DNA from: Gemmatimonadales bacterium | GTDB taxonomy: Bacteria; Gemmatimonadota; Gemmatimonadetes; Gemmatimonadales; GWC2-71-9 | Assembly (NCBI GenBank): GCA_035299765.1 | Contig: DATGVZ010000083.1 | Coordinates: 2,381 to 66,380, forward strand | Reading direction: 5' to 3' | Length of the DNA: 64,000 nucleotides | In this document: in pieces, positions 1 to 64,000 of the stretch | Numbering within the stretch: position 1 is the first letter of the stretch | Layout of the letters: each line of letters begins with the position of its first letter | Made by a program: the position numbers and the translations under genes | The notes under the pieces: generated by a model | Database searches by the model: none | Seen by the model: the letters and a program-made list of their open reading frames with translations, nothing else | What the model was told of the DNA's origin: nothing

Positions 1-84
1 TCCGGAGCCGCTGATCCGGCAACGAGTTATGCGGCTGAATTCGGCGTGTGCTTGGTCCGGTTCGTGCATTGCTGCGAGGGCGTC

Positions 85-1407
85 ATGGATCCCAACGCCG
101 CCCTCTCGGCCGCTCGGATCACCAATCCGCCGCGGCAGCTGGCGCGCTCCACCGACCAGCTTACCGCGCGTGGCGAGCGCAACGCCGTCTGCCGCTCGTG
201 CGGTGCCACCCTCCGTCACACCTTCGTCGACCTCGGCATGTCGCCGCTGTGCGAGAGCTTCCTGCGCGCCGACCAGTTGAACGCGATGGAGCGCTTTTAT
301 CCGCTCCACGTCTGGGTCTGTGACCACTGCTTCCTCGTCCAGCTGCAACAGTACGTCAGCGCCAGGGAGATTTTCGAGGAGTACGCCTACTTCTCCTCCT
401 ACTCGGACAGCTGGCTGGCGCATGCGCGCCGCTACACCGAGCGCATGATCGAGGAGCTCGACCTGACGGCGGGCAGTCGGGTCGTCGAGGTCGCGAGCAA
501 CGATGGGTATCTCCTTCAATACTTCGTCCAGCGCGGGATTCCGGTGTTGGGCATCGAGCCGGCCGCCAACGTCGCGCGCGCCGCCATGCAGCGCAGCGTG
601 CCGACGTTGACCGAGTTCTTTGGCCGAGAGAGCGCGCGCCGGGTCGCCGCTAGGGGTCGAGCCGATCTGCTGATCGGCAACAACGTGCTCGCGCAGGTAC
701 CCGACGTCAACGATTTCGTCGCCGGCATGAAGATCCTGCTCGCCCCGCGCGGCGTCATCACGATCGAATTTCCGCACCTCGTCCGTCTCGTCGCCGAGAA
801 TCAGTTCGATACCATCTACCACGAGCATTTCTCCTATTTCTCGCTGCTCTCGGCCACGCGCATCTTCGCGGCGCAGGAGCTCATGATTTACGACGTCGAG
901 GAGCTGGAAACACACGGCGGCTCCTTGCGGCTCTACGTCTGCCATGCCGGGGATCTCGCGCGCGAACCGACGCGCCGTCTCGAAGCGATGCGCGCCCGCG
1001 AGTCCGACATCGGACTCGACGACCTCGCGTATTATGCCGACTTCGCCGAGCGCGTGCGCGAGACGAAGCGCACGCTGCTCGCGTTCCTGGTCGACGCGAA
1101 GCGAGCGGGCAAGCAGGTCGCGGGCTACGGGGCACCGGGCAAGGGAAACACGCTGCTCAACTACTGCGGTATCCGCACCGACTTCCTCGATTACACGGTG
1201 GACCGCAACCCCTACAAGCACGGCCGGTATCTGCCGGGCACGCATATCCCGATTTACCCGCCGGAACGAATTGCGGAAACGCGCCCGGATTACGTGTTGA
1301 TCCTGCCCTGGAATCTGCGGCGCGAAATCGTCGCGCAGCTCGACTATATCCGTGAATGGGGCGGCCGCTTCGTCGTCCCGATCCCCGATGTGCAGGTGAT
1401 CGCGTGA
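85..1407 (+). CDS. NDP-hexose C-methyltransferase family protein (SAM-dependent, TylCIII-like)
   Basis: Frame of ORF 46..1407, ATG at 85. N-terminal Cys4 zinc ribbon (CRSCG...SPLCESF), class I SAM fold (VVEVASNDGYLL) and a C-terminal C-methyltransferase-type region (GYGAPGKGNTLLNYCGI, DRNPYKHGRYLPGTHIPI). The stop overlaps the next start (GTGA at 1404-1407). Confidence 0.8.
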   Translation: MDPNAALSAARITNPPRQLARSTDQLTARGERNAVCRSCGATLRHTFVDLGMSPLCESFLRADQLNAMERFYPLHVWVCDHCFLVQLQQYVSAREIFEEYAYFSSYSDSWLAHARRYTERMIEELDLTAGSRVVEVASNDGYLLQYFVQRGIPVLGIEPAANVARAAMQRSVPTLTEFFGRESARRVAARGRADLLIGNNVLAQVPDVNDFVAGMKILLAPRGVITIEFPHLVRLVAENQFDTIYHEHFSYFSLLSATRIFAAQELMIYDVEELETHGGSLRLYVCHAGDLAREPTRRLEAMRARESDIGLDDLAYYADFAERVRETKRTLLAFLVDAKRAGKQVAGYGAPGKGNTLLNYCGIRTDFLDYTVDRNPYKHGRYLPGTHIPIYPPERIAETRPDYVLILPWNLRREIVAQLDYIREWGGRFVVPIPDVQVIA

Positions 1408-1943
1408 TTATCCACGCGACGGCGCTTCCGGGCGCGTTCGTCATCGAGCCTGAGCGGCACGAGGACGCGCGCGGCTGGTTCGCGCGCAGCTATTGCCAGC
1501 GCGAGTTCGCCGCACACGGTCTGAAGGTGCCGATCGTCCAGTGCAGCACGTCGTTCAATCGCCGCCGCGGCACGCTGCGCGGGATGCATTACCAGACGGC
1601 GCCACACGCCGAAGCGAAGCTCATCCGCTGCACCCGCGGCGCCATCTGGGACGTCGCGCTCGATCTGCGTCCCGACTCACCGACGGTGTATCGCCATGTC
1701 GGCGTCCAGCTCTCGGCCGAGAACGGGGCCGCGCTCTACATCCCCGAAGGCTGCGCGCACGGCTTTCAGACGCTCGTGGACGACACCGAAGTCCTCTATC
1801 AGATGTCCGAGTTCTATGCACCGGAAGCGGCACGCGGCATTCGCTACGACGATCCGGCGTTCGGGATCGAGTGGCCCGTCGACGCTCCGATCTTGCTCGA
1901 ACGCGACCGGATGTACCCCGATTACCAGCTGGTGCCCGCATGA
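1404..1943 (+). CDS. dTDP-4-dehydrorhamnose 3,5-epimerase family (RmlC-like cupin) sugar epimerase
   Basis: Frame of ORF 1356..1943, GTG at 1404 overlapping the upstream TGA. RmlC-like motifs: FVIEPERHEDARGWFARSY, LRGMHYQ, KLIRCTRGAIWDVALDLR, GCAHGFQTL. Confidence 0.85.
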   Translation: MIIHATALPGAFVIEPERHEDARGWFARSYCQREFAAHGLKVPIVQCSTSFNRRRGTLRGMHYQTAPHAEAKLIRCTRGAIWDVALDLRPDSPTVYRHVGVQLSAENGAALYIPEGCAHGFQTLVDDTEVLYQMSEFYAPEAARGIRYDDPAFGIEWPVDAPILLERDRMYPDYQLVPA

Positions 1944-3313
1944 GCGGCATAGCCGCCGCACCTGTACTCTGGCCCAGCGCTCCGGGCACCGCTTCACGGC
2001 CGGCTGCCGAGATACCGGATCTCGGCCGGGCGATGCACGCACTCATCGCCGACCTCTATCCGATCTGTCGCAGCATCACCGGCGACGGGTTCCGGCAGAC
2101 GCTGCGCCGCCTGCGGAGGATCGTGCCGCTCGATGTGCATGAAGTTCCGACCGGCACACCGGTGCTCGATTGGGCCGTCCCGCGCGAATGGAACATCCGT
2201 GATGCGTACGTCAAGAATTCGCGCGGCGAGCGGGTCATCGACTTCCAAAGCTCCAACCTGCACGTGCTCAACTACAGCATCCCGATCCACCGAACCGTCT
2301 CGCTGGCGGAGCTCCGCGCGCACTGCTTCACACTGCCGGAACATCCGGACTGGATTCCCTATCGCACGTCCTACTACGCGGAGGCGTGGGGCTTCTGCGT
2401 TTCGCAGCGACAGCTCGATGCCCTGCCCGAGGACGAGTACGAGGTGCGGATCGACACGACGCTCAAGCCCGGGCATCTCACCTACGGTGAGCTCGCGATT
2501 ACAGGCGCAGAGGATTCGGCCGGCGAGATCTTGATCTCGTGCCACGCCTGCCATCCGTCGCTGTGCAACGACAACCTCTCCGGTGTCGTGGTCGCGACGT
2601 TCCTCGCTCAGAGTCTGCTCGCGGAAGCGCAGCAAGGAAAGCGGCGCCGTTACACGTACCGGTTCGTGTTCATTCCAGGCACGATCGGCTCGATTACCTG
2701 GCTCGCACGCAACGAACCGGCAGTCAGCCGGATCAAGCACGGTCTCGTGCTCGCGAGTGTCGGCGATGCCGGCCACATCCACTACAAGCAGAGCCGGCGG
2801 GGCGATTCCGAAATCGATCGCGCGGTCGCGCAGGTGCTGCGCGATTCTGGTGACCCCTATGAGGTCATGCCGTTCACGCCCTACGGCTACGACGAGCGCC
2901 AGTACTGCTCGCCCGGCTACGATCTCGCCGTCGGCTGCCTGTCGCGCACGCCGTACGCTCGCTATCCCGAATACCACACGTCGGCCGACAATCTCGACTT
3001 CGTGCGTCCGGAGTCACTCGCGCGTTCGTACGCGACGTGTCGCTCCATCTTCGACGTCCTCGAAGGCAACGCCACCTACCTGAACCTTTCCCCCAAGGGC
3101 GAGCCGCAGCTCGGCCGACGCGGGCTCTACTCGCCCGTGGGGGGACAGTCGACGGAAAAATTCAACGAGATGGCCATGCTGTGGGTGCTGAACCTCTCAG
3201 ATGGCCGCCACAGTCTGCTCGACATCGCCGAGCGTGCCGGGCTGCCGTTCGTCGATATCCGCCATGCGGCTGACCGCGTGGCAGCGCGTGGACTGCTCAA
3301 GGAGGATTTATGA
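1940..3313 (+). CDS. DUF2172/DUF4910 aminopeptidase-like domain protein (M28-like fold, C-terminal winged helix)
   Basis: Frame of ORF 1493..3313. The true start is ATG 1940, in an ATGA overlap with the epimerase stop. The segment LYPICRSITGDGFRQTLRRL...VLDWAVPREWN is typical of this family, which occurs in sugar-modification clusters. The upstream 149 codons of the tracked ORF overlap the epimerase gene and are Arg-rich noise. Confidence 0.65.
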   Translation: MSGIAAAPVLWPSAPGTASRPAAEIPDLGRAMHALIADLYPICRSITGDGFRQTLRRLRRIVPLDVHEVPTGTPVLDWAVPREWNIRDAYVKNSRGERVIDFQSSNLHVLNYSIPIHRTVSLAELRAHCFTLPEHPDWIPYRTSYYAEAWGFCVSQRQLDALPEDEYEVRIDTTLKPGHLTYGELAITGAEDSAGEILISCHACHPSLCNDNLSGVVVATFLAQSLLAEAQQGKRRRYTYRFVFIPGTIGSITWLARNEPAVSRIKHGLVLASVGDAGHIHYKQSRRGDSEIDRAVAQVLRDSGDPYEVMPFTPYGYDERQYCSPGYDLAVGCLSRTPYARYPEYHTSADNLDFVRPESLARSYATCRSIFDVLEGNATYLNLSPKGEPQLGRRGLYSPVGGQSTEKFNEMAMLWVLNLSDGRHSLLDIAERAGLPFVDIRHAADRVAARGLLKEDL

Positions 3314-4236
3314 CCGCGGTGTTCCTCGATCGCACCCTGGACGACGACTCCCGGCGCGAGCGCCTGTATGCCGGAGATCTCTTCGTGTACTCGCCGCTGC
3401 CGAGTGCGCTCCAGCTCGTGGAGTTGGCGCGCACGCTGATCCAGCAGGCGTTCGGCCGGCGGGATCCCGAGCTCGCCCAGCATGTGATGCCGGTCGAGGA
3501 GTACGCCGCGCTGCTCGCGGATCTCAAGCCGAGATTCATTCACCACCCCGACTCCAAGAAATTCATCCAGGGGATCCTGAGTGAGCTGGGGTGCGATCCC
3601 ATGAGGACGTATTTCGACGTCCCCCGCATGCGCACGGCGACCAGCGAGAACTATCTCACGTCGGGGATCGCTTACGCGTTCCACCCGCATCGCGACACCT
3701 GGTACTCGGCGCCCTTCAACCAGATCAACTGGTGGATGCCGATCTATGACATCCAGCCGTCGAACGGCATGGCGTTTCATCCGCGCTACTGGAGCCAGCC
3801 GATCCGCAACGGCTCGCGCGAGTACAACTACGACGAGTGGAACCGCACCAGCCGTGTGGAGGCGGCGAAGCACGTCAAGACCGACACCCGCAAGCAGCCC
3901 AAGCCGGAAGAACCGATCGAGCTGGACCCACAGATCCGGCTCGTTCCGCCCGTCGGCGGACTGATTCTCTTCTCCGGTGCGCAGCTGCACTCGACCGTGC
4001 CGAATGACTCCGGCCGCACGCGCTTCAGCATCGACTTCCGGACCGTCAACTACGATGACGTGTGCGCTCGACGCGGCGCGCCGAACATCGACTCCGAGTG
4101 CACTGGGACGTCAATGCGCGATTACCTGAGCGCCACCGATCTCCAGCACCTGCCGGAAGATCTCTGTCACACCTACGATGACGGCACTCCCCTCGTTGTC
4201 GCGGAACACGCAGCCGAGGCGTCGGTCGCCGGATGA
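3310..4236 (+). CDS. hypothetical protein, possible non-heme Fe(II)/2-oxoglutarate dioxygenase-like (HxD...H)
   Basis: ATG 3310 in an ATGA overlap with the upstream stop, and GGAGG at 3301-3305. It has the HPHRD motif and a later LHST, with PhyH-like spacing. The function is inferred only from that motif pattern. Confidence 0.55.
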
Positions 4237-5273
4237 GAGTCCTCGTCACGGGTCACAACGGCTACATCGGGTCGGTGCTCGCACCCATGGTGCGCGCCGC
4301 CGGCCACGACGTCGTCGGCTGCGACACCTATCTGTTCGAAGAGTGCACCTTCGGCGCGCCAGACCGCGACTTCCCCTCGCTGCGGATGGACGTGCGGGAT
4401 GTCGAGCCGGAGCAGCTGCGCGGTTTCGACGCGGTCATCCATCTCGCCGCCCTGTGCAACGATCCCCTCGGCGACCTGAATCCCGACGCGACCTACGAGA
4501 TCAACCACCGCGCGACGGTGCGCCTGGCGGAGGCGGCCAAGCACGCGGGTGTGCGCCGCTTCCTGTTCGCGTCGTCGTGCAGCCTCTACGGCGTCGCGGG
4601 TGACCAGATGCTGACGGAGGAGTCGCCGTTCAATCCGATTACGCCGTATGGCGAATCGAAGGTGCTCGCAGAGCGCGACCTGCGGCCGTTCGCGAGCGAC
4701 GACTTCAGTCCGACCTACCTGCGCAATGCCACCGCCTACGGCGTGTCGCCGCGCCTGCGGCTCGACATCGTGGTGAACAACCTCGTCGGGTCGGCGTTCA
4801 CATCCGGCGATGTGCTGATCCAAAGCGACGGGACCCCGTGGCGCCCGCTGGTGCACGTCGAGGACATCGCGCGCGCCTTCATCGCGGTCCTGCATGCGCC
4901 GCGCGAGCGGGTCCACAACCACGCGTTCAACGTCGGTCGCAACGAGGACAACCTCCGGGTCCGTGAAATCGCCGCCATGGTCGAAGCGGTCGTTCCAGGG
5001 TGCCGCGTCCGCTACGCGGCCGGTGGCGGTCCCGATCCGCGTTGTTACCGAGTCGACTGCTCGAAGATGGCGCGCGTACTCACGGAATTCCGGCCGCGCT
5101 GGACCGTGCGCGAGGGCGTCGAACAGCTGTACCACGGCTATCGCGACGGGGACCTGACGAGCGCCGATTTCGCAGGCGATCGCTATCTGCGCATCAAACA
5201 CATCCAGCGCCTGGACGCCGAGGGCCGGCTCGACGCGGACCTGCGTTGGCGCGTCCCGGCGGTGACACCATGA
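4233..5273 (+). CDS. NAD-dependent epimerase/dehydratase (extended SDR)
   Basis: N-terminal Rossmann motif [16 protein letters not shown] and catalytic YGESK. ATGA overlaps at both ends (4233-4236, 5270-5273). Confidence 0.85.
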
Positions 5274-6097
5274 AGGTCGTGATCTTCTGCGGCGGGCTCG
5301 GCATGCGGATCCGCGACGCGGGCGAAGAAATTCCCAAGCCGATGGTGCCCATCGGGTACCGGCCCATCCTCTGGCACCTGATGAAGTACTACGCCTATTA
5401 CGGCCACAAAGACTTCATCCTGTGCCTCGGCTATCGCGCCGACGTGATCAAGAAATACTTCTTGAGTTACGAGGAGACGATTTCCAACGACTTCGTGTTG
5501 ACCGGCGTCGGCGGCGACCGGCGAGGACGCTCCGTCCAGCTCATGAACACCGACATGTCGGACTGGCGGATCACGTTCGCCGATACGGGCGTCAACTCGA
5601 ACATCGGCCAGCGGCTCAGGGCTGCCGAGCCCTACCTCGAGGGCGACGAGACGTTCCTCGCGAATTACGCGGACGGCCTGACGGACCTGCACCTGCCGAC
5701 GCTGATCGAGCATTTCCAGCGGTGCGGCAAGATCGCCAATCTGGTGACTCCGCGGCCGAACCTCAGCTACCACGCCGTCTCCGTCGACGGGGACGGCCTG
5801 GTCAACGGAATCACGGCGATCGCGAACACCCAGCTGCGCGTCAATGGCGGGTACTTCCTGTTCCATCGCGAGATCTTCGACTACATGCGCGACGGAGAGG
5901 AGCTCGTGCTGGAGCCGTTCCAGCGGCTGATGGCAGCCCAGCAGCTGCTCGCCTACCCCTACGACGGCTTCTTCGCCTGCATGGACACGTTCAAGGACAA
6001 ACAGCAGCTCGAGGAACTGTACGCCCGAGGGAAGGCTCCGTGGGAAGTCTGGGGGGGGCGAGCCAACGGCCGGACGCCCCAGGCCCAGCTGGCGTGA
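5270..6097 (+). CDS. rfbF: glucose-1-phosphate cytidylyltransferase
   Basis: The N-terminus [64 protein letters not shown] closely resembles RfbF. It lies in the frame of ORF 5000..6097, starting at ATG 5270. Confidence 0.85.
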
Positions 6098-6744
6098 TTA
6101 CGCTGCTGCCCGGGAAGCAGGGCAAGCTGCAGGTGCTCTGCCTCGGCGCGCATCCGGACGACATCGAGATTGGGTGTGGCGGGACGCTGCTCTCACTCCT
6201 GGCGTCGCGCAAAGTCGATTGCCGGTGGGTGGTGTTGAGCGGTGCCGGTGGTCCGCGGGAAGCCGAAGCGCGCCGCAGCGCTCGGTTATTCCTGGGCGCT
6301 CGGGCGGAGATCCAGGTCCACGGCTTTCGCGACGGCTACTTTCCCTACGTCGGCGGGCAGGTCAAGGACGCCTTCGAGGCGCTGGCACCCACTGTCTCCC
6401 CCGATGTGATCTTCACGCACACGCGCGAGGACCGCCATCAGGACCATCGTGTAATATCAGACCTCACGTGGAACACATTTCGCGCGCACCTGATCGTCGA
6501 ATATGAAACTCCCAAGTACGATGGCGATCTCGGCACGCCCAACCTGTTCGTGCCACTGACCGAATCCGTGGCGAAGAAGAAGTTCCGGCTGCTCCACGCG
6601 GCGTTTCCGACGCAGCGTCGCAAGCGGTGGTTCACCGCGGACACGTTTCACGGGCTCATGCGCCTGCGCGGTGTAGAGTCAGGCGCCCCGGAGGGACTCG
6701 CCGAGGCCTTCTACGCGCGCAAGGCGGTCGTCACCTGGCGATGA
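6094..6744 (+). CDS. PIG-L/LmbE family deacetylase
   Basis: Frame of ORF 5422..6744, GTG 6094 in a GTGA overlap. Motifs AHPDDIEIGCGGTLL and HTREDRHQDH. Confidence 0.8.
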   Translation: MITLLPGKQGKLQVLCLGAHPDDIEIGCGGTLLSLLASRKVDCRWVVLSGAGGPREAEARRSARLFLGARAEIQVHGFRDGYFPYVGGQVKDAFEALAPTVSPDVIFTHTREDRHQDHRVISDLTWNTFRAHLIVEYETPKYDGDLGTPNLFVPLTESVAKKKFRLLHAAFPTQRRKRWFTADTFHGLMRLRGVESGAPEGLAEAFYARKAVVTWR

Positions 6745-7874
6745 GGTGGGTCCTCGCCACCGTCTCGCTCGGCATCGCGCTACTCGGTGGTGAAGCCGTC
6801 TGCCGGCTGGTGCTGCCGAGACCGGGGTTCGTCGCGGTCAACGGCAACGCGTTCCCGGGCGCGATTGCCCCGCATCCCAGCCGGCTCTTTCAGCTCGCTC
6901 CCAACTATTCGGGCGTCGTGCGACGCGGCACGTTCGGTGACATGCGCTTTGAGACGAACGCCGACGGCCTGCGCGATCGCCCGCTCGGCGAGCTGCAGCG
7001 AGCAACGATTCGTGTCCTCGCCGTCGGCAATTCCTTCACGTTCGGAGTGGGCATTCCGCGGGAAGACACCTGGCCCGTGCACCTCGAGCACACGCTACGG
7101 CAGCGCTGGCCCGCGCCCTCGCTGGTCGTCATCAATGCGGGCGTGCCGGCCTATGGCCTCGCGCAAATCCGGGATCTCACCGAGGAGCTGCTGCCGCGAC
7201 TCGACCCTCAGCTCGTGATTCTCGGCGTCTTTGCCGGCGGCATCGACCGCATGCGCGATCCGTTCACGGCGCTACACGACTTCGTGGTCCGGAAGTCGTT
7301 TGGACCGAACGTGCGCATTGTCAACGGCGGGTTGGTGGCCTCGCGGTTCTCTCGGCCGCGCGCCGCCGCCGTCGACCTCTGGCTCCAGACGCATTTCTAT
7401 CTCGGTGCCTATCTGTTCGAGGCCGCGAACGAGCTGCGTGGCAAGATTCGCGACAGAATTCAGCATCGCCGTGTCGACCGCGGCGGATTGCCGCAGCGCT
7501 CGGATTCGATCGCGTCCCTCAATGCCGGCCTCCAGGAGATCGCGCGGATACGCCGCGATGTCGATCACCGCGGCAGCCGCTTGCTGGTAGTGACGTCCGC
7601 GGGGTTCGACCAGCAGAATCGGATCTATCCGCCGCAGGCGGAGGTGATCAGCGCGGTCAAACATTTCTGCGACTCGGCCGGCATCGCGTTCCTCGATCCG
7701 ACGGCGCAGCTCGAGGCGTCCGGCGCGACGTTGCGCGTGAGTCCGGGCGACTGGCACCTCTCCGCGGCAGCGAATGGCGTGTTCGCCGACTATCTCGCCG
7801 CGTCCCTCATCAGCCAACGCAGTCTGCTCACCGCACCGGCTTCCCAATCTCGTCGCGCAAGCAGGTCGCAATAG
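6741..7874 (+). CDS. SGNH/GDSL-type hydrolase-like protein with N-terminal membrane anchor
   Basis: Frame of ORF 6627..7874, ATG 6741 in an ATGA overlap. It has an N-terminal hydrophobic helix (WVLATVSLGIALLGG) and the block I-like motif AVGNSFTFGVGIPREDTWP. It is a paralogue of the convergent gene 7828..9309. Confidence 0.6.
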   Translation: MRWVLATVSLGIALLGGEAVCRLVLPRPGFVAVNGNAFPGAIAPHPSRLFQLAPNYSGVVRRGTFGDMRFETNADGLRDRPLGELQRATIRVLAVGNSFTFGVGIPREDTWPVHLEHTLRQRWPAPSLVVINAGVPAYGLAQIRDLTEELLPRLDPQLVILGVFAGGIDRMRDPFTALHDFVVRKSFGPNVRIVNGGLVASRFSRPRAAAVDLWLQTHFYLGAYLFEAANELRGKIRDRIQHRRVDRGGLPQRSDSIASLNAGLQEIARIRRDVDHRGSRLLVVTSAGFDQQNRIYPPQAEVISAVKHFCDSAGIAFLDPTAQLEASGATLRVSPGDWHLSAAANGVFADYLAASLISQRSLLTAPASQSRRASRSQ

Positions 7875-9309
7875 CGGCGTTCGTCGCCGCCGAGTAGTGC
7901 AGCGTCACGAAACGGCGCTCCGCCGGCACGCGACGGACGCACGCGGTCATGTCGACGTACGGGATGTGTTGCGCCTCCATGAGCCGTATGGCATCCCCTG
8001 GTCCGGCGTGATGACCTGGCAGGAACTCCGTTAAAGAAGGAAAGAAGACCACCAGCGGCGTGCTCCCGTTCTGCCGCGCCAGCCTGAGAAACTCGCGGAT
8101 CACCGCGCCATTCACGTCGTCCATCGCCTGCTCGGTGATCGTGGGTCTGGGTGCCGGCCAGCGCCGGAACCTGGTCAGCACCAGTCGCGCGGCGTAGGAG
8201 TGGTCGTACAGATGCCACTGCCACTCGGCGGGATCGTAGGAGCCGTCGTGCACAATCGCCGGCAGCTCCGAGATCGATCGCGCGGCGAATATCGAATCGG
8301 GCCGGATGAGCGGCAGATTCGCCGGCTCGAGTCTCGCACCGATGAGGCGCGGTTTGGCAAAGGGCATCTCGAAGCCGGGAAAACAGAGGAAGCCGTACAC
8401 GCACATCGTGCGGCGTAAATCGTCATCGATAATCCCCAGGATCACGAATTGCGGATGCCACGGTGCCACATCTCTGCGGTATCGCAGATACGCCTGATCC
8501 ACACCGTAACCATCGACGCCAAAGTTGAGGACGTGATACGGTGCGCCGAGGAGGTGCTCCAATTGAGCGCCCCAGGTCCCTTCGTACGGAACCTCGAGCC
8601 CGAACGTGAAGGAATCGCCGACCAATGCGACGCGATGCTGCGTCGGTGTCGGGGCGAATGACATCCCCACCCGCGGGCTGCGAATCCCCTCCGCGCTGCT
8701 CAAGTAGATGTCTGCATCGTCTGAGAGTGCGGGTGCGGAGGAGTCGCGATACAGCCGCGCCACCACCTGCCTCGCCAGGGCACGGTTGTAGTCTCGGCTG
8801 CGGCGGTTCGGGCCGATCGTCCAACCGAGCGCTGAATCCGCGACGAGATAGGTTTCGCGCGATCTCGCCCCCTTCAGTGTAGCCCGATGGTTCGCGGCCA
8901 CGAGCCGCCAACTGCGCGGCAAGAGCAGCGTGCTGCCGAACGTCGTGCCGGCGGGCGTGCGTTTGGAGAGCAGGCGCAGCGCGATTTCCGCGGTTGTAAA
9001 TGCGACGACGAGCGACAGCAGATTGAGGAACACTGGAGCGGCCACGAGTCGGCCGCGCGGCGGCGGAATGATGCGGACAGCTCCAACGAGGAGCGGAAGC
9101 GAAACAGCCATCATCGCGAGGGCAGCGAGAAACACGGTTCCGGCAGAATGATGCAGGAAGTCGCCGAGGGGCCGTCCGTTCTTCTTATACAGCGCGAGCG
9201 CGGCCAGAACTGCGGCAAGCTCCAACAGGTAGAGTGACGCAACCAAGACGGCGCTCGTCCAGCGCTTCAAGCGAGCAGGGCCTGGTAGGCTTGATGGGCG
9301 CGATCCCAC
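7828..9309 (-). CDS. membrane protein with SGNH/GDSL-type hydrolase-like domain
   Basis: Several N-terminal TM helices followed by VALVGDSFTFGLEVPYEGTWGAQLEHLL. It is the last gene of the wzm-wzt operon. Its 3-prime end overlaps the convergent gene by 47 nt. Confidence 0.6.
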   Translation of the reverse strand: MGSRPSSLPGPARLKRWTSAVLVASLYLLELAAVLAALALYKKNGRPLGDFLHHSAGTVFLAALAMMAVSLPLLVGAVRIIPPPRGRLVAAPVFLNLLSLVVAFTTAEIALRLLSKRTPAGTTFGSTLLLPRSWRLVAANHRATLKGARSRETYLVADSALGWTIGPNRRSRDYNRALARQVVARLYRDSSAPALSDDADIYLSSAEGIRSPRVGMSFAPTPTQHRVALVGDSFTFGLEVPYEGTWGAQLEHLLGAPYHVLNFGVDGYGVDQAYLRYRRDVAPWHPQFVILGIIDDDLRRTMCVYGFLCFPGFEMPFAKPRLIGARLEPANLPLIRPDSIFAARSISELPAIVHDGSYDPAEWQWHLYDHSYAARLVLTRFRRWPAPRPTITEQAMDDVNGAVIREFLRLARQNGSTPLVVFFPSLTEFLPGHHAGPGDAIRLMEAQHIPYVDMTACVRRVPAERRFVTLHYSAATNAAIATCLRDEIGKPVR

Positions 9310-10436
9310 GAGAATCCGGTCGCCACACGGCGGTGGAGCCGCTCACCGAGCCCTCGTGCCCACGCGTCGTCGCCCAGTACGCGCTCGAGCGCGCCGGCAA
9401 GCGCCTCCGGATTGCCCGGCTCGACGAGGACCCCGGACTCTCCGTCCACGACGATCTCCGGAATGCCCCCGACTCGGCTGGCGACGACCGGCACCCGATA
9501 TGCGGCCGCTTCGAGTACGACGATGCCGAACGCCTCGGCGCGTGACGGCAACGCAAACACCTTGGCGCGCTCGAGAAACAGCCCCACCTGCGAGTGCGGA
9601 ACGTCGTTGTAGAAAAGCACATCGCCGTCGATCCCGAGCTCGACGGCGAGGACGCGCAAACGTTTCTCTTCAGGCCCCGACCGCCCCACGAGCACCAACC
9701 TCAGACGGGGATGCGTGCGTCGCACGCGCGCGAAGGCCCGCAGCAGCACATCCAATCCTTTTTGTCGCTCGAACGTCGCGATGCTCAGGATGAAGTCGCG
9801 CTCCAGTACCGCGGGCGGTGGACTGGCCGAATGATCGACTTCGCGCATCAGCGTCCCGATGTCGACCCCGTTGTGAATCGCATGCACCCGCGCCGGGATC
9901 GTTCCCGCGAACGTGCTCACCTTGGCTGCGAGAGCGTGTGAGCAGGCCACGACCGCGCTGGCGTGACGCAGTACGAAACGCCATAGCCACCGCTCGAGCC
10001 GGCCTGCCGCGAATAGCTCTTGCAGATCGGAGCCATGGAACGAGAGGATCAGCGCGCCGCGGAACAGGCCGGCACCTCGCAGCAAGGCGATCGGAAATGC
10101 GTCGAGTGAAGGGTAGTGAAAATTGAACGCGACGACGCGACGCCTCCTGGAAAACCACAACAGCGTGACGAGGACCACTGGTGCCGTCAGGACCCACTTG
10201 ACCAGGCGTGTAAGCGGCCGCGCCGCTGACCAGGGCGAGATCAGCCGCAAGTAAACGGTCCGTCTGCCGTCAACGGCACGTTGGACCGGACGGAAGGCTG
10301 ACCGCTCGCTCAGCATGATCAGCGGCGTCATCTGGCCCGCCCGCTCGATCGCGCGGTAGAGATTGAGGACAACCTCGTTGACGCCGCCGCCATAATCGGG
10401 CGACCACGGCGCAACGATGACATAGCTCGGCTTCAT
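9267..10436 (-). CDS. glycosyltransferase family 4 (GT-B, GT1 superfamily)
   Basis: The real start is ATG at 10436 (MKPSYVIVAPWSPDYGGG), inside tracked ORF 9267..11381. C-terminal EX7E region: FALPSRAEAFGIVVLEAAAYRVPVVASRVGGIPEIVVDGESG. Confidence 0.8.
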   Translation of the reverse strand: MKPSYVIVAPWSPDYGGGVNEVVLNLYRAIERAGQMTPLIMLSERSAFRPVQRAVDGRRTVYLRLISPWSAARPLTRLVKWVLTAPVVLVTLLWFSRRRRVVAFNFHYPSLDAFPIALLRGAGLFRGALILSFHGSDLQELFAAGRLERWLWRFVLRHASAVVACSHALAAKVSTFAGTIPARVHAIHNGVDIGTLMREVDHSASPPPAVLERDFILSIATFERQKGLDVLLRAFARVRRTHPRLRLVLVGRSGPEEKRLRVLAVELGIDGDVLFYNDVPHSQVGLFLERAKVFALPSRAEAFGIVVLEAAAYRVPVVASRVGGIPEIVVDGESGVLVEPGNPEALAGALERVLGDDAWARGLGERLHRRVATGFSWDRAHQAYQALLA

Positions 10437-11413
10437 AACCGTTGTAGCGCTTTTTCGACCGTTCTCTTCGGATTGAGCAGCAGGTCGAGGCCGTAGCCGA
10501 GTGTGGCGGCAGCGACCCGGCTGACGCGCAGGGGCAGCCCCAATGCCTTCAGCTTGTCGCGGTGGAACCGCCAGAAATCCCGCCCGCGCCGTTTCGTCGC
10601 CTGCCAACCCAGATAGCGATAGTACTCTCGCAAGCACACGCGGAGCTGCTCTTCCAGCTCCAGGTCGGTGAGATACTTGGGTCCGTACTGCCGCAGCGCG
10701 TACAATCGGTACGGGAGATGGGTGTTCAGGTTCTGCGAGATCGTCGTCAGGGACTCCGTGCGCACGCGGGTGAAGGTGAGGACCTGATGCACGAATCCGA
10801 AGTCGTAATCTTCCAAGCACTCGAGACACGACTCCGAGTCCGCGTGGATGTTGGATTCGTTCATGAAGGCCGGGCGGCTGCGCACGATGTCCGCGCGGAA
10901 CATCACGAAGGTGGGCGCGCCGATCACCGCAGGACCCTGACCCACTAGGTACGACCGCGCGAGCGCGCGACCCGGCAACACGGTATCGCTCCCGTCGTAC
11001 GGAACGCCTCGGCAATACACGCCCATGTCCGCCTGCGAGTAGACACCGTACGCGCCCACGATGGCGACGCGCGGATGCCGCTCGGCGAGGCCGACCATGC
11101 GCTCCAGACATTCCGGAAAGATCATGTCGTCGGAGTCCACTGGCTTGCAGTACTTGCTGTCGCGCGAGATCAGCCGGTAAGCGGTGTTGCGGTTCTCGGT
11201 GACTCGCACGAACCGCTCGTTGGTATGAATCCGGATGCGCGGATCGCGAGCGGCATACTCCTGCGCGATTTCCAGCGTGCGGTCGGTGCTGCAGTTGTTG
11301 AGGATCACGTATTCCCAATGATCGTAAGTCTGCGCCAGCACGCTCTCGATGCAGTCGCGGAGGTAGCGCTCTCCATTCCACACAGCGGTCACCACGCTGA
11401 CGAGCGGTTTCAT
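10433..11413 (-). CDS. glycosyltransferase family 2
   Basis: Start at MKPLVSVVTAVWNGERYLRDCIESVLAQTYDHWEYVILNNCSTD (ATG 11413). There is a 4-nt overlap with the downstream GT4. Confidence 0.85.
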   Translation of the reverse strand: MKPLVSVVTAVWNGERYLRDCIESVLAQTYDHWEYVILNNCSTDRTLEIAQEYAARDPRIRIHTNERFVRVTENRNTAYRLISRDSKYCKPVDSDDMIFPECLERMVGLAERHPRVAIVGAYGVYSQADMGVYCRGVPYDGSDTVLPGRALARSYLVGQGPAVIGAPTFVMFRADIVRSRPAFMNESNIHADSESCLECLEDYDFGFVHQVLTFTRVRTESLTTISQNLNTHLPYRLYALRQYGPKYLTDLELEEQLRVCLREYYRYLGWQATKRRGRDFWRFHRDKLKALGLPLRVSRVAAATLGYGLDLLLNPKRTVEKALQRL

Positions 11414-12363
11414 GGCGCGACTCGCTCGAGCCAGACCTCGTGCCAGTATGGGTAGATGCTGCGCGTGCAGAAGAGCCGCTTGCTGCTCAAGCAGCCACCG
11501 CACGCAGCGCCATCCAGGATCAGGCACGCTCCGCGAATGGAGATCATTTTTCCCGTCTTCTCATTGACGATGCGCTCCACGCGCCGCAGCACGGTGAACG
11601 GCTTGCCGCAGAACGGCACCATTTCGGGATCGAACGACAGGCCCCGGTTGCGCGCAGCGGCGTTGAGGGTGCGCATGATGTCGTCCCGAGACCGGACCCG
11701 CACGCGCTCACCCGCCTTGAGATCCAGGACGGCCGTGGGCGTCGGGTCGCGGGCGACGCCTCTGACGGAGGGATAGGGACGGAGTCGCCAATGCAGCCGC
11801 ATGAGGTTGTTATAGGCGGCGATCAGCACGTAGCGCACGAAATCGCCCAGCCGCACGTTGCGAGACCAGAGGTCGCGCACATAGCCGCGCACGTTCCACC
11901 ACGGGAGCGGCGTCGAGGCCGCGTTCAGCTCGGTGGCCTGGCAGCGATACCGAACCTCGGTGTCGCCGCCGTTCGCGACGCGGGTCGCACGGGTGAGTGT
12001 TTCGACATCGCAGCGGGGTGACGTGCCGCTACTCGTCGACGGCTGATCCACGCGCTTGAGCCAGGCTTCCTTCCAGAACAGCAGGCACCCCGCCTGGCAG
12101 CCGCCATGCGCGGCGCCTGTGCAGCGGACGCCCACCAAATGCACCGCGTTGGGAATGGACCGCAGGCTGCCGAGGTTCTGCGTGGTGTCGCAGGTCTTAT
12201 GCGCGGACTTGAAGACCTGAAACCGGTGGCCGCAGTGGGGCAACATCTCCGGCATGAAGGGCAGCGACTCGAGCCGGCCTTGATCATCCAACGTCGCGAG
12301 AATCTCCGCTGCCGGCTTGACCTCGACCCAATCGCCGGCGCGCAGACCGCGCTCATTCCGCAT
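11410..12363 (-). CDS. hypothetical Cys-rich protein with internal duplication
   Basis: ATG 12363 (MRNERGLRAGDWVEV). There are two homologous halves, approximately 12055-12342 and 11413-11682. Both share L+AG..V.V+...I..TL......L.F.PEM.P.CG..F.V, then a Cys cluster, then W.E.WL.RV. It overlaps the wzt stop by 11 nt and the GT2 start by 4 nt. Confidence 0.6.
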   Translation of the reverse strand: MRNERGLRAGDWVEVKPAAEILATLDDQGRLESLPFMPEMLPHCGHRFQVFKSAHKTCDTTQNLGSLRSIPNAVHLVGVRCTGAAHGGCQAGCLLFWKEAWLKRVDQPSTSSGTSPRCDVETLTRATRVANGGDTEVRYRCQATELNAASTPLPWWNVRGYVRDLWSRNVRLGDFVRYVLIAAYNNLMRLHWRLRPYPSVRGVARDPTPTAVLDLKAGERVRVRSRDDIMRTLNAAARNRGLSFDPEMVPFCGKPFTVLRRVERIVNEKTGKMISIRGACLILDGAACGGCLSSKRLFCTRSIYPYWHEVWLERVAP

Positions 12364-13612
12364 GCGCCGGCTCCGTGGGCGCGTCGAGGTTTTCAGACGG
12401 CGTGCTCTCACAGTGCACCAGCTCGGGCACGAGGTGGGCAACGCCGCGGATCGTGGGCGTCGCGGCGACGAAGAATGTCGCCGCCGCCAGCCAGCGGTCG
12501 CACGTCCGGTTGGTGACGTAGCGATGGAGATACGCGTGCACGCGGTAGCTCCCTTCCGCCAGCCGCAGTTGCACGCGGAACGTGCAGCGCAGGGTTTCAC
12601 CGGCCTTGATGGTGAGTGGTCCCGCGCCCAGGCGCTGCGTGCAGGTATCGAACACGAGGTAGTCGTTCTGGTCCACGATGGCGACGACGACACTGAGGTC
12701 GTCATGGGTCGTGCGCGCCGTCACCTCGATGCTGATGTCGGCGAATTCATCGGCCTCGAACGTCAGGCGCGGATCGTCCAGCGTCGCGATCGACACGTCC
12801 GTGATCCGGATGGCCCGTTCCGGCTCCAGCGCGCGTGCCTCATGGCCCCGCGACAGGTAGGTTCGGATGACGCTGTTCGAGGCGCCAATCTCGATGACCC
12901 GACCTCGCTCCAGCAGCGCGCTGCGCGCGCACAGCGTCGCCACGGCGCGCAAGTTGTGCGACACGAAGACGACGGTGGCGCCTCCCGTCATGATTTCGTT
13001 CATGCGATCGAAGCATTTCTGCTGGAACAGGTAGTCGCCCACACTCAGGACTTCGTCGACGACGAGGACGTCCGGCTCGACGTGCGCGGCAACCGAAAAG
13101 CCCAGCCGCGCAAACATCCCCGAGGAATAGCGTTTGACCGGCGTATCGAGAAATCCCTCGAGCCCGGAAAACGCGACGATGGCATCGAAGCGGCGCTTGA
13201 TCTCGGCGCGCGTCATGCCGAGAATCGTTCCGTTGAGATAGATATTCTCGCGACCGGTGAGATCGGGGTGGAACCCGGCGCTCACCTCGATCAACGCCGA
13301 GAGCCGACCGGCGACCCGCACCGCGCCGCGCGTCGGCCGCATAATGCGACTGAGGAGTTTCAGGACGGTGCTCTTCCCCGCCCCATTCGCCCCGATGACG
13401 CCGAACGCCTCGCCGCGCCGCACGGCGAAGCTCACGTCCTCGAGCGCCCAGAACTCCCGCGCCGTAAGCGGCGCGCCACCGTTGTCCGCGGCCCCGCGCC
13501 GCCGCAGCAACCGGCGGCCGAGTGCCGGGACCAGATCGCGCAGGGAGTCGTACAACTCGCCCTTGCGAAACTTCTTGTAGACGCCGTCGAGGGCGAGCGC
13601 GGTGTCGGACAT
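12353..13612 (-). CDS. wzt: polysaccharide ABC exporter ATP-binding protein with C-terminal glycan-binding-type domain (Wzt/TagH-like)
   Basis: The real start is ATG 13612 (MSDTALALDGVYKKF). It has Walker A GANGAGKST, signature YSSGM and Walker B LVVDEVL. An extra region of about 170 aa lies C-terminal to the NBD, as in Wzt. Confidence 0.85.
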   Translation of the reverse strand: MSDTALALDGVYKKFRKGELYDSLRDLVPALGRRLLRRRGAADNGGAPLTAREFWALEDVSFAVRRGEAFGVIGANGAGKSTVLKLLSRIMRPTRGAVRVAGRLSALIEVSAGFHPDLTGRENIYLNGTILGMTRAEIKRRFDAIVAFSGLEGFLDTPVKRYSSGMFARLGFSVAAHVEPDVLVVDEVLSVGDYLFQQKCFDRMNEIMTGGATVVFVSHNLRAVATLCARSALLERGRVIEIGASNSVIRTYLSRGHEARALEPERAIRITDVSIATLDDPRLTFEADEFADISIEVTARTTHDDLSVVVAIVDQNDYLVFDTCTQRLGAGPLTIKAGETLRCTFRVQLRLAEGSYRVHAYLHRYVTNRTCDRWLAAATFFVAATPTIRGVAHLVPELVHCESTPSENLDAPTEPAHAE

Positions 13613-13617
13613 GAGCG

Positions 13618-14403
13618 TCAGACGCTCTCGGCAAAATAGGGTTCCAGCCGCTGAAACAGCGCGAGCCCCGCGAGAAACGTCACGGCGGAAACCACCACGC
13701 TGTATCCCAGCCACGCGAGGGGCGGAGCCGCATGACGCACCACGACGTTGGCAAATCCTTCGAGGATCGGGGCGACGGGATTCACCATGAGCCACGACGA
13801 CCACAGGCCGAACATCGAGACTTCGTAAAAGACCGGCGTGAAAAAGATCGCGAACGTGAGAATCACCTCGACGAGATACTTCACGTCGCGAAAGAAGAGG
13901 CTGCCGGCCGAGAGCAGCAGCGCGAGGCCCGCCGTAAACAGAACCAGGCAGGCCACGAGGACCGGCACCCATACGAGCTGCACGCTGGCGCCGACGTGCA
14001 GGATCGCGAGCACGACCACGAGCACCAGCGATGCCACTGCAAAGTCCACCAGCTGCGACAATATCGCGGCGAAGGGGAAAATCTCCCGTGGCAGATAGAC
14101 CTTGGTGACGAGGCTCGTATTGGTGATGAGACTCGTGGTGGCAAACCGCAGCGATGATACGAAAAACGCCCACGGGACCGCCCGGACGCTCACCGAGGCG
14201 ATATCGGCCGTTCCCAGGGGTCGTCCCGAAAAGACCGAAAATCCGTAACGCACCAGGACGCCCGCAAGCACGATTACCGTCGGCATCAACACCGCCCACA
14301 GCATCCCCATGACCGACTGCTTGTACTTGATGCGGATCTCACGCCAGGTGAGCGTCCAGAGGAGATCTCGTCGGGCCATCACCGCACCCAGCGCTGTGCC
14401 CAT
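13618..14403 (-). CDS. wzm: ABC-2 type polysaccharide exporter permease (Wzm-like)
   Basis: The motif LTWREIRIKYKQSVMGMLWAVLMP is followed by six hydrophobic segments. It lies 5 nt upstream of wzt. Confidence 0.85.
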   Translation of the reverse strand: MGTALGAVMARRDLLWTLTWREIRIKYKQSVMGMLWAVLMPTVIVLAGVLVRYGFSVFSGRPLGTADIASVSVRAVPWAFFVSSLRFATTSLITNTSLVTKVYLPREIFPFAAILSQLVDFAVASLVLVVVLAILHVGASVQLVWVPVLVACLVLFTAGLALLLSAGSLFFRDVKYLVEVILTFAIFFTPVFYEVSMFGLWSSWLMVNPVAPILEGFANVVVRHAAPPLAWLGYSVVVSAVTFLAGLALFQRLEPYFAESV

Positions 14404-14554
14404 ACCCGGTTCTATCCTTCCTCTTCGAGGTCGTGACTAGACGGCCTGCAAAATGCGGACTTGAGCCGCCCGGCGATTTACGAGCCTGAACGCACGGCGG
14501 GAGAAGGGGTCACGCCCCCCCCGCTATGGAACCTGTTGCAGGAGTGCAACACCT

Positions 14555-15571
14555 ATGGCCGGTGCACCGCCCGCCGTCACGCTTGCGCTGCATCCCGAAA
14601 ACGACCTGTACCATCTCTCCACCCTGCTCACGGGACTCATCGCGTTGCGGCAGTCTGGTGAGATTTCGTTGTCAGTCTCGGTCGAGCCGCGCCACGACCC
14701 CGCGTACGGCGCCGTCTATCGCCTCCTCGCACGCTGCGGCACGTCAGCCGTCCGGTGCACGATCGATGTCGCCGATCGCTCCGACTTCTGGGACGTTGTG
14801 GGATTCCGCCAATCCGACGTCTACTTAAAACGCAGCTACTGGCCGACGCGATTGCCGGCCGGCGTTCGCCCATTCGGGCTCAACTACGCCTCCCGGCCAC
14901 CGGGGCTCCCGGCGATGGCGATCCGGATGCTTTGGTCACTCCTGCGACGCGGAGCGGCACGAGGCCTACGCGCGTACCTGCACAGCCCGCCCGCGACGAC
15001 CCTCGAGTGGCCGCCTGAGGCGACGCGGGAACCGAAAATCGTGTTTCAGTCGCGGTTGTGGGAAGGAGCAGCCGGTGGTCCAGATGTCGATCGCATCAAT
15101 GATGAGCGAATCTCACTCGCGCGCGCGTTGCGCCGAACGTTCGGGAACCGTTTCTTGGGTGGGATCATCAGGACTGCGGTGGCGGAGCGCCTCTGTCCCG
15201 ATGCCATCTCTCCACTGCCCAGTCGGCACGGTGCCTATGCGCGCTGGAGCCGCGCGGCAGCGATCGGGGTGTACACGCGGGGGCTGCACGACTCGATCGC
15301 CTTCAAGCTGCCTGAATACTTCGCCAATGGAAAAGCGGTGGTGGCGCAGGGCATCCCGCGGGACATCGTACTTCCTGCCCCGCTTACGGCAGGGCGCGAA
15401 TACGTCGCATTTTCGGCGTTAGACGATTGTGTGGCGACATGCGAAGGGTTGTTGACCCACCCCAGGGACGCGCGCGGGCTGGGTGAGGCCGCGTGGGAGT
15501 ACTATCGGTGCGAGTGTGCCCCCACCGCGATGGCGCGTCGGGTAGTCCGCACCATGGGTCTGGGGAACTAG
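14555..15571 (+). CDS. hypothetical protein (possible GT-B-like C-terminal half)
   Basis: ATG 14555 with GGAG 10 nt upstream. I recognised no clear family. The C-terminal part (KAVVAQGIP...REYVAFSALDDCVATCEGLL) vaguely resembles a GT1 C-terminal domain. Confidence 0.45.
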   Translation: MAGAPPAVTLALHPENDLYHLSTLLTGLIALRQSGEISLSVSVEPRHDPAYGAVYRLLARCGTSAVRCTIDVADRSDFWDVVGFRQSDVYLKRSYWPTRLPAGVRPFGLNYASRPPGLPAMAIRMLWSLLRRGAARGLRAYLHSPPATTLEWPPEATREPKIVFQSRLWEGAAGGPDVDRINDERISLARALRRTFGNRFLGGIIRTAVAERLCPDAISPLPSRHGAYARWSRAAAIGVYTRGLHDSIAFKLPEYFANGKAVVAQGIPRDIVLPAPLTAGREYVAFSALDDCVATCEGLLTHPRDARGLGEAAWEYYRCECAPTAMARRVVRTMGLGN

Positions 15572-15702
15572 TCCCTTCGTTGTAGCAGGCGAGCTACACC
15601 CAGCAACGGCGTAAGCGGCCGCCACGCGCGAGAACATCGCTAGCAGTAAGGACTTCCGAGGCGTGCCGACAGCCCAGTTCTTGCACCCGTGCCGGTACGC
15701 CC

Positions 15703-17001
15703 ATGGCCCGTCGCGTGCTGGTGATCAGCTATCACATGCCATCCGATGGCGAGGTCGGAGGTCTTCGCTGGGCTGGGCTCACGAAGTACCTCGGTAGCCT
15801 GGGCTGGCAATCCTGGATTCTCACTGCCGCTCCTCCAGCCACGGATCAGAAGTCAGCTGCCGTCACCGTGGAGTTCTGCCCTCGGGGTCGGTCCGTCCCC
15901 GAGCTGTACCGATGGTTGCGACGCGCGGTTCCCGGGATTCGCCTTCCTCCCCATCGCGCGGATTTGTCAGCGCGCGGTGGAGCGCGCGCCGCGTTGCTGC
16001 GGCCCTTCGCCACCTTGCGCAGCGAAGCATCGGGGCTGCTGTATCTCCTGAGCGAGGGATATGGCTGGACGCTGCGCGCCGCTCGGCGCGCGCGGTCCAT
16101 GATCCGACGCATTCGTCCTGACGTGGTCGTCAGTACCAGTCCGCCCCATCCGACGCACCTCGCCGCGTGGATGGCGACCCGGGGCACGGGCGTGCGCTGG
16201 ATCGTGGATCTGCGTGATCCGTGGGCGCGCCCCGTCACGAAGGCGTGGGCGCACACCGGCGCCATCGCCAACGCCCTCGCCGCGGCGGCGGAGCGGCTCG
16301 TCATCCGCGCGGCCGATGGCGTCTTCACCACGACACGAGAGCTCGCCGATCAGCTGGCGACTGCATATCCGGATACCGCGGTCACCTGGATCCCGAACGG
16401 AGTCGATCTCGAGACGCTGCCGTCGCGCAGCTCGCATCCCTTTCCGGGCCTTGGCATCGCGCATCTGGGCACCTTGTATGGAGGGCGCGACGCGGGGCCG
16501 GTGCTCAAAGCGCTGCGTCTGTTGATCGACCAGCATCCGGCAGCGGCGTGCGACGGCACGATGTTCCGCCACGCCGGCCAGGAAGATCCCGCGCAGGCCG
16601 ATGCGACGCGTCGCGCGATCGCAACCCTGGACCTAGCGGCGCAGGTGGCGTTGCATCCCGTGTTGCCACGGGCCCAGGCGCTCGATCTCTTGGCACGCTC
16701 CGGGCTCGCCATTGTGCTGGCGCAGGATCAGGACTACCAGATTCCGTCGAAGCTGTATGAGTCGGTCGCGATGGGAATCCCGACACTCGTGATCGCCGGC
16801 CGGGAATCCGCCGCCGGACGGGAAGCGGTCCGGCTGGGCGCGTTCTTCGCCCAGCCGGAGGAAGTCGGCGCCATCGCGCGACTCTTTGAGGGGCTCTGGT
16901 CGGGCAGCGGTCCACACCGCAACGGTGGTCCTCCGTCCGAGTTGTACGATTATCGAGCGCGGGCGCCGGCGGTGGCTGCGCTGCTCGAAGCCTCGGCATG
17001 A
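15703..17001 (+). CDS. glycosyltransferase family 4-like
   Basis: The N-terminus RRVLVISYHMPSDGEVGGLRWAGLTKYL and the C-terminal YQIPSKLYESVAMGIPTLVIAG are GT-B type. ATGA overlap with the next gene. Confidence 0.7.
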   Translation: MARRVLVISYHMPSDGEVGGLRWAGLTKYLGSLGWQSWILTAAPPATDQKSAAVTVEFCPRGRSVPELYRWLRRAVPGIRLPPHRADLSARGGARAALLRPFATLRSEASGLLYLLSEGYGWTLRAARRARSMIRRIRPDVVVSTSPPHPTHLAAWMATRGTGVRWIVDLRDPWARPVTKAWAHTGAIANALAAAAERLVIRAADGVFTTTRELADQLATAYPDTAVTWIPNGVDLETLPSRSSHPFPGLGIAHLGTLYGGRDAGPVLKALRLLIDQHPAAACDGTMFRHAGQEDPAQADATRRAIATLDLAAQVALHPVLPRAQALDLLARSGLAIVLAQDQDYQIPSKLYESVAMGIPTLVIAGRESAAGREAVRLGAFFAQPEEVGAIARLFEGLWSGSGPHRNGGPPSELYDYRARAPAVAALLEASA

Positions 17002-18473
17002 ATCGACCCGCCCGCGGGGCGGCGCGTCTGCTGCTCGTGGCCGTCAGCGCGTGCGAGGCTCGCCCGGCCGCTGTTGTCTCAACGCCGCCGCCGCCCGTCG
17101 GACTGTGCATCGATAGTATCGCGCCCGCGCTTCCAGCGCCCGCTCGGACGGTTTACGTCGACGCCCAAGCCGGCGACGACGCCGCTGATGGCCACAGCCC
17201 AGCTACCGCGTGGCGCTCGCTCGCGAAGGCCGACGACAAGGTTCGGCCCGGCGACTTGGTGCTCCTGAGCGGTACGTTCAACCACGAGCAGATCCATCCC
17301 GCGCGCTCGGGCAGGGCGGACGCGAAGATCGTGTATCGGGTCAAGCCAGGTGCGCAGGCGACGCTCGTCGGCGGCCGCTACGACACCATGGTCTGGATCG
17401 AGGGCCAAAGCCACATCGTCGTGGACGGCCTCGAGCTGCGTGACGAACGCGAGCCGATCATCCTGCGGGCGGGCGCGCATGACATCTGGCTCCGGAATCT
17501 CTACATCCATGACGCCGGCACGGCGATCCATCTCACCGCCGCCAGCAACAACCGCATCGAAGACAACCGCATCGAACGCATCGGCAGCGAAGCGACCAAC
17601 TCAGGCGACGGGATCTTCATCCAGAACGGCTCCAACCGCAATCGGATCGTGCGCAATACCATCCGTTATGGCGGCCATGGCGCGTTGTGGATCAGTTATC
17701 AGAACGCCGCCGAAGCGACCAGCGATGACAATGTGCTCGAGCATAACGATTTCTCGAACCCTTGGGCATCGGGTATCGGGCTCGCCGGCAAAGCCAATCG
17801 TACCACCGTGCAGTGCAACATGGTTCATGAGACGGCAAACGGGAGCGGACCGAATTACGCGCGCGCTGGCGTCGAGATCGATGGCACTGCCAACGTCGTC
17901 CGGTTCAATGAAATCTTTGCCAACGGGGCCCAAGGGATCACCCTTCAGGGCCGCACATTCGGCGGCTTCGTCCAGGACGCCACGAACAACCACATCTACA
18001 ACAACACGTTCTGGCAGAACCACGGCGAGAGCGTGCAGCTCGTGCAAAAGGATGTCGGGAACGTTCAGAACAACCTCATCGAGAACAACATCTTCTGGCA
18101 TGACGGCGGGTTCTCATCCGAGGGTGCGCGGTATGCCATCACCAGCGAACTGTACCATGCCGACAGACCGTGGTCGCTCGGGACGACCAACGGCAATATC
18201 GTGCGGAACAATTCCTTCCCGGCGAACCAGATGTTATTGCTTGTGATCCGGAATGGGGCGCCGAATGAGGTGTACCCAGCACAGCTGGTTCACGCCATGC
18301 TCCCCGGTTGGACGGACAACCAGCAGACCGATCCACTGTTCGTCAACGAAGCCGGCCGCGACGTCGAGCTACGGGCCGGCAGCCCCGCCCTCGACGCGGG
18401 ACGCGCCATTGCAGGCGTTCCATATAGTGGTCGCGCTCCGGACCTCGGTGCCCACGAGCGAGCATCGCCCTAG
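16998..18473 (+). CDS. right-handed parallel beta-helix repeat protein, probable lipoprotein
   Basis: Lipobox-like LLLVAVSAC at the N-terminus. It carries repeated NNRIEDNRIERIG / NRNRIVRNTI / HNDFSN / NNHIYNNTFWQN turns typical of pectate-lyase-fold proteins. It is a close paralogue of the C-terminal half of 18756..21551. Confidence 0.75.
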   Translation: MNRPARGAARLLLVAVSACEARPAAVVSTPPPPVGLCIDSIAPALPAPARTVYVDAQAGDDAADGHSPATAWRSLAKADDKVRPGDLVLLSGTFNHEQIHPARSGRADAKIVYRVKPGAQATLVGGRYDTMVWIEGQSHIVVDGLELRDEREPIILRAGAHDIWLRNLYIHDAGTAIHLTAASNNRIEDNRIERIGSEATNSGDGIFIQNGSNRNRIVRNTIRYGGHGALWISYQNAAEATSDDNVLEHNDFSNPWASGIGLAGKANRTTVQCNMVHETANGSGPNYARAGVEIDGTANVVRFNEIFANGAQGITLQGRTFGGFVQDATNNHIYNNTFWQNHGESVQLVQKDVGNVQNNLIENNIFWHDGGFSSEGARYAITSELYHADRPWSLGTTNGNIVRNNSFPANQMLLLVIRNGAPNEVYPAQLVHAMLPGWTDNQQTDPLFVNEAGRDVELRAGSPALDAGRAIAGVPYSGRAPDLGAHERASP

Positions 18474-18693
18474 CAGAACGCAACGCATTGTTGCGAAATG
18501 CGAGACGTTAGTATCGCTACGTGATGCCGTTCGGCGCATTTAAGTACTTGAGATCACGGAGCCGTCTCCGTTGCTGTCCGCGGCGGAACGAGGATTGCCC
18601 CGATGGTCGAGTCGCTGCTCAGAGCATACCCGTCGAAAGACGGCGACGCAGAGCTACGGGGCTACCGCGGATCACCGCCACGCCCGCCGGGCC

Positions 18694-18724
18694 GCCAGCG
18701 CATGACATGCTGGCGGTCTTTTTT
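18694..18724 (+). terminator. candidate intrinsic terminator (GCCAGC-loop-GCTGGC followed by TCTTTTTT)
   Basis: A 6-7 bp GC stem (18694-18699 / 18709-18714) is followed by a T6 run (18719-24), which is conspicuous in this GC-rich DNA. It lies between the two beta-helix genes. The stem is short. Confidence 0.35.
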
Positions 18725-18755
18725 ACTCCTGCTCGCGCCCGCTGTGGAGGAGACG

Positions 18756-21551
18756 ATGCCGTTCACGTATAAGCTCGCGCGTCGCCTGGCCCTGCTCTAC
18801 GCGTTCGGTACGCTGCTCTCCTGCAATCTCGAGCGCCGCACGGGACTGACACCGGTACATCCGCTCGATCACATCACCGTCTCGCCTGACAATCTCACCC
18901 TAAGCCCCTATCAAGCCGTTGATCTGGCCGCCGTGGGGATCAGTGTGGTCGGCGACACGAACAATCTGCCGCTGCGTTGGACCCTGACCGGCGGCGGGCT
19001 CACCGATACGTTCACCGTGGACCGCGTCCACTACGGCAGGTACAAGGCGCTTGCGGTTGGCGACTATCTCGTCATCGTGAGCACCCTCGCCGGCACACCG
19101 TCCGATACGGCGACCGTGTTGGTTCGCGATCTGGCGGTCGATACGGTGATCATCGCGCCTCCGGATACGGCGGCGCTCTTCATCGGCACGCAGCTGCAAC
19201 TCACCGCCACCGCATTGGACAGCAGCGGCAACATCATCAGCGGGCGCTCCACAACCTGGGCGAGCGTCGATCCGACGATCGCGACCGTCAACAGCAGCGG
19301 GCTGGTCACGGCTGTGATCGATGGCACGGCGATGATCACCGCCACCACCGGCGGTAAACAGGGAAACGGGCACATTAAAGTTTCGAAGATTCCCGTCGCC
19401 TCGGTGACGGTGAGCCCCGGGACTGCCAGTTTGGCGATCGCCCAAACGACCAACCTGACGGCAACCGCGCGGGATAGCGCGGGAAATCCGCTGCCTGGTC
19501 GCGTCATGACGTGGACGAGCAACGACGCTTCGGTGGCGACGCTGACTGGAAACGGTCGGGTCACGGCTATCGGTCCGGGCGCCGCTACGATCACCGCCAC
19601 GAGTGAATCGAAGTCCGGCACGGCGGCAATCACGGTGACACAGCCGCCCGTCGCAACCGTCACCGTCACACCCGATTCGGCGACAATCCGCGTGACGAAC
19701 ACCGTCCAGCTGACGGCCACGCCTCGCGACAGCCTCGGGACGCCCCTCTCAGGACGTGTCGTCACCTGGTCGAGTAACGCGCCTGGTGTTGCGGCGGTGA
19801 ACGGCAGCGGGCTTGTCACCGGAGTCGCGGCGGGTTCCGCGACCATCACCGCCACGAGCGAAGGCAAAACCGGTACCTCGGCTATCAGGGTGACGCTCGT
19901 TCCCGTGGCTTCCGTCACCGTCACACCCAGTGCGGCCACCATCGTGGGCACGGGCACCGTCCAGCTGGTCGCCACCCCCAAGGACAGCGCCGGGAATCCG
20001 CTGACCGGTCGTGTCGTGACGTGGGCGAGCAATGCCCCCGGCGCAGCGACGGTCAACGGCAGTGGCCTGGTGACTGGCGTCTCGGTCGGCATCGCCACGA
20101 TAACGGCGACGAGTGAAGGGAAAAATGGCATATCGACCATCACCGTCACGGCCCCGCCGCCTCCACCTCCGCCGCCACCGCCGGCCGTCGGGATGTGCAC
20201 GGATACGGTGGCGCCGGGCGTGCCCTCCCCATTGCGCACCTTCTACGTGGACGGCGCCAGCGGCAATGATGCCGCCGACGGCCTCACAGCCGCTACGGCA
20301 TGGCGTACGCTGGACAAGGCCAACTCGACGGCGCGGGCGGGTGACTTGTTCCTCGTCAGCGGGACATTCACGAACCAGCTGATCCATCCGGCCCAATCGG
20401 GCACCGCCACGGCCAAGATCGTCTACCGGGCGAAGCCCGGCGCGAGCGCGGTGATCTCCGGCGGCCAGTACCAGGTGATCGCGTGGCTGGACGGTTTGAG
20501 CCACATCGTGGTCGATGGATTCGAGCTGACCAACGAATACGAAGCAGTCGACGTGCGCTACGGAGCCAATAACATCTGGCTGCGGAATCTCTACATCCAT
20601 GACGCCGGCTACGGCATTCACCTGGTGCAGGCGAGCGATAACCGGATCGAGGATAGCCGCCTGGAACGCAGCGGCAGCGAGCTCGCCAACTCCGGCGAGG
20701 GCATCTTTATCCAGGACGGCTCAAACCGCAATCACATCGTCCGCAACACCATCAGCTACGCGGGGCACGGCGCCTTGTGGATCAGCTTCCAAAACGCCGC
20801 CGAGGCCACGAGCGACGACAATGTGATCGAGAGGAACGATTTCTCGAACCCGTGGGCATCGGGCATGGGACTCTCGGGCAAGGCTCAACGCACCACGGTG
20901 CAGTGCAACAAACTCCACGATACCGCGAACGGCTCGGGTCCGAATTACGCCCGCTCGAACATCGAGGTGGATGGAATCGCCAACATCATCCGCTACAATG
21001 AGATCTTCCGCGGCGGCGCGCAGGGAATCACCCTGCAGGGTCGCACGTTCAACAGCTTCACGCAGAATTCAGTCGGCAATCAGGTCTATCAGAACACGTT
21101 CTGGCAGAACGGTGCCGAAAGCGTCCAGTTGCTGGAGAAGGATGTCGGCAACGTGCAGAACAACATCATCGAGAACAACATCTTCTGGCACGACGCCGGG
21201 TTCTCCTACGGCAGCGTGTACGCGATCACATCCGATCTGTACCACTCCAGCAACCCGTGGCCGAACGCGACTGCCAACGGCAACATCGTACGCAACAACA
21301 TTGTCCCGACGGGCCAGCAAATGATGCTCGTGATTCGCACCACGGCGAACGAGTCCTACTCGCTGGCGCAAGCCCAAGCCACGCTGGCTGGGTGGGCGAA
21401 CAATCTGCAGGTCGATCCGTTGTTCGTGAATGAATCGATCGGCGACGTGCGACTACAGAACACCAGTCCGGCGATCGACGCGGGCATCATCATCAGCGGG
21501 GTTCCGTACCTCGGTCTGTTCCCGGACCTGGGTGCGCACGAATTGCGGTAG
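18756..21551 (+). CDS. surface protein: five Big_2 (bacterial Ig-like) domains, poly-Pro linker, right-handed beta-helix domain
   Basis: Frame of ORF 18603..21551. The likely start is ATG 18756 (MPFTYKLARRLALLYAFGTLLSC, signal/lipobox-like). Big_2 repeats carry VTV.P......G...QL.AT..DS.GN.L.GR...W.S......V...GLVT....G.A.ITA. An APPPPPPPPPPA linker lies at 20151-20186. The C-terminal approximately 450 aa are paralogous to 16998..18473. Confidence 0.8.
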   Translation: MPFTYKLARRLALLYAFGTLLSCNLERRTGLTPVHPLDHITVSPDNLTLSPYQAVDLAAVGISVVGDTNNLPLRWTLTGGGLTDTFTVDRVHYGRYKALAVGDYLVIVSTLAGTPSDTATVLVRDLAVDTVIIAPPDTAALFIGTQLQLTATALDSSGNIISGRSTTWASVDPTIATVNSSGLVTAVIDGTAMITATTGGKQGNGHIKVSKIPVASVTVSPGTASLAIAQTTNLTATARDSAGNPLPGRVMTWTSNDASVATLTGNGRVTAIGPGAATITATSESKSGTAAITVTQPPVATVTVTPDSATIRVTNTVQLTATPRDSLGTPLSGRVVTWSSNAPGVAAVNGSGLVTGVAAGSATITATSEGKTGTSAIRVTLVPVASVTVTPSAATIVGTGTVQLVATPKDSAGNPLTGRVVTWASNAPGAATVNGSGLVTGVSVGIATITATSEGKNGISTITVTAPPPPPPPPPPAVGMCTDTVAPGVPSPLRTFYVDGASGNDAADGLTAATAWRTLDKANSTARAGDLFLVSGTFTNQLIHPAQSGTATAKIVYRAKPGASAVISGGQYQVIAWLDGLSHIVVDGFELTNEYEAVDVRYGANNIWLRNLYIHDAGYGIHLVQASDNRIEDSRLERSGSELANSGEGIFIQDGSNRNHIVRNTISYAGHGALWISFQNAAEATSDDNVIERNDFSNPWASGMGLSGKAQRTTVQCNKLHDTANGSGPNYARSNIEVDGIANIIRYNEIFRGGAQGITLQGRTFNSFTQNSVGNQVYQNTFWQNGAESVQLLEKDVGNVQNNIIENNIFWHDAGFSYGSVYAITSDLYHSSNPWPNATANGNIVRNNIVPTGQQMMLVIRTTANESYSLAQAQATLAGWANNLQVDPLFVNESIGDVRLQNTSPAIDAGIIISGVPYLGLFPDLGAHELR
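18870..20150 (+). repeat. tandem array of five Big_2 domain-coding units (about 270 nt each)
   Basis: The repeated peptide pattern is visible in the translation. The last three units are the most similar (VTWSSNAPGVAAVNGSGLVTGVAAGSATITATSEGKTG / VTWASNAPGAATVNGSGLVTGVSVGIATITATSEGKNG). Confidence 0.75.
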
Positions 21552-21552
21552 C

Positions 21553-22557
21553 TCACCTCTCGCCGGCGGCCGAGAACATGCTGCGGACGCCCGCGAGACT
21601 GCCGGCAAAGGCGGCCGCGCTCAATTGGGCGGGCACGCCCACGCGCGGGATCAGGAAGGGATCATCGCCGCGCCGCGCTAGGCGCTGGTCGGCACGGAGC
21701 GGACCGGCGAGCACCGCGGCGCGAAATCGGGCGGCCCGGAGCGCAGCGCGCACTTCACTCGTCCACTGTCCGGCCGGATAACAGAATACCGGCACGGCGC
21801 GTGTCCCCAGCTCATTGCGTAACGTCCTGGCACAACACTCCACATCGAGCCGGGCCTCCTCGGTGGAAATCGCGCCCAGCAGGCGGTGCGCTGCTCCGTG
21901 CCCGCCAAAACGGAGGCCCTCAGGGGCAGCCCGGCATTCGTCCCATGTGGCTGGGCGCAGCGCCTTCGCGAGTGTCGTCGTTGTGGCTGCGTCGCCTCCC
22001 AGGAGGGTGAAGAGTCGCGCGCGTTCCGCGAGCGTGGCGGCGCGCAGCAAGGCGTCGCCGCGTGTCAGCGCGGCGCCGACGCCTGCGGGCGATGTGAGAT
22101 CCATCCGTCCCCAGTCCTTCCCTGGCTCGAGAGTCCGTCCCTCCTGCGCCGCCAGTCGCAGACAGAGCTCGTCCCACCAGAACAGCCTCGTACCCAGGTA
22201 ATCGGTTGCCAGAAAGATCGTCGCCGGAAATCCGAACTCGGCCAGGATGGGAGCCGCCACCGACACATTGTCGACGTAGCCGTCGTCGAATGTCAGCACC
22301 ACCGATCGCGGCGAAGGGTTGTCGAGCATCTCCTCGAATCGCACGACGCGATAGTGTCCCTGGAGAAATCGCAGCTGCTCGCGAAAGCGCTCCGCCACAA
22401 GGTGCAGCCCGCCTCCCCGCTCTCCCACGTGAGGCGGGAGGGGGTCGGCGACGATGCTGTGATAGCAGAGGATCGGCACCCGGGTGCGGTAGAGCCAGCG
22501 CAACGCGGCGAACGCACCGCTGCGGAGCGCTGCGCCATATGCCACGCGCTTCAACAT
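21553..22557 (-). CDS. polysaccharide deacetylase (NodB/CE4 family)
   Basis: The real start is ATG 22557 (MLKRVAYGAALRSG). NodB motifs: VVLTFDDGYVDN and ATIFLATDYLG. The stop is only 1 nt from the stop of the convergent Big_2 gene. Confidence 0.8.
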   Translation of the reverse strand: MLKRVAYGAALRSGAFAALRWLYRTRVPILCYHSIVADPLPPHVGERGGGLHLVAERFREQLRFLQGHYRVVRFEEMLDNPSPRSVVLTFDDGYVDNVSVAAPILAEFGFPATIFLATDYLGTRLFWWDELCLRLAAQEGRTLEPGKDWGRMDLTSPAGVGAALTRGDALLRAATLAERARLFTLLGGDAATTTTLAKALRPATWDECRAAPEGLRFGGHGAAHRLLGAISTEEARLDVECCARTLRNELGTRAVPVFCYPAGQWTSEVRAALRAARFRAAVLAGPLRADQRLARRGDDPFLIPRVGVPAQLSAAAFAGSLAGVRSMFSAAGER

Positions 22558-23777
22558 TGCCGGGGTGAGTCGCGTCCGCCGAGCTGGCGGCGCACGAGTT
22601 CCGCCATGTACGCGCAGCGCCCCTGCCACGATTCCGGGAGCTCGGCGCGTGCCGCGGCGCACCGCGCGTCGCGATCCCACCCGTTCGCTAGGACCCCGCG
22701 CACGGCCAGCACAAATTGCTCGGGCGTCTCCGCGAGCCGCAGCTGCGGCCGATCGCGCAGCAGCTGAATCTCGGGCAACGCGGTCGCCACCACCGGCACC
22801 CCCGCGCACAGATACTCGCGCAACTTGATCGGGTTCACCGCCACGGTGAGGTCGCTCCTGACGAACGGCACGAGCGCAACGTCGAAGGCAGCGGCGTACG
22901 CCGGCAGCTGCTCATAGGGGCGTTGACCGAGCAACCGGACGTTCGGCAGCGCACGCAACCGCGAAGCATCGATTTGCACCCGCCCGATCAGCACGAGCGT
23001 GGCGTCGGGACACGCCGCGGCGATCCGGCAGAGTACGTCCTGATCGATCCACTCGTGCACGAGTCCGAAGAACCCGATGATCGGCCCCGGGATGTCCGCG
23101 ATGTCCGCAGGCCGGGGGGCGGGAGCGAGGGCGGCCTTCGAGAAGTGCTCCCAATCCACACCATGCCGGACGAGATGCGCCCGCGACGTGTGGCCCTCAC
23201 AGTCCGCGAGCAGCTCGGTCGAAGACGCGAACACCAGATCGGCCTGCCGGCACAGCTGCGCGTGGCACGCGCGCATGACGGCCGCATCGTAGTCGGCAAA
23301 GGCCCACCACCGATCCACGCAATGGTAGACTAAACCCGCTTGCGGCAGTGACGCGAGATAGGGAGCGACCGTTGGAGTGTACACCCACAGCAGCGGCGGT
23401 CGATCGAGCCGGAGCCGCCCAAGCGCGCGCGTTACGCTGCGGTGGTAGAGCCAACGGTTCACTCGTGTCGCCGCACGTCGTCCCGGGAGCGGCACGCTGA
23501 GCGGACTCACGACGTGTAACCGCCGGTGCGCGGCGCCGTCCCGGCGAACTCCCGCTGTGGACCGGCGCAGTCGCGCGAGGATACGCCGCAGATCGAGCGG
23601 ATTGGAAAAGCGAGGACGCCGCATCCCCGCCGACTCGACCCACAGCACGTCGGTGTAGCCGGCGAGAATCCGCATGATGTGATGCTTGCTGGTGGGATCC
23701 CCCTGATAGTCGTTGGCGAAGCACACGATCGGCGGCCCGCCTGCGAACGTCCGGCCAATCTCGCTCGAGGGCGTCAT
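22551..23777 (-). CDS. glycosyltransferase family 1 (TuaH-like)
   Basis: Motifs VCFANDYQGDPTSKHHIM and NPIKLREYLCAGVPVVATALPEI. It overlaps the neighbouring genes by 7 and 4 nt. Confidence 0.75.
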   Translation of the reverse strand: MTPSSEIGRTFAGGPPIVCFANDYQGDPTSKHHIMRILAGYTDVLWVESAGMRRPRFSNPLDLRRILARLRRSTAGVRRDGAAHRRLHVVSPLSVPLPGRRAATRVNRWLYHRSVTRALGRLRLDRPPLLWVYTPTVAPYLASLPQAGLVYHCVDRWWAFADYDAAVMRACHAQLCRQADLVFASSTELLADCEGHTSRAHLVRHGVDWEHFSKAALAPAPRPADIADIPGPIIGFFGLVHEWIDQDVLCRIAAACPDATLVLIGRVQIDASRLRALPNVRLLGQRPYEQLPAYAAAFDVALVPFVRSDLTVAVNPIKLREYLCAGVPVVATALPEIQLLRDRPQLRLAETPEQFVLAVRGVLANGWDRDARCAAARAELPESWQGRCAYMAELVRRQLGGRDSPRQC

Positions 23778-25660
23778 GCGACCTGTGCGGAAACGATGAG
23801 ATCGAACCGCGCCGGCAGCTCAGCAGGTCCGGTGATCACGACGCACGGCCGCGCATAACACACTCCATAGCGGTCGCTCGCGAGCGACTCGCCCAATGTC
23901 AGCTCGAGCCCGGGAGGCGCCGTAATCACGACGCGCACGACCGGCTCGCCCGGCAGCACGAGCTCGGCCCGGGTCGCGGAGATCGTAATGCAGCGCACCT
24001 CAAGCGCCGCAAGATGCAGGCGCCACGTCAGCGGCTCTACACCCGCTCCGATGATCTCGTCGGTGACGTGCCAGCGCCGCTCCGGCCACCGGGCGATGAT
24101 GCGCCGGCGACAAATCGCTCCTGAAGGACGATGCATATATCCATGGTGCTGACCCTCGAACAGTGCGCCGTCGGGACCGACTTCCCAGCGCAAGCAGCGC
24201 GATCGCGTGCGATCAGCCAGCACCCGCCAGGGCCGCTCGGGGACGATCAGGTTCTGTTCCTCATTGGCCACCTGGACCACGCTGTGGGCGGCGGTGCCGC
24301 GAAAGGCAAAGCGCTGGGCGAGATCGCGCGTGTAGGCGTACGTGCCGCTGTCACTCACCACGCGCCGTCCTCCGACAACGAGCTCGAACGAGAGATGATC
24401 GTTGTGATCGTGGCTGCCCGCGCCGGCGAGGCCCACGGCGCCACAGCGCGTGATCAGGTGATCGGCACCGTGGCGCAACACGTAAAACCCGCCTTGAGGA
24501 AACGACGCGGACTCCGTCGCGGCAGGGATCTCGACCGGCAGGCCCAATCGATGCCGCCGGGGGAACAGCATGCCTTGCGCGGAGACGGCGTGCAGCCGGC
24601 TGTCATCGGCGTCCCCGAGTATCGGCGCCTCGCCGGATTCCGGGAGATAAGCGGCGATGAAGTCGTACATCCGCTGCAGGCGCCGGTCGTACTCAGCGGG
24701 AAGCGCGCCGGGAAGGTTGCGGCGCACCACCTCACCGCCATAAGCAAACAGCTCCGCGACGAGACGGTGATAGCCGACCGACGCTTCGAACGACGTTCCA
24801 TCCGCATGCACCTGGCGCTGCATTTCCGATCCCAGGATCTGCGCGCCGGCCCGCAGCCAGCGTTGTCCCTCCGGAGTGTCACGGAACAGCGCGCCGAGAT
24901 ATGCGAGGCCGACGCCGTCGGCCACGTAGTGATTGCCGCGATAGACGGGATGCCACTCGGGGTAGCGCTCGAGGAACAGCCCCGTCGTGAAGAGGTTTGC
25001 CAGCATGCCCTGCCAGAATGCCGGCGCCACTCCATCGGCCTCGGCGAAGACCAGCAACGCGAGGACCCAATTGGCGGCGCGGATCGCGGCCTCCATCGGG
25101 TTGGTCCAGTTCGGTCCCCGGCCGACGGGATTCGCGGCGGGCCAGGATCCAACATGACGCGCGAAGGTGTCGCGGTAGCGTGGGTCGCCCGAGCGCCAGA
25201 ATGTGCGGGCGAGCGGCAGGAAATAGGCGCCGCGCGACATCTCCCAGACCGTGCGGATATCGGAGCCATCGCCGCGATGCAGCGCGATTCGGAATGCGTG
25301 CTGCAGCGGCCACTCCCACCCGGTATAGAGGTCGCGCCGCCACGACGGCGTTTCCCCGATGTGTACCGGGCCGGAACCCAGGAGGTCGAGCACGCCCCGC
25401 GCCGCGCCATCGGCAATGCGTTTGTCAGCCGGCGTCCATGTGGCGCGGGCCCACTCGCTGCCGGATGCCGCCGGAATCCAGAACGCACCGGCGCCGTCCC
25501 GGGCCAGCCACTGCGGCATCCCTCGCTCTCCCACGCTGCTTCGCCACCGCTCCGCCCAACGCCGCCCACGCGCCTCGAGACGCGCGAAGCCTCCCAGCGC
25601 GTCGACCATCTGGCGGGAGCGTTGGCGCACCTTCCAGCCGACCAGCCGCAGCAGCCTCAT
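23774..25660 (-). CDS. heparinase II/III family protein (alginate-lyase-like N domain plus Hepar_II_III C domain)
   Basis: It carries GSHDHNDHLSFELVVGGRRVVSDSGTYAYT, the characteristic C-terminal heparinase II/III motif. A toroid-like N-terminal region has NWVLALLV and GNHY. Confidence 0.75.
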   Translation of the reverse strand: MRLLRLVGWKVRQRSRQMVDALGGFARLEARGRRWAERWRSSVGERGMPQWLARDGAGAFWIPAASGSEWARATWTPADKRIADGAARGVLDLLGSGPVHIGETPSWRRDLYTGWEWPLQHAFRIALHRGDGSDIRTVWEMSRGAYFLPLARTFWRSGDPRYRDTFARHVGSWPAANPVGRGPNWTNPMEAAIRAANWVLALLVFAEADGVAPAFWQGMLANLFTTGLFLERYPEWHPVYRGNHYVADGVGLAYLGALFRDTPEGQRWLRAGAQILGSEMQRQVHADGTSFEASVGYHRLVAELFAYGGEVVRRNLPGALPAEYDRRLQRMYDFIAAYLPESGEAPILGDADDSRLHAVSAQGMLFPRRHRLGLPVEIPAATESASFPQGGFYVLRHGADHLITRCGAVGLAGAGSHDHNDHLSFELVVGGRRVVSDSGTYAYTRDLAQRFAFRGTAAHSVVQVANEEQNLIVPERPWRVLADRTRSRCLRWEVGPDGALFEGQHHGYMHRPSGAICRRRIIARWPERRWHVTDEIIGAGVEPLTWRLHLAALEVRCITISATRAELVLPGEPVVRVVITAPPGLELTLGESLASDRYGVCYARPCVVITGPAELPARFDLIVSAQVA

Positions 25661-27624
25661 GCGACCCCTACATCCCAGCGCTCAGCCCAGGCGCACAGAT
25701 TGACGAGATTCCAAAGGCGAAAGCCATGATCGGCACGCATCTCGGCATGTTCGCGGAACAGAGCGCCCACTGCATCCGAATCAAACAGCCGTCCGCGCAT
25801 GAGGCGCGATCGCAGCACGGTGTCTTTGGCCCAGGTCGCCAGCGGCTCGCGCCGCAGCCAATCGGCCAGTGGTACGTCGAATCCCTTCTTCGGGCGTTCG
25901 GTCACGTCGGCCCCCAGCAGCGGCTCGGCGGCCAGCTTGACAATGTGTTTGGTGCGATCACCCCGGGGCCCGAGCTTCACATGATCCGGCAGTGCCATGC
26001 CGAGTTCCACGATGCGATGGTCCAGAAAGGGAACACGCGCCTCAACCGAGCTCAGCATCGTCATCTTGTCGACGCGCATCAGCAGCAGCTCCGGCAGGCG
26101 AACCATGAGGTCTTGGTAGGCGATTGCGCTGGCGACGTATCTCTCGCCGTGTCGCCCATTCCGCGGAAGCTCGGCCGCGAATTCCGCCAGATTGCGCATG
26201 GCGAGCGACGCGCTCGAAGGAGCGAGGCGCAAACGCGCCCGCGCCTCTCGGGTCAGCAACGCCTCCTTCTCACTCTCCCAGTGTGCTACCGCACCACTCA
26301 AGAAGAGCGGCTCGCCGCGCGCGGCGCGGCGCAGCAGATCGCGGGGCTCGCGCCAGCGGGGCACTCGCGCGAGCAGCGGACTCGCCGCAGCGCTGATCGC
26401 ACGGCGCAGCGGCACCGGGACGCGCATGTACGGTGTCCACCAGCGGCGCTGGACAGACGCGTATCGCCGGTAACGCGGATATCCGGCGAATAGCTCGTCA
26501 CTCCCCTCCCCAACCTGGACGACGATGACCCCCGACTGCCGGACCGATCGAGCGAGCAGCTGCATCGGCACGCACGTCCAATCCGCCACCGGTTCGTCCT
26601 GACCGTAAATGAGCTCGGGCACCGCGCTCATCACTTCCGCCGGCTGGAGGACGAGCTCCCGATGGTCGGCGCCGAAGCGAGCCGCCACCTGAGCCGCGTA
26701 ACGGCGTTCGTCGAAATGCGGCGCGTTCTCGAACCCGATCGAGAACGTATGCACGGGCGCGGCCAAATGCGTGCTCAGCAGCGCGAGAATGAAGCTCGAA
26801 TCGACGCCGCCGCTCAGCAGTACCCCATGTGGAACATCCGCCATCGTTTGCTCGATCACGGCCGACCGGAGCGTGTCCCGCAGGTGTGCGGCCAGCCCTT
26901 GCTCATCGTCCGCTGAGAGACCGACTGGAAGTCCATGACCCGCCGCCGTCCACCAGCGCACGACTTCCGGCGCGCCGTTCTGTTCGAGCACCAGCATGTG
27001 CCCCGCGGCGAGCTTGCGGATCCCTCGAAACAGCGTTGTCGGCGGCGGCACCGCGGCGAACGTGAGATAATGCCACAAAGCCTGCTCGTCGATTTCCGGT
27101 GTGACCGCGGGATGCGCGAGCAGCGCCTTGATCTCCGATGCCCACAGGAGTTGGCCGCCCGCGAAGGTGTAGTAGAGCGGCTTGACGCCGAGCCGATCGC
27201 GCGCGAGCAGCAGCCGGCGTCGCGGTGCGTCCCACAAAGAGAAGGCGAACATCCCGCGCAACTCCGCCAGCATGTCCGGTCCCCGCTCTTCGTAGAGATG
27301 GATCAGAATCTCGGTGTCCGTGCGGGACCGGAACTGATGGCCTGCGCCCTCGAGTGGTTGGCGCAGCGCGGCGTGATTGTAGACCTCGCCGTTGTACGAG
27401 ATCCATATCGTCCCGTCTTCGTTCGCCATTGGGCCATGGCCGGCGGGACTCAAGTCCACGATCGACAAGCGGCGATGTCCCATCCCGAGTCTGCGGTCTG
27501 GATCGACGTAGCTGCCTGCGTCGTCCGGCCCGCGATGCGACATGGTATCGCGCATGCGCTCGATGACGGCAGGATCGACGTCCGGCCCGCCCCGCAATGA
27601 CAAGGCGCCACAGATGCCGCACAT
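25657..27624 (-). CDS. asnB: asparagine synthase (glutamine-hydrolysing) family amidotransferase
   Basis: The N-terminus MCGICG supplies the Cys2 nucleophile, and LLSGGVDSS is the PP-loop. In EPS loci this type (WbpS-like) is usually assigned to amidation of uronic acid residues. Confidence 0.9.
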   Translation of the reverse strand: MCGICGALSLRGGPDVDPAVIERMRDTMSHRGPDDAGSYVDPDRRLGMGHRRLSIVDLSPAGHGPMANEDGTIWISYNGEVYNHAALRQPLEGAGHQFRSRTDTEILIHLYEERGPDMLAELRGMFAFSLWDAPRRRLLLARDRLGVKPLYYTFAGGQLLWASEIKALLAHPAVTPEIDEQALWHYLTFAAVPPPTTLFRGIRKLAAGHMLVLEQNGAPEVVRWWTAAGHGLPVGLSADDEQGLAAHLRDTLRSAVIEQTMADVPHGVLLSGGVDSSFILALLSTHLAAPVHTFSIGFENAPHFDERRYAAQVAARFGADHRELVLQPAEVMSAVPELIYGQDEPVADWTCVPMQLLARSVRQSGVIVVQVGEGSDELFAGYPRYRRYASVQRRWWTPYMRVPVPLRRAISAAASPLLARVPRWREPRDLLRRAARGEPLFLSGAVAHWESEKEALLTREARARLRLAPSSASLAMRNLAEFAAELPRNGRHGERYVASAIAYQDLMVRLPELLLMRVDKMTMLSSVEARVPFLDHRIVELGMALPDHVKLGPRGDRTKHIVKLAAEPLLGADVTERPKKGFDVPLADWLRREPLATWAKDTVLRSRLMRGRLFDSDAVGALFREHAEMRADHGFRLWNLVNLCAWAERWDVGVA

Positions 27625-28805
27625 CAGCGCACGTCCGCCCTTCCCTCGTACAACCGCACATAAGCATCCACCATGGCTCGCTGGCTGTAGTGCGCTACCA
27701 CGCGCTCCCGACCAGCCAGGCCCATCGCACGACGGCGCGGGGCGTCGGCCAGCGCGCGCAGCGCGGCCGACAGCGCGGCGTCGTCTCCGATGGGAAACAG
27801 CACGCCGGTTCGGCCGTCGGCGATAACCTGCGGGACATCGCCCACCGGCGTTGCCACCACCGGTACCCCACAGGCTGACGCCTCGAGCGCAACCAGCGGC
27901 AATCCCTCACTGCGCGAGCTGAGGACGAATACGTCGAGTGCGGGCAAGACATCCGCGAGATCGATGCGCCATCCCGCAAAGCGCACTCGGCTCCCGATGC
28001 CGAGGCTGGCGACAAGCGCTTCCAGCGCTGCCTGCTGCGGTCCCTCTCCGATCAGGACCAGTTGGACGTGGGGGTGGGTTTGGAACAACGCGGCGACGCC
28101 GCGCACCAGCGTGCCGTAATCCTTCTCTGGAAAGAATCGGCCCGCCGTTCCGATGACGTAAGCATCGGGTGCCAACCCCAGTGCGCGCCGCGCCGCGTTG
28201 GCAGGCTCCGGCGTCCGGGGCTGATAGTGCGTGGTATCGATGCCGTTGGGGATCACGCACAGGCGCCGCGCCGGTACGTGCACACAATCCGCGTAGTAAG
28301 CGAGCTGCGAGTGAGCCACCACGACGAAGGCGTCGCTCGTGGCGCTCATCCCGCGGAGCAAGCGGCGATAGTCCGGCCGTGGCTCCAGATACTGGTAGGA
28401 GTGCTCGGTATGCACGCGCCGGGGCACGCGAGCAAGCCACGCCGCCGGCAGACTGTGGACCAGCGTCCCGAAATGGTGCGTATGCACGACGGCGGGTCGT
28501 AGACGACGCAGCAGGCGCGCGAATGTCCAATGAAACCGGGGCTGCCAGAACCGGCGGCCGCCGAGGACGTGATATTCGACGCTCGCGTCGCGCAGCAGCG
28601 CTTCGTGTTCTCCGCCTTCGTCCAGCGCGACGACGACGGCGCGGAAACGCTGCGGATCGAGTCCTGTGGCGAGAGTGACCGCCATCCGCTCCATCCCGCC
28701 GTGGCCGAGGTTCAACAGCACCTGCACGACCGTCGCTCGCGCGCGCGCCTGTGAAGCACGCAATCGCTCGCGTGGAGCGGTAGCGGGCAGCGGCAGCACG
28801 GTCAT
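27624..28805 (-). CDS. glycosyltransferase family 4
   Basis: Start ATG 28805 (MTVLPLPAT), a 4-nt overlap with the upstream gene. Motifs LNLGHGGMERM and SSRSEGLPLVALEASACGVPVVATPVGDVPQVIADGRTG. Its stop shares 1 nt with the asnB start (TGATG). Confidence 0.8.
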   Translation of the reverse strand: MTVLPLPATAPRERLRASQARARATVVQVLLNLGHGGMERMAVTLATGLDPQRFRAVVVALDEGGEHEALLRDASVEYHVLGGRRFWQPRFHWTFARLLRRLRPAVVHTHHFGTLVHSLPAAWLARVPRRVHTEHSYQYLEPRPDYRRLLRGMSATSDAFVVVAHSQLAYYADCVHVPARRLCVIPNGIDTTHYQPRTPEPANAARRALGLAPDAYVIGTAGRFFPEKDYGTLVRGVAALFQTHPHVQLVLIGEGPQQAALEALVASLGIGSRVRFAGWRIDLADVLPALDVFVLSSRSEGLPLVALEASACGVPVVATPVGDVPQVIADGRTGVLFPIGDDAALSAALRALADAPRRRAMGLAGRERVVAHYSQRAMVDAYVRLYEGRADVR

Positions 28806-30118
28806 GCTGCCACTGCCTGGGGCCACTGACGCAGCGGCGTCCCAAGACGCAGCGCGACACACACGGCCACCACAAAAAACGTGATGGGTTCGTATGCAAT
28901 CGAGAGGAAGAAGCCGCCGACGAGCAGCGCAACCATGCCTCCGAGGGCGGCCTCCGCGAGGCTGGCTTCTTGCCTGGCAACCTCGACCCCTCGCGCGGCA
29001 AGCTGACGGGCGACTTTGCGAAGTCGGCGGCTGGCCGCGGCCGCTACCCAGAGCAGCCGCACGAATGCAACCAGTCCGAACACGCCGAGCTCGGCACCGA
29101 CCTGGATGAAGACGTTATGGGCCGCCGAATACTTCACTCCATATCCCACATTCTCCTTACCACTGAGCACGCCCTCGGCAACCCCAAAGTTCTGCGCGCC
29201 CACACCCAGGAACGGCCGCCGTGCCATGTAGGACAGGCCTCGTTTCCACACGTTCACGCGGCCTTCGCGGAATGTGTAATTGTAGTCTTCTGTCGGATGG
29301 AGGATCGTGGAGAAACGCTCGCGAATCGCGGGCCCCGCCGTCAGCATCACGACCGCGGCTCCACTCGCGATCGCCAGCCCGACGATCACACGGCGACGTC
29401 CCGGTACCTGAACCAGCAACCAGCACGCCAGCAGCACAAGGCCAAGAAATCCGGCTCGCGATCCCGTCTTGACGATACCGCCCACCATCAAGAGTGTCCC
29501 CGCGATCCCGACGATTTTCCAGATCCCGCGATCGCTGACGAGCTGCAGCGCAAAGGGAATCACAACCAGCAGGTGGACTGCCGATTCGTTGGGATCGAGT
29601 GCCTGCCCGACGTACGCTCTGCCGCCGAGCACTTTGGCTGCACCCGCAAGGAGGGTGACCGCGACTACGCTTTCGAACACCACCAACGTTCGCAGCGAGG
29701 TTCGCAGGGTCCGACGATCACACCACCCCGTCATGGCAATCACGAAGAAGAGCAGGGTCTTCCAGAATTCCTGCGTGAGGAAGGCAACGCTGTTGCCGGG
29801 CCACACTGCCCCCGGGACGGACAGGATTGCCAGCAGAAGAATCACTCCGACACACGCGACCGCCGGAGTCCGCAGCACCGTCACCAGTGCGCGTCCCCGG
29901 ATGACCGTCAGCGCGCTCACCAGCAAGAGCACTCCGATGACTTTCGCCGGCTGCAGCCGATCCATGAGGGGCACGATCTCGTGAATCTTGGTGAGCGCGA
30001 GGACGGTGTAGGTGGCCAGTAGCCCGCGAAACACCTCGATCGCGCCTCGCTCCCGCGGCGGGGAGCGCTCCGCGGGCCGGGCGGGAACGAAGAACTCACC
30101 CGCTGGCAGGGACGTCAT
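28802..30118 (-). CDS. O-antigen ligase/polymerase family membrane protein (Wzy_C-type)
   Basis: Start ATG 30118 (MTSLPAGEFF). It has about 10 or more hydrophobic helices and a GSRAGFLGLVLLACW loop motif typical of the O-antigen ligase-like family. Confidence 0.7.
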   Translation of the reverse strand: MTSLPAGEFFVPARPAERSPPRERGAIEVFRGLLATYTVLALTKIHEIVPLMDRLQPAKVIGVLLLVSALTVIRGRALVTVLRTPAVACVGVILLLAILSVPGAVWPGNSVAFLTQEFWKTLLFFVIAMTGWCDRRTLRTSLRTLVVFESVVAVTLLAGAAKVLGGRAYVGQALDPNESAVHLLVVIPFALQLVSDRGIWKIVGIAGTLLMVGGIVKTGSRAGFLGLVLLACWLLVQVPGRRRVIVGLAIASGAAVVMLTAGPAIRERFSTILHPTEDYNYTFREGRVNVWKRGLSYMARRPFLGVGAQNFGVAEGVLSGKENVGYGVKYSAAHNVFIQVGAELGVFGLVAFVRLLWVAAAASRRLRKVARQLAARGVEVARQEASLAEAALGGMVALLVGGFFLSIAYEPITFFVVAVCVALRLGTPLRQWPQAVAA

Positions 30119-31293
30119 GTAGGGGCTCCCGGTCCTCTCGCATCGATCCACACGTCCCAACGACCGCGCATGGCATTCGCCGCCGCCATTATCAGCGCGG
30201 CGCACAGCACGACAGCACTGCGCGCGGTCCCCATGAAACCGATTCCTGGTCCCTGAGGGGACGGGCGCGGGGACGGGTGGTGACGTGGCGTGCGGCGGTT
30301 GCGGCTGACCTTCCAGCCGAGCGTCACGACAACAAGTCCGAGAGCGCCCGCGAGCGCGTCCCAGGGGCCGACGATGAGGAGCCCTCCCGCGATCACGCAA
30401 CCGACAGCGAGCGGCGTCATCAGCCGCAGCACCTTGTGGGACATGAATTGCCACCAGATCCGGTTCCGGCTCGGAAGGAGCAACGAGGGCATCCACGAGA
30501 TCAGCTGATAGTTACCGGTCAGTGTCCGCACTTTCCGCGCGAGCTCAATCGCATCGGACGGGGACCGAGTGTCGGTCGCGACAGCGCTGAGGGCGAAGCC
30601 CACTCGCTTACCGGCGCGGACCACCTGAAACGGCACCCACACGTCATCCAGCAGCAGTCCGCGCGGCAGCGGACGCCAGAATTCGCGCTTCAACGCGTAT
30701 AACGCGCCGCTGACGCCGACCGCACTGTCCAACGCCGCTTCGCGACAGCGCAGCCGGCGCTCCAGTCGCCAGTACCGCTCGTACAGGCTCTCACCGCCTG
30801 CCGGCGTCTCAATCTCCAGCGCCCCTGAGACCGCGCCCATGTCTGGAGACGCGAGGACGTCGACGAGCGCCTCCACCGCACCGGGTGCGATCTGCTGCCG
30901 CACGTCCGTAAATACGAGCACGTCACCGCGCGACAGCTCCACGGCACGATTGAGCGCGACCGCCTTGCCTTGTCGCTGCGGCAGTACCTCAACCCTCACG
31001 CGGCGGTCGGAGATTTCTGCCAGCCCGCTAGTTGCTGCCGCGTCCGGCCCGTCCACCACGACGATGATCTCCGCTGGCAGAGTGATCGTTTGGAGCAGGT
31101 TCCGGACCTTCCCGGCGAGATTTCCGCCCCCGGCGGCAATGATGACAGAAATGAGCTGCGGTCTGGAACGACCCGACGGTGAGGGAGGACGCTCTGGCAG
31201 TCGGCTCACGATCCATGGGTAGCCGACGTAGGTATAGAGCAAATGCACAGCCCCGAGCCCGAAAAGCGTGATGCCCCAGGAGCTCCCTGTCAT
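30115..31293 (-). CDS. membrane-anchored glycosyltransferase family 2
   Basis: Start ATG 31293 (MTGSSWGITLFGLGAVHLLY). GT-A core ISVIIAAGGG...IIVVVDGPD...GKAVALNRAVELSRGDVLVFTDV, followed by C-terminal TM helices. Confidence 0.75.
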   Translation of the reverse strand: MTGSSWGITLFGLGAVHLLYTYVGYPWIVSRLPERPPSPSGRSRPQLISVIIAAGGGNLAGKVRNLLQTITLPAEIIVVVDGPDAAATSGLAEISDRRVRVEVLPQRQGKAVALNRAVELSRGDVLVFTDVRQQIAPGAVEALVDVLASPDMGAVSGALEIETPAGGESLYERYWRLERRLRCREAALDSAVGVSGALYALKREFWRPLPRGLLLDDVWVPFQVVRAGKRVGFALSAVATDTRSPSDAIELARKVRTLTGNYQLISWMPSLLLPSRNRIWWQFMSHKVLRLMTPLAVGCVIAGGLLIVGPWDALAGALGLVVVTLGWKVSRNRRTPRHHPSPRPSPQGPGIGFMGTARSAVVLCAALIMAAANAMRGRWDVWIDARGPGAPT

Positions 31294-32396
31294 GAGTGTG
31301 GCCTCACTGCAACACTCGTGACCCGTCGATACACTTGGCGCCATCCCTGCTTGGCTTGTGACCAGCGATAGCGGGCACACTCGCGCCGGGCCTCGGCCGC
31401 GAGCCGGCCCGCAAGTCCCGGCTCGCGCAGCACACGCAGCACCGCGGCTGCCAGGGCAGCAGGCCGGTCCACGGGGACGAGGAGTCCGGTCCGCCCGTCC
31501 TCGACGATGCGCGGAATCCCTCCTGCCGCGGTCGTGACAACCGGGACGCCGGCAGCAAACGCCTCGATAATGACATGGGGCATGTTGTCGACGCGGGAGC
31601 TGTTTACGAGAATGCCGCCCTGCGCGAGCACGGCGGGCATCGCGCGGTGCGGCACTTCACCATGGAACTGCACGTCCGAGAGACCGAGATCCCCGACGGC
31701 GCGGCGCAGTGCGCGCGCAGCGGTTCCGCCGCCATAGATGTCCAGCACGGCGTCAGGGGCCTCGGACTTGAGGAGGGCAAAGGCACGCAGCGTATTGTCG
31801 ATGCCGTACAAAGGTTCGAGCAGACGGGCGGACACGAGGCGCGGGCGGACACGCTCCGGGCGGCGGTAGCTGAAGGCGCTCGTATCGACCACGTTGGTCA
31901 CGACAACGCCGTCGATGCCGTGGCGGCGAAAAACCTCCTGCAGATATGTGGACGGAAACACGAGGACTGCCGCGCGCCGTGCCGCCCAGCGCAGCAGCGG
32001 CCCCCACCAGCGGAAGTGTGCCTCGGCGCGGCCGTCGTGATAGTTCAGGACGACTGGTCGCCGCCGTAGCCTCGCAATCACCACGGCGGGCAGCGCCCCG
32101 AAGAGGAACGCCGTGTGAGCGGCCGCGAACACGTGTATCACATCGGCTCGTGCCGCGGCGCGGATCAGTCCACCGCAATACAGCAAGGGCCGAATCACGG
32201 AGCGAATGAACTTCCATTCTGTCAGGCCGCGCAGCACACCCGATAGCCGTGGATCGATCGGCTGCAGCTCGATCGAGATCTCGGGATCCTTGGTGAACCC
32301 GCGCACGATATCGCCGGCGGCGCGCGCGTGACCGCCTACCGCTCTCCCGGGAGCGGCAATCACAACGTGCAGGCGACGCTGCGACGAGGCAGCCAT
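31290..32396 (-). CDS. glycosyltransferase family 4
   Basis: Motifs LHVVIAAPGRAVGGHA and NSSRVDNMPHVIIEAFAAGVPVVTTAAGGIPRIVEDGRTG (EX7E). Confidence 0.8.
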   Translation of the reverse strand: MAASSQRRLHVVIAAPGRAVGGHARAAGDIVRGFTKDPEISIELQPIDPRLSGVLRGLTEWKFIRSVIRPLLYCGGLIRAAARADVIHVFAAAHTAFLFGALPAVVIARLRRRPVVLNYHDGRAEAHFRWWGPLLRWAARRAAVLVFPSTYLQEVFRRHGIDGVVVTNVVDTSAFSYRRPERVRPRLVSARLLEPLYGIDNTLRAFALLKSEAPDAVLDIYGGGTAARALRRAVGDLGLSDVQFHGEVPHRAMPAVLAQGGILVNSSRVDNMPHVIIEAFAAGVPVVTTAAGGIPRIVEDGRTGLLVPVDRPAALAAAVLRVLREPGLAGRLAAEARRECARYRWSQAKQGWRQVYRRVTSVAVRPHS

Positions 32397-32416
32397 ATCC
32401 AGCCACGCAACCGGGT

Positions 32417-33415
32417 TTATGAAACGGCCGCCGTCATGCCGACTGCACGTACTGACGTTCTCCGCGTCGCCACCAACGACAACCAGGTACGTCGCAGCCC
32501 ATCCTCCATCGACACGCGAGGCTTAAACCCGAGTACGCCCTCGGCTCGCTCGAGGTTCGCCAGGGAATCGCGCACATCGCCCGCTCGCGCTGCGAATGAG
32601 GCGAATTGCAGCGCATGACCCGTCACACTCCCGATCATGCTGATCAGCTCCACCAGCGATGTACGTTTTCCCGCGCCGATATTGACGACGCGGCCATTGG
32701 CGCGCTCCGAGGGCGCCGTGGCGGCGAGCACGTTTGCGTCGACCACGTTGTCGACGTAAATGAAATCGCGGGTCTGCCGCCCGTCGCCATACAGCGCGGC
32801 CGGCCGCTGCTCGACCACGGCCTGTAGGAAATTCGGGATCACCGCAGCATACGCCGATTTTGGAGACTGACGCGGCCCGAATACGTTGAAGTAGCGCAGC
32901 GCGACGCCTTCCAACATGCCGGCGCGCGCGAACGCGAGAACGTATTGCTCCCCTGCCAGTTTGGACGCGGCGTAGGGCGAGCGCGGCAACGGCTCAGTCG
33001 CTTCGGCCCGTGCCTGATCATCCGCATCACCATAGACCGCGCTCGAGCTCGAATACACGACCCGGGGCACGCGCGCCGCTGCGCACGCCTCCAATAAGCG
33101 CATCGTGGCGTTCACATTGGCGTGGTGAGTCGCCCAGGGATTACGCAGCGAGTGCGGCACGCTGGCCAGCGCCGCGAGATGGAAAACCAGCTCGATTCCC
33201 GTCACCGCGCGGCGACAGACCTCCGGGTCGCACAGATCCCCCTCCAGGAAGTCGATCGCGTCGGCGACCGGCGTGAGGTTCGCGCGATCGCCGCTACTGA
33301 GGTTGTCGACGACGCGCACCGCGCAGCCCAGTCCGACGAGCCGTTCGGCGAGATGGGAGCCGATGAATCCGGCGCCCCCGGTAACCAGACAGGTCTTTCT
33401 TCTCATTGCTGGCAT
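32417..33415 (-). CDS. NAD-dependent nucleotide-sugar 4-epimerase (WbpP/GalE-like SDR)
   Basis: Motifs CLVTGGAGFIGSHLAERL and catalytic YAASK. The start is ATG 33415 or 33406. It is the first gene of the long - strand EPS operon. Confidence 0.85.
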   Translation of the reverse strand: MPAMRRKTCLVTGGAGFIGSHLAERLVGLGCAVRVVDNLSSGDRANLTPVADAIDFLEGDLCDPEVCRRAVTGIELVFHLAALASVPHSLRNPWATHHANVNATMRLLEACAAARVPRVVYSSSSAVYGDADDQARAEATEPLPRSPYAASKLAGEQYVLAFARAGMLEGVALRYFNVFGPRQSPKSAYAAVIPNFLQAVVEQRPAALYGDGRQTRDFIYVDNVVDANVLAATAPSERANGRVVNIGAGKRTSLVELISMIGSVTGHALQFASFAARAGDVRDSLANLERAEGVLGFKPRVSMEDGLRRTWLSLVATRRTSVRAVGMTAAVS

Positions 33416-33729
33416 CGCGCTCCCGCTTGCGCGCCTGTCTTGCAAGCCCGACGCCACCACGACCGCGCGAGGCGCACGCTGCTGCCGGCCTTTAAGCCAC
33501 GCCGAAGCAATGAGATATGTCGCCATCTGCTGTTCAGTCCCCGCGACTGAGACAGCCACGGGCTGTGGCAGCGACGAGACAGTTTACCGCGCGGTCCCTC
33601 GTGCGCTGTCGCTCCAACTTCTTGTCAATAGGTCGGTTAGAGCCGCTGCGCATGGCACCGCTCTTGCGACCCCCCATCCACCATTCACAGGGCCTCGGCA
33701 CGGAGGCTTCCAAGCGGAGGTGTAAGCGG

Positions 33730-34044
33730 ATGCGGCTTCCAATGCCCAGTCCGGATGTGATTTACAAGGCTGTAGACAACGGCGCGGTGCTGCTGTCCGT
33801 GAGCGACGAGGTCTATTACGGACTCAACGGCGTCGGCAGCTACATCTGGGAACATCTCCCGCCTGTCCTCGAAAATTTCGAGGCGCTCTGCGCGTCGGTC
33901 GGCGAGAAGTATCCCGACGCTTCCGCCGAGACGATTCGCGCAGACGTCCGCACGCTGCTCGAGGATCTCATGAGGCATGGGCTGGTGCGCACGCCAGCCG
34001 GCAGCGATGAAGTCGGTCAGCTTGAACCCGCGCGATTGGGTTGA
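33730..34044 (+). CDS. lasso peptide biosynthesis B1 protein (PqqD-family RiPP recognition element)
   Basis: Frame of ORF 33517..34044. ATG 33730 has GGAGG at 33716-33720; ATG 33742 is an alternative start. The PqqD-like pattern is VIYKAVDNGAVLLSVSDEVYYGLNGVGSYIWEHL...L...YPD......DV..LLEDL...GLV. Confidence 0.8.
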   Translation: MRLPMPSPDVIYKAVDNGAVLLSVSDEVYYGLNGVGSYIWEHLPPVLENFEALCASVGEKYPDASAETIRADVRTLLEDLMRHGLVRTPAGSDEVGQLEPARLG

Positions 34045-34438
34045 TCTCCTCGCTGCCCAGGCTGCTCTGGCTCGGGCTCAACTCCTGGTGTGGATCCGGC
34101 GCCCAGGGGCGCTCCTGACGCCGATGGTCGAGGCCCCGGCGGCGCCTGCGGACCCCGGCGCCGCTCTCCAGGCTGAGTGCGTTGCGCACGCCGTCTCGCG
34201 GGCGGCGCGGCATGGGTTGTTCCGGCCGAGCTGTCTCGTACGCGCGGTCGCGTTGCACCAGATGCTGCAGGCCCGCGGGTTGACCGGCAGCTCGCTGCGC
34301 GTCGGAGTCCGCCGCGAGGGCGCCGCATTTCTGGCTCATGCGTGGGTGGACTACCGCGGCATGGTGCTGGGCGAGGAGGAATGGCATGTGAAGCAGTTCG
34401 AGGAGTTGGCACGCATGGGCGTGCCGCGGACACAATGA
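34007..34438 (+). CDS. lasso peptide biosynthesis B2 protein (transglutaminase-core Cys protease)
   Basis: It carries RPSCLVRAVALHQMLQARGL...LRVGV......FLAHAWVDYRG, the Cys/His signature of the lasso leader peptidase. The start is ATG 34007 (MKSVSLNPRDW) or 33977. Either overlaps the B1 3-prime end. Confidence 0.8.
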   Translation: MKSVSLNPRDWVDLLAAQAALARAQLLVWIRRPGALLTPMVEAPAAPADPGAALQAECVAHAVSRAARHGLFRPSCLVRAVALHQMLQARGLTGSSLRVGVRREGAAFLAHAWVDYRGMVLGEEEWHVKQFEELARMGVPRTQ

Positions 34439-36447
34439 GCGGGATCTTCGGAGTCTTCACGCGCGATCGGGAGCCGATCGAGGACGTTGTGTCCGCGTCT
34501 TTGATCGCAGGCTTGGCGTCTCGCGGAAACGAGATCTCCTCGGTATGGCAGCTCAACGGAGCCGCGCTCGGCGTAACGCGTCGAGCGTGGGAGCGGGACA
34601 GTCCATTCAGCGGCGACGCTGGCGTTGTTTCGTGCGGCGACCTGACGATCGCGGCCGACGCCTCGCTGTATTATCGCCGTGAGCTGTGTGCCAAACTCGC
34701 AGCCGCCGGCGTGCACCCTGAAAGTGACACACCGAGCCACTTCATCGTCGCGGCCTATCGCGCGTGGGGGCGCGAATGTCTGCGACAGCTCGAAGGGGAC
34801 TACGCGTTCATTCTTTGGGACGCGCGGCGGCGCGAGATCTTTTGCGCGCGGGACTTCGCCGGCACCCGGCCACTCTTCTACCTGAAGACGGGCCGCCGTG
34901 TGGTCCTCGCCTCCACGCTTGCGGCGCTCCGCGCCGTGCCTGATTGCCCGCCGCAGTACAACGCCGCATACCTCGGCGAAACCGCTGCGAATCTGTGGCT
35001 CGCGGCAGACGAAACAGCGTACACCGCCCTCACAGCGCTGCCCGCTGGGTTCGCGCTGTCGACCACCCCTGGCGGTGCTGTCGTCACCTATCGTGCCTGG
35101 AGTCCGCCGGCCATCGACACGGCTGGTTCACCGTCATTCGAAGATGCCGCCTTGGAGCTCCGGGAGAAGCTCGCTCGCGCCGTCGGAGAACGCCTGAGTG
35201 GTGCGCGAGTCACAACGGTATGGATGAGCGGCGGCCGAGATTCCACCGCGATTTTTGGTGTGGGGCAGCGCGAGCTACGGGGCCAGGACCACCCGACGCG
35301 ACTCCTGCCGGTATCGATGAGCTATCCAATTGGCCATCGTGGTCGCGAGGACGAATTCATCACCGCTGTAGCAGGGTTCTGGGATGTCCCGGTGCAGTGG
35401 CTGAGCAGCGCGGACGTGCCATTCCTTGCGGATCCTGAACAGCAGGCGCGGCCGCGCGACGAGCCCTACGCCCCTCCCCACGAGATGATGAGTCGCGCAC
35501 TCGCGCGCGGCAGCGGCGGCGTGGGTGCCCGCATCGCGCTCGATGGGTGGGGCGGCGATCAGCTGTTTGAGCTGTCTCCCATTTACCTCGCCGATCTGTT
35601 CCGCCGCGGCCGTTGGTTGCAGCTGCGCCGCGAATGGAGCCGGCTGCAAATTCGGAACCGACGCTTTTTCCTGCAGTCGGCGATCGTGCCGACAATTCCG
35701 CCGGCGATTCGCGCGTTAGCTGGACTGCGCGGCGACCTCGAGCGCCGCATCCCTGATTGGATCGTGCCCCGTTGCGCGAAGCAGCTACGTGCGCGACAGC
35801 CGTCCCACCTGCCCCTGCGCGGAGGTGCGTCGTTTGCGGATCACGAGCTCTACATCGCTCTGACCGCCGACACCGCGGCGCGCGTCCGCGGCTGGCTGTC
35901 GGCGATCGCGCTCGATGAGGGGGTGGAGGTCCGCTCGCCGCTGTACGACTCCCGAATCATCGAGCTGGCGGTACGGAGACCGGCAGAGGAGCGCCGTTCC
36001 GGACGCGATACGAAGTTGTTGTTACGCGCCGCACTGCGCGGCCTCTTGCCCGAAGCGGTTCTCGCCCCACGCAAAGATCGCACGGGACTGGCTGGGGATC
36101 ATTTCCGCGCTGCGATGCAGTCGACGTTCCCGACGCTACTGCGGGAACTGCGCGATGCATCGGTGCTCGCGGACTTGGGCATCATCGACCCCGGTGCGCT
36201 ACGTCGCGCCGCCGATGATTGCCTCCTCCATTCCTGGAATGACGAGATCGCCGCCGCCCTGTTCTTCACGGTGCAAACGGAGCTGTGGCTCCGCGGTGTC
36301 GATCGCAAGGCGACTCACGATGATGGCCAACGGTTGGCCGTCCTTTCGCCAGGCGAGCGGCCTGGCAACGCCCCGCAGCCGGGAGGTAACAGGTGTACGA
36401 AACCCCGAAACTCGAGCGCTTCGGAACTTTTCGGGATCTCACGATGA
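34435..36447 (+). CDS. lasso peptide cyclase (asparagine synthetase-like lactam synthetase, C protein)
   Basis: Frame of ORF 34177..36447. ATG 34435 is in an ATGA overlap with the B2 stop. It starts MSGIFGVF, so it has no Cys2, as is typical for lasso cyclases. The PP-loop is VWMSGGRDSTAIF. A non-conserved-looking C-terminal tail overlaps the precursor leader. Confidence 0.85.
   Translation: MSGIFGVFTRDREPIEDVVSASLIAGLASRGNEISSVWQLNGAALGVTRRAWERDSPFSGDAGVVSCGDLTIAADASLYYRRELCAKLAAAGVHPESDTPSHFIVAAYRAWGRECLRQLEGDYAFILWDARRREIFCARDFAGTRPLFYLKTGRRVVLASTLAALRAVPDCPPQYNAAYLGETAANLWLAADETAYTALTALPAGFALSTTPGGAVVTYRAWSPPAIDTAGSPSFEDAALELREKLARAVGERLSGARVTTVWMSGGRDSTAIFGVGQRELRGQDHPTRLLPVSMSYPIGHRGREDEFITAVAGFWDVPVQWLSSADVPFLADPEQQARPRDEPYAPPHEMMSRALARGSGGVGARIALDGWGGDQLFELSPIYLADLFRRGRWLQLRREWSRLQIRNRRFFLQSAIVPTIPPAIRALAGLRGDLERRIPDWIVPRCAKQLRARQPSHLPLRGGASFADHELYIALTADTAARVRGWLSAIALDEGVEVRSPLYDSRIIELAVRRPAEERRSGRDTKLLLRAALRGLLPEAVLAPRKDRTGLAGDHFRAAMQSTFPTLLRELRDASVLADLGIIDPGALRRAADDCLLHSWNDEIAAALFFTVQTELWLRGVDRKATHDDGQRLAVLSPGERPGNAPQPGGNRCTKPRNSSASELFGISR
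36381..36386 (+). promoter_or_regulatory. Shine-Dalgarno (GGGAGG) for the lasso precursor gene
   Basis: GGGAGG lies 6 nt upstream of GTG 36393. The in-frame TAA at 36387-36389 excludes any more upstream start. Confidence 0.6.
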
Positions 36448-36509
36448 CCGTATTGGGACCCGGGACCCAGGACTTGCTCATGGGCGGGAATATTCTCTCG
36501 AGTTCGTAG
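36393..36509 (+). CDS. lasso peptide precursor (A peptide), 38 aa: MYETPKLERFGTFRDLTM-TVLGPGTQDLLMGGNILSSS
   Basis: Hand translation. It has a GTG start with a strong SD. The leader has Tyr-17, Pro-14, Leu-12 and Thr-2 when cleaved after Met18. The core has a single acidic residue, at position 9. It sits immediately after the B1/B2/C genes and before the kinase. It is absent from the ORF track because it is shorter than 60 aa. Confidence 0.75.
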   Translation: MYETPKLERFGTFRDLTMTVLGPGTQDLLMGGNILSSS

Positions 36510-36573
36510 CTCGAAGGGTGCTGGGGGGGCGGGGCTGCGTTCCAGACCCTACCCCCTCGGTAGCTCTCTGCCG

Positions 36574-37605
36574 ATGCCCACGTATTCGATTTTTGGCGAT
36601 TGCCTGCGCTCGGAGATCACACTTCCGGAGTTGCGTCGCTCGCGTAAACACGCGCGCTGGACGCTGCGGATAGGCGTGATCCCCCCTCCGGCACTGTCCG
36701 ATGGCGCCGAGCTCTTGGGAAGCGAGACGGTGATGGATGGAGTGGACGTGCGGCTCTATCGCCTCGCCAACGGCTACCGCTTGCAGTACGACGACACGGG
36801 CTCGTTCGACATCTCTGCGGAGGGCCGCGAGATCGTCTGGTCGGGAAACGGGAATGGAAACGCTGCCAAGCTCCTCGACGCCGTCCGACTCGACGTCATT
36901 AATCGGGTATTGCCCGTGGCGCTGCACGCGGCCGGGACCCTCTGTCTCCATGGCAGCGCGGTGAGTCTAAACGGAAAGGCGATCGCTTTTCTTGCTCCCC
37001 GTTGCCACGGCAAATCCACGCTGGCACTCGCGCTCTCGCAAATCGGGGGGCGCATCCTGACGGATGATGCGCTGCCGGTGGAGCCCAGCGTGCCTGGCCG
37101 CGGCAGATCCGTGTCGGCGCGCCCTGGTGTGCACAGCGTGCGGCTCTTCGACGACACCGCGCGCGTCGTTCTCGGCGACCCACGGAATTGGAAACGAGTC
37201 GGCGCATACCCGCTGCCCCGGCGCGATGGCCACCTGCTTCCCGATGATCAGCCCGCGATCACGAAGCAGATTTTGCGCGGGATTCCGTTGCACAAGTTGA
37301 TGCTTCGGACAGTGCCGCTCGCGGCGATTTACGTGTTGCGACCGGTCCGCGGCGACGGAGACCGCCCCGTCCTCAGCCGCACGGCACTCGCGCCCGTACG
37401 CGCGGCATTGTCTCTCGTCGAGCACGCCAAGTCCGGCGCGCTGCTGGGGCGCTCCGAGGCGCCACGCTTACTGGACCGCGCCGTCACGATCGCACGCCAG
37501 GTCCCGGTCTACGTGCTCGAGATCGTTCGCGACCTGTCCCGCATCGATGAGGCCGCCCGGGAGCTCGCGGGGTGGCACGTCCGCACCAACGGCCGCTACG
37601 TATGA
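36574..37605 (+). CDS. HPr kinase-like P-loop kinase (lasso precursor Ser kinase type)
   Basis: It carries LCLHGSAVSLNGKAIAFLAPRCHGKSTLALAL...GGRILTDDALPVEP, the pattern of HprK-related kinases encoded in paeninodin-type lasso clusters. Confidence 0.75.
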   Translation: MPTYSIFGDCLRSEITLPELRRSRKHARWTLRIGVIPPPALSDGAELLGSETVMDGVDVRLYRLANGYRLQYDDTGSFDISAEGREIVWSGNGNGNAAKLLDAVRLDVINRVLPVALHAAGTLCLHGSAVSLNGKAIAFLAPRCHGKSTLALALSQIGGRILTDDALPVEPSVPGRGRSVSARPGVHSVRLFDDTARVVLGDPRNWKRVGAYPLPRRDGHLLPDDQPAITKQILRGIPLHKLMLRTVPLAAIYVLRPVRGDGDRPVLSRTALAPVRAALSLVEHAKSGALLGRSEAPRLLDRAVTIARQVPVYVLEIVRDLSRIDEAARELAGWHVRTNGRYV

Positions 37606-38810
37606 TCGCCTCTCAATCGCTCTCAGCGGAGGCGCAGCTGCTGCTCATGGCCGCCGACGGCCGGAGCGATGCCACGCACGCATCGATATCTCTCGACGAT
37701 CATTTCGATTGGGCGAAGCTCTTGCGTCTCGCCCAGGAGGAGGGTTCCACCGCGCTCGTGTGGCGTTGGGTGCGGCACACCCACGCTCAGCATGTGCCCG
37801 CTGACGTCGCAATTCAATGGCAGCGACTTGCGATGGTCGCCGAATTCCAGATGTTGCATTTGGAGCGTTTGCTGGACGACGTGCTCGACGTGTTCGAGGC
37901 GTACGGGATCGAGTCCGTTCTGCTGAAGGGCAGCGCGCTCGCATACACGGTGTATGGCTCCTTCGCGGCCCGCCCGATGGGCGATCTCGACTTGCTGGTG
38001 CGACCAGTCCAAGCGCAGGAAGCGTGGTCGCTGCTGCAAGCGAACGGCTGGGTCTGGCCATCGGACCGCTGGCCACGCGCGCATTACGTTGCCCATCAGC
38101 ATTTGCCTCCGCTCGTCCATTCATCGGGCAGCGAGCTCCGCGCGGAGATTCATTCCGCGCTGTTCCCCATTGGTCACCCCTTCCGCTGGCCGGTCGAGGA
38201 CGTGTGGAATCAGGCGACGCGGCTGCGCGTGCAGAATCGTTCCGTGCTCGTGCCGCAACCGTTCCATCAGTTGTTGCACCTCTGCATCCACTTTGCCTGG
38301 TCGCACGAGATGCGCTGGGGCAGCTGGCGCGCGCTGCGGGATGTCGCCGCCATCACGAGGCGCGAGAACATCGGCTGGACGGCGTTTGTCGAGACCGCGC
38401 GTACCTGCCGGGCGACGACATGCTGTTACTGGACCCTGCGCCTGGCTCGCGACCTCAGCGGCGCGCTCGTGCCGGATGACGTGCTGCATGCCTTGCGGCC
38501 GCCGAGACCGGAGTCGCTGTTACGGCGCCTCGAGTGTCATTACACGCTTCAGCTCTTTGCCCTCGACAACGTCTGCCCGTCGGAAGGGTTGAACAATGCG
38601 TTATGGCAGCTGGGCATTGCGCCGCGGTGGTGCGGACACGGCGGTGCCCGGCCGTGGCAAGGCGCCGAGCACTGGACGGCGAACGGCGACCAGCGAAGCG
38701 CGCGCGCGGCCTGGCCGCGGCGGATTATGAACCGGGTGCGTCACGCGGCGGCGATTCTCGTGTATCTGGGGAGGGTAACGGCGACGACGGGGCACCCGCT
38801 TCGCGCTTGA
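37602..38810 (+). CDS. nucleotidyltransferase family protein (NTP_transf_5 / PF14907-like)
   Basis: ATG 37602 in an ATGA overlap with the kinase stop. The motif VLLKGSALAYTVYGSFAARPMGDLDLLVRP is characteristic of this family. Its 3-prime end overlaps convergent rarA by 86 nt. Confidence 0.7.
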   Translation: MIASQSLSAEAQLLLMAADGRSDATHASISLDDHFDWAKLLRLAQEEGSTALVWRWVRHTHAQHVPADVAIQWQRLAMVAEFQMLHLERLLDDVLDVFEAYGIESVLLKGSALAYTVYGSFAARPMGDLDLLVRPVQAQEAWSLLQANGWVWPSDRWPRAHYVAHQHLPPLVHSSGSELRAEIHSALFPIGHPFRWPVEDVWNQATRLRVQNRSVLVPQPFHQLLHLCIHFAWSHEMRWGSWRALRDVAAITRRENIGWTAFVETARTCRATTCCYWTLRLARDLSGALVPDDVLHALRPPRPESLLRRLECHYTLQLFALDNVCPSEGLNNALWQLGIAPRWCGHGGARPWQGAEHWTANGDQRSARAAWPRRIMNRVRHAAAILVYLGRVTATTGHPLRA

Positions 38811-40113
38811 GCTTCGCCCACCAATCCATGCGCTCCTTCACCGTCTTCTCGTAGCCGAATTCGCTGGGTTGATACCAGCGACGGCCCCGCAAGGGTTCGG
38901 GCAAATACTCCTGTGGTAAGTACGCGTTTTCGGAATCGAACGCGTACTTGTAGTCCGCGCCGTAGCCGAGCTCTTTGAGCAGCGGCGTCGGCGCGTTGCG
39001 AACGTGCAGCGGGACCGGCTCGGCCGGATGCTCGCGCGCGGCGGTCATGGCGTCACCGAACGCGGTGTACGCCGAGTTCGACTTCGGGGCCGTCGCGAGA
39101 TAGATCGCCGCTTCCGCGAGTGCGAGCTCCCCCTCCGGACTGCCGAGGAAGTGGTAGGCGTCTTTTGCGGCGAGCGCGACGGTGAGCGCGCGCGGATCCG
39201 CGAGTCCGATGTCCTCACTCGCCATGCGCACGAGGCGGCGCGCGATGTACAGGGGATCCTCGCCGCCTGCGAGCATGCGCGCGAGCCAGTAGAGCGCGCC
39301 GTCGGCATCCGAGCCACGCACGGCTTTGTGCAGTGCCGAGATCAGGTTGAAGTGCTGTTCGCCGGCTTTGTCGTAGACGGGAAGCGGTTTCTCGAGCACG
39401 CTCAGCACGAGATCGGCACCAATGGGACTGGGGACTGGGGACTGGTGTTCGGCGTGCTTGAAGACCGCTTCGAGAGTGTTCAAGGCGCGGCGCGCGTCTC
39501 CTTGAGCATGTCGCACCAATAGCTCAAGCGCTTCAGCATCGAATACCTCCGCCGCGCTGCTCTTCTCCTTTTCCCATTCCCCAGTCCCCCGGGCGATAAT
39601 CGTCCGTATGTGGTCGTCGTTGAGCGGCTCGAGCACGAACACCCGGCACCGCGACAACAACGCGCTCGTCAGCTCGAAGGACGGATTCTCGGTCGTGGCG
39701 CCGATGAGCGTGATGACGCCGTTCTCGACCCAGGGGAGAAACGCGTCCTGCTGCCCCCTGTTGAATCGATGGATCTCGTCGCAGAAGAGGATCGTGCCCT
39801 GCCCCTGGTACTTCAGCCGCTCCTCGGCCTCTCTGATGATCTCGCGCACTCGGGCGACGCCCTCGGTCACCGCGGAAAACGGCTCGAAGTGCCGGTCGGT
39901 GTAATTCGCGATGATTTTGGCGAGGGTGGTTTTGCCGGACCCCGGCGGGCCCCAGAAGATGCACGATCCGACGTCGCCCCTGCGGATCAGATCGCCGAGG
40001 GCTTTGCCGGGGCCGAGGAGGTGCTCCTGGCCGAGGAACTGCTCGAGGTTTTTCGGCCGCATGCGCGCCGCGAGCGGTTCGGCGGAGCCCTGGAATAACG
40101 TCGGTTCCTTCAC
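38725..40113 (-). CDS. rarA: replication-associated recombination protein A (AAA+ ATPase)
   Basis: Motifs PLAARMRPKNLEQFLGQEHLLG, Walker A GPPGSGKTT, CDEIHRFNRGQQDAFLP and GDARRALNTLE. The start is GTG at 40113. Confidence 0.9.
   Translation of the reverse strand: MKEPTLFQGSAEPLAARMRPKNLEQFLGQEHLLGPGKALGDLIRRGDVGSCIFWGPPGSGKTTLAKIIANYTDRHFEPFSAVTEGVARVREIIREAEERLKYQGQGTILFCDEIHRFNRGQQDAFLPWVENGVITLIGATTENPSFELTSALLSRCRVFVLEPLNDDHIRTIIARGTGEWEKEKSSAAEVFDAEALELLVRHAQGDARRALNTLEAVFKHAEHQSPVPSPIGADLVLSVLEKPLPVYDKAGEQHFNLISALHKAVRGSDADGALYWLARMLAGGEDPLYIARRLVRMASEDIGLADPRALTVALAAKDAYHFLGSPEGELALAEAAIYLATAPKSNSAYTAFGDAMTAAREHPAEPVPLHVRNAPTPLLKELGYGADYKYAFDSENAYLPQEYLPEPLRGRRWYQPSEFGYEKTVKERMDWWAKLKREAGAPSSPLPSPDTRESPPRDAPGS
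39424..39445. repeat. G-tract repeat copy GGGACTGGGGACTGGGGACTGG inside rarA
   Basis: Read directly from the sequence. It is translated on the - strand as HQSPVPSPIG. It belongs to the same family as the 40122 and 55427 copies. Confidence 0.7.
39573..39590. repeat. G-tract repeat copy (CCCATTCCCCAGTCCCCC on + strand) inside rarA
   Basis: It is in inverted orientation relative to 39424-39445 and is translated as GTGEWEK in RarA. Confidence 0.7.
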
Positions 40114-40121
40114 CGGGCGGC

Positions 40122-40144
40122 GGGGAATGGGGACTGGGGAATGG
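40122..40144. repeat. left 23-nt inverted repeat GGGGAATGGGGACTGGGGAATGG
   Basis: Read directly from the sequence. It is the exact reverse complement of 40584-40606. Confidence 0.9.
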
Positions 40145-40217
40145 TATGCATTCTTTTAGCACTCGCCTGCACGCATTGGATTCGGTTGCGGAGCATGGAC
40201 TAATACATACTCATCAC

Positions 40218-40625
40218 ATGAAACAACTTGACACCCTTGAGGCATGGAAATGCGCACAGAAGCTTGCCCGCGATGCCTACAGTCTAACCCTGCGAGATCC
40301 TCTTAATCGACACTTCGGAATCGCCGACCAGATTCGGCGAGCCGCAACGTCGATCCCCGCCAACATGGTCGAGGGTCACGCACTCGCTACGACTGCACAA
40401 TTCATCCGTTGTTTGAGAATAGCACTCGGATCAACGGCAGAGCTCCTTAGTCATCTAAAGATCAGCGTCGACCTCAGGTTGATTCTCGAGTCTGATGGAC
40501 AAGCAATAATCGGCTTGACTGAACGAACACTGCGGCTCCTCATAGGGCTACTGCGTTCGCTCGATACGAACCGTCATCGCACGCCATTCCCCAGTCCCCA
40601 TTCCCCTAAGCAGCGGCATCTATGA
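40218..40625 (+). CDS. four-helix-bundle protein (23S rRNA intervening-sequence protein family, Avd-like fold)
   Basis: Frame of ORF 40146..40625, with a likely start at MKQLDTLEAWKCAQKLA (ATG 40218). The family motif is ADQIRRAATSIPANMVEG. The last 13 codons read through the right inverted repeat (PFPSPHSP). Confidence 0.75.
   Translation: MKQLDTLEAWKCAQKLARDAYSLTLRDPLNRHFGIADQIRRAATSIPANMVEGHALATTAQFIRCLRIALGSTAELLSHLKISVDLRLILESDGQAIIGLTERTLRLLIGLLRSLDTNRHRTPFPSPHSPKQRHL
40584..40606. repeat. right 23-nt inverted repeat CCATTCCCCAGTCCCCATTCCCC
   Basis: Read directly from the sequence. It is the exact reverse complement of 40122-40144. Confidence 0.9.
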
Positions 40626-41325
40626 TGAGTTTCGTGACGAAGAATAAGGCGGCGCCAGCGAAGAACGCCGCCGGCAATCCCCAGCCTTTCTTACCCTGGA
40701 ACTCAGGAACGAGGTTCGATGCGGCGACGTAAATCGTCACCCCCGCCGACAGCGCTAAGCCGTGCTGGATGAGGAAGCCCATCTCATTGGTGAGCAGCAC
40801 ACCAATGAGCGTTGCCAGGCCAAGCAAGGCCGCTGCTCCCACGGCCCGGCCGCCGGAGCGTCCACCCGCGAGCATGAGGCTCGAAATCGTGACTCCCTCG
40901 GGCAACTTGTGCAGGAAGATCGCGATGAACACCATGATCCCCAGTTCCGGACGGACCAGAAACGCGCTCGCGATCGCCACGCCATCGAAGAACGTGTGCA
41001 GCAGTAGTCCGATCAGCGCGGAAGTCCCGGCAACGGAGCTGACCGCGTGAGTCTCTTCGCCAAAGTGGAAGTGCGGCGTCACGGTGTGTTGGGTGAGGTG
41101 CACGGCCAGGTACCCGGCCAGCACGAGCGCCGGGGCGGCGGGCCCGCTGCGTGATAGCGCCGCCGGCAGCAGCTCGACAATCGCGACCGACAGCATGAAT
41201 CCCGCACCGAAGGCCACGAGCAGCTCGATGATTTGCAGCTCGCGGACCGCGCGCCGTGTGACGGCCAGCGCGCCCAGCACGTTGCCGGCGGCCGCGACCA
41301 GCGCGTACAACAGTGCCTTAGACAC
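40606..41325 (-). CDS. ZIP family metal (Zn/Fe) transporter
   Basis: Motifs HTFFDGVAIASAF and HKLPEGVTISSLML, with multiple TM helices. The probable start is GTG 41325 (VSKALLYALVAAAG), overlapping the upstream gene by 8 nt. Confidence 0.8.
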   Translation of the reverse strand: MSKALLYALVAAAGNVLGALAVTRRAVRELQIIELLVAFGAGFMLSVAIVELLPAALSRSGPAAPALVLAGYLAVHLTQHTVTPHFHFGEETHAVSSVAGTSALIGLLLHTFFDGVAIASAFLVRPELGIMVFIAIFLHKLPEGVTISSLMLAGGRSGGRAVGAAALLGLATLIGVLLTNEMGFLIQHGLALSAGVTIYVAASNLVPEFQGKKGWGLPAAFFAGAALFFVTKLIIDAAA

Positions 41326-42466
41326 GGGACAGGAGATAGCTCTTGGTGTTGCGCGCCGGATCTTCGAGCACTTCTTCGAGCAGGCGCGCCAATGCTTCTC
41401 CGACGTCCGGCCCGGGCCTGACGCCGGCAGCAATCAAGTCATCGCCTTTCACAGCCAGATCCTTCAAGCCGAGCGGCGGATTCGCGGCCCGGATCCCGGC
41501 GACGCTCTTCCGGAAGGCGTCAGTCGCCCCCACCAGCAAATCGTCTGCGTATTCACCCGTCTCCGAGAGCCATTTGCGGATGCGCGCTGCGTCGCGTGGA
41601 TCGGGGTAATTCCCGCGCCATTTGCCGATGGCCCGCCCGCGCTCGATGTCCCGGTTCGAGCTCTTGAGCCGGATCAGCAGCGACGCTGGATCCTTGGCGA
41701 TGTACGCCGTCACGAGCACCGGATCTCGCGGCAGTTGGTCCACGCCACTGGCGTCGCCCAGCTCGGGAAGCCAGATGCGCGTCGCGCCGACGTCCCGCCA
41801 CAGGGCGACAAGTTTCGATAGTTTTATCGCCGTCTGAATCCCCTTGAACCATTCATCACGGACGCGCTCGGCGGACAGCTGGGCGAGTCCCTGCACATTG
41901 GCTTTTGCGGCCTCGAGCGTCCGCGCATGAATGCGAAACTCGAACCGGGCGCTGAACCGCAGCGCCCGCAAAATTCGCAGATAGTCCTCCTGGAAACGCC
42001 AATTCGGATCGCCGACGGAGCGGATCAGCCGCTTCTGGAGGTCCTGCTCGCCTTGAAATGGGTCGCGCCATTCGTGACGGATGGGATGATACGCGATCGC
42101 GTTGATGGTGAAGTCGCGCCGCGCAAGGTCATCCATGAGCGAGACGCCGAACTCGACGACGGCGTGTCGCCCATCCGTCTTGATGTCTTTACGGAAAGTG
42201 GTGACCTCATGGACCCGTCTGTCTTTATCCAGGATGCCGACGGTTCCGTGTTCGATGCCCACGGGAACGACGCGCCTGAACACCTGCTCCACCTGCTCTG
42301 GCGTCGCCGCGGTGGTGAGATCGAACACATGTTCTCGAATCTCGACGCCGAGGAGACTATCGCGAATCGCACCACCGACGCACCAGGTTTCAAATCCAGC
42401 ATCTTCGAGCTTCTTCGCGATCTTCACAACTTCGGGTGGAATGGGCAGCGAGGCGGGAAAAGTCAT
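41318..42466 (-). CDS. CCA tRNA nucleotidyltransferase / poly(A) polymerase family protein
   Basis: Pol-beta-like head domain with WCVGGAIRDSLLG...FDLTT and RRDFTINAIAY. Confidence 0.8.
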   Translation of the reverse strand: MTFPASLPIPPEVVKIAKKLEDAGFETWCVGGAIRDSLLGVEIREHVFDLTTAATPEQVEQVFRRVVPVGIEHGTVGILDKDRRVHEVTTFRKDIKTDGRHAVVEFGVSLMDDLARRDFTINAIAYHPIRHEWRDPFQGEQDLQKRLIRSVGDPNWRFQEDYLRILRALRFSARFEFRIHARTLEAAKANVQGLAQLSAERVRDEWFKGIQTAIKLSKLVALWRDVGATRIWLPELGDASGVDQLPRDPVLVTAYIAKDPASLLIRLKSSNRDIERGRAIGKWRGNYPDPRDAARIRKWLSETGEYADDLLVGATDAFRKSVAGIRAANPPLGLKDLAVKGDDLIAAGVRPGPDVGEALARLLEEVLEDPARNTKSYLLSRV

Positions 42467-43149
42467 CCGCAGAGCACCGAGCCACCATTCACATTCAGAA
42501 TTTCACCTGTGATGTGCCGCGCCAATAGCGAGCAGAGAAACAGAATTGGCCCCGCGACATCATCGGCGGTGGCCACACGTCCGAGTGGAATCGTCTTTTC
42601 GATCTTCGCACGGCCGCCGGCGGCGTATGGCTTCGCCGACATCTCCGTATCGACCCACCCCGGCGCCACGCAATTCACGGTGATTCGCGGCGCCAGCTCG
42701 ACGGCAAGAGACTTCGTCAACGAGATCACCGCGCCCTTTGTCGCGGCATAGTCGGCGTGATAGGCTTCGCCGCGCTGCCCCGCCGTCGACGACACGAGCA
42801 CAATGGTTCCGGACGACATCGTGGCAATGGCGGCTCGACAGACGTAAAACATGGAGTCGAGATTCGCCCGCCGGGTGGACTCCCACTGTTCGTCGCTCAT
42901 CTTGCTGAGGGGAACGTCGTCGGGCGGCCAGACGCCATGATTGACGACGAGGATGTCGAGACCGCCGAGCCGTTGGATCGCATCGGCAACGATCCGTCGC
43001 GCGGTCGCCGCGTTGCCGAGATCCCCGCCCTGCGTCCGGCTGGTCACCGAGACGCTGGCGCCCGCGCGCTCGAGCAGTGTCGCGGTCGCGCGTCCAATCC
43101 CTCTCGTCCCCCCGGTCACGAGCGCCCGCTTGCCGGTGAGATCGATCAT
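42463..43149 (-). CDS. SDR family oxidoreductase (FabG-like)
   Basis: Motifs KRALVTGGTRGIGRA and catalytic YAATKGAV. Confidence 0.85.
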   Translation of the reverse strand: MIDLTGKRALVTGGTRGIGRATATLLERAGASVSVTSRTQGGDLGNAATARRIVADAIQRLGGLDILVVNHGVWPPDDVPLSKMSDEQWESTRRANLDSMFYVCRAAIATMSSGTIVLVSSTAGQRGEAYHADYAATKGAVISLTKSLAVELAPRITVNCVAPGWVDTEMSAKPYAAGGRAKIEKTIPLGRVATADDVAGPILFLCSLLARHITGEILNVNGGSVLCG

Positions 43150-43718
43150 CCCCGCAGTCGATCCTCCACCAGGTCGCAGATCACGTGTTCGATCGCGAGG
43201 TGCAGCTCCTGGATGCGCGCCGTGTCGTCGGCCGGCACGACCAGCGCCACGTCCGCGAGCTCCTTGAGGTGTCCGCCGGTCTTCCCGACCAGCGCGACGA
43301 CGCCGACTCCTCGCGCTTTCGCCGCCTGCGCCGCGCGGATCACGTTCGGGCTCTCGCCGCTCGTCGAATGCAGCACGAGCAAGTCGCCCGGCTCCGCCAG
43401 CGCCTCCACCTGGCGCGCAAAGACTTCGTCGAATCCCATGTCGTTGGCGCAGGCGGTCAGCAGGGACGTATCGGTGGTGAGCGCGATCGCGCGCATCGCC
43501 GGCCGGGTGGTCTGATAGCGGACGACATACTCGGTGGCGACGTGCTGCGCGTCGGCGGCGCTGCCGCCGTTGCCCGCGAAGAAAAGCGTCCCACCACCGC
43601 GCAGTGTCGTCTCATAGCGGTCGGCGATGGCGGCGATCGCGTCCGCCTGCTCCGCCGCCACCCGGCTCGCAAGCGCGGCGAGGCCGTCCAGCGACTCCCG
43701 GATTTTCGCGATGCTCAC
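43146..43718 (-). CDS. SIS domain protein (phosphoheptose isomerase GmhA / DiaA-like)
   Basis: Motifs FFAGNGGSAADAQHVATEY and HSTSGESPNVI. GTG start at 43718. Confidence 0.8.
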   Translation of the reverse strand: MSIAKIRESLDGLAALASRVAAEQADAIAAIADRYETTLRGGGTLFFAGNGGSAADAQHVATEYVVRYQTTRPAMRAIALTTDTSLLTACANDMGFDEVFARQVEALAEPGDLLVLHSTSGESPNVIRAAQAAKARGVGVVALVGKTGGHLKELADVALVVPADDTARIQELHLAIEHVICDLVEDRLRG

Positions 43719-44431
43719 CGCGCGGCCTCTACGAACGCCCTCAGATCGTGCTTGGCCCCTTCTTCTATAATGGTGCCGATGACGACGAAATCCGCCCCAG
43801 CCGCCCGCGCGGCTCGGGCCTGCTCAGGCGTGCGGATCCCCCCGCCCACGAAGAGCGGACGATCGGGGGGGGGCACGGCGGCGCGACAGGCACGGATGAC
43901 GGCGGGCGGGACGGGCCGTTCGGCGCCGCTGCCGGCATCGAGATACACCGCCTGCATCCCGATCAGCTGCGCGGCCGTCGCGTGCGCCGCCGCAAGCTCA
44001 GGTTTGTCGGCGGGGAGGGGCCGCGTCTGGCTTACCGACTCGACACTCGTGACGCGACCGCCATCGATGAGGATATACGCGGTCGACAACGTCGGGACCG
44101 GATGCTGCTGGAGGAACGGGACGGCGCGCACGTGCTCCTCGATCAGGTACTGTGGGTTGCGGCCTGAAACGAGCGACAGAAAGAGCACGAGATCCACTTG
44201 ATCGGTCAGCTGCATGGCCGAGCCCGGGAAGAGCGCCACCGGAATGCCCGGCGCGTGCGCCCGCAATGCGCGCGCGACCTCGTGGGTCTGCGCCGCGCCA
44301 TCGAACGACGAACCGATCAACAGGCCTCGCACTCCTGCCGCTTTCGCCTGGCGACCGATTTCCGCCGCCTCGGCGCCCGAGGTGCGAACGGGATCCACGA
44401 GCACCAGCAACCCCTGACCATCAAGCTTCAT
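43715..44431 (-). CDS. (hepta/geranylgeranyl)prenylglyceryl phosphate synthase family protein (PcrB/GGGPS)
   Basis: Start ATG 44431 (MKLDGQGLLVLVDP). Motifs YLDAGSGA and FVGGGIRTPEQA, on a TIM-barrel-like pattern. Confidence 0.7.
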   Translation of the reverse strand: MKLDGQGLLVLVDPVRTSGAEAAEIGRQAKAAGVRGLLIGSSFDGAAQTHEVARALRAHAPGIPVALFPGSAMQLTDQVDLVLFLSLVSGRNPQYLIEEHVRAVPFLQQHPVPTLSTAYILIDGGRVTSVESVSQTRPLPADKPELAAAHATAAQLIGMQAVYLDAGSGAERPVPPAVIRACRAAVPPPDRPLFVGGGIRTPEQARAARAAGADFVVIGTIIEEGAKHDLRAFVEAAR

Positions 44432-44683
44432 GCAGGGATCCCTCCTCCGCCTGGGCTTCGAACGCGTAGGTGGCAAACGCGTCGGCCGCGAGCAGGTCGA
44501 GCGCCAGCTCACGGCCGCCGGTTGGCCGCGACGCAACCCCGGCGAGCAACTCGCGACCCAGCTCCGCCAGGTGCTCGGCAAGCGGGAGCGGGGTGTCGTG
44601 CACCGCGCTGCGCAACCGTTCACGCAGGGTTGTGGGAGGCACGGGACGCCGGGCGTCCAGCCACGCCATCACTTCGTCGCGGG

Positions 44684-44687
<4 letters not shown>
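44421..44687 (-). CDS. hypothetical small protein (88 aa)
   Basis: It fits exactly between alaS and the PcrB-like gene, overlapping them by 4 and 11 nt. I recognised no family. Confidence 0.4.
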
Positions 44688-47323
<2,636 letters not shown>

Positions 47324-47427
47324 GGCGCGGAATATAGCGCAGGGAGGTGCAACTGAAAGGATGGACAGGAGTTAAGCGTCGAGATCGGTTGTCTGACGGA
47401 CGGCTGGGAATTGTGGGTTGGCTGGTC

Positions 47428-48054
47428 CTAGGAAGCCAGCCCTTCCACCACCTCTCTCACCTCAGCACCAGAAAACCCGCGTCGCATTAAGAACGCCACT
47501 AATCGCCGCTTCCGAACCGGCTGGGGCAATCCGGCAAGCTGTCTCGCTCTTCTCTCCGCCAACGCCCGCACCGCTTCCGCCGGATCGACACCCTCCGCCG
47601 CCAGCGACGTGCGCACGGCGGTCTCAGCCACACGGCGCTCTACCCCCTGGGCCAGAAGGTCCCCGATGAGCCGCGCCGGTCCGCGGCCACGTCGCGCCTT
47701 GGCAGCCGCATAGTCGACGGCGAACCGGGCGTCGTCCAGCAGTCCCGCCGCTTCGAGCCGCGTGAGTGCTTCATCCACGGCGTGCGGTGGATGCTGCTTC
47801 TGCAGCAACCGTCGCCGCAAATCGTGGTGTGCATGCGCGCGGCGTGCCAGGGCACGCAGCCCGGCGCGATGCGCGGCCTCGATATCGGCGAGCTCCTGGA
47901 GTCGCTCGAGTACAAGAGCGTCAATCTCGCGACCGATGACCAGATCGAGTCCCGCCAACGCATCGGCGGGGAGCGACGCAAAACGCCCCCGATCCACTTC
48001 GACCAACCGATACTCCGGGCGGCGCGGATCGGGGGCGAGTCCAGTGAGAATCAC
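47428..48054 (-). CDS. recX: recombination regulator RecX
   Basis: It lies immediately downstream of recA (GTGA overlap at 48051-48054) and has the three-repeat helical RecX pattern. Confidence 0.85.
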
Positions 48055-49148
48055 TCTTCGCTCGCGGGCGTCTCCTCGTCGCCGAGGCCGCCGGGACTGT
48101 CTCCGGCGGGTGCCTTCACGCCGAGGTGCTCTTTCACTCGCGCCTCAACTTCCGCCGACATATCGGGATGGTCTTTGAGGTAGAGCTTCGCGTTCTCACG
48201 TCCCTGCCCGATGCGCTCCTTGCCGTAGGAGTACCACGCTCCCGACTTCTCGATGATCCCGGCCTCTGCCGCGATATCGACGAGCAGCGACTCGTGGCTG
48301 ATGCCTTCGTCGAACATGATGTCGAATTCCGCCTGCCGGAACGGCGGCGCGACTTTGTTCTTCACGACCTTCACACGCACGTGATTGCCGATGACCATCT
48401 CGCGCTCTTTCACGGGCCCGATGCGCCGCATGTCGAGACGCACTGAGGCGTAGAACTTCAGCGCCCGGCCGCCGCTCGTGGTCTCGGGATTGCCGAACAT
48501 GACGCCGATCTTCTCACGCAGCTGATTGATGAAAATCACGGAGGTGCGTGAGCGGTTGATCGCGCCGGCGAGCTTGCGCAAGGCCTGGCTCATAAGGCGT
48601 GCCTGGAGGCCGGGCAGCGAGTCGCCCATTTCGCCCTCGATTTCAGCCTTGGGGACGAGGGCGGCGACCGAATCGACCACGACGACGTCGACGGCGCCCG
48701 AGCGTACGAGGATCTCGCAGATCTCGAGGCCTTGCTCGCCGGTGTCAGGCTGGGACACCAGCAGGTTCTCGATATCCACGCCCAGCTTCTTCGCGTATTC
48801 GACGTCGAGCGCGTGCTCCGCGTCGATGTAGGCGGCCGCGCCGCCTGTGCGCTGCGCATGCGCCACGACGTGCAGCGCCAGGGTGGTTTTGCCGCTCGAC
48901 TCCGGTCCGAAGATCTCCGTCACCCGGCCGCGGGGAATGCCGCCGATCCCGATCGCCGCGTCGAGATTGATCGCCCCGGTCGAGATCCCCGCCACGCGGA
49001 CCTGCGGCGTGTCCGCGCCCATCCGCATGATGGACCCCTTCCCACAGGTCTTCTCGATTTGCGTGATCGCGAGGCTCAGCGCCTTGCGACGGTCGTCCGT
49101 GAGCTTCGTGGTTGGGGGGGGCTGTTCTGCCATGAGTGACCTCAGCAT
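48051..49148 (-). CDS. recA: recombinase RecA
   Basis: Motifs [24 protein letters not shown] and [32 protein letters not shown]. Confidence 0.95.
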
Positions 49149-49158
49149 GAGTGGCGAG

Positions 49159-49165
49159 CCTCCTT
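49159..49165 (-). promoter_or_regulatory. Shine-Dalgarno AAGGAGG of recA
   Basis: CCTCCTT on the + strand, 10 nt upstream of ATG 49148. A TATATT -10-like hexamer (49178-49183, - strand) lies further upstream. Confidence 0.5.
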
Positions 49166-49197
49166 AGATGAGGCCCGAATATATACCGAAACCGCTT

Positions 49198-49590
49198 TCA
49201 CCGCCATCCGGGACGAAATGCGTCCTCGAGATGCTCCAGCTTGTTGTCAACCAACGCGATACAGTCGAACCGGTAGACGTCTTCCGGCCGCCCGTGTCGG
49301 TCCATCCAAACGCGCGCCGCCTTCACGATCTCGCGGCGCTTCGCCCCCGTCACGGCCTCGAACGGGCTCCCGAACGCCGTGCCGCGGCGCGCTTTGACTT
49401 CAAAGAAAGCCACGAGGTGACCGCGCCGGGCGACCAGGTCCAGCTCGATTCGGCCGACGCGGAACCGGTGCGCCACGACGTCCCAACCGCGGCTTTGGAG
49501 GTATTGGATCGCCTGCTCTTCACCGGCGAGTCCTCGCTGATGGCGGGGATCTGTCCAACCGGCCGGATCGCTGTGCACCCCGCTCGACAT
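49198..49590 (-). CDS. YraN family (UPF0102) endonuclease-like protein
   Basis: The segment GEEQAIQYLQSRGWDVVAHRFRVGRIELDLVARRGHLVAFFEVKAR matches the family pattern. Confidence 0.8.
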   Translation of the reverse strand: MSSGVHSDPAGWTDPRHQRGLAGEEQAIQYLQSRGWDVVAHRFRVGRIELDLVARRGHLVAFFEVKARRGTAFGSPFEAVTGAKRREIVKAARVWMDRHGRPEDVYRFDCIALVDNKLEHLEDAFRPGWR

Positions 49591-49670
49591 GGGGTGAAGC
49601 TACGTCGTGCGGGTTTGCCTCGATAACCCGATTGCTGCCCGCCGGCGCATTTTCGCGCCCCCCCCCTGCT

Positions 49671-51896
49671 TCAGGCCCCCGAATTGCCATTTCCATGGCC
49701 GACGATGTCGTCCAGATCCTCGAGTCCCACGAGAACGTCTCGCGGTTTGGAGCCATTCGGCGGTCCCAAGACGCCGGCCGACTCGAGCTGATCGATGATT
49801 CGCGCCGCGCGACCGTACCCGATGCTCATGCGCCGCTGCAACAAGGAAGTAGATCCCAACTGGTTCTGAATGCACACCTCAGCCGCCTGCCGGAACAACG
49901 GATCGCGCTCGCCGAAATCCCCTTCCCCCTTCCCGCCTCCCTCTTCCCCTTCTTTTTCTGCTTTCTCGAGTGCCGCGACCTGTTCGTCGATCGAGCTTCC
50001 CGGCGATGCGGCGACCGCCGCGGCGGCGGCGTGCTTCCGATACCATTCCATGACGCGCTCGGTTTCGTCCGTCGAGATGTACGCGCCCTGCACGCGCATC
50101 GGCTCGCTCTTCCCCGGCGGCAGGAACAACATGTCGCCATTGCCCAGCAACGTCTCGGCGCCGTTTTGATCGAGAATGGTGCGGCTGTCGACCTTCGCCG
50201 AAACGCGGAACGCGATCCGGCAGGGGAAATTCGCTTTGATCAGTCCCGTGATCACGTTGACAGACGGCCGCTGCGTCGCGAGGATGAGATGGATGCCGAT
50301 CGCGCGCGCCTTCTGCGCCAGTACCGCCAGCGGCGTCTCGATTTCTCCTTGTACCGTGAGCATCAGATCTGCGAGCTCGTCGACGACGAGGACGATGTAC
50401 GGAAGAATGCCATCGGTGTATGCAGCGTCGAACGGCAATTCCTTCTGAATTCCTGCCTGCGTGGCGAGCGTCTCGCGCGGACCTTTGAGCGGTGCTTTCG
50501 CTTCCACCTTCTTATTGAAGTCGGCGACATTGCGCGCGTGATTCGCGTGCAGCAACCGGTAGCGGCGCTCCATCTCCCACACCGCCCACTTCAAGACATT
50601 GGCCGCCCTATGATGGCTCGTCACGACCGGGAGACCGAGATGCGGCAACGCGCCGTACATCGACAGCTCGACCATCTTCGGGTCGATCATCAGGAGTTTC
50701 AGGTTCTCCGGACCATGCGCGTAGATGAGGCTCGTGATGATCGCGTTGATGCAGACCGATTTTCCCGACCCCGTCGCCCCGGCGATGAGGAGGTGCGGCA
50801 TCTTGGTGAGATCGTCGATGACTTCGTCGCCTTCGAGATTCCGCCCCAACACAACCGGGAGCACCCGACCTGCGCGGCGGAACTCAGCGCTGTCGATCAG
50901 ATCGCGCACATGCACGAGTCGCGGCGTTGGATTGGGGACCTCGATGCCGATCGCCGCTTTCCCCGGGATCGGCGCGACGATGCGCAGTGACTGCGCGCGC
51001 ATCGCTAAGGCGAGATCGTCCGCGAGCGAGGAGACACGCCCGACCTTCACGCCGCGGCCCGGCTCCAGCTCGAAGCGCGTCACCACGGGACCCACGGTCT
51101 TGTTCGTGATCTGCGCGCCGACGCGGAATGTTTCGAGCGTGTTCACGAGCCGGCGGCCCATGTCTTCGATTTGCACGGCGTCGGGGTCAGCGACGGCGCC
51201 CGGCCCTTCGGTCAGCAATTCGATGGGCGGGATGAGGGAGCCGGGAGGCGGTCGCGGCGCGGGCCGGGGCGGCGGAACGGGCTTCGATTTTCGTTCTTTG
51301 GGGAAGCGGGAAGGGGGAAGAGGGATGGGTACATCCTCTCCGTCGGCATCTGCATCGCGCGAAGACTTCACTGTCGCAATCGGTTTTTCCCCTTCCCCCT
51401 TCCCCCTTCCCCCTTCCCCAGCCCTCAGCATGGTCAGCGGATGCCAGCCAATCGTCAACACTCCAAGTGCCGAGAGCGCAAACAGTCCGATCAGCACCGC
51501 GCCCGCGCTCCCGACCGCGCTCTCCACTCCGTTCGCTAGAAACCCCGGGAAGAGGCCGACCAAGCGCTCGGTGCGAGTCCAGTTGACGTAATCGGGAGGA
51601 AATGCCGGACCGATGGCGACCGCAATCCCATACGGGACCAGGAGTATGAGTCCGGCGCCGAGGACTGCGGCCCGGCCCCAGGAGAGCGCGCCCAAGCGTT
51701 CGAACGCGGCGAGCGCCCAGCCCAGCCCGAGGATTGGCAGGATCACGGCACCCAATCCGAACATCTGCCGCAGCCCGGCGCCGAGCGCGCGTCCCCAACT
51801 TCCCGTAAGCGCCACCGGCAACAGCGTCAGCCCCAGGAACAGGCCCACCAGCAGGGCCGCAATGCCAATGAGTTCCTGGCGCGCCTTGGGATTCAT
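49671..51896 (-). CDS. ftsK: DNA translocase FtsK
   Basis: N-terminal TM helices, motor-domain motifs PHLLIAGATGSGKSV and VVDELADLM, and a C-terminal gamma domain LLQRRMSIGYGRAARIIDQLE. Confidence 0.9.
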   Translation of the reverse strand: MNPKARQELIGIAALLVGLFLGLTLLPVALTGSWGRALGAGLRQMFGLGAVILPILGLGWALAAFERLGALSWGRAAVLGAGLILLVPYGIAVAIGPAFPPDYVNWTRTERLVGLFPGFLANGVESAVGSAGAVLIGLFALSALGVLTIGWHPLTMLRAGEGGRGKGEGEKPIATVKSSRDADADGEDVPIPLPPSRFPKERKSKPVPPPRPAPRPPPGSLIPPIELLTEGPGAVADPDAVQIEDMGRRLVNTLETFRVGAQITNKTVGPVVTRFELEPGRGVKVGRVSSLADDLALAMRAQSLRIVAPIPGKAAIGIEVPNPTPRLVHVRDLIDSAEFRRAGRVLPVVLGRNLEGDEVIDDLTKMPHLLIAGATGSGKSVCINAIITSLIYAHGPENLKLLMIDPKMVELSMYGALPHLGLPVVTSHHRAANVLKWAVWEMERRYRLLHANHARNVADFNKKVEAKAPLKGPRETLATQAGIQKELPFDAAYTDGILPYIVLVVDELADLMLTVQGEIETPLAVLAQKARAIGIHLILATQRPSVNVITGLIKANFPCRIAFRVSAKVDSRTILDQNGAETLLGNGDMLFLPPGKSEPMRVQGAYISTDETERVMEWYRKHAAAAAVAASPGSSIDEQVAALEKAEKEGEEGGGKGEGDFGERDPLFRQAAEVCIQNQLGSTSLLQRRMSIGYGRAARIIDQLESAGVLGPPNGSKPRDVLVGLEDLDDIVGHGNGNSGA
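49919..49952. repeat. G-tract repeat (sense strand) inside ftsK, before the gamma domain
   Basis: CCCCTTCCCCCTTCCCGCCTCCCTCTTCCCCTTC on the + strand. It encodes EGEEGGGKGEG. Confidence 0.65.
51300..51419. repeat. inverted pair of G-tract arms with about 60-nt spacer inside the ftsK linker
   Basis: GGGGAAGCGGGAAGGGGGAAGAGGGATGGG (51300-51329, + strand) faces CCCCTTCCCCCTTCCCCCTTCCCCCTTCCCC (51389-51419). The pair is translated in frame as GEGGRGKGEGEKPIATVKSSRDADADGEDVPIPLPPSRFP. Confidence 0.65.
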
Positions 51897-52617
51897 GCTG
51901 CGATGCGTCGATCCGCGTAGACGGGAACGATCGTCAGCCGGTCGGGCTGAGCGCAGAAGCGCACGTCGTCGCCCAGGCCGGCTTCGCCCAATTGGCGCGC
52001 GGCATCGCTTGCGCCGAGGGCGTCCTGCCAGCCGCCCTGCTGCGCGGCGAGGTCGAGGGAGACCTGCGCTGCGTCGTTGAGCGACAGCTTCTTGGGTGGG
52101 ACGCCCTTCTTCACGGCCTTGATGAATCGGCCGGCGGTGTAGGCGTCCTCGAGCGCGAACTGCTTCTCGCGCCCGGCGCAGATGATGACCAGCTCGCCGC
52201 GTTCCTGGAAGAGATTGCGGGCCCGCTCGGCGACCGCGCTGAAGTTGAGCGCCGCCGCGACGAGCACCGGATCACCGCCCTGCGCCGCGAGCAGCGCCGG
52301 GGTGCCGTTGGTGGTCGCGAGAAACAACGTCTTGCCGCCGACGGCTTCCGGCGTCATCTCACGCGGCGAGTTGCCAAGCGCGAAGCCCTCGATCTTCAGC
52401 ATCCGCCGCTCGCCGGCGAGGACAATGCCATTCCGCTCGAGATTCGCGGTCAACCGAACCGCTTCGTCGGAGCTGGCGGCGGGAACGATGGCTTTGGCCC
52501 CCGCCGCGAGCGCGGTGACGATCGTGCTCGTGGCCCGGAGCACATCAATGACGACGACCGCTCGGCCGTTCAGGTCCCCCGCATTGAGGCCGAGTGGTGT
52601 GTGGTAAACGTCGATCT

Positions 52618-52621
<4 letters not shown>
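51893..52621 (-). CDS. comB: 2-phosphosulfolactate phosphatase (ComB) family protein
   Basis: The N-terminal segment [21 protein letters not shown] is typical of ComB. ATGA overlaps on both sides. Confidence 0.75.
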
Positions 52622-53975
<1,354 letters not shown>

Positions 53976-53976
<1 letters not shown>

Positions 53977-55133
53977 CAGGGCGTCAGCTCGATCGCCCCG
54001 GCCGCGTCGGCCCCGCCCAGCCGGTTCCCCGAGGAATCGACGCCCGACACCTTCAGTGCGAACTCACTCGGGTTCGACGCATAGAAGATCGCGCTCTCGT
54101 AGCTGATCACACCCTGCTGGTACCAGTGGAACAGCGACTGGTCGAAACTCTGCATCCCGTATTGAATCGAGCCTTCGGCGATCAGGTCGGGGATGTTGAG
54201 CTGCTTGGAGAGATCGCGGATGTTGTCGGCTACCGCTGCGGTGTTGATGAGCACCTCCGACGCCGGCACCCGACCGCGGCCGTCCTTGCGCGGCACGAGC
54301 CGCAACGAGACGATCGCCTGCAGCGCGGTGGACAGGAGGTGACGGATTTCGTCGTGCTGGTGCGGCGGGAAGAACGAGATGACGCGGCTGACCGTCTGCG
54401 TTGCGTCGGTCGTGTGCAGCGTCGAGAACACCATGTGCCCGGTGTCGGCCGCTTTGAGCGCGGTGTCCAGCGTCTCCATGTCGCGGATCTCGCCGATCAG
54501 GATCAGGTCGGGATCCTGCCGCAGGACGTGCCGCAGCGCCGAGTTGAACGTGAGCGTATCGTTGCCGACTTCCCGCTGCGAGATGTTGGCGTGCTGATCA
54601 CGATGCAGGAACTCGATCGGGTCCTCGATGGTGATGATGTTGACCCGCCGGTTCGTGTTCACGTGGTTGATCATCGCGGCGAGCGCCGTGGACTTCCCCG
54701 ACCCTGTCACGCCCGTGACGAGGACCAACCCCCGCGGTTTGAGCGCGATCTCCTCGAGCACTCCGGGCAGGTTCAGCTCGCGGATCTGCTTGACTTCGTA
54801 GGGAATCGCCCGAAACGCGAACGCAACCGTGCCGCGCTGCTGGTAGACGTTGGTCCGGAAGCGGCCGACGCCCGGCACCCCGATCGCAAAGTCCGCCTCC
54901 TTGTGCTCGGCGAACTCCTTGACCTGACGCGGCGTCATGATCTGCTCCGCCAGCGATTTCAACTCCTCGGGCTTGAGGGGCGCAGTGTCGAGGGCCACCA
55001 GGTCGCCGTTGACGCGGATGGTTGCCGGCCGGCCGACCTTCAGCAACAGGTCGGATCCGTTGCGCTGCACCATCTGCGTGATCGCTTGTTTGAAGTTGAA
55101 TGCCGGCAGATTGCTCTGCGTCGCCTCACCCAT
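53976..55133 (-). CDS. pilT: type IV pilus twitching-motility ATPase PilT family
   Basis: Start ATG 55133 (MGEATQSNL). Motifs [41 protein letters not shown] and VFSTLHT. Confidence 0.85.
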
Positions 55134-55614
55134 GCGGATCCACCCGGAAAAGGACCTGGCCGAATTCCACCGGCTGCGCGTTTTGCGCGGCAACTTCCCG
55201 AATCACGCCCGTGACCTCGGACTCGATCTCGTTCATGATCTTCATCGCTTCGATGATGCAGACCACCTGCCCTACGGTCACCCGGCTGCCGACCTTCACA
55301 TACGGCTGCGCGGCTGGCTCGGGAGACTGGTAAAAGGTGCCCACCATGGGCGACTTGATCTCAAGGTACTGGGGACCCTGGGAGGACGGCGATTCCCCAG
55401 TCCCCATTCCCCGTGATGCCGGGACAGGGGACTGGGGAATGGTCGTCGGTTGCGTTACGACGATGTGTCCACCGCTCGCATTCGTCCCATGACCCGCCTT
55501 CGACACCCGAACCGACGACCATGCGCCAAACAGGCCGCGCCGGATCTCGATGGCTCCCACTTCCGGCGCGTCCTTCAAGATCTGCACGATCTGCGCGATG
55601 ATGTCGAGCTTCAT
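55126..55614 (-). CDS. accB: acetyl-CoA carboxylase biotin carboxyl carrier protein
   Basis: C-terminal biotinyl domain with [17 protein letters not shown]. The linker contains the palindromic repeat insertion. Confidence 0.9.
55392..55442. repeat. palindromic G-tract element in frame within the accB linker
   Basis: ATTCCCCAGTCCCC (55392-55405) and GGGGACTGGGGAAT (55427-55440) are a perfect 14-nt inverted repeat separated by 21 nt. The element is translated as [16 protein letters not shown]. Confidence 0.8.
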
Positions 55615-55640
55615 ACCGTGAAGATACCCCCCGAGAGGCC

Positions 55641-56621
55641 CTACACCAGTTCCACGAGATCCGTACGGCCGTCGGTCAAGAGCACCGGCCCATCAGCGGA
55701 CAGATGCACGTCATCCTCGATGCGAACGCCGCCGCGTCCCGCGACGTAGACACCCGGTTCGATCGTCACCACGGCATTCTCGGGCAACGGATCCGCGCTG
55801 GTGCGCGCGAGCCGCGGCGCCTCATGGACCTCGAGGCCTACGCCATGTCCCGTCGAATGTCCGAACGCCGCGCCGAAACCGCGCGCCTCGATCGGGTCGC
55901 GCGCCAGCGCGTCCGCTTCGCGCCCGCTCATGCCCGCCCGCACCCCCGCGCGCGCGCGCTGCTGCGCTTCCTGCACCAGGTCGTACAGCGCGCGTTGCGC
56001 ATCATCCGCGCGCGCGCCGACGACAACGGTCCGGGTTACGTCGGCGCAGTAGCCGTCCACCACGGCGCCAAAATCGAGCAGCAGCCATTCACCGGCGGCC
56101 ACCGTCCGCTGGCTCGTGTGCGCGTGGGGCAGGGCACTCCGCGGCCCACTCGCCACGATCGTGGGGAACGGATGGGCCTCGCTGCCGTGGCGGCGGAGCG
56201 CACGTTCCAGGACTCCCGCGACTTCGAGCTCCGTCTGACCGGGCCGCACAGCGGTGAGCGTCTCTCGTAGTGCCTCGGCGGCAAGCATTCCCGCTGCGCG
56301 AATCGCAGCCACTTCGCCTGGATCTTTCCGCACGCGCAGCCGCTCGACCAGCTCACCCGCCGGCTTCCAACGCCACGCGCTCGCGACCGGGCTGGACAGC
56401 CGTTCCGCCTCTTTCACGGTGAGGGCATGGGCCTCGAATCCGATGAGCGCCCCCCCCCCTCTGCCGGCCTGCGTGCTACCACCGAGCTCTTTGAAGAGCC
56501 GATCCCAAACGCTGACGCCCTCGATTTCGACCCTTGCCACGGCGCCAGATTGCTGGCGCGCCTGCTCGTCGTAGCGAAAGTCGGTCACCAGGAGCAGCGC
56601 ACCGCGTGTCGCCACCGCCAC
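55641..56621 (-). CDS. Xaa-Pro aminopeptidase (M24B family); true N-terminus probably lies upstream of the tracked start
   Basis: Motifs [29 protein letters not shown] and VTIEPGVY. The same frame upstream of 56621 encodes RPERQAALAALLEAEGLDALLVTSRPNIRYLTGFSGSAG, a conserved N-domain sequence, but it contains no ATG, GTG or TTG. Confidence 0.85.
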
Positions 56622-56739
56622 GCCCGCCGAGCCGCTGAAACCCGTGAGATACCGGATATTGGGTCGCGACGTGACGAGGAGTGCATCGAGCCCTTCTGCC
56701 TCAAGGAGCGCAGCGAGTGCCGCCTGGCGTTCGGGACGC

Positions 56740-57195
56740 CTATCGTGACTTGATATGAGCGACCAACCCCTCGAGTCCCAGGCGATAGCTGTCCGCCCCG
56801 AACCCCGTCACGACACCGACCGCGAGATCCGCGAGCAGCGAGCGCCGCCGCTCCGGTTCGCGCGCGAAAATATTCGAGAGATGGACTTCGACGAACGGCA
56901 CGCGCACCGCGAGCAGCGCGTCACGGACGGCGAGACTCGTGTGCGTGAACGCCGCAGCATTGATCAGCGCGCCGTCCGCCTTCCCTTTGAGACCCTGAAT
57001 CGCGTCGACGAACTGGCCTTCGTGATTGGTCTGGACCCAGCTGCATTTCACGCCGAGTGCCCGCGCCGATGCTTGCGTCGCGCGCTCGATCTCCGCCAGG
57101 CTCGCACTGCCATACAACTCCGGCTCGCGCTCACCCAGGAGATTCAGATTCGGGCCGTTCAACACGGCGACTATGATTTCAGTTTTTTGAGCCAC
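56740..57195 (-). CDS. aroQ: type II 3-dehydroquinate dehydratase
   Basis: Motifs VLNGPNLNLLGEREPELYG and HLSNIFAREPER. Confidence 0.9.
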   Translation of the reverse strand: MAQKTEIIVAVLNGPNLNLLGEREPELYGSASLAEIERATQASARALGVKCSWVQTNHEGQFVDAIQGLKGKADGALINAAAFTHTSLAVRDALLAVRVPFVEVHLSNIFAREPERRRSLLADLAVGVVTGFGADSYRLGLEGLVAHIKSR

Positions 57196-58721
57196 TGCTG
57201 AAACTGGTCCGCCTCACCCTCATCCTCGGGAGGCCGTTGGCTGCGGCCGGATGACCGCCCCCCCCCCGCGGCTGGTGTTTTGGCACTCGCCGTGTCCGGG
57301 GCGGGACCTGACGTGGCTCCGCCCTCTTTTCCGCCGGCGAAGAATTCATCGAAGGAGAAGCCGGCGGTTTGTGCGCCCTCGGGCGCAGCGCTGCTCGGTT
57401 GCGCGTTCGAACGGCGCGCGGCTTCCTCGCCAAACACCGAATCGAGCGAGATGTGATCTTGCGCCGGACGCGATGGCTCGCCCGGTGACGGATCGGCGAC
57501 GTCAAACGCCGCGGCGAGCGTACTGTGCTCGACCGGTGCCGGCGACGGAGGAGGAGAAGGCGCACCCCGCCCGGACCAGATTCCCTTGAGAAACGCTTGC
57601 GCGGAAACGCCAGAGCCCTTTTTCCTCCTAGGCGAGAGCTGCTCGACTTTGCTCTTGAGCTTGGGATCGTTCGGTCGTTGCGCCAGTAGCGCCTGATACA
57701 CGCGCAGGGCGTCCTGCTGGTGCCCCTGCTTCAGATAGAGCTCCGCCATCGTCTCGGTCAGGACGGGCTCCGCGCGCGACAGCGTCGCCGTATCAGCGGC
57801 GCCGTCATCGTCGGAGGGCACGCGCGCCTTCGCTTGCGGCGCGGCCGGGGGGGGCGGCGGGGCCGGGGGGGGCGGGGGGGGCGGTCGCGGAGCGGGCCGC
57901 GGCGGTGCAGGACGTTTCATCTCATCGTCGGGCATGATGAGCGGCAGATCGACCTGCGGGAGCGACTCGTCCAACTCGGGACCGGCACCCGTGGGCTCGG
58001 GAGCGTCGAGCTTGAACATCCCGCTGCCCTCGTACTGCGTACGCGCGAGGCCTTCAATCTCCACCTGCTCGATCTCCTGGGCGTTCAGCTCGACATCTTC
58101 CTGGACTTCAAGACCGTCCGCCTTCGCGGCCGCGTGAGCGGATGGATTGAAGCTGATCGGCTGCTCGAGATTCTCGACGTCGGGCGACGGCGCCCCGCCC
58201 GAAGCGCTCGGCCTCGTCTTCAGCGTTGTTTCGACCTTCTCCTCGTGCTCGATCGCGAAGTCCGGCTTGTCCATCGCGCCAGTCGGGGCTTCCGTGGCCT
58301 CGACAGGTTTAGTGGTCACCTTGCCTTTCGCCCGCGCCAGCGCTTCGGCCGCGTCCCCATTCATCGGGTCTGCGTTCAGCAACCGCGCCAGCCACACGAC
58401 CTCCTCTTCGTATTTCCCGTTCCGCTCGGCGAGCTCGGCGAGACCGCGGAGGGCGATGATATTCTCGCCGTCGAGCTCGAGAACATTCTTGAAGACGCCG
58501 AGAGCGGAAGGGTCGTCTTTCTTGTCGACGAGGCAACGGGCGTAGACGATGTAGGCGCTGACGTAATCGGGGTGGAGCTTGAGGCCGTTCTGGCAGAGGT
58601 CGATCGCGTTATCTATAAGCCCCGCTTTGCGATAGGCATCCGCAAGCGGCGCAAAATTGCGTCCCTTGGGGTTGTCCCGAAAGCGCGCTTCGAGCTTGTC
58701 GATCTCGCTGGTGTAGGCCAC
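57171..58721 (-). CDS. TPR repeat protein with central Pro-rich and C-terminal low-complexity regions
   Basis: GTG start at 58721. There are N-terminal TPR motifs and a PPPPPPPAPPPPPAAP tract (57840-57890). A second TPR-like segment is LYLKQGHQQDALRVYQALLA. Confidence 0.65.
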   Translation of the reverse strand: MAYTSEIDKLEARFRDNPKGRNFAPLADAYRKAGLIDNAIDLCQNGLKLHPDYVSAYIVYARCLVDKKDDPSALGVFKNVLELDGENIIALRGLAELAERNGKYEEEVVWLARLLNADPMNGDAAEALARAKGKVTTKPVEATEAPTGAMDKPDFAIEHEEKVETTLKTRPSASGGAPSPDVENLEQPISFNPSAHAAAKADGLEVQEDVELNAQEIEQVEIEGLARTQYEGSGMFKLDAPEPTGAGPELDESLPQVDLPLIMPDDEMKRPAPPRPAPRPPPPPPPAPPPPPAAPQAKARVPSDDDGAADTATLSRAEPVLTETMAELYLKQGHQQDALRVYQALLAQRPNDPKLKSKVEQLSPRRKKGSGVSAQAFLKGIWSGRGAPSPPPSPAPVEHSTLAAAFDVADPSPGEPSRPAQDHISLDSVFGEEAARRSNAQPSSAAPEGAQTAGFSFDEFFAGGKEGGATSGPAPDTASAKTPAAGGGRSSGRSQRPPEDEGEADQFQQWLKKLKS

Positions 58722-58879
58722 AGCGCTCCGTAAGTCTATGTGGGGATTGGCCGAAGATAGTGTTCCGCCGCCGCTGCTGTCAAATGACCGGCGGTTCTGT
58801 GCGCTTGAGTTTGTTCGTTGTCGTTTTTAGACTTATGCCCCTTCCCACCCTTTGTACTGGAGTTGTCGCAGTGGCCTTG

Positions 58880-60676
58880 ATGCGCACGATGCACGCGAAC
58901 GCGAAGTGGGTCTTTTACATCCTCGCCATTTCGTTTGTCGCCTGGTTGGCCGTCGGTCAGGTGATGAGCATCCTCGGTCCCAGCGGCAACGTCGTCCTCC
59001 GCGTCAATGGCAGAGAATACCAGATCAACGAATACCAGCAGCGCGTGCAGGTCGCGACGGAGCAATACCGCCAGCAGACGGGCGCGGCGCCAATGACGCG
59101 CGAGGACGAGCAGCAGATCGGCGACCAGGTCATCAATCAGATGGTGCAGGAGACGTTGCTGCAGCAGGAGTACCGGCGTCTCGGCATTCGCGTCAGCGAT
59201 GACGAAGTGCGCGAGATCGCGGCGACATCGCCGCCACCCGAAGTGATGCGGGATCCGCAGTTTCAGACCGACAGCCAATTCGATATCCGCAAGTGGCAGC
59301 AGTTCCTGAGAACGACGACCGATCGGCAGCTGCTGGCCCAGATCGAGACGATGTACCGCGATCAGATTCCGCGCATCAAGCTGGCCCAGTACCTCACGGC
59401 GGACGTGTACATCTCGGACGCCAAACTCTGGCGGATCTACAGGGATCAACACGATTCGGTAACCATCGCGTCGCTCGCGATCTGGCCCTATGCCATCCCG
59501 GACTCTTCGCCGATCAGCGATGCCGAAATCGCCGCGTACGTGGCCAAACACCCCGACGATTTCAAGCGTCCCGCCATCGCGTTCGTCCGCTTCGTGGCGT
59601 TGCCGCGCCTGCCGAACGCCGCCGATAGCGCGGCCGCGCGCGCTCATGTCGCACGCGTGCGCGCCGAGCTCGCCCGCGGCGCGAAGTTCGAGGACGTCGC
59701 CAAGCGCGAGTCGAGCGATACCGTCAGCGGGCATCGCGGTGGCGATCTCGGCTGGGTGAAGAAAGACGATCCCAGCTTCGACGCCCAATTCCGTACCGGG
59801 ATGCGCAATCTTAAGCCGGGACAGGTGTCGGCGCCCGTGGCCACGCAATTCGGCTTTCACCTGATCCGCATCGATCAGATCAAAGGCGATTCCGTCAAGG
59901 TTCGTCACATTCTCATGCCGGTCAGCCTGCAAGGCGCGCACCTCGAGCAGGTCGAGGCGCGGGCTGATACGCTCGAACGGATTGCGGCCGAACGGACCAG
60001 TCCCACAGTGCTCGACAGTGCGGCACGCCGCTTGGCGCTGCAGGTGTCGCCGACGTATCAGGTCATCCAGGGCGAGCGCTTCAATCTGGGCCGCTACGTG
60101 ATTCCCGACGTCAGCGTGTGGGCGTTTGAAGCGCCGATCGGCGAAACGAGTCCCGTGATCGAGGGACAGGCAGCGTACTACGTCTTCCGTCTCGACTCGC
60201 TCGCTCCGGCAGGCGTGCCGCCGATCGCCCAGATTCGGGATCGCGTGAGCAGCGTCGTGCGGATCGACAAGCAAAAAGCCTTGGCGCGTCGCCGCGCCGA
60301 TTCGCTCGCCACGCTGCTGAAGGCCGCTCCCGACTTGACGGGCGCGCAGCGCTTCGCTCCGTTCACCCGTCTGCGGCCGCCCAGTTATCTGGGCCGCGAG
60401 CCGGTGCTCGTCGGTACTGCGTTCGGCCTGCGCATGGGCGAGCGGAGTGGCGTGATCGAGGGAGAGGGCGGCTACTTCATCATCCAGTCGCTGTGGCGCA
60501 AGCTTGCCGACTCGACCGCGTGGCTAAAACAGCGCGATGCGCAGCGCACGCAGCTGCGTCAGGCGGTGCAGCAGGCGCGCATTCAGCAGTATCTGGACGG
60601 GTTACGCGCCAAAGCCAAGATCGTCGACCGGCGCAAAGACCTCTTCAAATCGCAGGCGGCGGCGACCCTCGATTAG
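58880..60676 (+). CDS. peptidyl-prolyl cis-trans isomerase (PpiD/SurA-like, parvulin domain)
   Basis: Frame of ORF 58760..60676, with a likely start at ATG 58880 (MRTMHANAKWVFYILAISFVAWL, a TM anchor). The parvulin motif is GGDLGWVKK...QFGFHLIRI. Confidence 0.8.
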   Translation: MRTMHANAKWVFYILAISFVAWLAVGQVMSILGPSGNVVLRVNGREYQINEYQQRVQVATEQYRQQTGAAPMTREDEQQIGDQVINQMVQETLLQQEYRRLGIRVSDDEVREIAATSPPPEVMRDPQFQTDSQFDIRKWQQFLRTTTDRQLLAQIETMYRDQIPRIKLAQYLTADVYISDAKLWRIYRDQHDSVTIASLAIWPYAIPDSSPISDAEIAAYVAKHPDDFKRPAIAFVRFVALPRLPNAADSAAARAHVARVRAELARGAKFEDVAKRESSDTVSGHRGGDLGWVKKDDPSFDAQFRTGMRNLKPGQVSAPVATQFGFHLIRIDQIKGDSVKVRHILMPVSLQGAHLEQVEARADTLERIAAERTSPTVLDSAARRLALQVSPTYQVIQGERFNLGRYVIPDVSVWAFEAPIGETSPVIEGQAAYYVFRLDSLAPAGVPPIAQIRDRVSSVVRIDKQKALARRRADSLATLLKAAPDLTGAQRFAPFTRLRPPSYLGREPVLVGTAFGLRMGERSGVIEGEGGYFIIQSLWRKLADSTAWLKQRDAQRTQLRQAVQQARIQQYLDGLRAKAKIVDRRKDLFKSQAAATLD

Positions 60677-60945
60677 AAGAGCGACCGCGCGAACAGGTAG
60701 GCAATCACCACGCCGACGACGGCGAGCAGCGACACGTCCAGCCCGATCGGTCCCAACGTAATCGACATCACGAGCAGGTCGAGGTGAAACGGCCCGATGG
60801 TCGGCGTCACCGACCAGGTGAACACCTCGCGGGCGGGCCCCTGTGGCAGAAAGCGCCGCAAGAAGGCGTGCAGCAATCCGCCCACGACGAAGCCTATCGC
60901 AAGCACGCCGATATAGAAGGCGGGGCGACGCGGACCGTGCGGCAC
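60673..60945 (-). CDS. DUF4321 family small membrane protein
   Basis: A 90-aa protein with two hydrophobic helices and the pattern typical of DUF4321. GTG start. Its stop overlaps the stop of the convergent PPIase gene. Confidence 0.6.
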   Translation of the reverse strand: MPHGPRRPAFYIGVLAIGFVVGGLLHAFLRRFLPQGPAREVFTWSVTPTIGPFHLDLLVMSITLGPIGLDVSLLAVVGVVIAYLFARSLF

Positions 60946-60948
60946 AGC

Positions 60949-61938
60949 TTAGCTGCGCCGCTCCACGGCGTATGCGATGCTCCCCTGTAAGGCGTCGCGG
61001 GCCGGCGATGGCGGCAGCACATCCAGCTCGCTTTCGGCCTGTTGAGCGAGGTCGAGCGCGCGCTGCCGCGCCGTCTCGAGCCCGCCTGCCGCCTCCACGA
61101 GCCGGATGACCTCGGCCACCAACTCGTCGCCCGGCTCCGCCGTCTCCATCAGTTGCGCCACGACGCGGCGGTCGTCCGGGGTCATGCGCGCGAGCGCGAC
61201 GATCAACGGCAGGGTCACCTTGTGTTCGCGAAGATCGAGTCCCGACGGTTTCCCCGTCACAGCCTCGGGCTCCGTGTAATCGAGCAGGTCATCGGTGATC
61301 TGGAAGGCCATGCCGAGCAGCATGCCGAACCGGGCCAGCGCCTGGCGGAAAGCGTCAGGGGCAGCGAGCGCGCCGACCTCGCAGGCGCCCGACAGCAGCG
61401 AGGCGGTCTTGGCGCGAATCAGCGCGTCGTATTCCCCCTCGCCGTATGCGAGCTTGTCGAGGGCCTCGAGCTGGCGCATCTCGCCGACCGTCATCTCGTT
61501 GGTGACGCGCGCCAGCACGCGCAACGCCTCATGATCGTCGAATCGCACCAGCTCGATGATGGCGCGAGAGTAGAGATAATCACCCATGATCACGGCGATC
61601 TGGTGTGAGAACAGCGCGTTGATCGTCGGCAAGCCGCGGCGCAGCACGGAATGGTCCACCGAGTCGTCGTGCACCAGGGTGGCGAGATGGATCAGCTCGA
61701 CGATTGCCGCCAACGTCACGGCACGTTCGTCATTGCATCCGGCGGCCTTGTTACTGAGAAGCAACAACGTCGGCCGGAACAATTTCCCCTTCATTTGTAA
61801 CAGGTGATCGTTCACTTCGCTGACGATGGGGAAATCGGCGGCAATCACGCGGCGCAACTCGCCGACGACCTGCTCGAGCTCGCCTGCGACGGGGCGCTGG
61901 ACATCGAGCAGGCTCACACGAGCGACCTGTTGACTCAC
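60949..61938 (-). CDS. polyprenyl diphosphate synthase (IspB-like, long chain)
   Basis: The start is GTG 61938 (VSQQVARVSLLD). The first Asp-rich motif is LVHDDSVDH and the second is FQITDDLLD. Confidence 0.85.
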   Translation of the reverse strand: MSQQVARVSLLDVQRPVAGELEQVVGELRRVIAADFPIVSEVNDHLLQMKGKLFRPTLLLLSNKAAGCNDERAVTLAAIVELIHLATLVHDDSVDHSVLRRGLPTINALFSHQIAVIMGDYLYSRAIIELVRFDDHEALRVLARVTNEMTVGEMRQLEALDKLAYGEGEYDALIRAKTASLLSGACEVGALAAPDAFRQALARFGMLLGMAFQITDDLLDYTEPEAVTGKPSGLDLREHKVTLPLIVALARMTPDDRRVVAQLMETAEPGDELVAEVIRLVEAAGGLETARQRALDLAQQAESELDVLPPSPARDALQGSIAYAVERRS

Positions 61939-61939
61939 G

Positions 61940-63973
61940 TTATTTCGCCTTGGCCAGCGCTTTGACGCGGTGTTCGGCGTCGAGGAAGCGGATGTCGACC
62001 GCAAAGACGCGGCCGTAAAGATCGCGCGCATCGGCCTTCTTGCCCTGCTGCTCCAGCGCACGGCCCAGCCAGTACAGCACGCCTAAGCGCTCCTGATCAC
62101 CGGATGCGGGGAGATCCAACCCGCGGCGCAGGATCGATTCCGCGACGCCGTAAGCGCCCTTCTCGAAGAAGCAGACTCCAAGCATCTCCGAGGTGCGCAG
62201 CTTGCCTTCAGGCGCACGCAGCGCTTTTTGCAGCTCCGCGATCGCCTCGTCCAACAGGCCCATCTCCTTGAATGCGACGCCCAGATCATAGTGCGACTGG
62301 AAATCGGTTTCGTCGATGTTCTCGTCGATTCCCTGCTTGAAGCGCGCCAGCATGTCGTGAAAGTCCTGCTCTTCATCGCCGGTGGGCTCCTCATCGGCGA
62401 CGGTCATCCGCGTGTCTTTCGCCGGCGAACCCTCATCTTCCTCGTCGCTGAGCATCGAGCCAAGATCAACGAAGTCGCCGTCCAGTGTCGCTTCGTCGCG
62501 GACTTTCATTTTCGCGTCTTTCGCCTTGACTTTGCCTTCCGGCTTGGACGGCGCGACGGAGGGCGCGAGCATCGAGAGCGCGGCCTTGGCGCGCTCGTTC
62601 TTGGGATCATGCTCTGCGACGCGTGCGTACACCGCGCGTGCTTTGTCGGGGAGGTCTGAGCGCAGCAACGCGTCCGCAAGCTCGATGTACGCGTCGACCA
62701 GCTTTGCTTTGTCTCCCGCTTTGAACGAGTACTCGACGGCCTTTTGACGATGGCGCACGCTGTTGGGGTCGAGGTGCAGGACCTCGTCCACGAGATCGCG
62801 CGCCTGGGCGAGATTGCCGGCGCTTTCCCATCCGGTCGTCGCCAGGTCCAGCTCTTCGATGCCGCGGTCGCGCTCGCCCTGCTCGATGAGCGCCTCGCCC
62901 AACGCCTGGTGGGCTTCGGGATCATCCGGATTGTCCGCAACGTGAGATTCGAGCTCCTCGATGCCCGGTGCAGCCGGCGTCTCCTCGATGTTCGAGAACA
63001 CGAGCGAGCCCGTTTGATCGCCTTGCGTGTGAATCTCATCGATTCCCAGATCGATGAATCCCGAACGCCGTCCCGGCGCGATCGACGTGTCATCCTCGGT
63101 CTGAATGAACCCCGGCTTCACGGGCTTATCGTCGATGTCATGCGCGGCGTCGGTCACCGAGCTCTCGAAATCGGGTTCGAGCTCGAGCGGCGGCACCTCG
63201 ACGACAGTTTTTCGCTTGCCCGGCCCCGATGCCTGAGTTGGCGCAGACGGCCGCTTCGGGACGAAGGGTTTCACGCGCGGCGGCTCGGGAGCCGGCTTGC
63301 CCGCCGGCGCACGGCCGAGGGGCTTCATCTTTGGCGGGGGCGCGGGTTTTTTCGTCTCCCGAGGGGGCGCGACGTCGATGTTGCCTTCCAACACCAAGTC
63401 CGCGTCCTCCAGACCCGGCACGACATCCTCGGCTGCGGCCTCGTCGGTGACCGTCGGCTCGAGCTCCGCCATCGATTCGAGCTGCAAATCGGCGGGGTTC
63501 AGCTCTTCGCGAATGGATGGCGTCTTCGGCGCGGTGGAACTCATCTGGCCGAAGTCGGCGTGCGTGGTCTCCAGGCCCTCGAGCATCCCACCCGTACCCA
63601 CCGCCGGCGCTTCGTCGATCAGGCTCGTCGTCTCGATCTGGAGTGATTCGTCGGGCTCGGGCACGACTTCTTCGATCAACCGCTCCGCCACCGGAGGAGG
63701 AGTAGGAGCAGCGGGCTTAGCGGGCGGAGCAGGAGGAGCTTTGGCACCGCGCGGCTCGTCGAGGTCGAGAAAAACCAGGCTCGATGTTTTGCGTTTGCCC
63801 GATTTCAACACGTCATCGTCTGCATGGGGCGCCGACTTCGGTGCCGCCGTGCTGACACGCGATCCAGCGGCCGAGGCGCGCTTGCCAGGATCGGCGCCGT
63901 ACATCTTGAGGTGCTCGGCCAGCATCTCCCGCAGACTCTCGCTCTCGGGCGAGATGTCCGTGAACTCCTTCAA
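61940..63973 (-). CDS. large acidic/Pro-rich protein with C-terminal TPR repeats
   Basis: The C-terminal third has TPR-like repeats (AHQALGEALIEQGERDRGIEEL, HYDLGVAFKEMGLLDEAIAELQKAL). The N-terminal two thirds are low complexity. The start follows the ORF track. Confidence 0.65.
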   Translation of the reverse strand: MKEFTDISPESESLREMLAEHLKMYGADPGKRASAAGSRVSTAAPKSAPHADDDVLKSGKRKTSSLVFLDLDEPRGAKAPPAPPAKPAAPTPPPVAERLIEEVVPEPDESLQIETTSLIDEAPAVGTGGMLEGLETTHADFGQMSSTAPKTPSIREELNPADLQLESMAELEPTVTDEAAAEDVVPGLEDADLVLEGNIDVAPPRETKKPAPPPKMKPLGRAPAGKPAPEPPRVKPFVPKRPSAPTQASGPGKRKTVVEVPPLELEPDFESSVTDAAHDIDDKPVKPGFIQTEDDTSIAPGRRSGFIDLGIDEIHTQGDQTGSLVFSNIEETPAAPGIEELESHVADNPDDPEAHQALGEALIEQGERDRGIEELDLATTGWESAGNLAQARDLVDEVLHLDPNSVRHRQKAVEYSFKAGDKAKLVDAYIELADALLRSDLPDKARAVYARVAEHDPKNERAKAALSMLAPSVAPSKPEGKVKAKDAKMKVRDEATLDGDFVDLGSMLSDEEDEGSPAKDTRMTVADEEPTGDEEQDFHDMLARFKQGIDENIDETDFQSHYDLGVAFKEMGLLDEAIAELQKALRAPEGKLRTSEMLGVCFFEKGAYGVAESILRRGLDLPASGDQERLGVLYWLGRALEQQGKKADARDLYGRVFAVDIRFLDAEHRVKALAKAK

Positions 63974-64000
63974 CGCCGCAAACGCATGCTCGATTTTGCC

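Follow-up and report, generated by a model that had tools for sequence, protein, structure and literature searches.

A compact run of six same-strand genes in soil-derived DNA of an uncultured Gemmatimonadales bacterium (MAG) raises the question of whether it encodes a lasso-peptide pathway and, if so, of which type. Judged by its gene content, the six-gene operon in the window (the whole 64,000-nt stretch of DNA analysed here) is a real and intact lasso-peptide biosynthetic cluster, and we consider it likely to be an intact chromosomal operon whose product would be a class II lasso peptide of the same type as paeninodin and pseudomycoidin. As a kinase/nucleotidyltransferase-tailored lasso cluster it is a further example of an already described type and not a new kind of system, and lasso clusters have already been reported from surveys of Gemmatimonadota MAGs (PMC11316326). 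New here are a putative promoter of the sigma-54 type that is conserved upstream of B1, a hairpin that is conserved 3' of the precursor gene, a predicted tail without a bulky plug residue, and the repeated adjacency of the cluster to EPS loci.

Genes and non-coding elements of the operon

The six open reading frames (Table 1) lie where a sequence-only reading of the window had placed them, and their overlaps are likewise as claimed, with 38 nt between B1 and B2, 4 nt (ATGA) between B2 and C, 55 nt between C and A, and 4 nt (ATGA) between K and N; A and K are spaced by 64 nt. The B2 and N frames open at 33977 and 37572, respectively. The divergent gap of 314 nt to the neighboring epimerase gene holds if that gene starts at 33415, the start chosen by the gene caller on three of six identical contigs, and the claimed lack of mobility genes was borne out for about 8 kb on each side of the cluster.

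Table 1. Positions of the operon's genes, precursor parts and non-coding elements in the window.
Feature	Position	Strand	Basis or remark
Sigma-54-type promoter motif TGGCAC-N5-TTGC (-24 GG / -12 GC)	33653-33667	+	63 nt upstream of B1 start codon
B1, PqqD-like RiPP recognition element, 104 aa	33730-34044	+	PF05402
B2, transglutaminase-core leader peptidase, 143 aa	34007-34438	+	ATG 34007; alternative start 33977
C, Asn-synthetase-like lasso cyclase (macrolactam synthetase), 670 aa	34435-36447	+	PF00733 + GATase_7
Shine-Dalgarno GGAGG	36382-36386	+	6 nt before the precursor's GTG; read from sequence
A, 38-aa precursor MYETPKLERFGTFRDLTMTVLGPGTQDLLMGGNILSSS	36393-36509	+	lasso-leader model, Shine-Dalgarno, conservation
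Leader M1-M18 of A, YxxPxL motif, Thr17 at -2	36393-36446	+	NF033521
Predicted core of A, TVLGPGTQDLLMGGNILSSS	36447-36506	+	Thr(-2) register
GC-rich hairpin	36515-36567	+	between precursor stop codon and K gene
K, HPr-kinase-like / PEPCK-fold P-loop kinase, 343 aa	36574-37605	+	motif, profile, fold
N, PF14907 nucleotidyltransferase, 402 aa, PsmN-like	37602-38810	+	PF14907, DxD

The suggestion that B1 is PqqD-like is confirmed by PF05402 (6.3e-15; 55.7 bits, cut-off 23.4), and the lasso PqqD models of NCBIfam, NF033530 (1.6e-9) and NF033536 (4.7e-8), also match the protein, below their 'exception' cut-offs. The ATG of B1 is preceded at 8 nt by a GGAGG, and dN/dS for B1 is 0.11-0.20 (against the related loci L008 and L010). 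B2 matches PF13471 (Transglut_core3, 7.7e-16), passes the lasso_biosyn_B2 model NF033537 (53.9 bits, cut-off 33), and carries both parts of the Cys...HAW signature ascribed to it, as ...RPSCL... and ...AHAW.... Cys76 and His111 (of AHAW) are invariant across 32 distinct homologues, among which no invariant Asp was identified as a third triad residue.

C gives a PF00733 match at 4.7e-30, plus GATase_7; it starts MSGIFG, without the Cys2 nucleophile, and keeps the PP-loop in MSGGRDS, both as previously described. Across 120 homologues Cys2 never occurs, and the SGGxDS PP-loop is found in 118. Among NCBIfam models C scores best on NF033535, which describes the lasso cyclase, with 234.6 bits and thus short of the cut-off of 525, and this match is not discriminating because the true AsnB next door, encoded in the EPS operon (25657-27624) and starting MCGICG, scores almost as high on it (210.8 bits, likewise under 525). 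A glutamine-hydrolysing AsnB was considered for C and rejected, given the MSG start and a score of 147.2 on the asparagine synthase model TIGR01536 (cut-off 267.1), on which the EPS-operon paralogue reaches 478.6. The lasso reading of B1, B2, C and a leader-type precursor is upheld, as B1, B2 and the leader pass family models and C lacks Cys2.

Curated profiles, proposed as the check on the kinase assignment, did not bear it out: K has no Pfam match, scores 27 bits (1.7e-6) on TIGR04352 HprK_rel_A against a cut-off of 200, and falls below every curated Pfam/NCBIfam cut-off searched; a direct sequence match in the PDB was also absent. The assignment is supported by motif, profile and fold. H126, K147, D164 and D165 are invariant across 39 sequences and form the His-Lys-Asp-Asp motif that is essential in lasso kinases (PMC9266682). 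When a profile of the K family was compared with the PDB, the four best matches were all HPr kinase (E 0.0065-0.019), spanning LHG...GKS...DD, and an AF2 model of K (pLDDT 92) returned PEP carboxykinases as its top Foldseek matches (E 3.5e-8). K is thereby predicted, from sequence and model, to be a lasso HprK-like kinase with a peptide-tailoring role.

N matches PF14907 at 3.2e-42, as anticipated, and K109, G110, D128 and D130 are invariant among its homologues. D128 and D130 form a DxD of the same type as D134/D136 of PsmN, whose double mutation abolishes hexosylation (PMC6993621). The best PDB matches of the AF2 model of N (pLDDT 88), weak at E 0.02-0.5, are LnuA, ANT(2'')-Ia (among them 5cfs and 4xje, to which PsmN had been compared; PMC6993621), TM1012 and FKRP, and the likeness to PsmN is one of DxD and fold.

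Two non-coding elements accompany the genes. The motif TGGYAY-N5-TTGC occurs once in the 64-kb window on both strands (0.24 matches expected), and in 774 kb comprising the window and related loci all 17 matches lie on the coding strand 30-112 nt upstream of B1, as the sole conserved block within otherwise unalignable intergenic DNA. This placement suggests, by analogy with sigma-54-type promoters, that such a promoter drives the cluster. The region 36480-36580, which holds the hairpin, folds at -51.4 kcal/mol (z = -2.5), and 10 related loci retain a consensus stem of 11 pairs, four of which show compensatory changes. The hairpin lacks a T-tract and was not registered as a terminator; it may act in transcript stability or attenuation.

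Precursor and predicted product

The 38-aa frame had been proposed as the lasso precursor, and it passes the lasso_leader_L3 model NF033521 over residues 2-18 (26 bits, cut-off 19), with Y2-x-x-P5-x-L7, Thr17-Met18 and, at core position 9, Asp27 of the precursor. It was not called as a gene on any of six public contigs. Related loci show, in 39 of 40 distinct precursor contexts, a start codon immediately before Tyr2 and a GGAGG-type site upstream. A search with the leader HMM found the same type of frame in 77 of 84 distinct related loci, almost always immediately 5' of K; five of the remaining seven have less than 200 nt of upstream flank, and in the other two (L069 and L078) B2 runs straight into K. 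Of the 50 unique family precursors, 48 have their Asp at core position 8 or 9, and mean pairwise identity, 74% for the leader, drops to 17% for the tail, a difference that by sequence is the usual RiPP pattern of conserved leader and variable tail.

Based on the Thr(-2) rule, the predicted product is TVLGPGTQDLLMGGNILSSS with a Thr1-Asp9 lactam and a phosphorylated C-terminal Ser, possibly also hexosylated; the calculated [M+H]+ of the Thr1-Asp9 lactam (TVLGPGTQDLLMGGNILSSS minus water) is 1941.995, with m/z 1840.947 and 1741.879 calculated for the alternative registers. Cleavage register, ring size, threading, phosphorylation site and added group are all proposed here by analogy with characterized systems. 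The register is uncertain, as the Thr(-2) rule makes the first core residue mostly Val, Ile or Thr across family precursors, which is atypical, and shifting the cleavage site by one residue would place Gly at core position 1 in many relatives. SSS closes the window's precursor, and Ser is the last residue in 30 of the 50 family precursors; the other 20 end in GSR, GSG, PSV, SPTV, SNEF, TPY and others, so strict specificity for a C-terminal Ser may not hold in the family, and most of these 20 carry a Ser two to five positions short of the C-terminus.

The pathway would begin with transcription from the sigma-54-type promoter upstream of B1 and translation of the precursor from its GTG, which has a strong ribosome-binding site. 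B1 would bind the YxxPxL leader, and K would phosphorylate, possibly several times, a Ser in the C-terminal SSS of the still-linear precursor. B2 would then cleave after Thr17-Met18, and C would adenylate core Asp9 and close the Thr1-Asp9 macrolactam around the tail. Finally, N would add a group from a nucleotide-activated donor to the phosphate, a hexose by analogy with PsmN.

Conservation of the locus and competing explanations

Whether the product is a threaded lasso is the point on which a competing explanation survives best. The 11-residue tail LLMGGNILSSS contains no Phe, Tyr, Trp, His, Arg or Lys, as is also true of the tails in L008 and L013, and might fail to lock in a 9-membered ring; the product may then be a branched-cyclic, unthreaded lactam, and pseudomycoidin made without K and N is reported as unthreaded (PMC6993621). 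We regard this outcome as unlikely, as the cluster has both K and N, each conserved and evolving under purifying selection, and a phosphoglycosyl group was proposed as the lock by Zyubko et al. (PMC6993621). Moreover, a smaller ring (Leu1-Asp7 or Val1-Asp8) could use aliphatic residues or Asn as plugs. In a true lasso, a tail without aromatic or charged bulky residues would make the phospho(glycosyl) group the likeliest steric lock.

Instead of tailoring the lasso peptide, K and N could belong to the EPS pathway next door or to a linear phosphopeptide system of their own. In Bacillota, an HprK-like kinase and an NTP transferase define a separate non-lasso RiPP family, the linear polyphosphorylated peptides (LPP), which co-localizes with lasso clusters inside polysaccharide loci and whose LppN showed no activity on heterologous expression (PMC13381572), and the cluster in the window abuts an EPS operon. 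This explanation is nonetheless improbable. The precursor gene is immediately 5' of K in nearly all loci having one, K and N overlap at an ATGA and share one operon with B1, B2, C and A, and an SpI-type peptidase, a second RRE and a second precursor are all absent from the window. The distant family members L094, L096 and L097, furthermore, keep A-K-N without EPS neighbors.

Gene order, read in those of the 84 related loci with sufficient flank, bears on the completeness of the cluster. The standard order is B1-B2-C-A-K-(ABC-ABC)-N, so the window's layout is typical of its family, and the earlier view that a precursor placed after the cyclase departs from familiar layouts does not hold for this subclass; the order C-A-K also occurs in psm and pade (PMC6993621). 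Most related loci, including the syntenic L012, L020 and L093, have an ABC_tran + ABC2_membrane pair between K and N, and no ABC gene, and hence no dedicated exporter D, was found within 33730-38810. The description of the cluster as complete is accordingly right for the six intact frames and wrong for the two-gene ABC exporter of its relatives, a pair which the window's clade, as indicated by this comparison, has lost. That loss could suggest a silent or decaying remnant, which we judge very improbable: dN/dS is 0.09-0.27 for all six genes against two relatives also without the ABC pair (cyclases 78% and 58% identical to the window's), values that indicate purifying selection on all six, the catalytic residues are conserved, an identical cyclase is present on 15 contigs, and exporter-less lasso clusters are known (PMC11006600). 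A last alternative makes C an ordinary paralogue of asparagine synthetase that amidates EPS, and the 38-aa ORF a chance frame; it is scarcely credible and effectively refuted by the comparative data, for although C scores under the lasso-cyclase cut-off much as a true AsnB does and the small ORF is never called by gene callers, C lacks Cys2 and fails the AsnB cut-off, the small ORF passes NF033521, has a Shine-Dalgarno site and is retained in most loci with a hypervariable core, and B1 and B2 pass lasso-relevant models.

The cluster, which we take to be chromosomally fixed, adjoins the EPS operon, and its position between that operon and mgsA is constant in relatives with cyclases down to 48% identical. 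L095 is a second EPS-embedded member of the family, differently arranged. A wider reading, which we offer as a doubtful speculation, is that the peptide is not a secreted antibiotic and may be a cell-associated, sigma-54-controlled factor coupled to the neighboring EPS pathway. It draws on an exporter lost while purifying selection continued, the fixed site between the EPS operon and mgsA together with L095, the general link of sigma-54 with cell-exterior polymers (PMC3162934), and what is reported of paeninodin-like clusters in Bacillota, namely EPS embedding, co-expression and a nucleotidyltransferase that depends on an unknown factor from beyond the core cluster (PMC13381572). If the EPS-coupled reading is true, N may, for example, attach an EPS-derived sugar or glycan to phospho-Ser, which would also be the sole steric lock of a plug-less lasso.

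Comparison with known systems

The LPP clusters of Bacillota (Popov et al., 2026, PMC13381572) resemble the window in having an NTP transferase next to an HprK-like kinase, and a discrete RRE whose target is a YxxP-type leader, and they too are embedded in polysaccharide biosynthesis loci. They encode an SpI-type signal peptidase and neither cyclase nor B2, whereas the window encodes the cyclase and B2 and no SpI-type peptidase. Assignment of the window's cluster to the LPP type was rejected on the presence of the cyclase and B2, with no SpI-type gene among the genes called within 8 kb on each side.

The proteobacterial cluster of SyanK from Sphingobium yanoikuyae (Zhu et al., 2016, FEBS Lett, as cited in PMC8498205) is, like the window's, a kinase-tailored lasso cluster outside Firmicutes, and its organization is said there to differ 'considerably' from the Firmicutes type. 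As summarized in PMC8498205, PadeK, PsmK and SyanK all act on precursors that are still linear, phosphorylating the C-terminal Ser, and SyanK polyphosphorylates this residue.

The paeninodin cluster of Paenibacillus dendritiformis C454 belongs to the same kinase literature (PadeK and ThcoK; Zhu et al., 2016, as summarized in PMC8498205 and PMC9266682), and action of its kinase on the C-terminal Ser of a linear precursor, so summarized, is a likeness to the pathway proposed for the window. Both leaders end in Thr-Met (PadeA ...HQTM/AGPGTSTPD, window ...DLTM/TVLGPGTQD), and both cores have a GPGT stretch and an Asp9 ring acceptor. The paeninodin cluster has a D exporter and no nucleotidyltransferase, the reverse of the window, and its peptide carries a bulky His/Tyr near the end of the tail, unlike the window's.

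The pseudomycoidin cluster psmCAKB1B2ND of Bacillus pseudomycoides DSM 12442 (Zyubko et al., 2019, PMC6993621) also belongs to Bacillota, in contrast to the Gemmatimonadota origin of the window. The order of psm is C-A-K-B1-B2-N-D and that of the window B1-B2-C-A-K-N, with C-A-K alone in common. A D exporter is present in psm and absent from the window, whose relatives use a two-gene ABC-2 type pair; the window's kinase is too divergent for the Pfam/NCBIfam HprK models, its core sequence is unrelated to that of psm, and the sigma-54-type promoter motif is a further difference. Both clusters, on the other hand, have a split B1/B2 and an Asn-synthetase-like C; in both, the gene of a precursor ending in Ser is flanked immediately by C and the gene of an HprK-like kinase, and a catalytic DxD marks an 'uncharacterised NTP transferase'. 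The model of N also shows the ANT(2'')-like fold described for PsmN. A 9-residue ring is predicted in both (Ala1-Glu9 in psm, Thr1-Asp9 in the window), and PsmN adds a hexose to the phosphate (PMC6993621). Measured against the paeninodin/pseudomycoidin type as a whole, the window departs in the ABC exporter D and in the order C-A-K-B1-B2-(N)-D, and it shares the His-Lys-Asp-Asp kinase, the Ser-ended precursor and the DxD NTP transferase.

Gene content and assignment of the enzymes

The six co-directional ORFs that the sequence-only reading had assembled into a lasso peptide cluster were all recovered with exactly the same boundaries, and the cluster exists as described: a PqqD-like RRE (B1), a transglutaminase-core leader peptidase (B2), an Asn-synthetase-like lasso cyclase (C), a 38-aa precursor (A), a putative HprK-like kinase (K), and a PF14907 nucleotidyltransferase (N). 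B1 and B2 overlap by 38 nt, B2/C and K/N each share an ATGA, and C and A overlap by 55 nt, with the leader of A in the other frame. Curated models concur for five of the six ORFs, including the B1/B2/C trio, for which HMM matches had been proposed as the check, and N, whose PF14907-type call holds; the exception is K. No Rfam family matched between positions 33000 and 41000. Lasso peptide biosynthesis is a supported reading of the cluster, with some corrections to the earlier account.

Features of the window (window positions) and layouts of variant related loci
Feature	Position	Strand	Assignment or remarks
B1	33730-34044	+	PqqD PF05402, 6e-15
B2	34007-34438 (open frame from 33977)	+	Transglut_core3 PF13471, 8e-16; NF033537 lasso B2, 53.9 bits (cut-off 33)
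C	34435-36447	+	Asn_synthase PF00733, 5e-30, plus GATase_7
A	36393-36509	+	NF033521 lasso leader, 26 bits (cut-off 19), residues 2-18 of 38-mer
K	36574-37605	+	No Pfam match; TIGR04352 HprK_rel_A, 27 bits (cut-off 200)
N	37602-38810	+	NTP_transf_5 PF14907, 3e-42
Shine-Dalgarno site of A	36382-36386		GGAGG
EPS-operon AsnB-type amidotransferase	25657-27624	-	MCGICG start; 478.6 bits on AsnB model (cut-off 267)
Candidate sigma-54-type promoter TGGCACCGCTCTTGC	33653-33667	+	TGGCAC-N5-TTGC; 63 nt 5' of B1
TGT-N12-ACA element CTGTGGCAGCGACGAGACAG	33563-33582		About 90 nt 5' of sigma-54 motif
GC-rich hairpin	36515-36567	+	Between A stop codon and K start
Overlap of N and mgsA/rarA	38725-38810		86 nt
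982-aa protein	18603-21551	+	EPS region
PF05635 family ORF	40146-40625	+	23S rRNA intervening-sequence protein family, 9e-25
L096 variant	8971-16336		B1-B2-A-K-ABC-ABC-C-A'-N
L097 variant	6972-16267		Second cyclase and small ORF after N
L070 variant	5272-5934		Two tandem precursors
L073, L075 variants			K before C-A

Taken alone, the match of C to the NCBIfam lasso-cyclase model (234.6 bits; cut-off 525) carries little weight, because the AsnB-type amidotransferase of the neighboring exopolysaccharide (EPS) operon reaches a similar score on it (210.8 bits). This enzyme, whose best NCBIfam match is the XrtA/PEP-CTERM system amidotransferase (490.7 bits, below the model cut-off), serves as an internal control and calls for caution about the specificity of the lasso-cyclase HMM. 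C itself starts with MSGIFG and scores 147 bits on the AsnB model, below the cut-off. The lack of a Cys2 nucleophile, noticed from the sequence alone, extends to the homologues of C, none of which has Cys2 (0 of 120), and the SGGxDS PP-loop is present in 118 of the 120.

The HprK-like nature of K stands, but the HprK domain search proposed as a check did not recover it. The motifs LHGS, GKS, and DD (H126, K147, D164, and D165) are invariant across 39 homologues, and the four best matches of the family profile in the PDB are HPr kinase/phosphorylase entries aligned on this LHGS-GKS-DD core (E 0.0065-0.019); phmmer of the K sequence itself against the PDB gave nothing useful. The AlphaFold model (pLDDT 92) best matches PEP carboxykinases (E 3.5e-8). 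PEP carboxykinase and the HprK catalytic domain share one fold. Because motif, profile matches, and model agree, K is accepted as a putative HprK-like kinase from a divergent branch missed by current Pfam and NCBIfam models.

In N, residues K109, G110, D128, and D130 are invariant. PsmN, encoded in the pseudomycoidin (psm) cluster of Bacillus pseudomycoides, is inactive as a D134A/D136A double mutant (Zyubko et al., 2019; PMC6993621). The structural model of N (pLDDT 88) best matches LnuA, ANT(2'')-Ia, TM1012, and FKRP, with weak E-values (0.02-0.5); target TM-scores range from 0.54 to 0.63 among the small nucleotidyltransferases. The ANT(2'')-Ia structures matched comprise, among others, 5cfs and 4xje, both cited for PsmN (Zyubko et al., 2019). 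Neither phmmer of N nor its family profile found anything useful in the PDB. The chemistry of PsmN-type nucleotidyltransferases has yet to be defined, which is part of the relevance of this cluster. According to public-contig calls, N and the convergent mgsA/rarA overlap at their 3' ends.

The precursor and its predicted product

The GTG start of A is preceded by a Shine-Dalgarno site at a distance of 6 nt. Comparison loci comprised 80 metagenomic loci collected by the conserved motif of the kinase family and others reached through individual cyclase or kinase homologues, and the first precursors recovered served to build a leader HMM. This model detected a leader-type ORF in 77 of 84 loci, nearly always directly 5' of K on the same strand, and the pattern held to count against a lasso cluster, orthologous trios lacking such an ORF, is thus not what the relatives display. 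Five of the seven remaining loci have less than 200 nt of upstream flank. In the other two (L069 and L078), B2 directly abuts K with neither cyclase nor leader-type ORF between them, and both must be elsewhere or absent.

A start codon directly before Tyr2, together with an upstream GGAGG-type site, occurs in 39 of 40 distinct contexts (ATG 22, GTG 14, TTG 3). Mean identity among 50 unique precursors is 74% in the leader, 33% in core residues 1-9, and 17% beyond, and 48 of them have Asp at core position 8 (most) or 9 (the clade of the window), counted from an invariant Leu-Thr-x. This conservation gradient and Asp spacing are the signature expected of a lasso precursor. The C-terminal ~45 residues of C are unconserved, with homologues covering about 93% of the query, and the cyclases of L012 and L093 end before the precursor start; the C tail, whose last 55 nt span 36393-36447, therefore looks like read-through into A.

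Taking Thr17 at position -2, the core is predicted to be TVLGPGTQDLLMGGNILSSS with a Thr1-Asp9 lactam (calculated [M+H]+ 1941.995). For the other possible registers, Val1-Asp8 and Leu1-Asp7, the calculated values are 1840.947 and 1741.879. Each phosphate would contribute 79.966 and each hexose 162.053, so that the neutral mass would be 2020.954 with one phosphate and 2183.007 with an additional hexose. The leader of the paeninodin precursor PadeA ends alike (...HQTM/AGPGTSTPD..., the slash marking the leader end). The cleavage register is not certain; the Thr(-2) rule would put Val or Ile at core position 1 in most relatives, and moving the cut by one residue into the core would make Gly the first residue in many of them. 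Aromatic or charged bulky residues are absent from the core tail. Unmodified pseudomycoidin was found to be unthreaded, and a phospho-hexose was proposed as the lock (Zyubko et al., 2019); the plug-less tail would make the peptide of the window a clean natural test of this published, unproven phospho-glycosyl lock idea. The C-terminal residue is other than Ser in 20 of the 50 family precursors, so the kinase may follow a less strict site rule here than its Firmicutes counterparts. Many cores of distant family members are 35-50 aa long with 2-3 Cys.

Candidate regulatory elements

The motif TGGCACCGCTCTTGC, which we take to fit the sigma-54 -24/-12 consensus, has its sole match within the 64-kb window upstream of B1. 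Searching both strands of 774 kb (the window and related loci) gave 17 matches to the sigma-54-type motif, every one of them 30-112 nt 5' of B1 on the coding strand. This candidate promoter motif is the only conserved block amid unalignable intergenic DNA and is restricted to the nearer relatives of the window. No GAFTGA-type enhancer-binding protein is encoded within the window, and the literature searched contained no meaningful link between lasso peptides and sigma-54. A scan of positions 33300-39000 yielded no sigma-70 promoter and intrinsic terminators at chance level. A genuine sigma-54 promoter would leave the native fragment unexpressed in E. coli unless its activator were supplied, and cloning would then need a promoter swap.

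The imperfect palindrome CTGTGGCAGCGACGAGACAG aligns with similar elements in five relatives (L008, L012, L013, L014, and L020). A repeat search of the divergent intergenic region returned weak imperfect inverted repeats without singling it out, so it stays a low-confidence candidate activator site, possibly for an enhancer-binding protein. Ten loci conserve the GC-rich hairpin, and 4 of its 11 base pairs show compensatory changes. Since it lacks a T-tract, it is not a canonical terminator; it may make the transcript of the precursor more stable or limit read-through toward K and N.

Gene order, distribution, and comparison with known clusters

The family norm is B1-B2-C-A-K-(ABC ATPase-ABC permease)-N, with layout variants in several loci. 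The ABC pair (exporter genes) is absent from the clade of the window and kept in the syntenic L012, L020, and L093 between the same epimerase and mgsA, which implies loss in the clade. All six genes have dN/dS of 0.09-0.27 against L008 and L010, two relatives also without the pair; the ABC-less operon is thus being maintained. The placement between the EPS operon and mgsA/rarA is retained in relatives with cyclase identity down to 48%, which looks like vertical inheritance. As the sequence-only reading had stated, no mobility genes were found near the cluster. The PF05635 family ORF lies between mgsA and a ZIP transporter gene; this insertion is shared with L011 and absent from L008, L012, and L093, and the local GC drops to 62%.

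The cluster is indeed back to back with the EPS operon, diverging from a ~24-kb polysaccharide locus with glycosyltransferases, Wzy, a polysaccharide deacetylase, a heparinase-like protein, the AsnB-type amidotransferase, and a TagH/Wzt-like ABC ATPase. The 982-aa protein in this region has several Big_2/Big_1 Ig-like domains and a right-handed beta-helix, and possibly has a surface or polysaccharide-processing role. The distant family member L095 is embedded in a different EPS locus. EPS adjacency as a family-wide rule is ruled out by L094, L096, and L097, which have no EPS neighbors.

An identical C sequence occurs on 15 public contigs (soil metagenomes and MAGs). NCBI names C 'asparagine synthase-related protein [Gemmatimonadales bacterium]' (HLQ69558.1) and K 'hypothetical protein' (HLQ69559.1), and A is unannotated, as none of the six public contigs listed has a gene call between C and K. 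One conserved-motif scan gave 189 confirmed loci of the kinase family and a protein search 495 kinase homologues; such clusters are common in soil metagenomes. One scan of genome contigs with C matched a single distant Anaerolinea locus (28% identity), and it identified no cultured relative. Surveys of Gemmatimonadota MAGs already reported lasso BGCs (PMC11316326); the literature searched included no Gemmatimonadota lasso peptide among characterized examples and no mention of PF14907 together with lasso peptides.

Paeninodin-like lasso clusters of Bacilli are reported to lie within capsular polysaccharide loci; the same study describes their induction together with an EPS gene, as well as a nucleotidyltransferase seemingly dependent on an outside partner (Popov et al., 2026; PMC13381572). 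The parallel with the EPS link of the window is suggestive but unproven. The position of the precursor after the cyclase is as the sequence-only reading described, but it is not unusual: the psm cluster, ordered C-A-K-B1-B2-N-D (Zyubko et al., 2019), has the C-A-K core in common with the window, and this arrangement is therefore no departure for the lasso subclass. The cluster belongs to the already known kinase/nucleotidyltransferase-tailored lasso type, and what is new is its phylum and layout.

Follow-up and report, generated by a model that had tools for sequence, protein, structure and literature searches.

HPr-kinase homologues are known to phosphorylate the C-terminal serine of lasso precursors, after which a nucleotidyltransferase glycosylates the product; the paeninodin-type precursor ends in serine, and in the pseudomycoidin system the N enzyme adds a hexose to the phosphoserine (PMC8498205). 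Residues Y-17, P-14, L-12 and T-2 of the lasso leader serve as recognition elements for the B1 RRE and the B2 protease, and BsfK has been described as a precursor kinase (PMC10368454). The locus presented here, whose precursor likewise ends in Ser, was found in a 64-kb stretch of DNA (the whole stretch that was analysed, hereafter the window) from a Gemmatimonadales metagenome-assembled genome. The host organism is known only from metagenomes. The cluster has the order B1-B2-C-A-kinase-nucleotidyltransferase, with B1, B2 and C directly 5' of the precursor gene A and on the same strand. Its genes and the parts of gene A are as follows.

33730-34044, + strand: B1, PqqD-type RRE, leader-binding (Pfam PF05402 PqqD, E 2.3e-14)
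34007-34438, + strand: B2, transglutaminase-like leader peptidase (Pfam PF13471, Transglut_core3, E 7.7e-16)
34435-36447, + strand: C, Asn-synthetase-like lasso cyclase of 670 aa (Pfam Asn_synthase and GATase_7)
36381-36386, + strand: Shine-Dalgarno (SD) sequence GGGAGG, 6 nt 5' of the start codon (read from the sequence)
36393-36446, + strand: leader-coding part of gene A, MYETPKLERFGTFRDLTM, with GTG start (NF033521 match, residues 2-18)
36447-36509, + strand: core-coding part of gene A, TVLGPGTQDLLMGGNILSSS, plus TAG stop (family statistics, predicted masses)
36574-37605, + strand: K, P-loop kinase of the HPr-kinase/PEPCK-like class (homology to the lasso precursor kinase BsfK)
37602-38810, + strand: N, nucleotidyltransferase, NTP_transf_5 (Pfam PF14907, E 3.2e-42)

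The longest ORF for B1 begins at 33517, and gene callers on identical contigs choose 33730 or 33742; the NCBIfam lasso PqqD chaperone models match B1 below their cut-offs. B2 scores 53.9 bits against NCBIfam NF033537 (lasso_biosyn_B2, cut-off 33), and it ends in a 4-nt ATGA-type overlap with the start of the cyclase gene. The cyclase matches the NCBIfam lasso cyclase model with 234.6 bits, which is under the cut-off of that model. The kinase aligns with BsfK in BLASTP at 28% identity over 215 aa (E 2e-13) and scores 52.6 bits with the family HMM. Its AlphaFold model has a pLDDT of 91.6 and, among PDB entries, most closely resembles PEP carboxykinases (E about 5e-8); a PDB search with the kinase sequence returned no match. 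NCBIfam HprK_rel_A matches the kinase at E 1.7e-6, below its cut-off, and the P-loop reads GKST. The start of N overlaps the kinase stop by 4 nt, again of the ATGA type.

Gene A had been proposed in the first-pass annotation as an unannotated precursor gene, and its coordinates were checked here against the sequence. The ORF runs on the + strand from GTG 36393 to TAG 36507-36509 and encodes 38 aa, V(M)YETPKLERFGTFRDLTMTVLGPGTQDLLMGGNILSSS; the GTG is the earliest possible start, with a single codon between it and the in-frame TAA at 36387-36389. The ORF boundaries, the GGGAGG box and the translation are all correct to the base, and the start, the SD and the leader/core junction lie where that annotation had placed them. 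The precursor divides as MYETPKLERFGTFRDLTM/TVLGPGTQDLLMGGNILSSS at the M18/T19 junction, and counting back from there gives Y-17, P-14, L-12, G-8 and T-2, which reproduces the reported YxxPxL...Tx signature. The DNA between 36300 and 36580 is identical in four independent assemblies, which excludes an assembly artefact, and the cyclase-kinase interval is without a gene call in all four, so that the gene is indeed unannotated. Other pipelines do call the equivalent ORF in five related loci (L006, L007, L009, L010 and L011). Short ORFs are abundant here, with 143 of at least 30 aa overlapping 30000-43000, and the size of the precursor ORF therefore carries no significance by itself.

Identification as a lasso precursor comes from the leader and its neighbourhood. 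The NCBI lasso leader models, which had been suggested as a check, return NF033521 (lasso_leader_L3) over residues 2-18 with 26.0 bits, against a cut-off of 19 (E 5.9e-6). When a leader HMM built from the relatives only was run over the six-frame translation of the 64-kb window, it gave one match (E 6.9e-13) and a runner-up at E 2.9; no second precursor was thus found in the window by this search. Together with the adjacent B1, B2 and C genes, these matches uphold the proposed identity, and the ORF of 36393-36509 is, as judged from sequence, a genuine lasso precursor gene of known kind.

Conservation was assessed in 10 contig loci retrieved through cyclase homologues and 80 metagenome loci retrieved through the leader pattern; a scan of genome contigs with a single cyclase query gave one distant match only. 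The equivalent ORF is present in every fetched homologous cluster that includes the cyclase-kinase junction. The pattern anticipated earlier, a conserved leader with a variable core downstream of homologous cyclases, is seen across 66 distinct precursors, in which the leader is near-invariant and the core hypervariable. This set shows no variation at M, Y-17, P-14, E, R, F, G-8, T, R-5, L-3 and T-2; of these, Y-17, P-14 and ERFG are fixed by the search pattern and the initiator is written as M, while R-5, L-3 and T-2 were not imposed. The homologous start codon is ATG, GTG or TTG in nearly all relatives, and a GGAGG-like box occupies the place of GGGAGG in almost all.

An Asp or Glu is found at core position 7-9 in 64 of the 66 family members (position 8 in 55), and the ring acceptor in the window is Asp9 of TVLGPGTQD. 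Core position 1 is Val in 20 precursors, Thr in 13, Ile in 10, Gly in 8, Ala in 7 and Ser in 3; in the window it is Thr, and not one of the classical small residues Gly, Ala, Ser or Cys. Lasso peptides with non-classical first residues are known, such as citrulassin with Leu, and Thr1 thus does not exclude membership of the class. We infer the cleavage site after Met18 only from T-2 and the spacing of the Asp.

By analogy with characterised systems, B1 would bind the leader, B2 would cleave after Met18, and C would link the amine of Thr1 with the side chain of Asp9 in a 9-residue macrolactam ring. K would phosphorylate a serine, most likely the C-terminal one, and N may add a sugar to the phosphate placed by K. 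The predicted monoisotopic masses are 1940.988 for the lasso peptide, 2020.954 with phosphate and 2183.007 with phosphate and hexose. The window core ends in SSS and so presents Ser at the C-terminal position that is modified in the paeninodin, ThcoK and SyanK systems. This residue is the likely, albeit uncertain, phosphorylation site, since BsfK modifies core Ser3 and not the C-terminus, and since only 35 of the 66 relatives end in Ser (50 have Ser among the last three residues).

The leader is encoded inside the 3' end of the cyclase gene, as had been described: the cyclase TGA (36445-36447) overlaps the Met18 codon ATG (36444-36446), the overlap amounts to 55 nt, and the precursor start is offset by +2 relative to the cyclase frame. 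The first-pass annotation had further suggested that this arrangement couples translation of enzyme and substrate, and here the comparative data do not bear it out. Of the 48 distinct homologous junctions between cyclase and precursor, 15 show an overlap, which measures 8, 23, 44, 49 or 55 nt and occurs in either of two relative frames. The overlap is missing from the other 33, in which the cyclase stops 8-52 nt before the precursor start (6 junctions) or at least 84 nt before it (27 junctions). Similarity of the cyclase to more distant relatives ends near residue 620 (...ELWLR), and for most of the 120 homologues listed the alignment covers about 93% of the query and leaves out the tail; the last ~45-50 residues are read-through of an upstream RNA element and the precursor leader. 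Within the overlap, 248 of 370 pairwise substitutions (67%) fall at third positions of the leader frame, and amino-acid differences number 231 in the cyclase frame and 115 in the leader frame, a twofold difference. Purifying selection in the overlap is, on these counts, confined to the leader frame; coupling would require it on both. The TGA is itself a product of leader codons, formed as xTG-Axx across the -1/+1 junction or as CTG-ACx at L-3/T-2.

The overlap is best read as overprinting that looks incidental. The cyclase in this lineage would have lost an earlier stop and would now run through the RNA element into the leader, to end where the leader codons ATG-A by chance provide the first out-of-frame TGA. 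The alternative, in which ribosomes ending the cyclase at the leader/core junction couple the synthesis of the two proteins or unmask the precursor SD, appears unlikely to us. The overlap is real, and one of 49-55 nt is seen again in the nine closest lineages (cyclase identity 46-78%). The SD and start are predicted to be partly paired in the window (probability of the start being paired, 0.84), and a ribosome in the cyclase frame could open them. Moreover, -10-like boxes, seen 5' of the element in many non-overlapping loci, are missing from the 11 loci of the overlap class that were examined, which suggests that these depend on read-through transcription. Against this, the overlap varies in length and frame where it occurs at all, and the leader codons themselves account for where the stop falls. 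Coupling would call for a conserved overlap with short stop/start geometry; the cyclase stop lies 52 nt past the precursor start, whereas the true coupled junctions of this operon (B2/C and kinase/nucleotidyltransferase) are 4-nt ATGA overlaps. Orphan units of element and precursor appear from their sequences to work without any upstream cyclase, and the 1:1 ratio that coupling implies would be wrong for a substrate. Coupling as an explanation of the overlap was rejected on the comparative grounds of junction distribution and frame constraint. A literature search on overlap, coupling or hairpins at lasso precursors found nothing relevant.

The RNA element lies, in the window genome, inside the cyclase ORF. 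The structured features on either side of the precursor ORF are the following.

36321-36368, + strand: conserved 46-nt two-hairpin RNA element (covariance model R1)
36323-36329 paired with 36335-36341, + strand: hairpin P1 (element alignment)
36342-36347, + strand: linker CCUUUC between P1 and P2 (element alignment)
36348-36354 paired with 36360-36366, + strand: hairpin P2, loop GAGCG (element alignment)
36519-36562, + strand: GC-rich hairpin right after the precursor stop (folding energy versus controls)

Covariance model R1 matches the window with 57.4 bits (E 4.7e-12), its sole credible match there. Across 491 kb it returns 61 full-length matches with E < 1e-5, all on the + strand and directly upstream of a precursor, and no locus in these 491 kb has a second match of that strength. 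The element precedes the precursor whether the DNA it occupies is coding, intergenic or beside orphan copies. In the element alignment 91.5% of cells are paired and double changes are seen in 7 of 14 pairs. None of 500 shuffles reaches the covariation score, which, with stem sequence so highly conserved, rests on a few outer and inner pairs and belongs to a shuffle statistic that kinship can inflate. RNAalifold recovered P1 only from the first MAFFT alignment, in which a few sequences were misplaced on account of their longer P2 loops; a trimmed seed and covariance-model alignment resolved P2. An Rfam 15 cmscan of 36100-36700 with E up to 10 left the element unmatched and gave two chance-level matches elsewhere. 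Over the whole window, an Rfam scan at gathering thresholds reports only a c-di-GMP-I riboswitch, at 18613-18699. From its sequence the element is possibly a new cis-acting RNA upstream of the precursor, and more interesting than the overlap.

Further pairings were considered around the element. The linker CCUUYC was tried as an anti-SD and rejected, as the mean SD-linker pairing probability from partition-function folding is only 0.05; the pairing stands at 64.5% on a crude alignment. A third hairpin over the SD and start has z < -2 in 10 of 53 sequences, in some clades, with a family mean z of -0.47. A hairpin in the leader RNA (CCGAAGC/GCUUCGG) was also discarded: its synonymous sites do not co-vary (paired 26, 20 and 22 times versus 25.6, 17.0 and 22.0 expected), and it is a by-product of the amino-acid sequence.

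It could conceivably be argued that 36321-36368 is conserved as a C-terminal peptide motif of the cyclase (DDGxxLAVLSPGERPG) or as a DNA operator, and not as RNA. The block does yield a semi-conserved peptide in those cyclases that read through it, its stems are palindromic (GGCC...GGCC and CCGGGC...GCCCGG), and its sequence is as highly conserved as protein-binding sites often are. However, the cyclase ends before the block in 27 of the 48 junctions and the orphan copies have no cyclase, while locus L011 reads P2 in another frame (...VGRSSAGG...) with the nucleotides still kept. Loop lengths vary, which an operator of fixed spacing would not tolerate, and G-U pairs are frequent, with 17 UG at pair 4-21 and 14 GU at the outer P2 pair. 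R1 scores ~14 bits on the opposite strand versus 33-64 in the sense direction, and this points to a strand-specific transcript. We regard a peptide or operator origin of the block as improbable, to about the same degree as coupling.

Downstream of the precursor, a folding energy of -37.0 kcal/mol is calculated for the 70 nt that follow the stop; 60 control windows average -23.6, and all of them are less stable. Of 71 loci, 31 have a 3' hairpin that ranks among the top 5% of its own controls in stability. In the window it has no U-tract and is not listed by the terminator scan; a U-tract is present in several relatives. An orphan copy situated between genes for a DcuC transporter and a DAG kinase (L086) retains both the element and a terminator-like hairpin. 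The conserved unit, to go by these alignments, is a precursor cassette composed of RNA element, SD, precursor ORF and stable 3' hairpin, which also occurs in the orphan copies.

In our preferred reading, the structures on both sides would allow the precursor cistron to differ from the rest of the operon in stability, processing or translation, and the precursor could thus be made in excess over the enzymes despite its place in mid-operon. Such dosage control could act through processing, through stability, or through a translational switch controlled by a protein or ligand. A promoter scan found no sigma-70-like promoter in 33000-39000, so how the precursor excess arises here is conjecture. 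Ribosomes translating the cyclase may melt P1, P2 and the SD region to modest effect. The element would be so strongly conserved that in this lineage the cyclase ORF grew over it without disturbing it.

Taken as a whole, a lasso precursor in a B1-B2-C-A-K-N cluster, with an incidental cyclase overlap and an RNA-bracketed cassette, is an explanation in which we place considerable confidence. More tentatively, the element and the 3' hairpin might constitute an undescribed cis-acting RNA module for RiPP precursor genes, a portable cassette that sets substrate dosage; we consider this possible without favouring it. It is hardly credible that the ORF is an untranslated chance frame in GC-rich DNA, with a defunct cluster or a precursor encoded elsewhere: short ORFs abound, the start is GTG and four annotation pipelines left it uncalled, but its leader match exceeds a curated cut-off and is the sole leader-like sequence in the window, and it is conserved in place with start codon, SD, third-position bias and an Asp at core 8/9, with equivalents called in other loci.

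For annotation, the locus provides an example of a functional small gene hidden in the 3' end of a larger one and missed by four pipelines, so that miners of biosynthetic gene clusters would see a cluster without a precursor. For natural products, it points to a large uncultured Gemmatimonadota lasso family, probably phospho- or glyco-tailored, whose 66 distinct cores include non-classical first residues and many long, Cys-rich sequences. The RNA element gives a concrete point from which to test how expression of a RiPP substrate comes to exceed that of its enzymes. The overlap itself mainly shows that, in GC-rich DNA, an ORF extended by C-terminal read-through can run over a regulatory RNA and a neighbouring gene without serving a function.

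In comparison to known systems, the closest match at the level of the leader is NF033521, which window residues 2-18 match end to end with the shared architecture YxxPxL...G...Tx. That model covers the leader only, and the window adds a core with a TVLGPGTQD ring and an SSS tail; neither this core nor the Gemmatimonadota consensus MYxxPK[LV]ERFGTFRELTx is individually described in the sources searched. The paeninodin type (PadeA/PadeK, with ThcoK and SyanK) shares with the window the split B1/B2, the Asn-synthetase-like cyclase and the HPr-kinase-like kinase. The paeninodin core begins AGPGTSTPD, with a ring from A1 to D9, and resembles the TVLGPGTQD of the window. Unlike the paeninodin type, the window has the order B1-B2-C-A-K-N, no ABC exporter in the cluster and Thr as core residue 1, and it belongs to the phylum Gemmatimonadota. 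With pseudomycoidin it shares a kinase and a nucleotidyltransferase, the latter of putative activity here, together beside the precursor; the pseudomycoidin system comes from Firmicutes, and its genes are arranged in a different order.

The bsf cluster of Bradymonas sediminis (BsfA/B1/B2/C/D/K/N; PMC10368454) has A, B1, B2, C, K and N in common with the window, and both leaders carry YxxPxL at -17 to -12. In BsfA, residue -2 is Ile, the ring joins Gly1 to Asp8 and Ser3 is phosphorylated, whereas the window precursor has Thr at -2 and a predicted Thr1-Asp9 ring. The window core lacks a Ser near position 3, and the target of phosphorylation is therefore probably the C-terminal Ser. In contrast to bsf, which has a D transporter, the B1-B2-C-A-K-N cluster of the window is without an ABC exporter.

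For the RNA structures, the nearest parallels are cistrons of differential stability and hairpins after RiPP precursor genes, as in the papBA, puf and lanthipeptide lanA transcripts. There, as in the window, a small, highly demanded product is encoded within an operon and bracketed by stable stem-loops, with a terminator-like hairpin directly 3' of the precursor. Unlike in those transcripts, the 5' element of the window is conserved, in both sequence and structure, across the whole precursor family and in this lineage lies inside the upstream ORF.

The genes of the lasso cluster, the hairpins of an RNA element upstream of the precursor and the stem downstream of it are listed below; all genes lie on the same strand.

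Features of the lasso cluster in the window
33730-34044, same strand as the rest of the cluster: B1, PqqD-type protein (RRE)
34007-34438, same strand: B2, transglutaminase-like leader peptidase (NF033537 above cut-off)
34435-36447, same strand: C, Asn-synthetase-like cyclase
36323-36329 paired with 36335-36341: hairpin P1, variable loop
Between P1 and P2: pyrimidine-rich linker, CCUUYC
36348-36354 paired with 36360-36366: hairpin P2, RARNG loop
36393-36509, same strand: A, small precursor ORF between C and K
36519-36562, + strand: GC-rich main stem of the 3' hairpin, directly after the precursor stop
36574-37605, same strand: K, P-loop protein of 343 aa (kinase)
37602-38810, same strand: N, nucleotidyltransferase (NTP_transf_5)

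The precursor ORF starts at GTG 36393, ends at TAG 36507-36509 and encodes (M)YETPKLERFGTFRDLTMTVLGPGTQDLLMGGNILSSS. It is preceded by an SD-type GGGAGG (36381-36386) and an in-frame TAA (36387-36389), and its start is offset by +2 relative to the frame of the cyclase, whose stop TGA (36445-36447) falls within the ATG-A of Met18/Thr19. The description of these signals in the first-pass annotation proved exact on checking the coordinates, as did the placement of the leader within the cyclase 3' end, the two ORFs overlapping by 55 nt. The DNA of 36300-36580 is identical across four independent assemblies (NCBI GCA_009772555.1, one Logan assembly and two JGI metagenomes), and in each of them the interval from the cyclase to K is left without a gene call; the precursor ORF is indeed unannotated. 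In the source record, a Gemmatimonadales MAG, the cyclase and the following protein bear the consecutive accessions HLQ69558 and HLQ69559.

With 143 ORFs of ≥30 aa overlapping 30000-43000, a size of 38 codons is by itself unremarkable. Three independent lines nevertheless show that the ORF is real. The NCBI lasso leader model NF033521 matches residues 2-18 with 26 bits (cut-off 19). A leader HMM built from relatives only finds a single match when run against the window translated in all six frames (E 6.9e-13, runner-up E 2.9), and the generic pattern Y..P.[LIVM]...G.....T. likewise matches once. Finally, an equivalent ORF lies just 3' of the cyclase in all contigs fetched via cyclase homologues (46–78% identity). 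Leader signature, cluster context and conservation in relatives thus establish the ORF as the lasso precursor gene that had been proposed.

Scanning metagenomes with the leader pattern yielded 122 confirmed loci, and 80 of these were retained; the pattern fixes [TK]P[KAR][LV]ERFGT, and invariance at these residues is uninformative in the metagenome loci. Outside the pattern, R-5, L-3 and T-2 are invariant in 66 distinct complete precursors, and core length varies from 17 to 51 residues, the expected picture of a conserved leader with a variable core. Asp or Glu occupies core position 7–9 in 64/66 precursors (position 8 in 55/66), and Ser is the C-terminal residue in 35/66. The homologous start codon is ATG, GTG or TTG, with a GGAGG-like box before it, in nearly all loci. 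Together with T-2 and the Asp/Glu spacing, this makes the start, SD and cleavage site originally chosen the best supported. Three related loci (L031 797, L042 3498 and L044 3498) carry a leader-like ORF (…YETPRLERFGTFRELTL…) that has CTC or CGC where the homologous start codon would be, and upstream of which the usual SD and RNA element are absent, with no credible model match; these may be decayed copies or copies starting differently. The source organisms of the family are uncultured, and the analysis is computational throughout.

The first-pass annotation had also taken the coincidence of the cyclase stop with the leader/core junction to suggest translational coupling of enzyme and substrate. 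The cyclase stop was mapped in 48 distinct cyclase-precursor junctions. It lies 84–254 nt before the precursor start in 27 of them and 8–52 nt before it in six; the cyclase overlaps the precursor in only 15, in two relative frames and by 55 nt (six junctions), 49 nt (three), 44 nt (four), 23 nt (one) or 8 nt (one). The stop of the extended cyclases is supplied by leader codons: ATG/CTG-A at the -1/+1 junction in the 55-nt overlaps, and CTG-ACx at L-3/T-2 in the 49-nt overlaps. L-3 is CTC in the window, so the cyclase frame continues for another six bases. Of the 370 pairwise differences in the overlap, 248 are at third positions of the leader frame; amino-acid differences number 115 in this frame versus 231 in that of the cyclase. 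Alignments to most cyclase homologues cover only ~93% of the query, and similarity to more distant cyclases ends at ...ELWLR, near residue 620. Taken together, the variable overlap, the leader-made stop, the leader-frame bias and the unaligned tail show a lineage-specific read-through; the overlap itself is neither conserved nor constrained. The position of the stop is therefore exact but without special meaning, a by-product of leader codons, and the overlap lends no support to coupling. The coupling-type junctions of this operon are instead the 4-nt overlaps at B2/C and K/N.

The tail of the cyclase includes a semi-conserved peptide, 'DDGxxLAVLSPGERPG'. Alignment of the DNA upstream of all precursors revealed that nucleotide conservation underlies this motif, whether the DNA is coding or not; P2 is read in another frame in L011, a Longimicrobiaceae relative, than in the window, with the nucleotides kept. 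In a 47-sequence seed alignment, 91.5% of cells are paired in the P1/P2 model, against 18–47% with partners slid. Double changes occur at 7 of 14 pairs; the outer P1 pair is AU in 28 sequences, GC in 8 and CG in 3, and within P2 a GC pair has changed to AU at three positions, one being the A-U pair of the window itself. None of 500 shuffles reached the observed covariation score, which rests on few variable pairs in mutually related sequences. The model-based alignment of 53 hits gave the same pairing picture. G-U pairs occur often, and the model reaches ~14 bits on the opposite strand compared to 33–64 bits on the sense strand; both findings point to a sense-strand transcript.

A covariance-model search of 491 kb on both strands (E < 1e-5, full-length) returned 61 matches, every one directly 5' of a precursor on the same strand, and no second match of this strength in any locus. 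The window match spans 36321-36368 (57.4 bits; runner-up in the window E 0.7). The element recurs just 5' of precursors in the comparison loci (L002-L091), in coding or intergenic DNA or beside orphan copies. Among these loci, which were collected by way of cyclase homologues or the leader pattern, its occurrence is restricted to the 5' side of the precursors of this family. It has no match in Rfam 15. A TAnnnT box, often an extended -10, lies ~25–35 nt 5' of P1 in many non-overlapping loci; none was found in the 11 overlap-class loci examined.

In the window, the 70-nt segment downstream of the precursor stop folds with -37.0 kcal/mol (control mean -23.6; 0/60 controls as stable), and at 31 of 71 loci the 3' hairpin ranks in the top 5% for stability against its own controls. 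A U-tract follows this hairpin in many relatives; the window has none after 36519-36562, consistent with a need for read-through into K and N. Orphan precursor-like genes occur at L086 3501-3674 and in L048-L050, L064, L070, L077 and L082-L087, encoding MYQKPKVERFGTFRELTQVGFNGTTDGFTICG... with long, Cys-containing cores. No cyclase or kinase lies within 3.5 kb of them; the L086 copy is flanked by DcuC transporter and DAG-kinase genes. The RNA element is kept at the orphan loci, most of which also have a terminator-like hairpin. An extended -10-like box, TGGCATTAT, is found in the L077 and L082-L087 group, and different TAnnnT boxes in the remaining orphans. The conserved unit is shown to be 'element - SD - ORF - hairpin'.

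The K protein has no Pfam match and only sub-threshold HprK-related matches. Its confident AlphaFold model (pLDDT 91.6) best matches PEP carboxykinases, the fold class to which HPr kinase also belongs. K and BsfK, the kinase of the bsf lasso cluster of Bradymonas sediminis (sequence from PMC10368454), share 28% identity across a 215-aa alignment (E 2e-13) that takes in the LHGSAV.LNG...GKST...DD block, and the K-family HMM scores BsfK at 52.6 bits; the two are homologous. BsfK phosphorylates a lasso precursor at Ser3 (PMC10368454), whereas for the paeninodin, ThcoK and SyanK systems reviews place the phosphate on the C-terminal Ser of the linear precursor, and they describe the pseudomycoidin nucleotidyltransferase as adding a hexose to that phosphate (PMC8498205). 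The site in the window precursor is accordingly a prediction, most probably one of SSS.

By analogy with characterised systems, B1 would bind leader residues Y-17/P-14/L-12, B2 would cut after Met18, and C would form the lactam joining Thr1 to Asp9 in the predicted macrolactam ring; K would act on the linear precursor, phosphorylating a terminal Ser, and N may glycosylate that phosphorylated Ser. We conjecture that the structures flanking the precursor cistron could confer its own stability, processing or translational control and so let substrate exceed enzyme. No support was found for one specific RNA switch among the candidates considered: linker-SD pairing is not predicted by folding, a third hairpin covering the SD or start codon is confined to certain clades, and a hairpin in the leader-coding RNA shows no co-variation at synonymous sites.

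Several neighbouring features were also noted. At 31290-33559 (- strand), an NAD-dependent sugar epimerase/dehydratase gene is divergently adjacent to B1, as in all close relatives (L002, L004, L006, L008 and L010). Polysaccharide genes come after it, among them one for a GT4 glycosyltransferase in the window and one for a deacetylase in relatives. The epimerase/dehydratase gene could supply nucleotide-sugar to N or merely reflect conserved synteny. The window cluster contains no exporter gene; an ABC transporter pair (ABC_tran + ABC2_membrane) lies between kinase and nucleotidyltransferase in L009 (5241-7107) and L010 (7342-9154). At L011 1-380, a Lon-protease-like protein of 951 aa (LON_substr_bdg, AAA, Lon_C, PqqD) carries the PqqD domain at its C-terminus; as an RRE fusion this would be unusual. 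A c-di-GMP-I riboswitch aptamer (RF01051, 18613-18699, + strand, 55.5 bits, gathering score 35) is unrelated to the cluster.

Lasso clusters in Gemmatimonadota MAGs have already been counted (PMC11316326), the window precursor falls within the leader family modelled by NCBI as NF033521, and the K and N tailoring set is also present in the paeninodin, bsf and pseudomycoidin systems. New here are the leader consensus of this sub-family, MYxxPK[LV]ERFGTFRELTx, first core residues that are non-classical, the gene order B1-B2-C-A-K-N, a cyclase that overprints the precursor leader, and the RNA element, the sole part that could be a new entity.

Follow-up and report, generated by a model that had tools for sequence, protein, structure and literature searches.

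A 38-codon open reading frame (ORF) in a soil Gemmatimonadota genome is confirmed here as a real gene that has never been annotated, and its sequence places it, as a predicted precursor, among the lasso peptides tailored by a kinase and a nucleotidyltransferase, of which it is a new and unannotated member. The ORF occupies positions 36393-36509 of the forward strand of the window (the whole 64,000-nucleotide stretch of DNA that was analysed), starts with GTG, ends with TAG at 36507-36509, and translates as (M)YETPKLERFGTFRDLTM-TVLGPGTQDLLMGGNILSSS. A Shine-Dalgarno sequence read from the DNA, GGGAGG (36381-36386, forward strand), lies 7 nt 5′ of the GTG.

The precursor gene and its cluster

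The precursor gene is absent from public annotations of the locus, owing to its overlap with the cyclase ORF and the lack of a Gly at core position 1, and a protein-database search with the (padded) precursor peptide returned no match because the ORF has never been called as a gene. Both blanks would also be expected of a chance, unexpressed frame over the 3′ end of the cyclase gene, but such a frame is a very improbable explanation here. The precursor passes the curated cutoff of the leader model NF033521 (lasso_leader_L3; NCBIfam profile search, 26 bits against 19), and carries a Shine-Dalgarno sequence whose GGAGG recurs ahead of every orthologous precursor. An orthologous ORF with this leader, its motif at the same position, is present in 162 of 183 fetched loci; the loci include 12 copies of the window's own contig (L001-L012) and were gathered through homologues of the cyclase, the precursor itself having no annotated protein. 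A single match to the strict motif plus tail is present in the window, versus 0.135 per shuffled window. Moreover, purifying selection acts on the ORF (pN/pS of 0.17 in the leader, 0.32 in the ring and 0.51 in the tail), and the part of the cyclase that it overlaps is a non-conserved tail: the two genes share 55 nt in different frames, the last ~50 cyclase codons are not conserved, and most alignments with cyclase homologues cover no more than query residues 1 to ~620.

Upstream, on the same strand and immediately preceding the precursor, are three genes which, with the precursor and two genes downstream, make the locus a complete split-B lasso cluster of the order B1-B2-C-A-K-N by sequence and homology. 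B1 (33730-34044, forward; 104 aa according to gene calls on identical public contigs) is a PqqD-like RiPP recognition element (Pfam PF05402 PqqD, E=2.3e-14), which the NCBIfam lasso_PqqD models match below their own cutoffs. B2 (34007-34438, forward; 143 aa) is a transglutaminase-like leader peptidase (Pfam PF13471 Transglut_core3, E=7.7e-16; NCBIfam NF033537 lasso_biosyn_B2, 53.9 bits versus a cutoff of 33); an alternative 104-aa call from 34124 would truncate its domain. The cyclase C (34435-36447, forward; 670 aa) is asparagine-synthetase-like, with Pfam Asn_synthase (PF00733) and GATase_7 domains, and matches NCBIfam NF033535 at E=2.4e-69, yet below the curated cutoff. Downstream of the precursor lie K (36574-37605, forward; 343 aa), a P-loop kinase of the HPr-kinase/PEP-carboxykinase type as assigned from a weak TIGR04352 match, its fold and conserved residues, and N (37602-38810, forward; 402 aa), an uncharacterised nucleotidyltransferase with a GS...DLD motif (Pfam PF14907 NTP_transf_5, E=3.2e-42). 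On its upstream side the cluster borders a divergent gene for a sugar epimerase, on its downstream side a convergent one for an MgsA-type AAA ATPase, and inspection of the flanking genes found no exporter (ABC, D) or isopeptidase gene in the cluster. A promoter search found none, terminator-like sites occur at background level, and a GC-rich hairpin 3′ of the stop codon is no better than shuffles (z = -1.2).

Leader, predicted ring and the identity of residue 1

The leader (36393-36446, forward), identified by translation, the NF033521 match and its low pN/pS, fits the published lasso motif YxxPxLxxxGxxxxxTx (PMC6856326) without a gap through Tyr2, Pro5, Leu7, Gly11 and Thr17, the last being penultimate to Met18. 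From this match, cleavage after Met18 and a Thr1-Asp9 ring are predicted. The original prediction held that motif spacing fixes the cut at this point; the spacing does agree with the published leader rule (PMC10368454), in which YxxPxL spans -17 to -12 and Thr occupies -2, but the site is predicted, not fixed, by it. The predicted core (36447-36506, forward), followed directly by the stop codon, contains a single Asp or Glu in its 20 residues, Asp27 (codon GAC, 36471-36473, forward), so that the earlier view of this residue as the only possible isopeptide acceptor is borne out. Asp27 is at core position 9, one of the positions (7, 8 or 9) at which the lasso criterion places Asp or Glu, and the ring from Thr1 to Asp9 would leave the tail LLMGGNILSSS. 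We regard this ring as a good prediction rather than a demonstrated fact, with a probability somewhat above even.

Comparison with relatives suggests that this register is shared. In the subclade formed by the window and seven orthologues of its precursor (cyclase identity 55-78% for those listed; cores including TVVGPGTQDALLGGNILPTS, TVVGPGTNDVVLGGNIVATS and SVVGPGTNDVVLGGNILPGS), Asp9 is kept in all eight cores, position 1 is Thr in five, Ser in two and Ala in one, and the residue at -1 is Met, Gln or Leu, within the -1 spectrum of the family. Across 133 unique cores of related loci, almost all from Gemmatimonadota, residue 1 is Gly in 10.5% and non-Gly in 89.5%, with Val, Ile or Thr first in 53%; three further lineages within the family likewise have a predicted Thr1 (TGLFGGND, TGNSGPSD and TATTTAVD). 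Thus a non-Gly residue 1 is, on the predicted cores, the norm in the precursor's own uncharacterised family. Family cores that combine Gly1 with a non-Gly second residue (GNLGGFGD, GSLVGLGD, GKSDPGFD) still have Asp at position 8, so counting from Thr-x gives a self-consistent register.

Thr at position 1 falls outside the historical rule of Gly, Ala, Ser or Cys, which the original prediction had followed and which is now outdated and no longer class-defining. Leu1 was shown by NMR in leepeptin (PMC6856326), Trp1 and Tyr1 are known from fusilassin, cellulassin and halolassin, and bioinformatic surveys report high variability at position 1 (PMC6856326 among the sources). The novelty of Thr1 is thus smaller than originally held, given these Leu1, Trp1 and Tyr1 precedents. 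Nonetheless, as the original prediction stated for Thr1, no characterised lasso peptide with Thr1, Val1 or Ile1 was found in the searchable literature, where whole-word matches were to non-lasso subjects only.

The nearest precedents for the leader and residue 1 differ from our precursor in other respects. Leepeptin (Streptomyces leeuwenhoekii) shares a YxxPx[L/V]xxxGxxxxxTx leader, a cluster with no exporter, and a non-Gly residue 1 placed directly after Thr-x, which there is aliphatic and NMR-proven (Leu1-Glu8) (PMC6856326), but it closes an 8-residue ring on Glu, carries classical plugs in an aromatic-rich tail, has neither a kinase nor a nucleotidyltransferase, and comes from an actinobacterium. 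The Thermobifida peptides fusilassin, cellulassin and halolassin similarly begin with a bulky non-Gly residue (Trp1-Glu9, Trp1-Glu9 and Tyr1-Glu8, with rings of 9, 9 and 8 residues), and the fusilassin cyclase has been shown to tolerate position-1 substitutions as well as a ring larger or smaller by one residue; their residue 1 is however aromatic rather than beta-branched and hydroxylated, the acceptor is Glu, and tailoring genes are absent.

Tailoring genes and the predicted pathway

The assignment of K as a kinase draws on several signals. Its match to NCBIfam TIGR04352 (HprK_rel_A) has E=1.7e-6 over the P-loop and lies far below the cutoff, and 37 homologues show no variation at His126, Gly146-Lys147-Ser148 or Asp164-Asp165, the His-Lys-Asp-Asp residues being reported to be essential in lasso kinases (PMC9266682). 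A PDB sequence search with K gave no match. The AlphaFold2 model (pLDDT 92) retrieves PEP carboxykinases as its top Foldseek matches (about E=1e-7), and HPr kinase itself is not among the top 50. As PEP carboxykinase and HPr kinase belong to one P-loop superfamily, this fold result is consistent with a kinase, although no proof of HprK membership. Among the 107 related loci with enough flank, K is present in 101 and N in 91.

By analogy to characterised systems, K is predicted to phosphorylate a Ser of the precursor, with the C-terminal one favoured, and N is a candidate PsmN-like enzyme acting on phosphoserine; PsmN is itself described only as an ‘uncharacterised NTP transferase’ (PMC6993621). 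The core ends in SSS, and a C-terminal Ser occurs in six of the eight subclade cores and in 77 of 124 family cores, while the last residue of the other two subclade cores is Gly or Tyr. Such a Ser is not always the target of a lasso kinase, as BsfK modifies Ser3 (PMC10368454).

The closest parallel is pseudomycoidin, encoded by psmCAKB1B2ND in Bacillus pseudomycoides, whose C-terminal Ser is phosphorylated and then carries hexose (PMC6993621). The two systems are alike in their split B1/B2, cyclase, HPr-kinase-like and uncharacterised nucleotidyltransferase genes (K and N being likened to PsmK and PsmN by description, not by sequence), in a non-Gly residue 1 (Ala in pseudomycoidin), an Asp acceptor and a C-terminal Ser, and in a tail with few bulky residues, for which a C-terminal modification has been proposed as the lock in pseudomycoidin (PMC6993621). 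They differ in that pseudomycoidin comes from the Bacillota, has another gene order, an ABC exporter and Ala1 rather than Thr1. Paeninodin (Paenibacillus dendritiformis) also has a 9-residue ring on Asp9 and a non-Gly residue 1, again Ala, and the C-terminal Ser of its precursor is phosphorylated by an HPr-kinase homologue with the His-Lys-Asp-Asp residues (PMC9266682 for the motif). K is likened to this kinase, PadeK, by these residues; paeninodin differs in its acidic, aromatic tail, its ABC transporter and the absence of a nucleotidyltransferase. Its leader is also shorter, with a WxxPxI motif. The original prediction pointed to a GPGT segment resembling the start of the paeninodin core, and the paeninodin core AGPGTSTPDAFQPDPDEDVHYDS fits the published core mass, but the likeness carries little weight: GPGT is at positions 2-5 in paeninodin and at 4-7 here, and we reject this shifted tetrapeptide in low-complexity, Gly/Pro/Thr-rich rings as a sign of kinship. 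A third system, BsfA of Bradymonas sediminis, has the YxxPxL element in common (-17 to -12), and its lasso cluster likewise contains a kinase gene and an N gene (PMC10368454); B1 is required there for phosphorylation and cleavage alike (PMC10368454). BsfA differs in that its ring is Gly1-Asp8, its residue at -2 is Ile, and its kinase acts on core Ser3 rather than on the C-terminus.

We propose a pathway in which B1 would bind the leader at YxxPxL and present Thr17 (-2) to the B2 cysteine protease, which would cleave after Met18. The cyclase would then adenylate the Asp27 side chain, and attack by the alpha-amine of Thr19 would yield a 9-residue Thr1-Asp9 macrolactam around LLMGGNILSSS. The HPr-kinase-like enzyme would phosphorylate a precursor Ser, the likeliest being the C-terminal Ser38 by the example of paeninodin, and the NTP_transf_5 enzyme may add a further group to the phosphate, comparable to the hexose in pseudomycoidin. 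We think it probable, though by no means secure, that the whole B1-B2-C-A-K-N pathway operates in this way and closes a Thr1-Asp9 ring.

Cleavage site and threading

A different cut by the same cluster and chemistry, one or two residues later, would give a Val1-Asp8 ring (8 residues; calculated mass 1839.940 Da) or a Leu1-Asp7 ring (7 residues; 1740.872 Da). The family gives some hint of such a cut: 109 of 124 related cores have Gly2, with position 1 mostly Val, Ile or Leu, and this near-universal [Val/Ile/Leu]-Gly start aligns with the [Val/Leu]-[Gly/Ala] pair at subclade positions 3-4, and most rings of the family close on Asp8 (104 of 124). LTM-TV resembles a duplicated Thr-x, Ala, Ile and Val have each been described at -2 of predicted precursors (PMC10368454), and a ring of 7 or 8 residues would need no more than small plugs, in keeping with a tail that has no bulky residue. 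However, a later cut breaks the YxxPxL(-17 to -12)/Thr(-2) spacing of characterised precursors; Thr17 is invariant in the eight subclade precursors, at the family motif position, whereas residue 19 varies, and residue 18 is one of those that the family has at -1 (Gln, Leu, Lys, Arg and Met). We therefore consider a later cut unlikely, although it is the alternative to which we give most weight. It would place Thr19-Val20 as a second Thr-x pair, or Thr19 at -1, and leave residue 1 non-Gly in either case. A core starting at Gly22 was rejected, as its ring would have 6 residues, outside the known sizes of 7-9.

The Thr1-Asp9 reading must also account for the tail, in which Phe, Trp, Tyr, Arg, His and Lys are all absent; six of the eight subclade tails have no bulky residue. 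A tail of this kind makes a bulky C-terminal modification the likeliest lock for a 9-residue ring, and it points to either a C-terminal phospho-(glycosyl) lock, as proposed for pseudomycoidin, or the smaller ring of a later cut. Alternatively, the macrolactam may not be stably threaded (branched-cyclic), or the precursor may be poorly processed, such that no true lasso exists in isolation. The absence of any bulky residue after a 9-residue ring and of an exporter gene from the cluster would suit this, as would the finding that pseudomycoidin, when purified in unmodified form, behaved like a branched cycle (PMC6993621). Yet the core and all six genes are conserved among orthologues whose cyclases are 55-78% identical, pN/pS is below 1, and about 85-95% of related loci keep K and N, which accords with a functional lock, and we judge an unthreaded or poorly processed product to be distinctly unlikely. 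Both the difficulty of keeping a 9-residue ring threaded with no bulky tail residue and the lack of a beta-branched residue 1 among the characterised lasso peptides found were counted against Thr1-Asp9, as was the absence of exporter and isopeptidase genes from the cluster.

Returning to the preferred Thr1-Asp9 ring, we tentatively propose, at a little under an even chance, that cyclases of this Gemmatimonadota family routinely close on a beta-branched residue 1 (Thr here, Val or Ile in about half of the relatives) and, jointly, that a phospho-glycosyl or nucleotidyl group on the C-terminal Ser, and not bulky side chains, keeps the thread of the 9-ring subclade in place. The family would then depart from two habits of the lasso class, and the mechanical lock would be a post-translational modification. 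If confirmed, the Thr1-Asp9 peptide would have the first beta-branched, hydroxylated residue 1 among the characterised lasso peptides found, and would be the first characterised lasso peptide from Gemmatimonadota. It would also be evidence that leader peptidases and cyclases in nature accept such a residue, a point of interest for scaffold engineering, since position 1 has been among the least permissive sites. Because the precursor was missed by annotation, lasso genome-mining counts for Gemmatimonadota are probably underestimates. A small, cysteine-free peptide with no plugs would also offer a clean test of the C-terminal phospho-sugar lock, an idea that stems from pseudomycoidin. The calculated masses are 1958.998 Da for the linear core and 1940.988 Da for the dehydrated core, with 2020.954, 2183.007 and 2345.060 Da for the phospho and hexosylated phospho forms.

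An overlooked precursor gene and its cluster

The open reading frame at 36393–36509 (+ strand; 38 codons, GTG start, GGGAGG 7 nt 5′ of the start) is a genuine, previously unannotated lasso precursor gene in a cluster of the type whose peptide is tailored by a kinase and a nucleotidyltransferase. Its full product is (M)YETPKLERFGTFRDLTM-TVLGPGTQDLLMGGNILSSS (leader-core), and the core occupies the end of the ORF: the codons at 36447–36506 (+), ACC GTA TTG GGA CCC GGG ACC CAG GAC TTG CTC ATG GGC GGG AAT ATT CTC TCG AGT TCG, followed by TAG, translate to TVLGPGTQDLLMGGNILSSS, with Asp27 the sole acidic residue among the last 20. The original prediction was correct in its coordinates and sequence-level statements. 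The leader matches NCBIfam NF033521 (lasso_leader_L3; 26 bits versus a cutoff of 19), and the leader pattern plus tail occurs once in the window versus 0.135 times per shuffled window. Pairwise codon comparison across the subclade (the window peptide and seven orthologous precursors with Asp9) yields pN/pS values that rise from 0.17 in the leader through 0.32 in the ring to 0.51 in the tail (pS 0.4–0.7), and the precursor peptide is therefore under purifying selection. The first 55 nt of the ORF (36393–36447) lie within the cyclase ORF in a different frame, as they do in all 12 copies of the window contig (L001–L012), and this 3′ end of the cyclase is unconserved, the alignment of most homologues being restricted to residues 1 to ~620. 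It is uncalled in all public gene calls on public contigs and therefore missing from the protein databases; its lack of annotation and its position across the cyclase ORF in another frame account for the empty result of a search among 5.8 billion proteins.

All six cluster genes lie on the + strand. Upstream of the precursor are a PqqD-like RRE (B1, 33730–34044; PF05402, E=2e-14), a transglutaminase-like peptidase (B2, 34007–34438; PF13471; NCBIfam lasso_biosyn_B2, 53.9 bits, cutoff 33) and an Asn-synthetase-like cyclase (C, 34435–36447; PF00733 and GATase domains), which scores best in NCBIfam against a lasso cyclase model (E=2e-69, under its cutoff); downstream are a 343-aa protein with a weak HprK-related match (K, 36574–37605) and a nucleotidyltransferase (N, 37602–38810; PF14907, NTP_transf_5, E=3e-42). 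Exporter and isopeptidase genes are absent from the cluster. Its neighbors, a divergent sugar-epimerase gene on one side and a convergent MgsA-type AAA gene on the other, retain their positions beside orthologous lasso clusters. The GC-rich hairpin at 36519–36562 (+), between the precursor stop and the kinase start, is no better than shuffled sequence (MFE of the region −38.9 kcal/mol; z = −1.2) and lacks a T-run, leaving a role in attenuation unsupported. Immediately upstream of the cluster, a polysaccharide-type gene block (~24997–33559, − strand) holds several glycosyltransferases, a Wzy_C polymerase, a heparinase II/III-like protein, an epimerase and a second Asn-synthetase homologue (25657–27624). 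No tRNA genes were found in the window, and its single Rfam match is a full-length c-di-GMP-I riboswitch aptamer at 18613–18699 (+) (RF01051, 55.5 bits versus a gathering score of 35). Soil metagenomes and the MAGs GCA_009772585.1 and GCA_009772555.1 contain the same contig as the window.

Core start and ring register

A published rule for lasso leaders puts YxxPxL at −17 to −12 and Thr at −2 (PMC10368454); the leepeptin paper gives the motif as YxxPxLxxxGxxxxxTx, and NMR places the first ring residue of leepeptin, a Leu, immediately after Thr-x (PMC6856326). The window peptide matches this motif without a gap, and the predicted cut accordingly falls after Met18. In the subclade, residue 18 is Met, Gln or Leu and so lies within the family −1 spectrum (Gln 65, Leu 33, Lys 8, Arg 8, Met 5), residue 19 (Thr in five subclade members, Ser in two, Ala in one) lies within the +1 spectrum, and Thr17 is invariant across the subclade. 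As the sole acidic residue of the core, Asp27 is the only possible acceptor, as had been proposed. The accompanying claim that motif spacing fixes cleavage after Met18, so that the core starts with Thr, stands in part: spacing and comparative data agree with this cut, but do not fix it. On motif spacing and conservation, a Thr1–Asp9 ring is a well-founded prediction and probably the correct one.

Cleavage later than Met18 would bring the peptide closer to the [Val/Ile/Leu]-Gly start common in the family, given the subclade's [Val/Leu]-[Gly/Ala] pair at positions 3–4, and LTM-TV resembles a repeated Thr-x. The tail, which in six of the eight subclade members is devoid of Phe, Trp, Tyr, Arg, His and Lys, is awkward without a plug for a nine-residue ring, and less so for a ring of seven or eight. 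We nonetheless consider later cleavage unlikely, as the YxxPxL/Thr(−2) spacing, the residue 18 and 19 spectra and the invariant Thr17 all agree with a cut after Met18. A core starting at Gly22 was rejected: with Asp27 the sole acceptor, its ring would have six residues, outside the known 7–9 range, and the first residue is therefore non-Gly in any register. Also in agreement with the motif register, family cores with Gly at +1 and non-Gly at +2 keep their Asp at +8.

First residues across a Gemmatimonadota family

The 183 loci compared comprise 160 from a cyclase alignment, 11 from exact look-ups of the closest cyclases and the 12 contig copies; the cyclase homologues are nearly all from Gemmatimonadota. 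The leader pattern Y..P.[LVIMF]...G.....T. (fixed spacing, then 8–45 residues and a stop) is present in 162 of the 183, nearly always directly 3′ of the cyclase, and these reduce to 134 unique precursors. Those just 3′ of each cyclase in the related loci (L013–L183) share a near-identical leader, YxKPx[L/V]ERFGTFRELTx, and constitute a large, uncharacterised Gemmatimonadota lasso family; MAG surveys of the phylum have merely counted lasso clusters. Besides the window core, the subclade comprises TVVGPGTQDALLGGNILPTS (L173/L174, cyclase identity 78%), TVVGPGTNDVVLGGNIVATS (L175, 58%), TVVGPGTNDVVLGGNILPGSG (L180, 55%), SVVGPGTNDVVLGGNILPGS (L093/L094, 57%), SVVGTGTNDLLFGGNLVPPPTGS (L013, 58%), TIVAPGTTDIALGGPLTPY (L130) and ALLGSGSTDVLLGGVAVAPPPPSS (L182), all preceded by an upstream GGAGG, with GTG, TTG or ATG starts. 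More than one precursor is encoded in some of the related clusters: L141 and L142 contain three in tandem at about 3764–4900 (LGLDRDCD..., LGAREDCD..., LGFSQDCD...), and L016, L020, L052, L073, L155 and L171 have a second one ~2.3 kb away with the same leader and a very different core.

Gly1 is the exception in this family: of 133 unique cores, 36 start with Val, 27 with Ile, 17 with Leu, 14 with Gly (10.5%), 13 with Ala, 8 with Thr and 8 with Ser, with Val/Ile/Thr together at 53.4% and Val/Ile/Leu at 60%. Gly occupies position 2 of 109/124 related cores (88%), mostly after Val, Ile or Leu, and 84% of the same set have Asp at position 8. Most of these cores contain two (68/124) or three (32/124) Cys, which suggests disulfide-bridged lasso classes.

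The original list of known first residues (Gly, Ala, Ser, Cys) was incomplete, as Leu1 (leepeptin; PMC6856326) and Trp1 or Tyr1 (fusilassin, cellulassin, halolassin) are characterised, and surveys of predicted precursors find position 1 highly variable (including PMC6856326). The absence of a characterised Thr1 lasso peptide was borne out: none with Thr1, Ile1 or Val1 is described in the searchable literature, outside which most subscription papers lie. A beta-branched first residue is unusual, yet by predicted cores is common to about half of the uncharacterised family. Paeninodin, whose core we take to be AGPGTSTPDAFQPDPDEDVHYDS (computed mass in agreement with the published [M+2H]2+ of 1209.50), shares GPGT in its ring with the window peptide at an offset of two residues. 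The proposed resemblance is real as to tetrapeptide and shift, but a shifted tetrapeptide in Gly/Pro/Thr-rich rings is no evidence of kinship.

Tailoring genes and retention of the tail

The kinase-like protein K has no Pfam match at the threshold used and no PDB sequence match. Across 37 homologues its His126, Gly146-Lys147-Ser148 and Asp164-Asp165 are invariant, with the same spacing as in HPr kinase, and its AlphaFold2 model (pLDDT 92) has matches to PEP carboxykinases (E about 1e-7), members of a P-loop superfamily that includes HPr kinase. Among the 107 related loci with enough flank, 101 carry the K gene and 91 the NTP_transf_5 gene.

More interesting is how the predicted nine-residue ring would retain a tail without plugs. 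In paeninodin, phosphorylation of the precursor's C-terminal Ser by the kinase precedes maturation; in pseudomycoidin, PsmK and PsmN attach a phosphate followed by one or two hexoses. Pseudomycoidin without these groups acts like a branched cycle, and the authors of that study propose that the bulky group at the C-terminus serves as a lock. By analogy, such a lock would also fit the plug-less tail of the window peptide. Ser is the last residue in six of the eight subclade cores and, across the family, in 77 of 124. BsfK, a counter-example to a C-terminal target, phosphorylates Ser3 (PMC10368454), and we therefore only infer the site in the window peptide. Within the Thr1/Asp9 subclade, two members lack a C-terminal Ser: L180 (core ending ...PGSG), which retains both the kinase and nucleotidyltransferase genes, and L130, whose locus is too short to show them. 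The kinase target may therefore not always be the last residue.

Follow-up and report, generated by a model that had tools for sequence, protein, structure and literature searches.

The described systems closest to the locus analysed here are the clusters of paeninodin, pseudomycoidin and SyanA. The paeninodin cluster (padeCAKB1B2D, Paenibacillus dendritiformis; kinase homologue ThcoK) has a split B function, a kinase gene adjoining that of the precursor, and a precursor with a terminal Ser. The pseudomycoidin precursor (psmCAKB1B2ND, Bacillus pseudomycoides) also ends in Ser, and its cluster encodes, together with the kinase PsmK, an uncharacterised NTP transferase, PsmN, that shows structural homology of the ANT(2'') type (PMC6993621). 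Phosphorylated pseudomycoidin undergoes mass shifts of +162 and +324 Da, corresponding to hexose, that are lost in the PsmN DxD mutant D134A/D136A; PsmN has no reported glycosyltransferase motif, and its authors did not commit themselves to a mechanism, being unable to exclude that it only supplies substrate to a host glycosyltransferase (PMC6993621). In the proteobacterium Sphingobium yanoikuyae, SyanK polyphosphorylates the C-terminal Ser of its precursor. Action on a C-terminal Ser has been proven or reported for PsmK, PapoK, BaceK, PadeK, SyanK and ThcoK, and a His-Lys-Asp-Asp set has been shown by mutagenesis to be essential in lasso kinases (PMC9266682; PMC10368454). The lasso cluster bsf of the Gram-negative Bradymonas sediminis FA350, which includes a K and an N gene, uses another site: BsfK phosphorylates ring Ser3, and BsfA ends in Asp (PMC10368454). 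A preliminary description of the DNA studied here presented paeninodin, polyphosphorylation and pseudomycoidin accurately, as the papers confirm, and placed these precedents in Firmicutes only, which is refuted by the published SyanK and Bradymonas K plus N systems (PMC9266682; PMC10368454).

The window (the whole 64,000-nucleotide stretch analysed) comes from a Gemmatimonadales MAG; GC is 0.64-0.68. It harbors six co-directional genes, B1-B2-C-A-K-N, at approximately 33730-38810, which are closely packed and in several cases overlap (Table 1). Judged by gene content, these genes form a lasso peptide cluster with split B, of the paeninodin, pseudomycoidin and SyanA kind, which agrees with the lasso identity proposed in the preliminary description. 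All four core lasso components have family-level matches in Pfam and NCBIfam: a PqqD/RRE protein, a transglutaminase-like protease, an Asn-synthetase-like cyclase and a precursor. The matches of B1 to the lasso PqqD chaperone models NF033530 and NF033536 lie under their cutoffs, and B1 may start at either of two ATG codons, 33730 or 33742 (the longest ORF runs from 33517). C reaches 234.6 bits with the lasso cyclase model NF033535, under the cutoff of 525. The 5' part of B2 overlaps the 3' end of B1, the start of C shares an ATGA with the B2 stop, and the 3' end of C and the precursor start overlap by 55 nt.

Table 1. Genes and sequence features of the cluster, in positions of the window.
Feature	Position	Strand	Basis
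B1, PqqD-like leader-recognition (RRE) protein	33730..34044	+	PF05402 PqqD, 55.8 bits; relatives syntenic
B2, transglutaminase-like leader peptidase	33977..34438	+	PF13471, 58.5 bits; NF033537 lasso_biosyn_B2, 53.9 bits (cutoff 33)
C, Asn-synthetase-like lasso cyclase	34435..36447	+	PF00733, 105.9 bits; also GATase_7/6
A, precursor, 38 aa	36393..36509	+	NF033521 lasso_leader_L3, 26 bits (cutoff 19); orthologous precursors in relatives
A, predicted leader M1-M18	36393-36446	+	
A, predicted core	36447-36506	+	
A, predicted ring acceptor, Asp9 of the core	36471-36473	+	
A, Ser36-Ser37-Ser38 codons TCG AGT TCG	36498..36506	+	Direct sequence reading; TAG stop 36507-36509
A, Ser38, predicted phosphorylation site	36504-36506	+	Last Ser alone conserved in relatives
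GC-rich stem-loop without U tract, A-K spacer	36519..36562	+	Folding energy -37 kcal/mol, z -2.2
K, lasso-precursor kinase homologue, 343 aa	36574..37605	+	Family invariants, HMM, hhalign, AF2 model
K, catalytic His126	36949-36951	+	
K, variant P-loop A141-PRCHGKS-T149	36994-37020	+	
K, Asp164-Asp165	37063-37068	+	
N, PF14907 nucleotidyltransferase-fold protein, 402 aa	37602..38810	+	PF14907 NTP_transf_5, 145.2 bits (gathering cutoff 31.2), E 3e-42
N, Asp128-x-Asp130	37983-37991	+	

The precursor gene A is a GTG ORF, with GGAGG 6 nt 5' of the GTG and the translation MYETPKLERFGTFRDLTMTVLGPGTQDLLMGGNILSSS. On homology it is a real lasso precursor and no chance ORF, because it scores above the NF033521 cutoff and because its leader, YxxPxLERFGTFRELT, recurs 5' of a homologous kinase in about 60 of the 80 related loci. 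The predicted core is TVLGPGTQDLLMGGNILSSS, giving a predicted ring TVLGPGTQD closed on Asp9 and a predicted tail LLMGGNILSSS. Thr17 occupies position -2, and the YxxPxL-(9)-T-x spacing of the leader matches SyanA, whose leader is almost identical (YESPELVELGSFESLTQ in SyanA and YETPKLERFGTFRDLTM here), whereas the two core sequences are unrelated; orthologues show the same boundary. Cleavage after Val20, which would give the core LGPGTQD with a 7-residue ring and Thr19 at -2, was rejected, since the spacing from the Pro to T(-2) fits SyanA and since the orthologues align [TSA]-V-[LV]-G-x-G-[TS]-x-D right after T-[MQL]. Paeninodin likewise has a 9-residue ring on Asp9 with a G-P-G-T stretch (AGPGTSTPD in PadeA), but its core starts with Ala and the one predicted here with Thr, a residue that is uncommon at the first position of lasso cores. 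The predicted tail lacks a large plug residue.

Direct reading of the codons confirms that the precursor ends in Ser-Ser-Ser, as had been described; the kinase gene thus accompanies a lasso precursor with a terminal Ser (Ser38). This last position is the conserved one. Ser closes 48 of the 70 unique precursors that adjoin this kinase family (80 related loci), against 8.6% Ser overall, and it is the commonest last residue in 22 of 31 precursor sequence groups. Within the subclade, Ser is the last residue of seven of the eight distinct precursors, and positions -2 and -3 vary: the endings in the closest relatives are PTS, PGS, TGS, GGS and PSS, and a syntenic relative with an 86% identical kinase has P-T-S. 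The SSS ending is found in a single one of the 70 unique precursors, that of the window. As the last Ser alone is conserved, the three serines are a local quirk, and as positions -3 and -2 are Pro-Thr, Pro-Gly, Thr-Gly or Gly-Gly in the closest orthologues, no selection on Ser36 and Ser37 is visible; both are probably bystanders. The site rule of the family is itself not absolute, given that 22 of the 70 precursors lack a terminal Ser. Nothing points to the different modification pattern that the preliminary description thought three serines could give. In the published cases of polyphosphorylation the phosphates are stacked on a single Ser. By themselves, the three terminal serines add nothing of interest.

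The gene that follows the precursor directly, 64 nt past its stop, was correctly described as a kinase-like gene, and its product K is by homology a clear relative of the characterised lasso-precursor kinases that act on a C-terminal Ser. The family HMM of K gives 51-70 bits with 95-aa fragments of PsmK, PapoK, BaceK, PadeK, SyanK and ThcoK, PsmK being the top score (70 bits), and only 22-48 bits with Bradymonadales Ser3 kinases (39 bits for the bsf kinase). Profile-profile comparison by hhalign with PadeK-like sequences, a set of short partial proteins of 54-169 aa from which full-length PadeK, ThcoK and SyanK are absent, reaches 99.8% (E 1.5e-27, 188 columns). A crude NJ tree sets the Gemmatimonadota clade beside SyanK, the nearest characterised kinase in it, and apart from the Ser3 kinases. 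His126, Lys147, Ser148 and Asp164-Asp165 are invariant across 40 members of the family, and the His, Lys and Asp-Asp correspond to the published essential set, shared with the paeninodin kinase.

The P-loop is where K departs from this pattern. In place of the glycine-rich Walker A, G-x-x-G-x-G-K-S, it has A141-P-R-C-H-G-K-S, so that two of the three glycines are missing (A141, C144); the known kinases read GDSGAGKST where the window reads APRCHGKST. SyanK (GDKLAGKST) is likewise off the glycine-rich pattern, with its middle Gly missing, although it retains the first. In BsfK, replacement of the first of these glycine positions (G163A) lowered activity (PMC10368454). The K family as a whole keeps A141 and P142, and as aligned there the P-loop is a conserved variant, A-P-x-x-H-G-K-S-T, that keeps the K-S core; its family-wide retention argues against decay.

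The label "HprK-like" from the preliminary description stands in part. A Pfam scan of K gave no match at E<=0.01, PF07475 included; with TIGR04352 K reaches 27 bits (cutoff 200), a precomputed match to PF27840 ScmC is rated "faint", and phmmer against PDB sequences gave no match. The family profile does find four HprK/P chains among PDB sequences (E 0.0065-0.015), next to one unrelated chance match (E 1.4), which indicates remote homology; HprK/P sequences score only about 18 bits with the family. The AF2 model (pLDDT 92) has a PEPCK/HprK-type P-loop fold and matches PEPCK structures at E ~1e-8. PEPCK entries fill the Foldseek PDB matches listed, among which HprK/P chains are absent, and the fold link from K to HprK is therefore drawn from ECOD, which classes HprK under the PEPCK C-terminal topology (PMC7758060). 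K and HprK/P (PF07475) share this fold, the Walker B Asp right after alpha-1/beta-2 and an alignable LHG...GKS...DD core, but differ in the N-terminal domain and in substrate. Thus, remote kinship with HprK/P holds, and membership in PF07475 or TIGR04352 does not.

The last gene, N, had been described as an ATGA-coupled PF14907 gene, and both parts of this are correct: the TGA of K (37603-37605) overlaps the ATG of N (37602-37604) by 4 nt, and the profile match is strong (Table 1). The Pol-beta nucleotidyltransferase motif is intact, with the Gly110 motif and Asp128-x-Asp130; K109, G110, D128, D130, E182 and H184 are invariant in the N family, and E182 is probably the third carboxylate. The AF2 model (pLDDT 88.8) has LnuA, FKRP and ANT(2'')-Ia as Foldseek neighbours, all weak (best E 4e-3), and it matches the ANT(2'') structures 5cfs and 4xje, those reported for PsmN. 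FKRP is a CDP-ribitol phosphotransferase; its neighbour structure was deposited as a Mg/CMP complex. PsmN and N both carry a DxD, and the link between them is indirect, consisting in uncharacterised NTP-transferase genes within lasso clusters and ANT(2'') structural similarity. At least 48 of the 80 kinase loci contain N, and its presence shows no correlation with a Ser at the C-terminus of the precursor.

Beside the paeninodin cluster, the window differs in its gene order (B1-B2-C-A-K-N), in phylum and GC content, in the absence of the D exporter and in the presence of N. In the pseudomycoidin cluster the genes on either side of psmN are B2 and D; in the window N is translationally coupled to K, and an exporter is again lacking. 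The host is Gram-negative, like that of SyanA/SyanK (Sphingobium yanoikuyae ATCC 51230), whose precursor also has a terminal Ser. From the bsf system the window is further set apart by Thr(-2) in its leader, which is Ile(-2) in BsfA. The GC-rich, non-Firmicute context named in the preliminary description is not rare: hundreds of homologous clusters occur in Gemmatimonadota MAGs; the K clade is large and nearly confined to this phylum. In relatives the same order of genes is conserved, from an epimerase through B1 B2 C A K N to MgsA and Zip. In three of five distinct relatives (L081, L085, L088) K and N overlap by 4 nt; the overlap is 13 nt in L083, and a 35-nt gap separates the two genes in L087. 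An ABC ATPase and an ABC-2 permease lie between K and N in 38 of the 80 related loci; the window cluster has no ABC exporter, unlike most relatives, and the exporter-less K-N arrangement is conserved, with the same flanking genes, across diverged relatives with 58-86% kinase identity.

The spacer between the A stop and the K start carries a stem at the same place in all nine subclade spacers, with compensatory changes in two of 11 pairs. A terminator scan of the spacer found terminator-like matches no higher than in shuffled controls, without a terminator consensus, and a sigma-70 promoter scan found no match there, which leaves operon structure in this phylum unsettled. The hairpin probably stabilises or attenuates the mRNA, setting the precursor-to-enzyme ratio.

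From the gene identities, homology, motif integrity and terminal-Ser conservation documented above, we infer the following pathway, with each of its chemical steps, their order and the site of ring closure, and regard it as likely. The 38-aa precursor would be made, and the C-terminal Ser38 of the linear precursor would then be phosphorylated by K, with further phosphates possibly added to the same phosphate. B1 would bind the YxxPxL...T(-2) leader, B2 would cut after Met18, and C would close a ring of nine residues between the Thr1 amine and the side chain of Asp9, leaving a tail of 11 residues. Finally, the Pol-beta-type nucleotidyltransferase-fold protein N would add to the phosphate a group whose sole precedent is one or two hexoses. 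Several observations were counted against this pathway, namely the variant P-loop, the family precursors without a terminal Ser, the independence of N from that residue, the lack of an exporter, Thr at core residue 1, the tail without a large plug and the unsettled chemistry of PsmN. A bolder proposal starts from the tail LLMGGNILSSS without a large plug residue and from the cluster without an exporter. According to it, the C-terminal phosphate and the group added by N would form a steric lock that keeps the thread in place, and N would make a phosphodiester- or pyrophosphate-linked conjugate (nucleotide or polyol-phosphate), a chemistry undescribed for RiPPs, with Ser36 and Ser37 as possible extra acceptors; its chances appear slim.

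With regard to the site of phosphorylation, it could be argued that each of the three terminal serines is phosphorylated, or phosphorylated and afterwards decorated, in a multi-site pattern unlike the single-Ser chemistry of paeninodin. Three hydroxyl residues are available at the C-terminus, relative L085 ends in Ser-Ser, and BsfK is a precedent for a lasso kinase that acts away from the terminus (PMC10368454). We consider this improbable, given that the triple ending is unique to the window, that Ser36 and Ser37 show no sign of selection, and that the characterised kinases are reported to be specific for the C-terminal Ser and to build polyphosphate on that single residue (PMC6993621; PMC9266682). 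Just as doubtful is a kinase directed to a ring or internal Ser/Thr, as BsfK is to Ser3: Thr1 and Thr7 are present in the core, terminal Ser is missing from part of the family, and the bsf cluster, in which the kinase acts on core residue 3, also combines K with N (PMC10368454). The Ser3 kinases, however, score lower with the family profile than the C-terminal-Ser kinases and separate from them in the NJ tree, and a Ser at the C-terminus is both strongly enriched across the family and conserved within the subclade. Residue 1 of the ring may be T, S, A, V or Q; residue 7 is mostly Ser/Thr, three relatives have Asn, Ala or Gly there, and the equivalent Ser of L016 falls in an 8-residue ring. Phosphorylation of Ser38 is the preferred reading.

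Instead of glycosylating, N may nucleotidylylate the phosphoserine (peptide-P-NMP), transfer a phospho-alcohol or use a different substrate. Its fold neighbours are the adenylyltransferases LnuA and ANT(2'') together with FKRP, matches that are themselves weak; the mechanism of PsmN is open (PMC6993621), and the presence of N in the family is independent of terminal Ser. The only experimental datum, the DxD-dependent hexose shift of pseudomycoidin (PMC6993621), speaks for sugar, and we hold the other chemistries to be rather unlikely. A cluster that is silent or decaying, with its exporter lost and its P-loop degenerate, and that yields no mature modified peptide, would fit the replaced P-loop glycines and the ABC genes of 38 related loci. 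Yet the six ORFs are all intact and the catalytic residues of K invariant, and the exporter-less K-N order kept in relatives and the family-wide P-loop variant point to purifying selection, which makes decay very improbable.

The locus adds an uncharacterised representative from Gemmatimonadales to a known kind of cluster that is common in Gemmatimonadota. No characterised lasso peptide from this phylum was found in the literature searched, which offers genome-mining counts only (PMC11316326). If the proposed pathway is true, phosphorylated lasso peptides would reach a fourth bacterial lineage, and the A-P-x-x-H-G-K-S-T motif would offer a natural P-loop variant for structure-function work on peptide kinases. 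The more useful question is the chemistry of PF14907 enzymes, unsettled even for PsmN, for which the compact, translationally coupled A-K-N arrangement would be a convenient test system.

Gene A of the lasso cluster is a GTG-initiated open reading frame with GGAGG 6 nt 5' of its start, and its N-terminus is recognised as a lasso leader by NF033521 (NCBIfam; 26 bits against a cutoff of 19). The three C-terminal serines read in the preliminary description are indeed encoded immediately before the stop codon. B1 and B2 overlap, B2 and C are joined by ATGA, and the 3' end of C overlaps the start of the precursor gene by 55 nt. A spacer of 64 nt leads to the kinase homologue K, which is coupled by ATGA to the PF14907 protein N, as described earlier. 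The cluster lies between an epimerase gene that diverges from it and an MgsA/RarA gene that converges on it. GC is 0.64-0.68, and a protein identical to K (100%) is encoded in a Gemmatimonadales MAG. Compared with the protein of the related locus L081, which ends in ...KLKREATER, the window MgsA carries a low-complexity C-terminal extension of ~25 aa, likely caused by a shifted stop codon.

Features of the cluster and of related loci (window coordinates, or those of the locus named)
Feature	Position	Description
B1		same strand, 5' of precursor; PqqD-type, PF05402
B2		same strand, 5' of precursor; transglutaminase-like, PF13471; NF033537 above its cutoff
C		same strand, 5' of precursor; Asn-synthetase-like cyclase, PF00733
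A	36393-36509	precursor, 38 aa, MYETPKLERFGTFRDLTMTVLGPGTQDLLMGGNILSSS; core TVLGPGTQDLLMGGNILSSS
Ser36-Ser38	36498-36506	TCG AGT TCG, then TAG
GCTCGAG plus stem-loop	36510-36573	after precursor stop
Stem-loop	36519-36562	A-K spacer
K	36574-37605	kinase homologue
Walker A loop	36994-37020	K residues 141-149
K/N overlap	37602-37605	ATGA
N	37602-38810	PF14907 protein
N/MgsA overlap	38725-38810	86 nt, 3' end of N
ABC ATPase-like match	12773-13444 (-)	29% identity
L081		core TVVGPGTQDALLGGNILPTS; kinase 86% identical to K
L083		core SVVGPGTNDVVLGGNILPGS
L001		core SVVGTGTNDLLFGGNLVPPPTGS
L085		core ALLGSGSTDVLLGGVAVAPPPPSS
L088		core TGLFGGNDSLLCGEVRLPGGS
L016		core VGGGGSSDLLIMAESSGGASGGS
L087		core end ...LASGA
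L011	2722-2886	precursor without terminal Ser
L018	1984-2151	precursor without terminal Ser
L028	7754-7930	precursor without terminal Ser
L031	7769-7936	precursor without terminal Ser
L060	2316-2432	precursor without terminal Ser
L070	7774-7884	precursor without terminal Ser
L032	12789-12920	predicted core LAYWWWWWCEDEEGGPPDNDPQHDRS; five Trp in a row; Ser-ended
L034	2424-2537	predicted core QGQGRGRGRGRGRGRGGGHS; Gly-Arg repeat; Ser-ended
L078	6712-6867, 7788-7943, 12866-13018	multiple precursors
L010	3246-3389, 8729-8866	multiple precursors
L009	8663-10820	ABC ATPase and ABC-2 permease between K and N

Scans for transcription signals, which are uninformative for the host phylum, found no sigma-70-like promoter, and terminator-like sites did not exceed shuffled controls. 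The A-K spacer contains a GC-rich stem-loop without a U tract (-37 kcal/mol, z -2.2), whose stem lies at the same place in 9/9 subclade spacers examined, with varying loops and compensatory changes in 2 of 11 pairs. It may be a stabilising or attenuating hairpin 3' of the precursor gene, which would fit co-transcription. Between the precursor stop and this variable-loop hairpin lies a conserved GCTCGAG, at the same position in L001, L002, L016, L081, L083, L085, L087 and L088.

The kinase gene announced as HprK-like is present next to the precursor, and the label applies in a remote sense, since K as a single sequence has no Pfam match and no PDB sequence match, and reaches 27 bits against TIGR04352, far below its cutoff of 200. 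A profile from the 40-sequence family alignment (A1) retrieves four HprK/P chains from the PDB (E 0.0065-0.015), aligned over LHG...GKS...DD, and otherwise one chance match (E 1.4); His126, Gly146-Lys147-Ser148 and Asp164-Asp165 are invariant in the family. The AlphaFold model of K (pLDDT 92) matches PEPCK structures (E ~1e-8), and HprK is grouped with the PEPCK C-terminal domain in ECOD (PMC7758060). The Walker A loop reads A-P-R-C-H-G-K-S-T, whereas HprK/P and the Firmicute lasso kinases usually have G-x-S-G-x-G-K-S-T. Because Ala141 and Pro142 are kept throughout the Gemmatimonadota kinase clade in the family alignment, this variant belongs to the clade and is no sign of decay. Judged by sequence, the tie of K to characterised lasso kinases is much stronger than to HprK/P, and hhalign joins the K family to a PadeK-like alignment at 99.8% (E 1.5e-27) over 188 columns that include the N-terminal domain.

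Phosphorylation of the linear precursor's C-terminal Ser is established for PadeK and ThcoK, and ThcoK and SyanK place up to four phosphates on it (PMC8498205; PMC9266682). Hexose additions of +162 and +324 Da on phosphorylated pseudomycoidin need PsmN and are gone in D134A/D136A (PMC6993621). The preliminary description gave these precedents correctly, but not their restriction to Firmicutes: the SyanK host is a Sphingobium, and genes for K and N occur together in a cluster of Bradymonas sediminis. In the latter, BsfK acts on the ring residue Ser3 (PMC10368454), and K might likewise phosphorylate another site than the C-terminal Ser. This is given a low probability, because K is closer to C-terminal-Ser kinases and because the terminal Ser is conserved in relatives' precursors. 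As 95-aa fragments (Fig. S10 of PMC10368454) scored with the K family HMM, the C-terminal-Ser kinases PsmK, PapoK, BaceK, PadeK, SyanK and ThcoK reach 70, 68, 67, 61, 59 and 51 bits, and all six Bradymonadales Ser3 kinases 22-48 bits. The phylogeny proposed against PadeK-type kinases was approximated by a crude NJ tree, in which SyanK is the neighbour of the Gemmatimonadota clade.

A genome scan with the K family alignment yielded 80 loci, all but one in Gemmatimonadota MAGs and most with the same B1-B2-C-A-K context (tblastn); the cluster type is abundant in this phylum, and the non-Firmicute setting is not the special feature it had been taken for. The loci gave 70 unique precursors that carry the conserved leader. 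Ser is the last residue in 48, against 8.6% overall in cores, and 22 of 31 sequence groups have it as their commonest last residue. A binomial test gives p 1e-34, which is too favourable because relatedness is disregarded. These counts support a tie between the K family and the C-terminal Ser. The earlier emphasis on the triple Ser does not survive, as such a run occurs in the window only. Among the cores of syntenic relatives, taken from exact-protein look-up or the genome scan, the last Ser alone is conserved, and positions -2 and -3 drift freely. The alignments fix the predicted leader/core boundary after Met18 (Thr at -2) and indicate that the ring is closed between Thr1 and Asp9.

The remaining 22 precursors, six of which are tabulated, lack a terminal Ser. 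Of these, 17 have a Ser at a distance of 2-5 residues from the C-terminus, and its surroundings are conserved: R-x-G-S precedes V, VA, PVSIG or PVSIT, and HRYS precedes A or PIG. This suggests that the near-terminal Ser may be phosphorylated or the C-terminus trimmed. Some loci carry two or three precursor genes with a common leader and differing cores, every one R-S-ended.

N matches PF14907 with 145 bits, and Lys109-Gly110, Asp128-x-Asp130 and Glu182/His184 are invariant among 38 homologues. Gly110 and the DxD form the Pol-beta nucleotidyltransferase signature, with Glu182 assigned by us as the putative third carboxylate. Foldseek relates the N model (pLDDT 88.8) weakly (E 4e-3 to 0.3) to LnuA, FKRP and ANT(2'')-Ia, and the entries reported for PsmN, 5cfs and 4xje (PMC6993621), are among the matches. 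From these neighbours, glycosyl transfer would fit the fold no better than transfer of a nucleotidyl or phospho-alcohol group. Of the 80 loci, at least 48 contain N. It usually comes behind a pair of ABC ATPase and ABC-2 permease genes (present in 38 loci), which lies between K and N in most related clusters. Direct joining of K to N, with no transporter, is seen in the window and its close relatives (6/80 loci, plus L081-L089); the exporter search of the 64 kb found a sole ABC ATPase-like match. A precursor subgroup of the type GKSDPG...GRS (L041-L044, L049-L051, L055, L061, L063, L065) has B1, C, A, K and an ABC transporter, and tblastn found neither B2 nor N in its flanks.

The cluster shows three modest twists, namely the variant P-loop, the absent exporter and the translational coupling of K and N. 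Homology and comparative data give good support to the prediction that the cluster makes a lasso peptide whose C-terminal Ser is phosphorylated and which probably receives further decoration.
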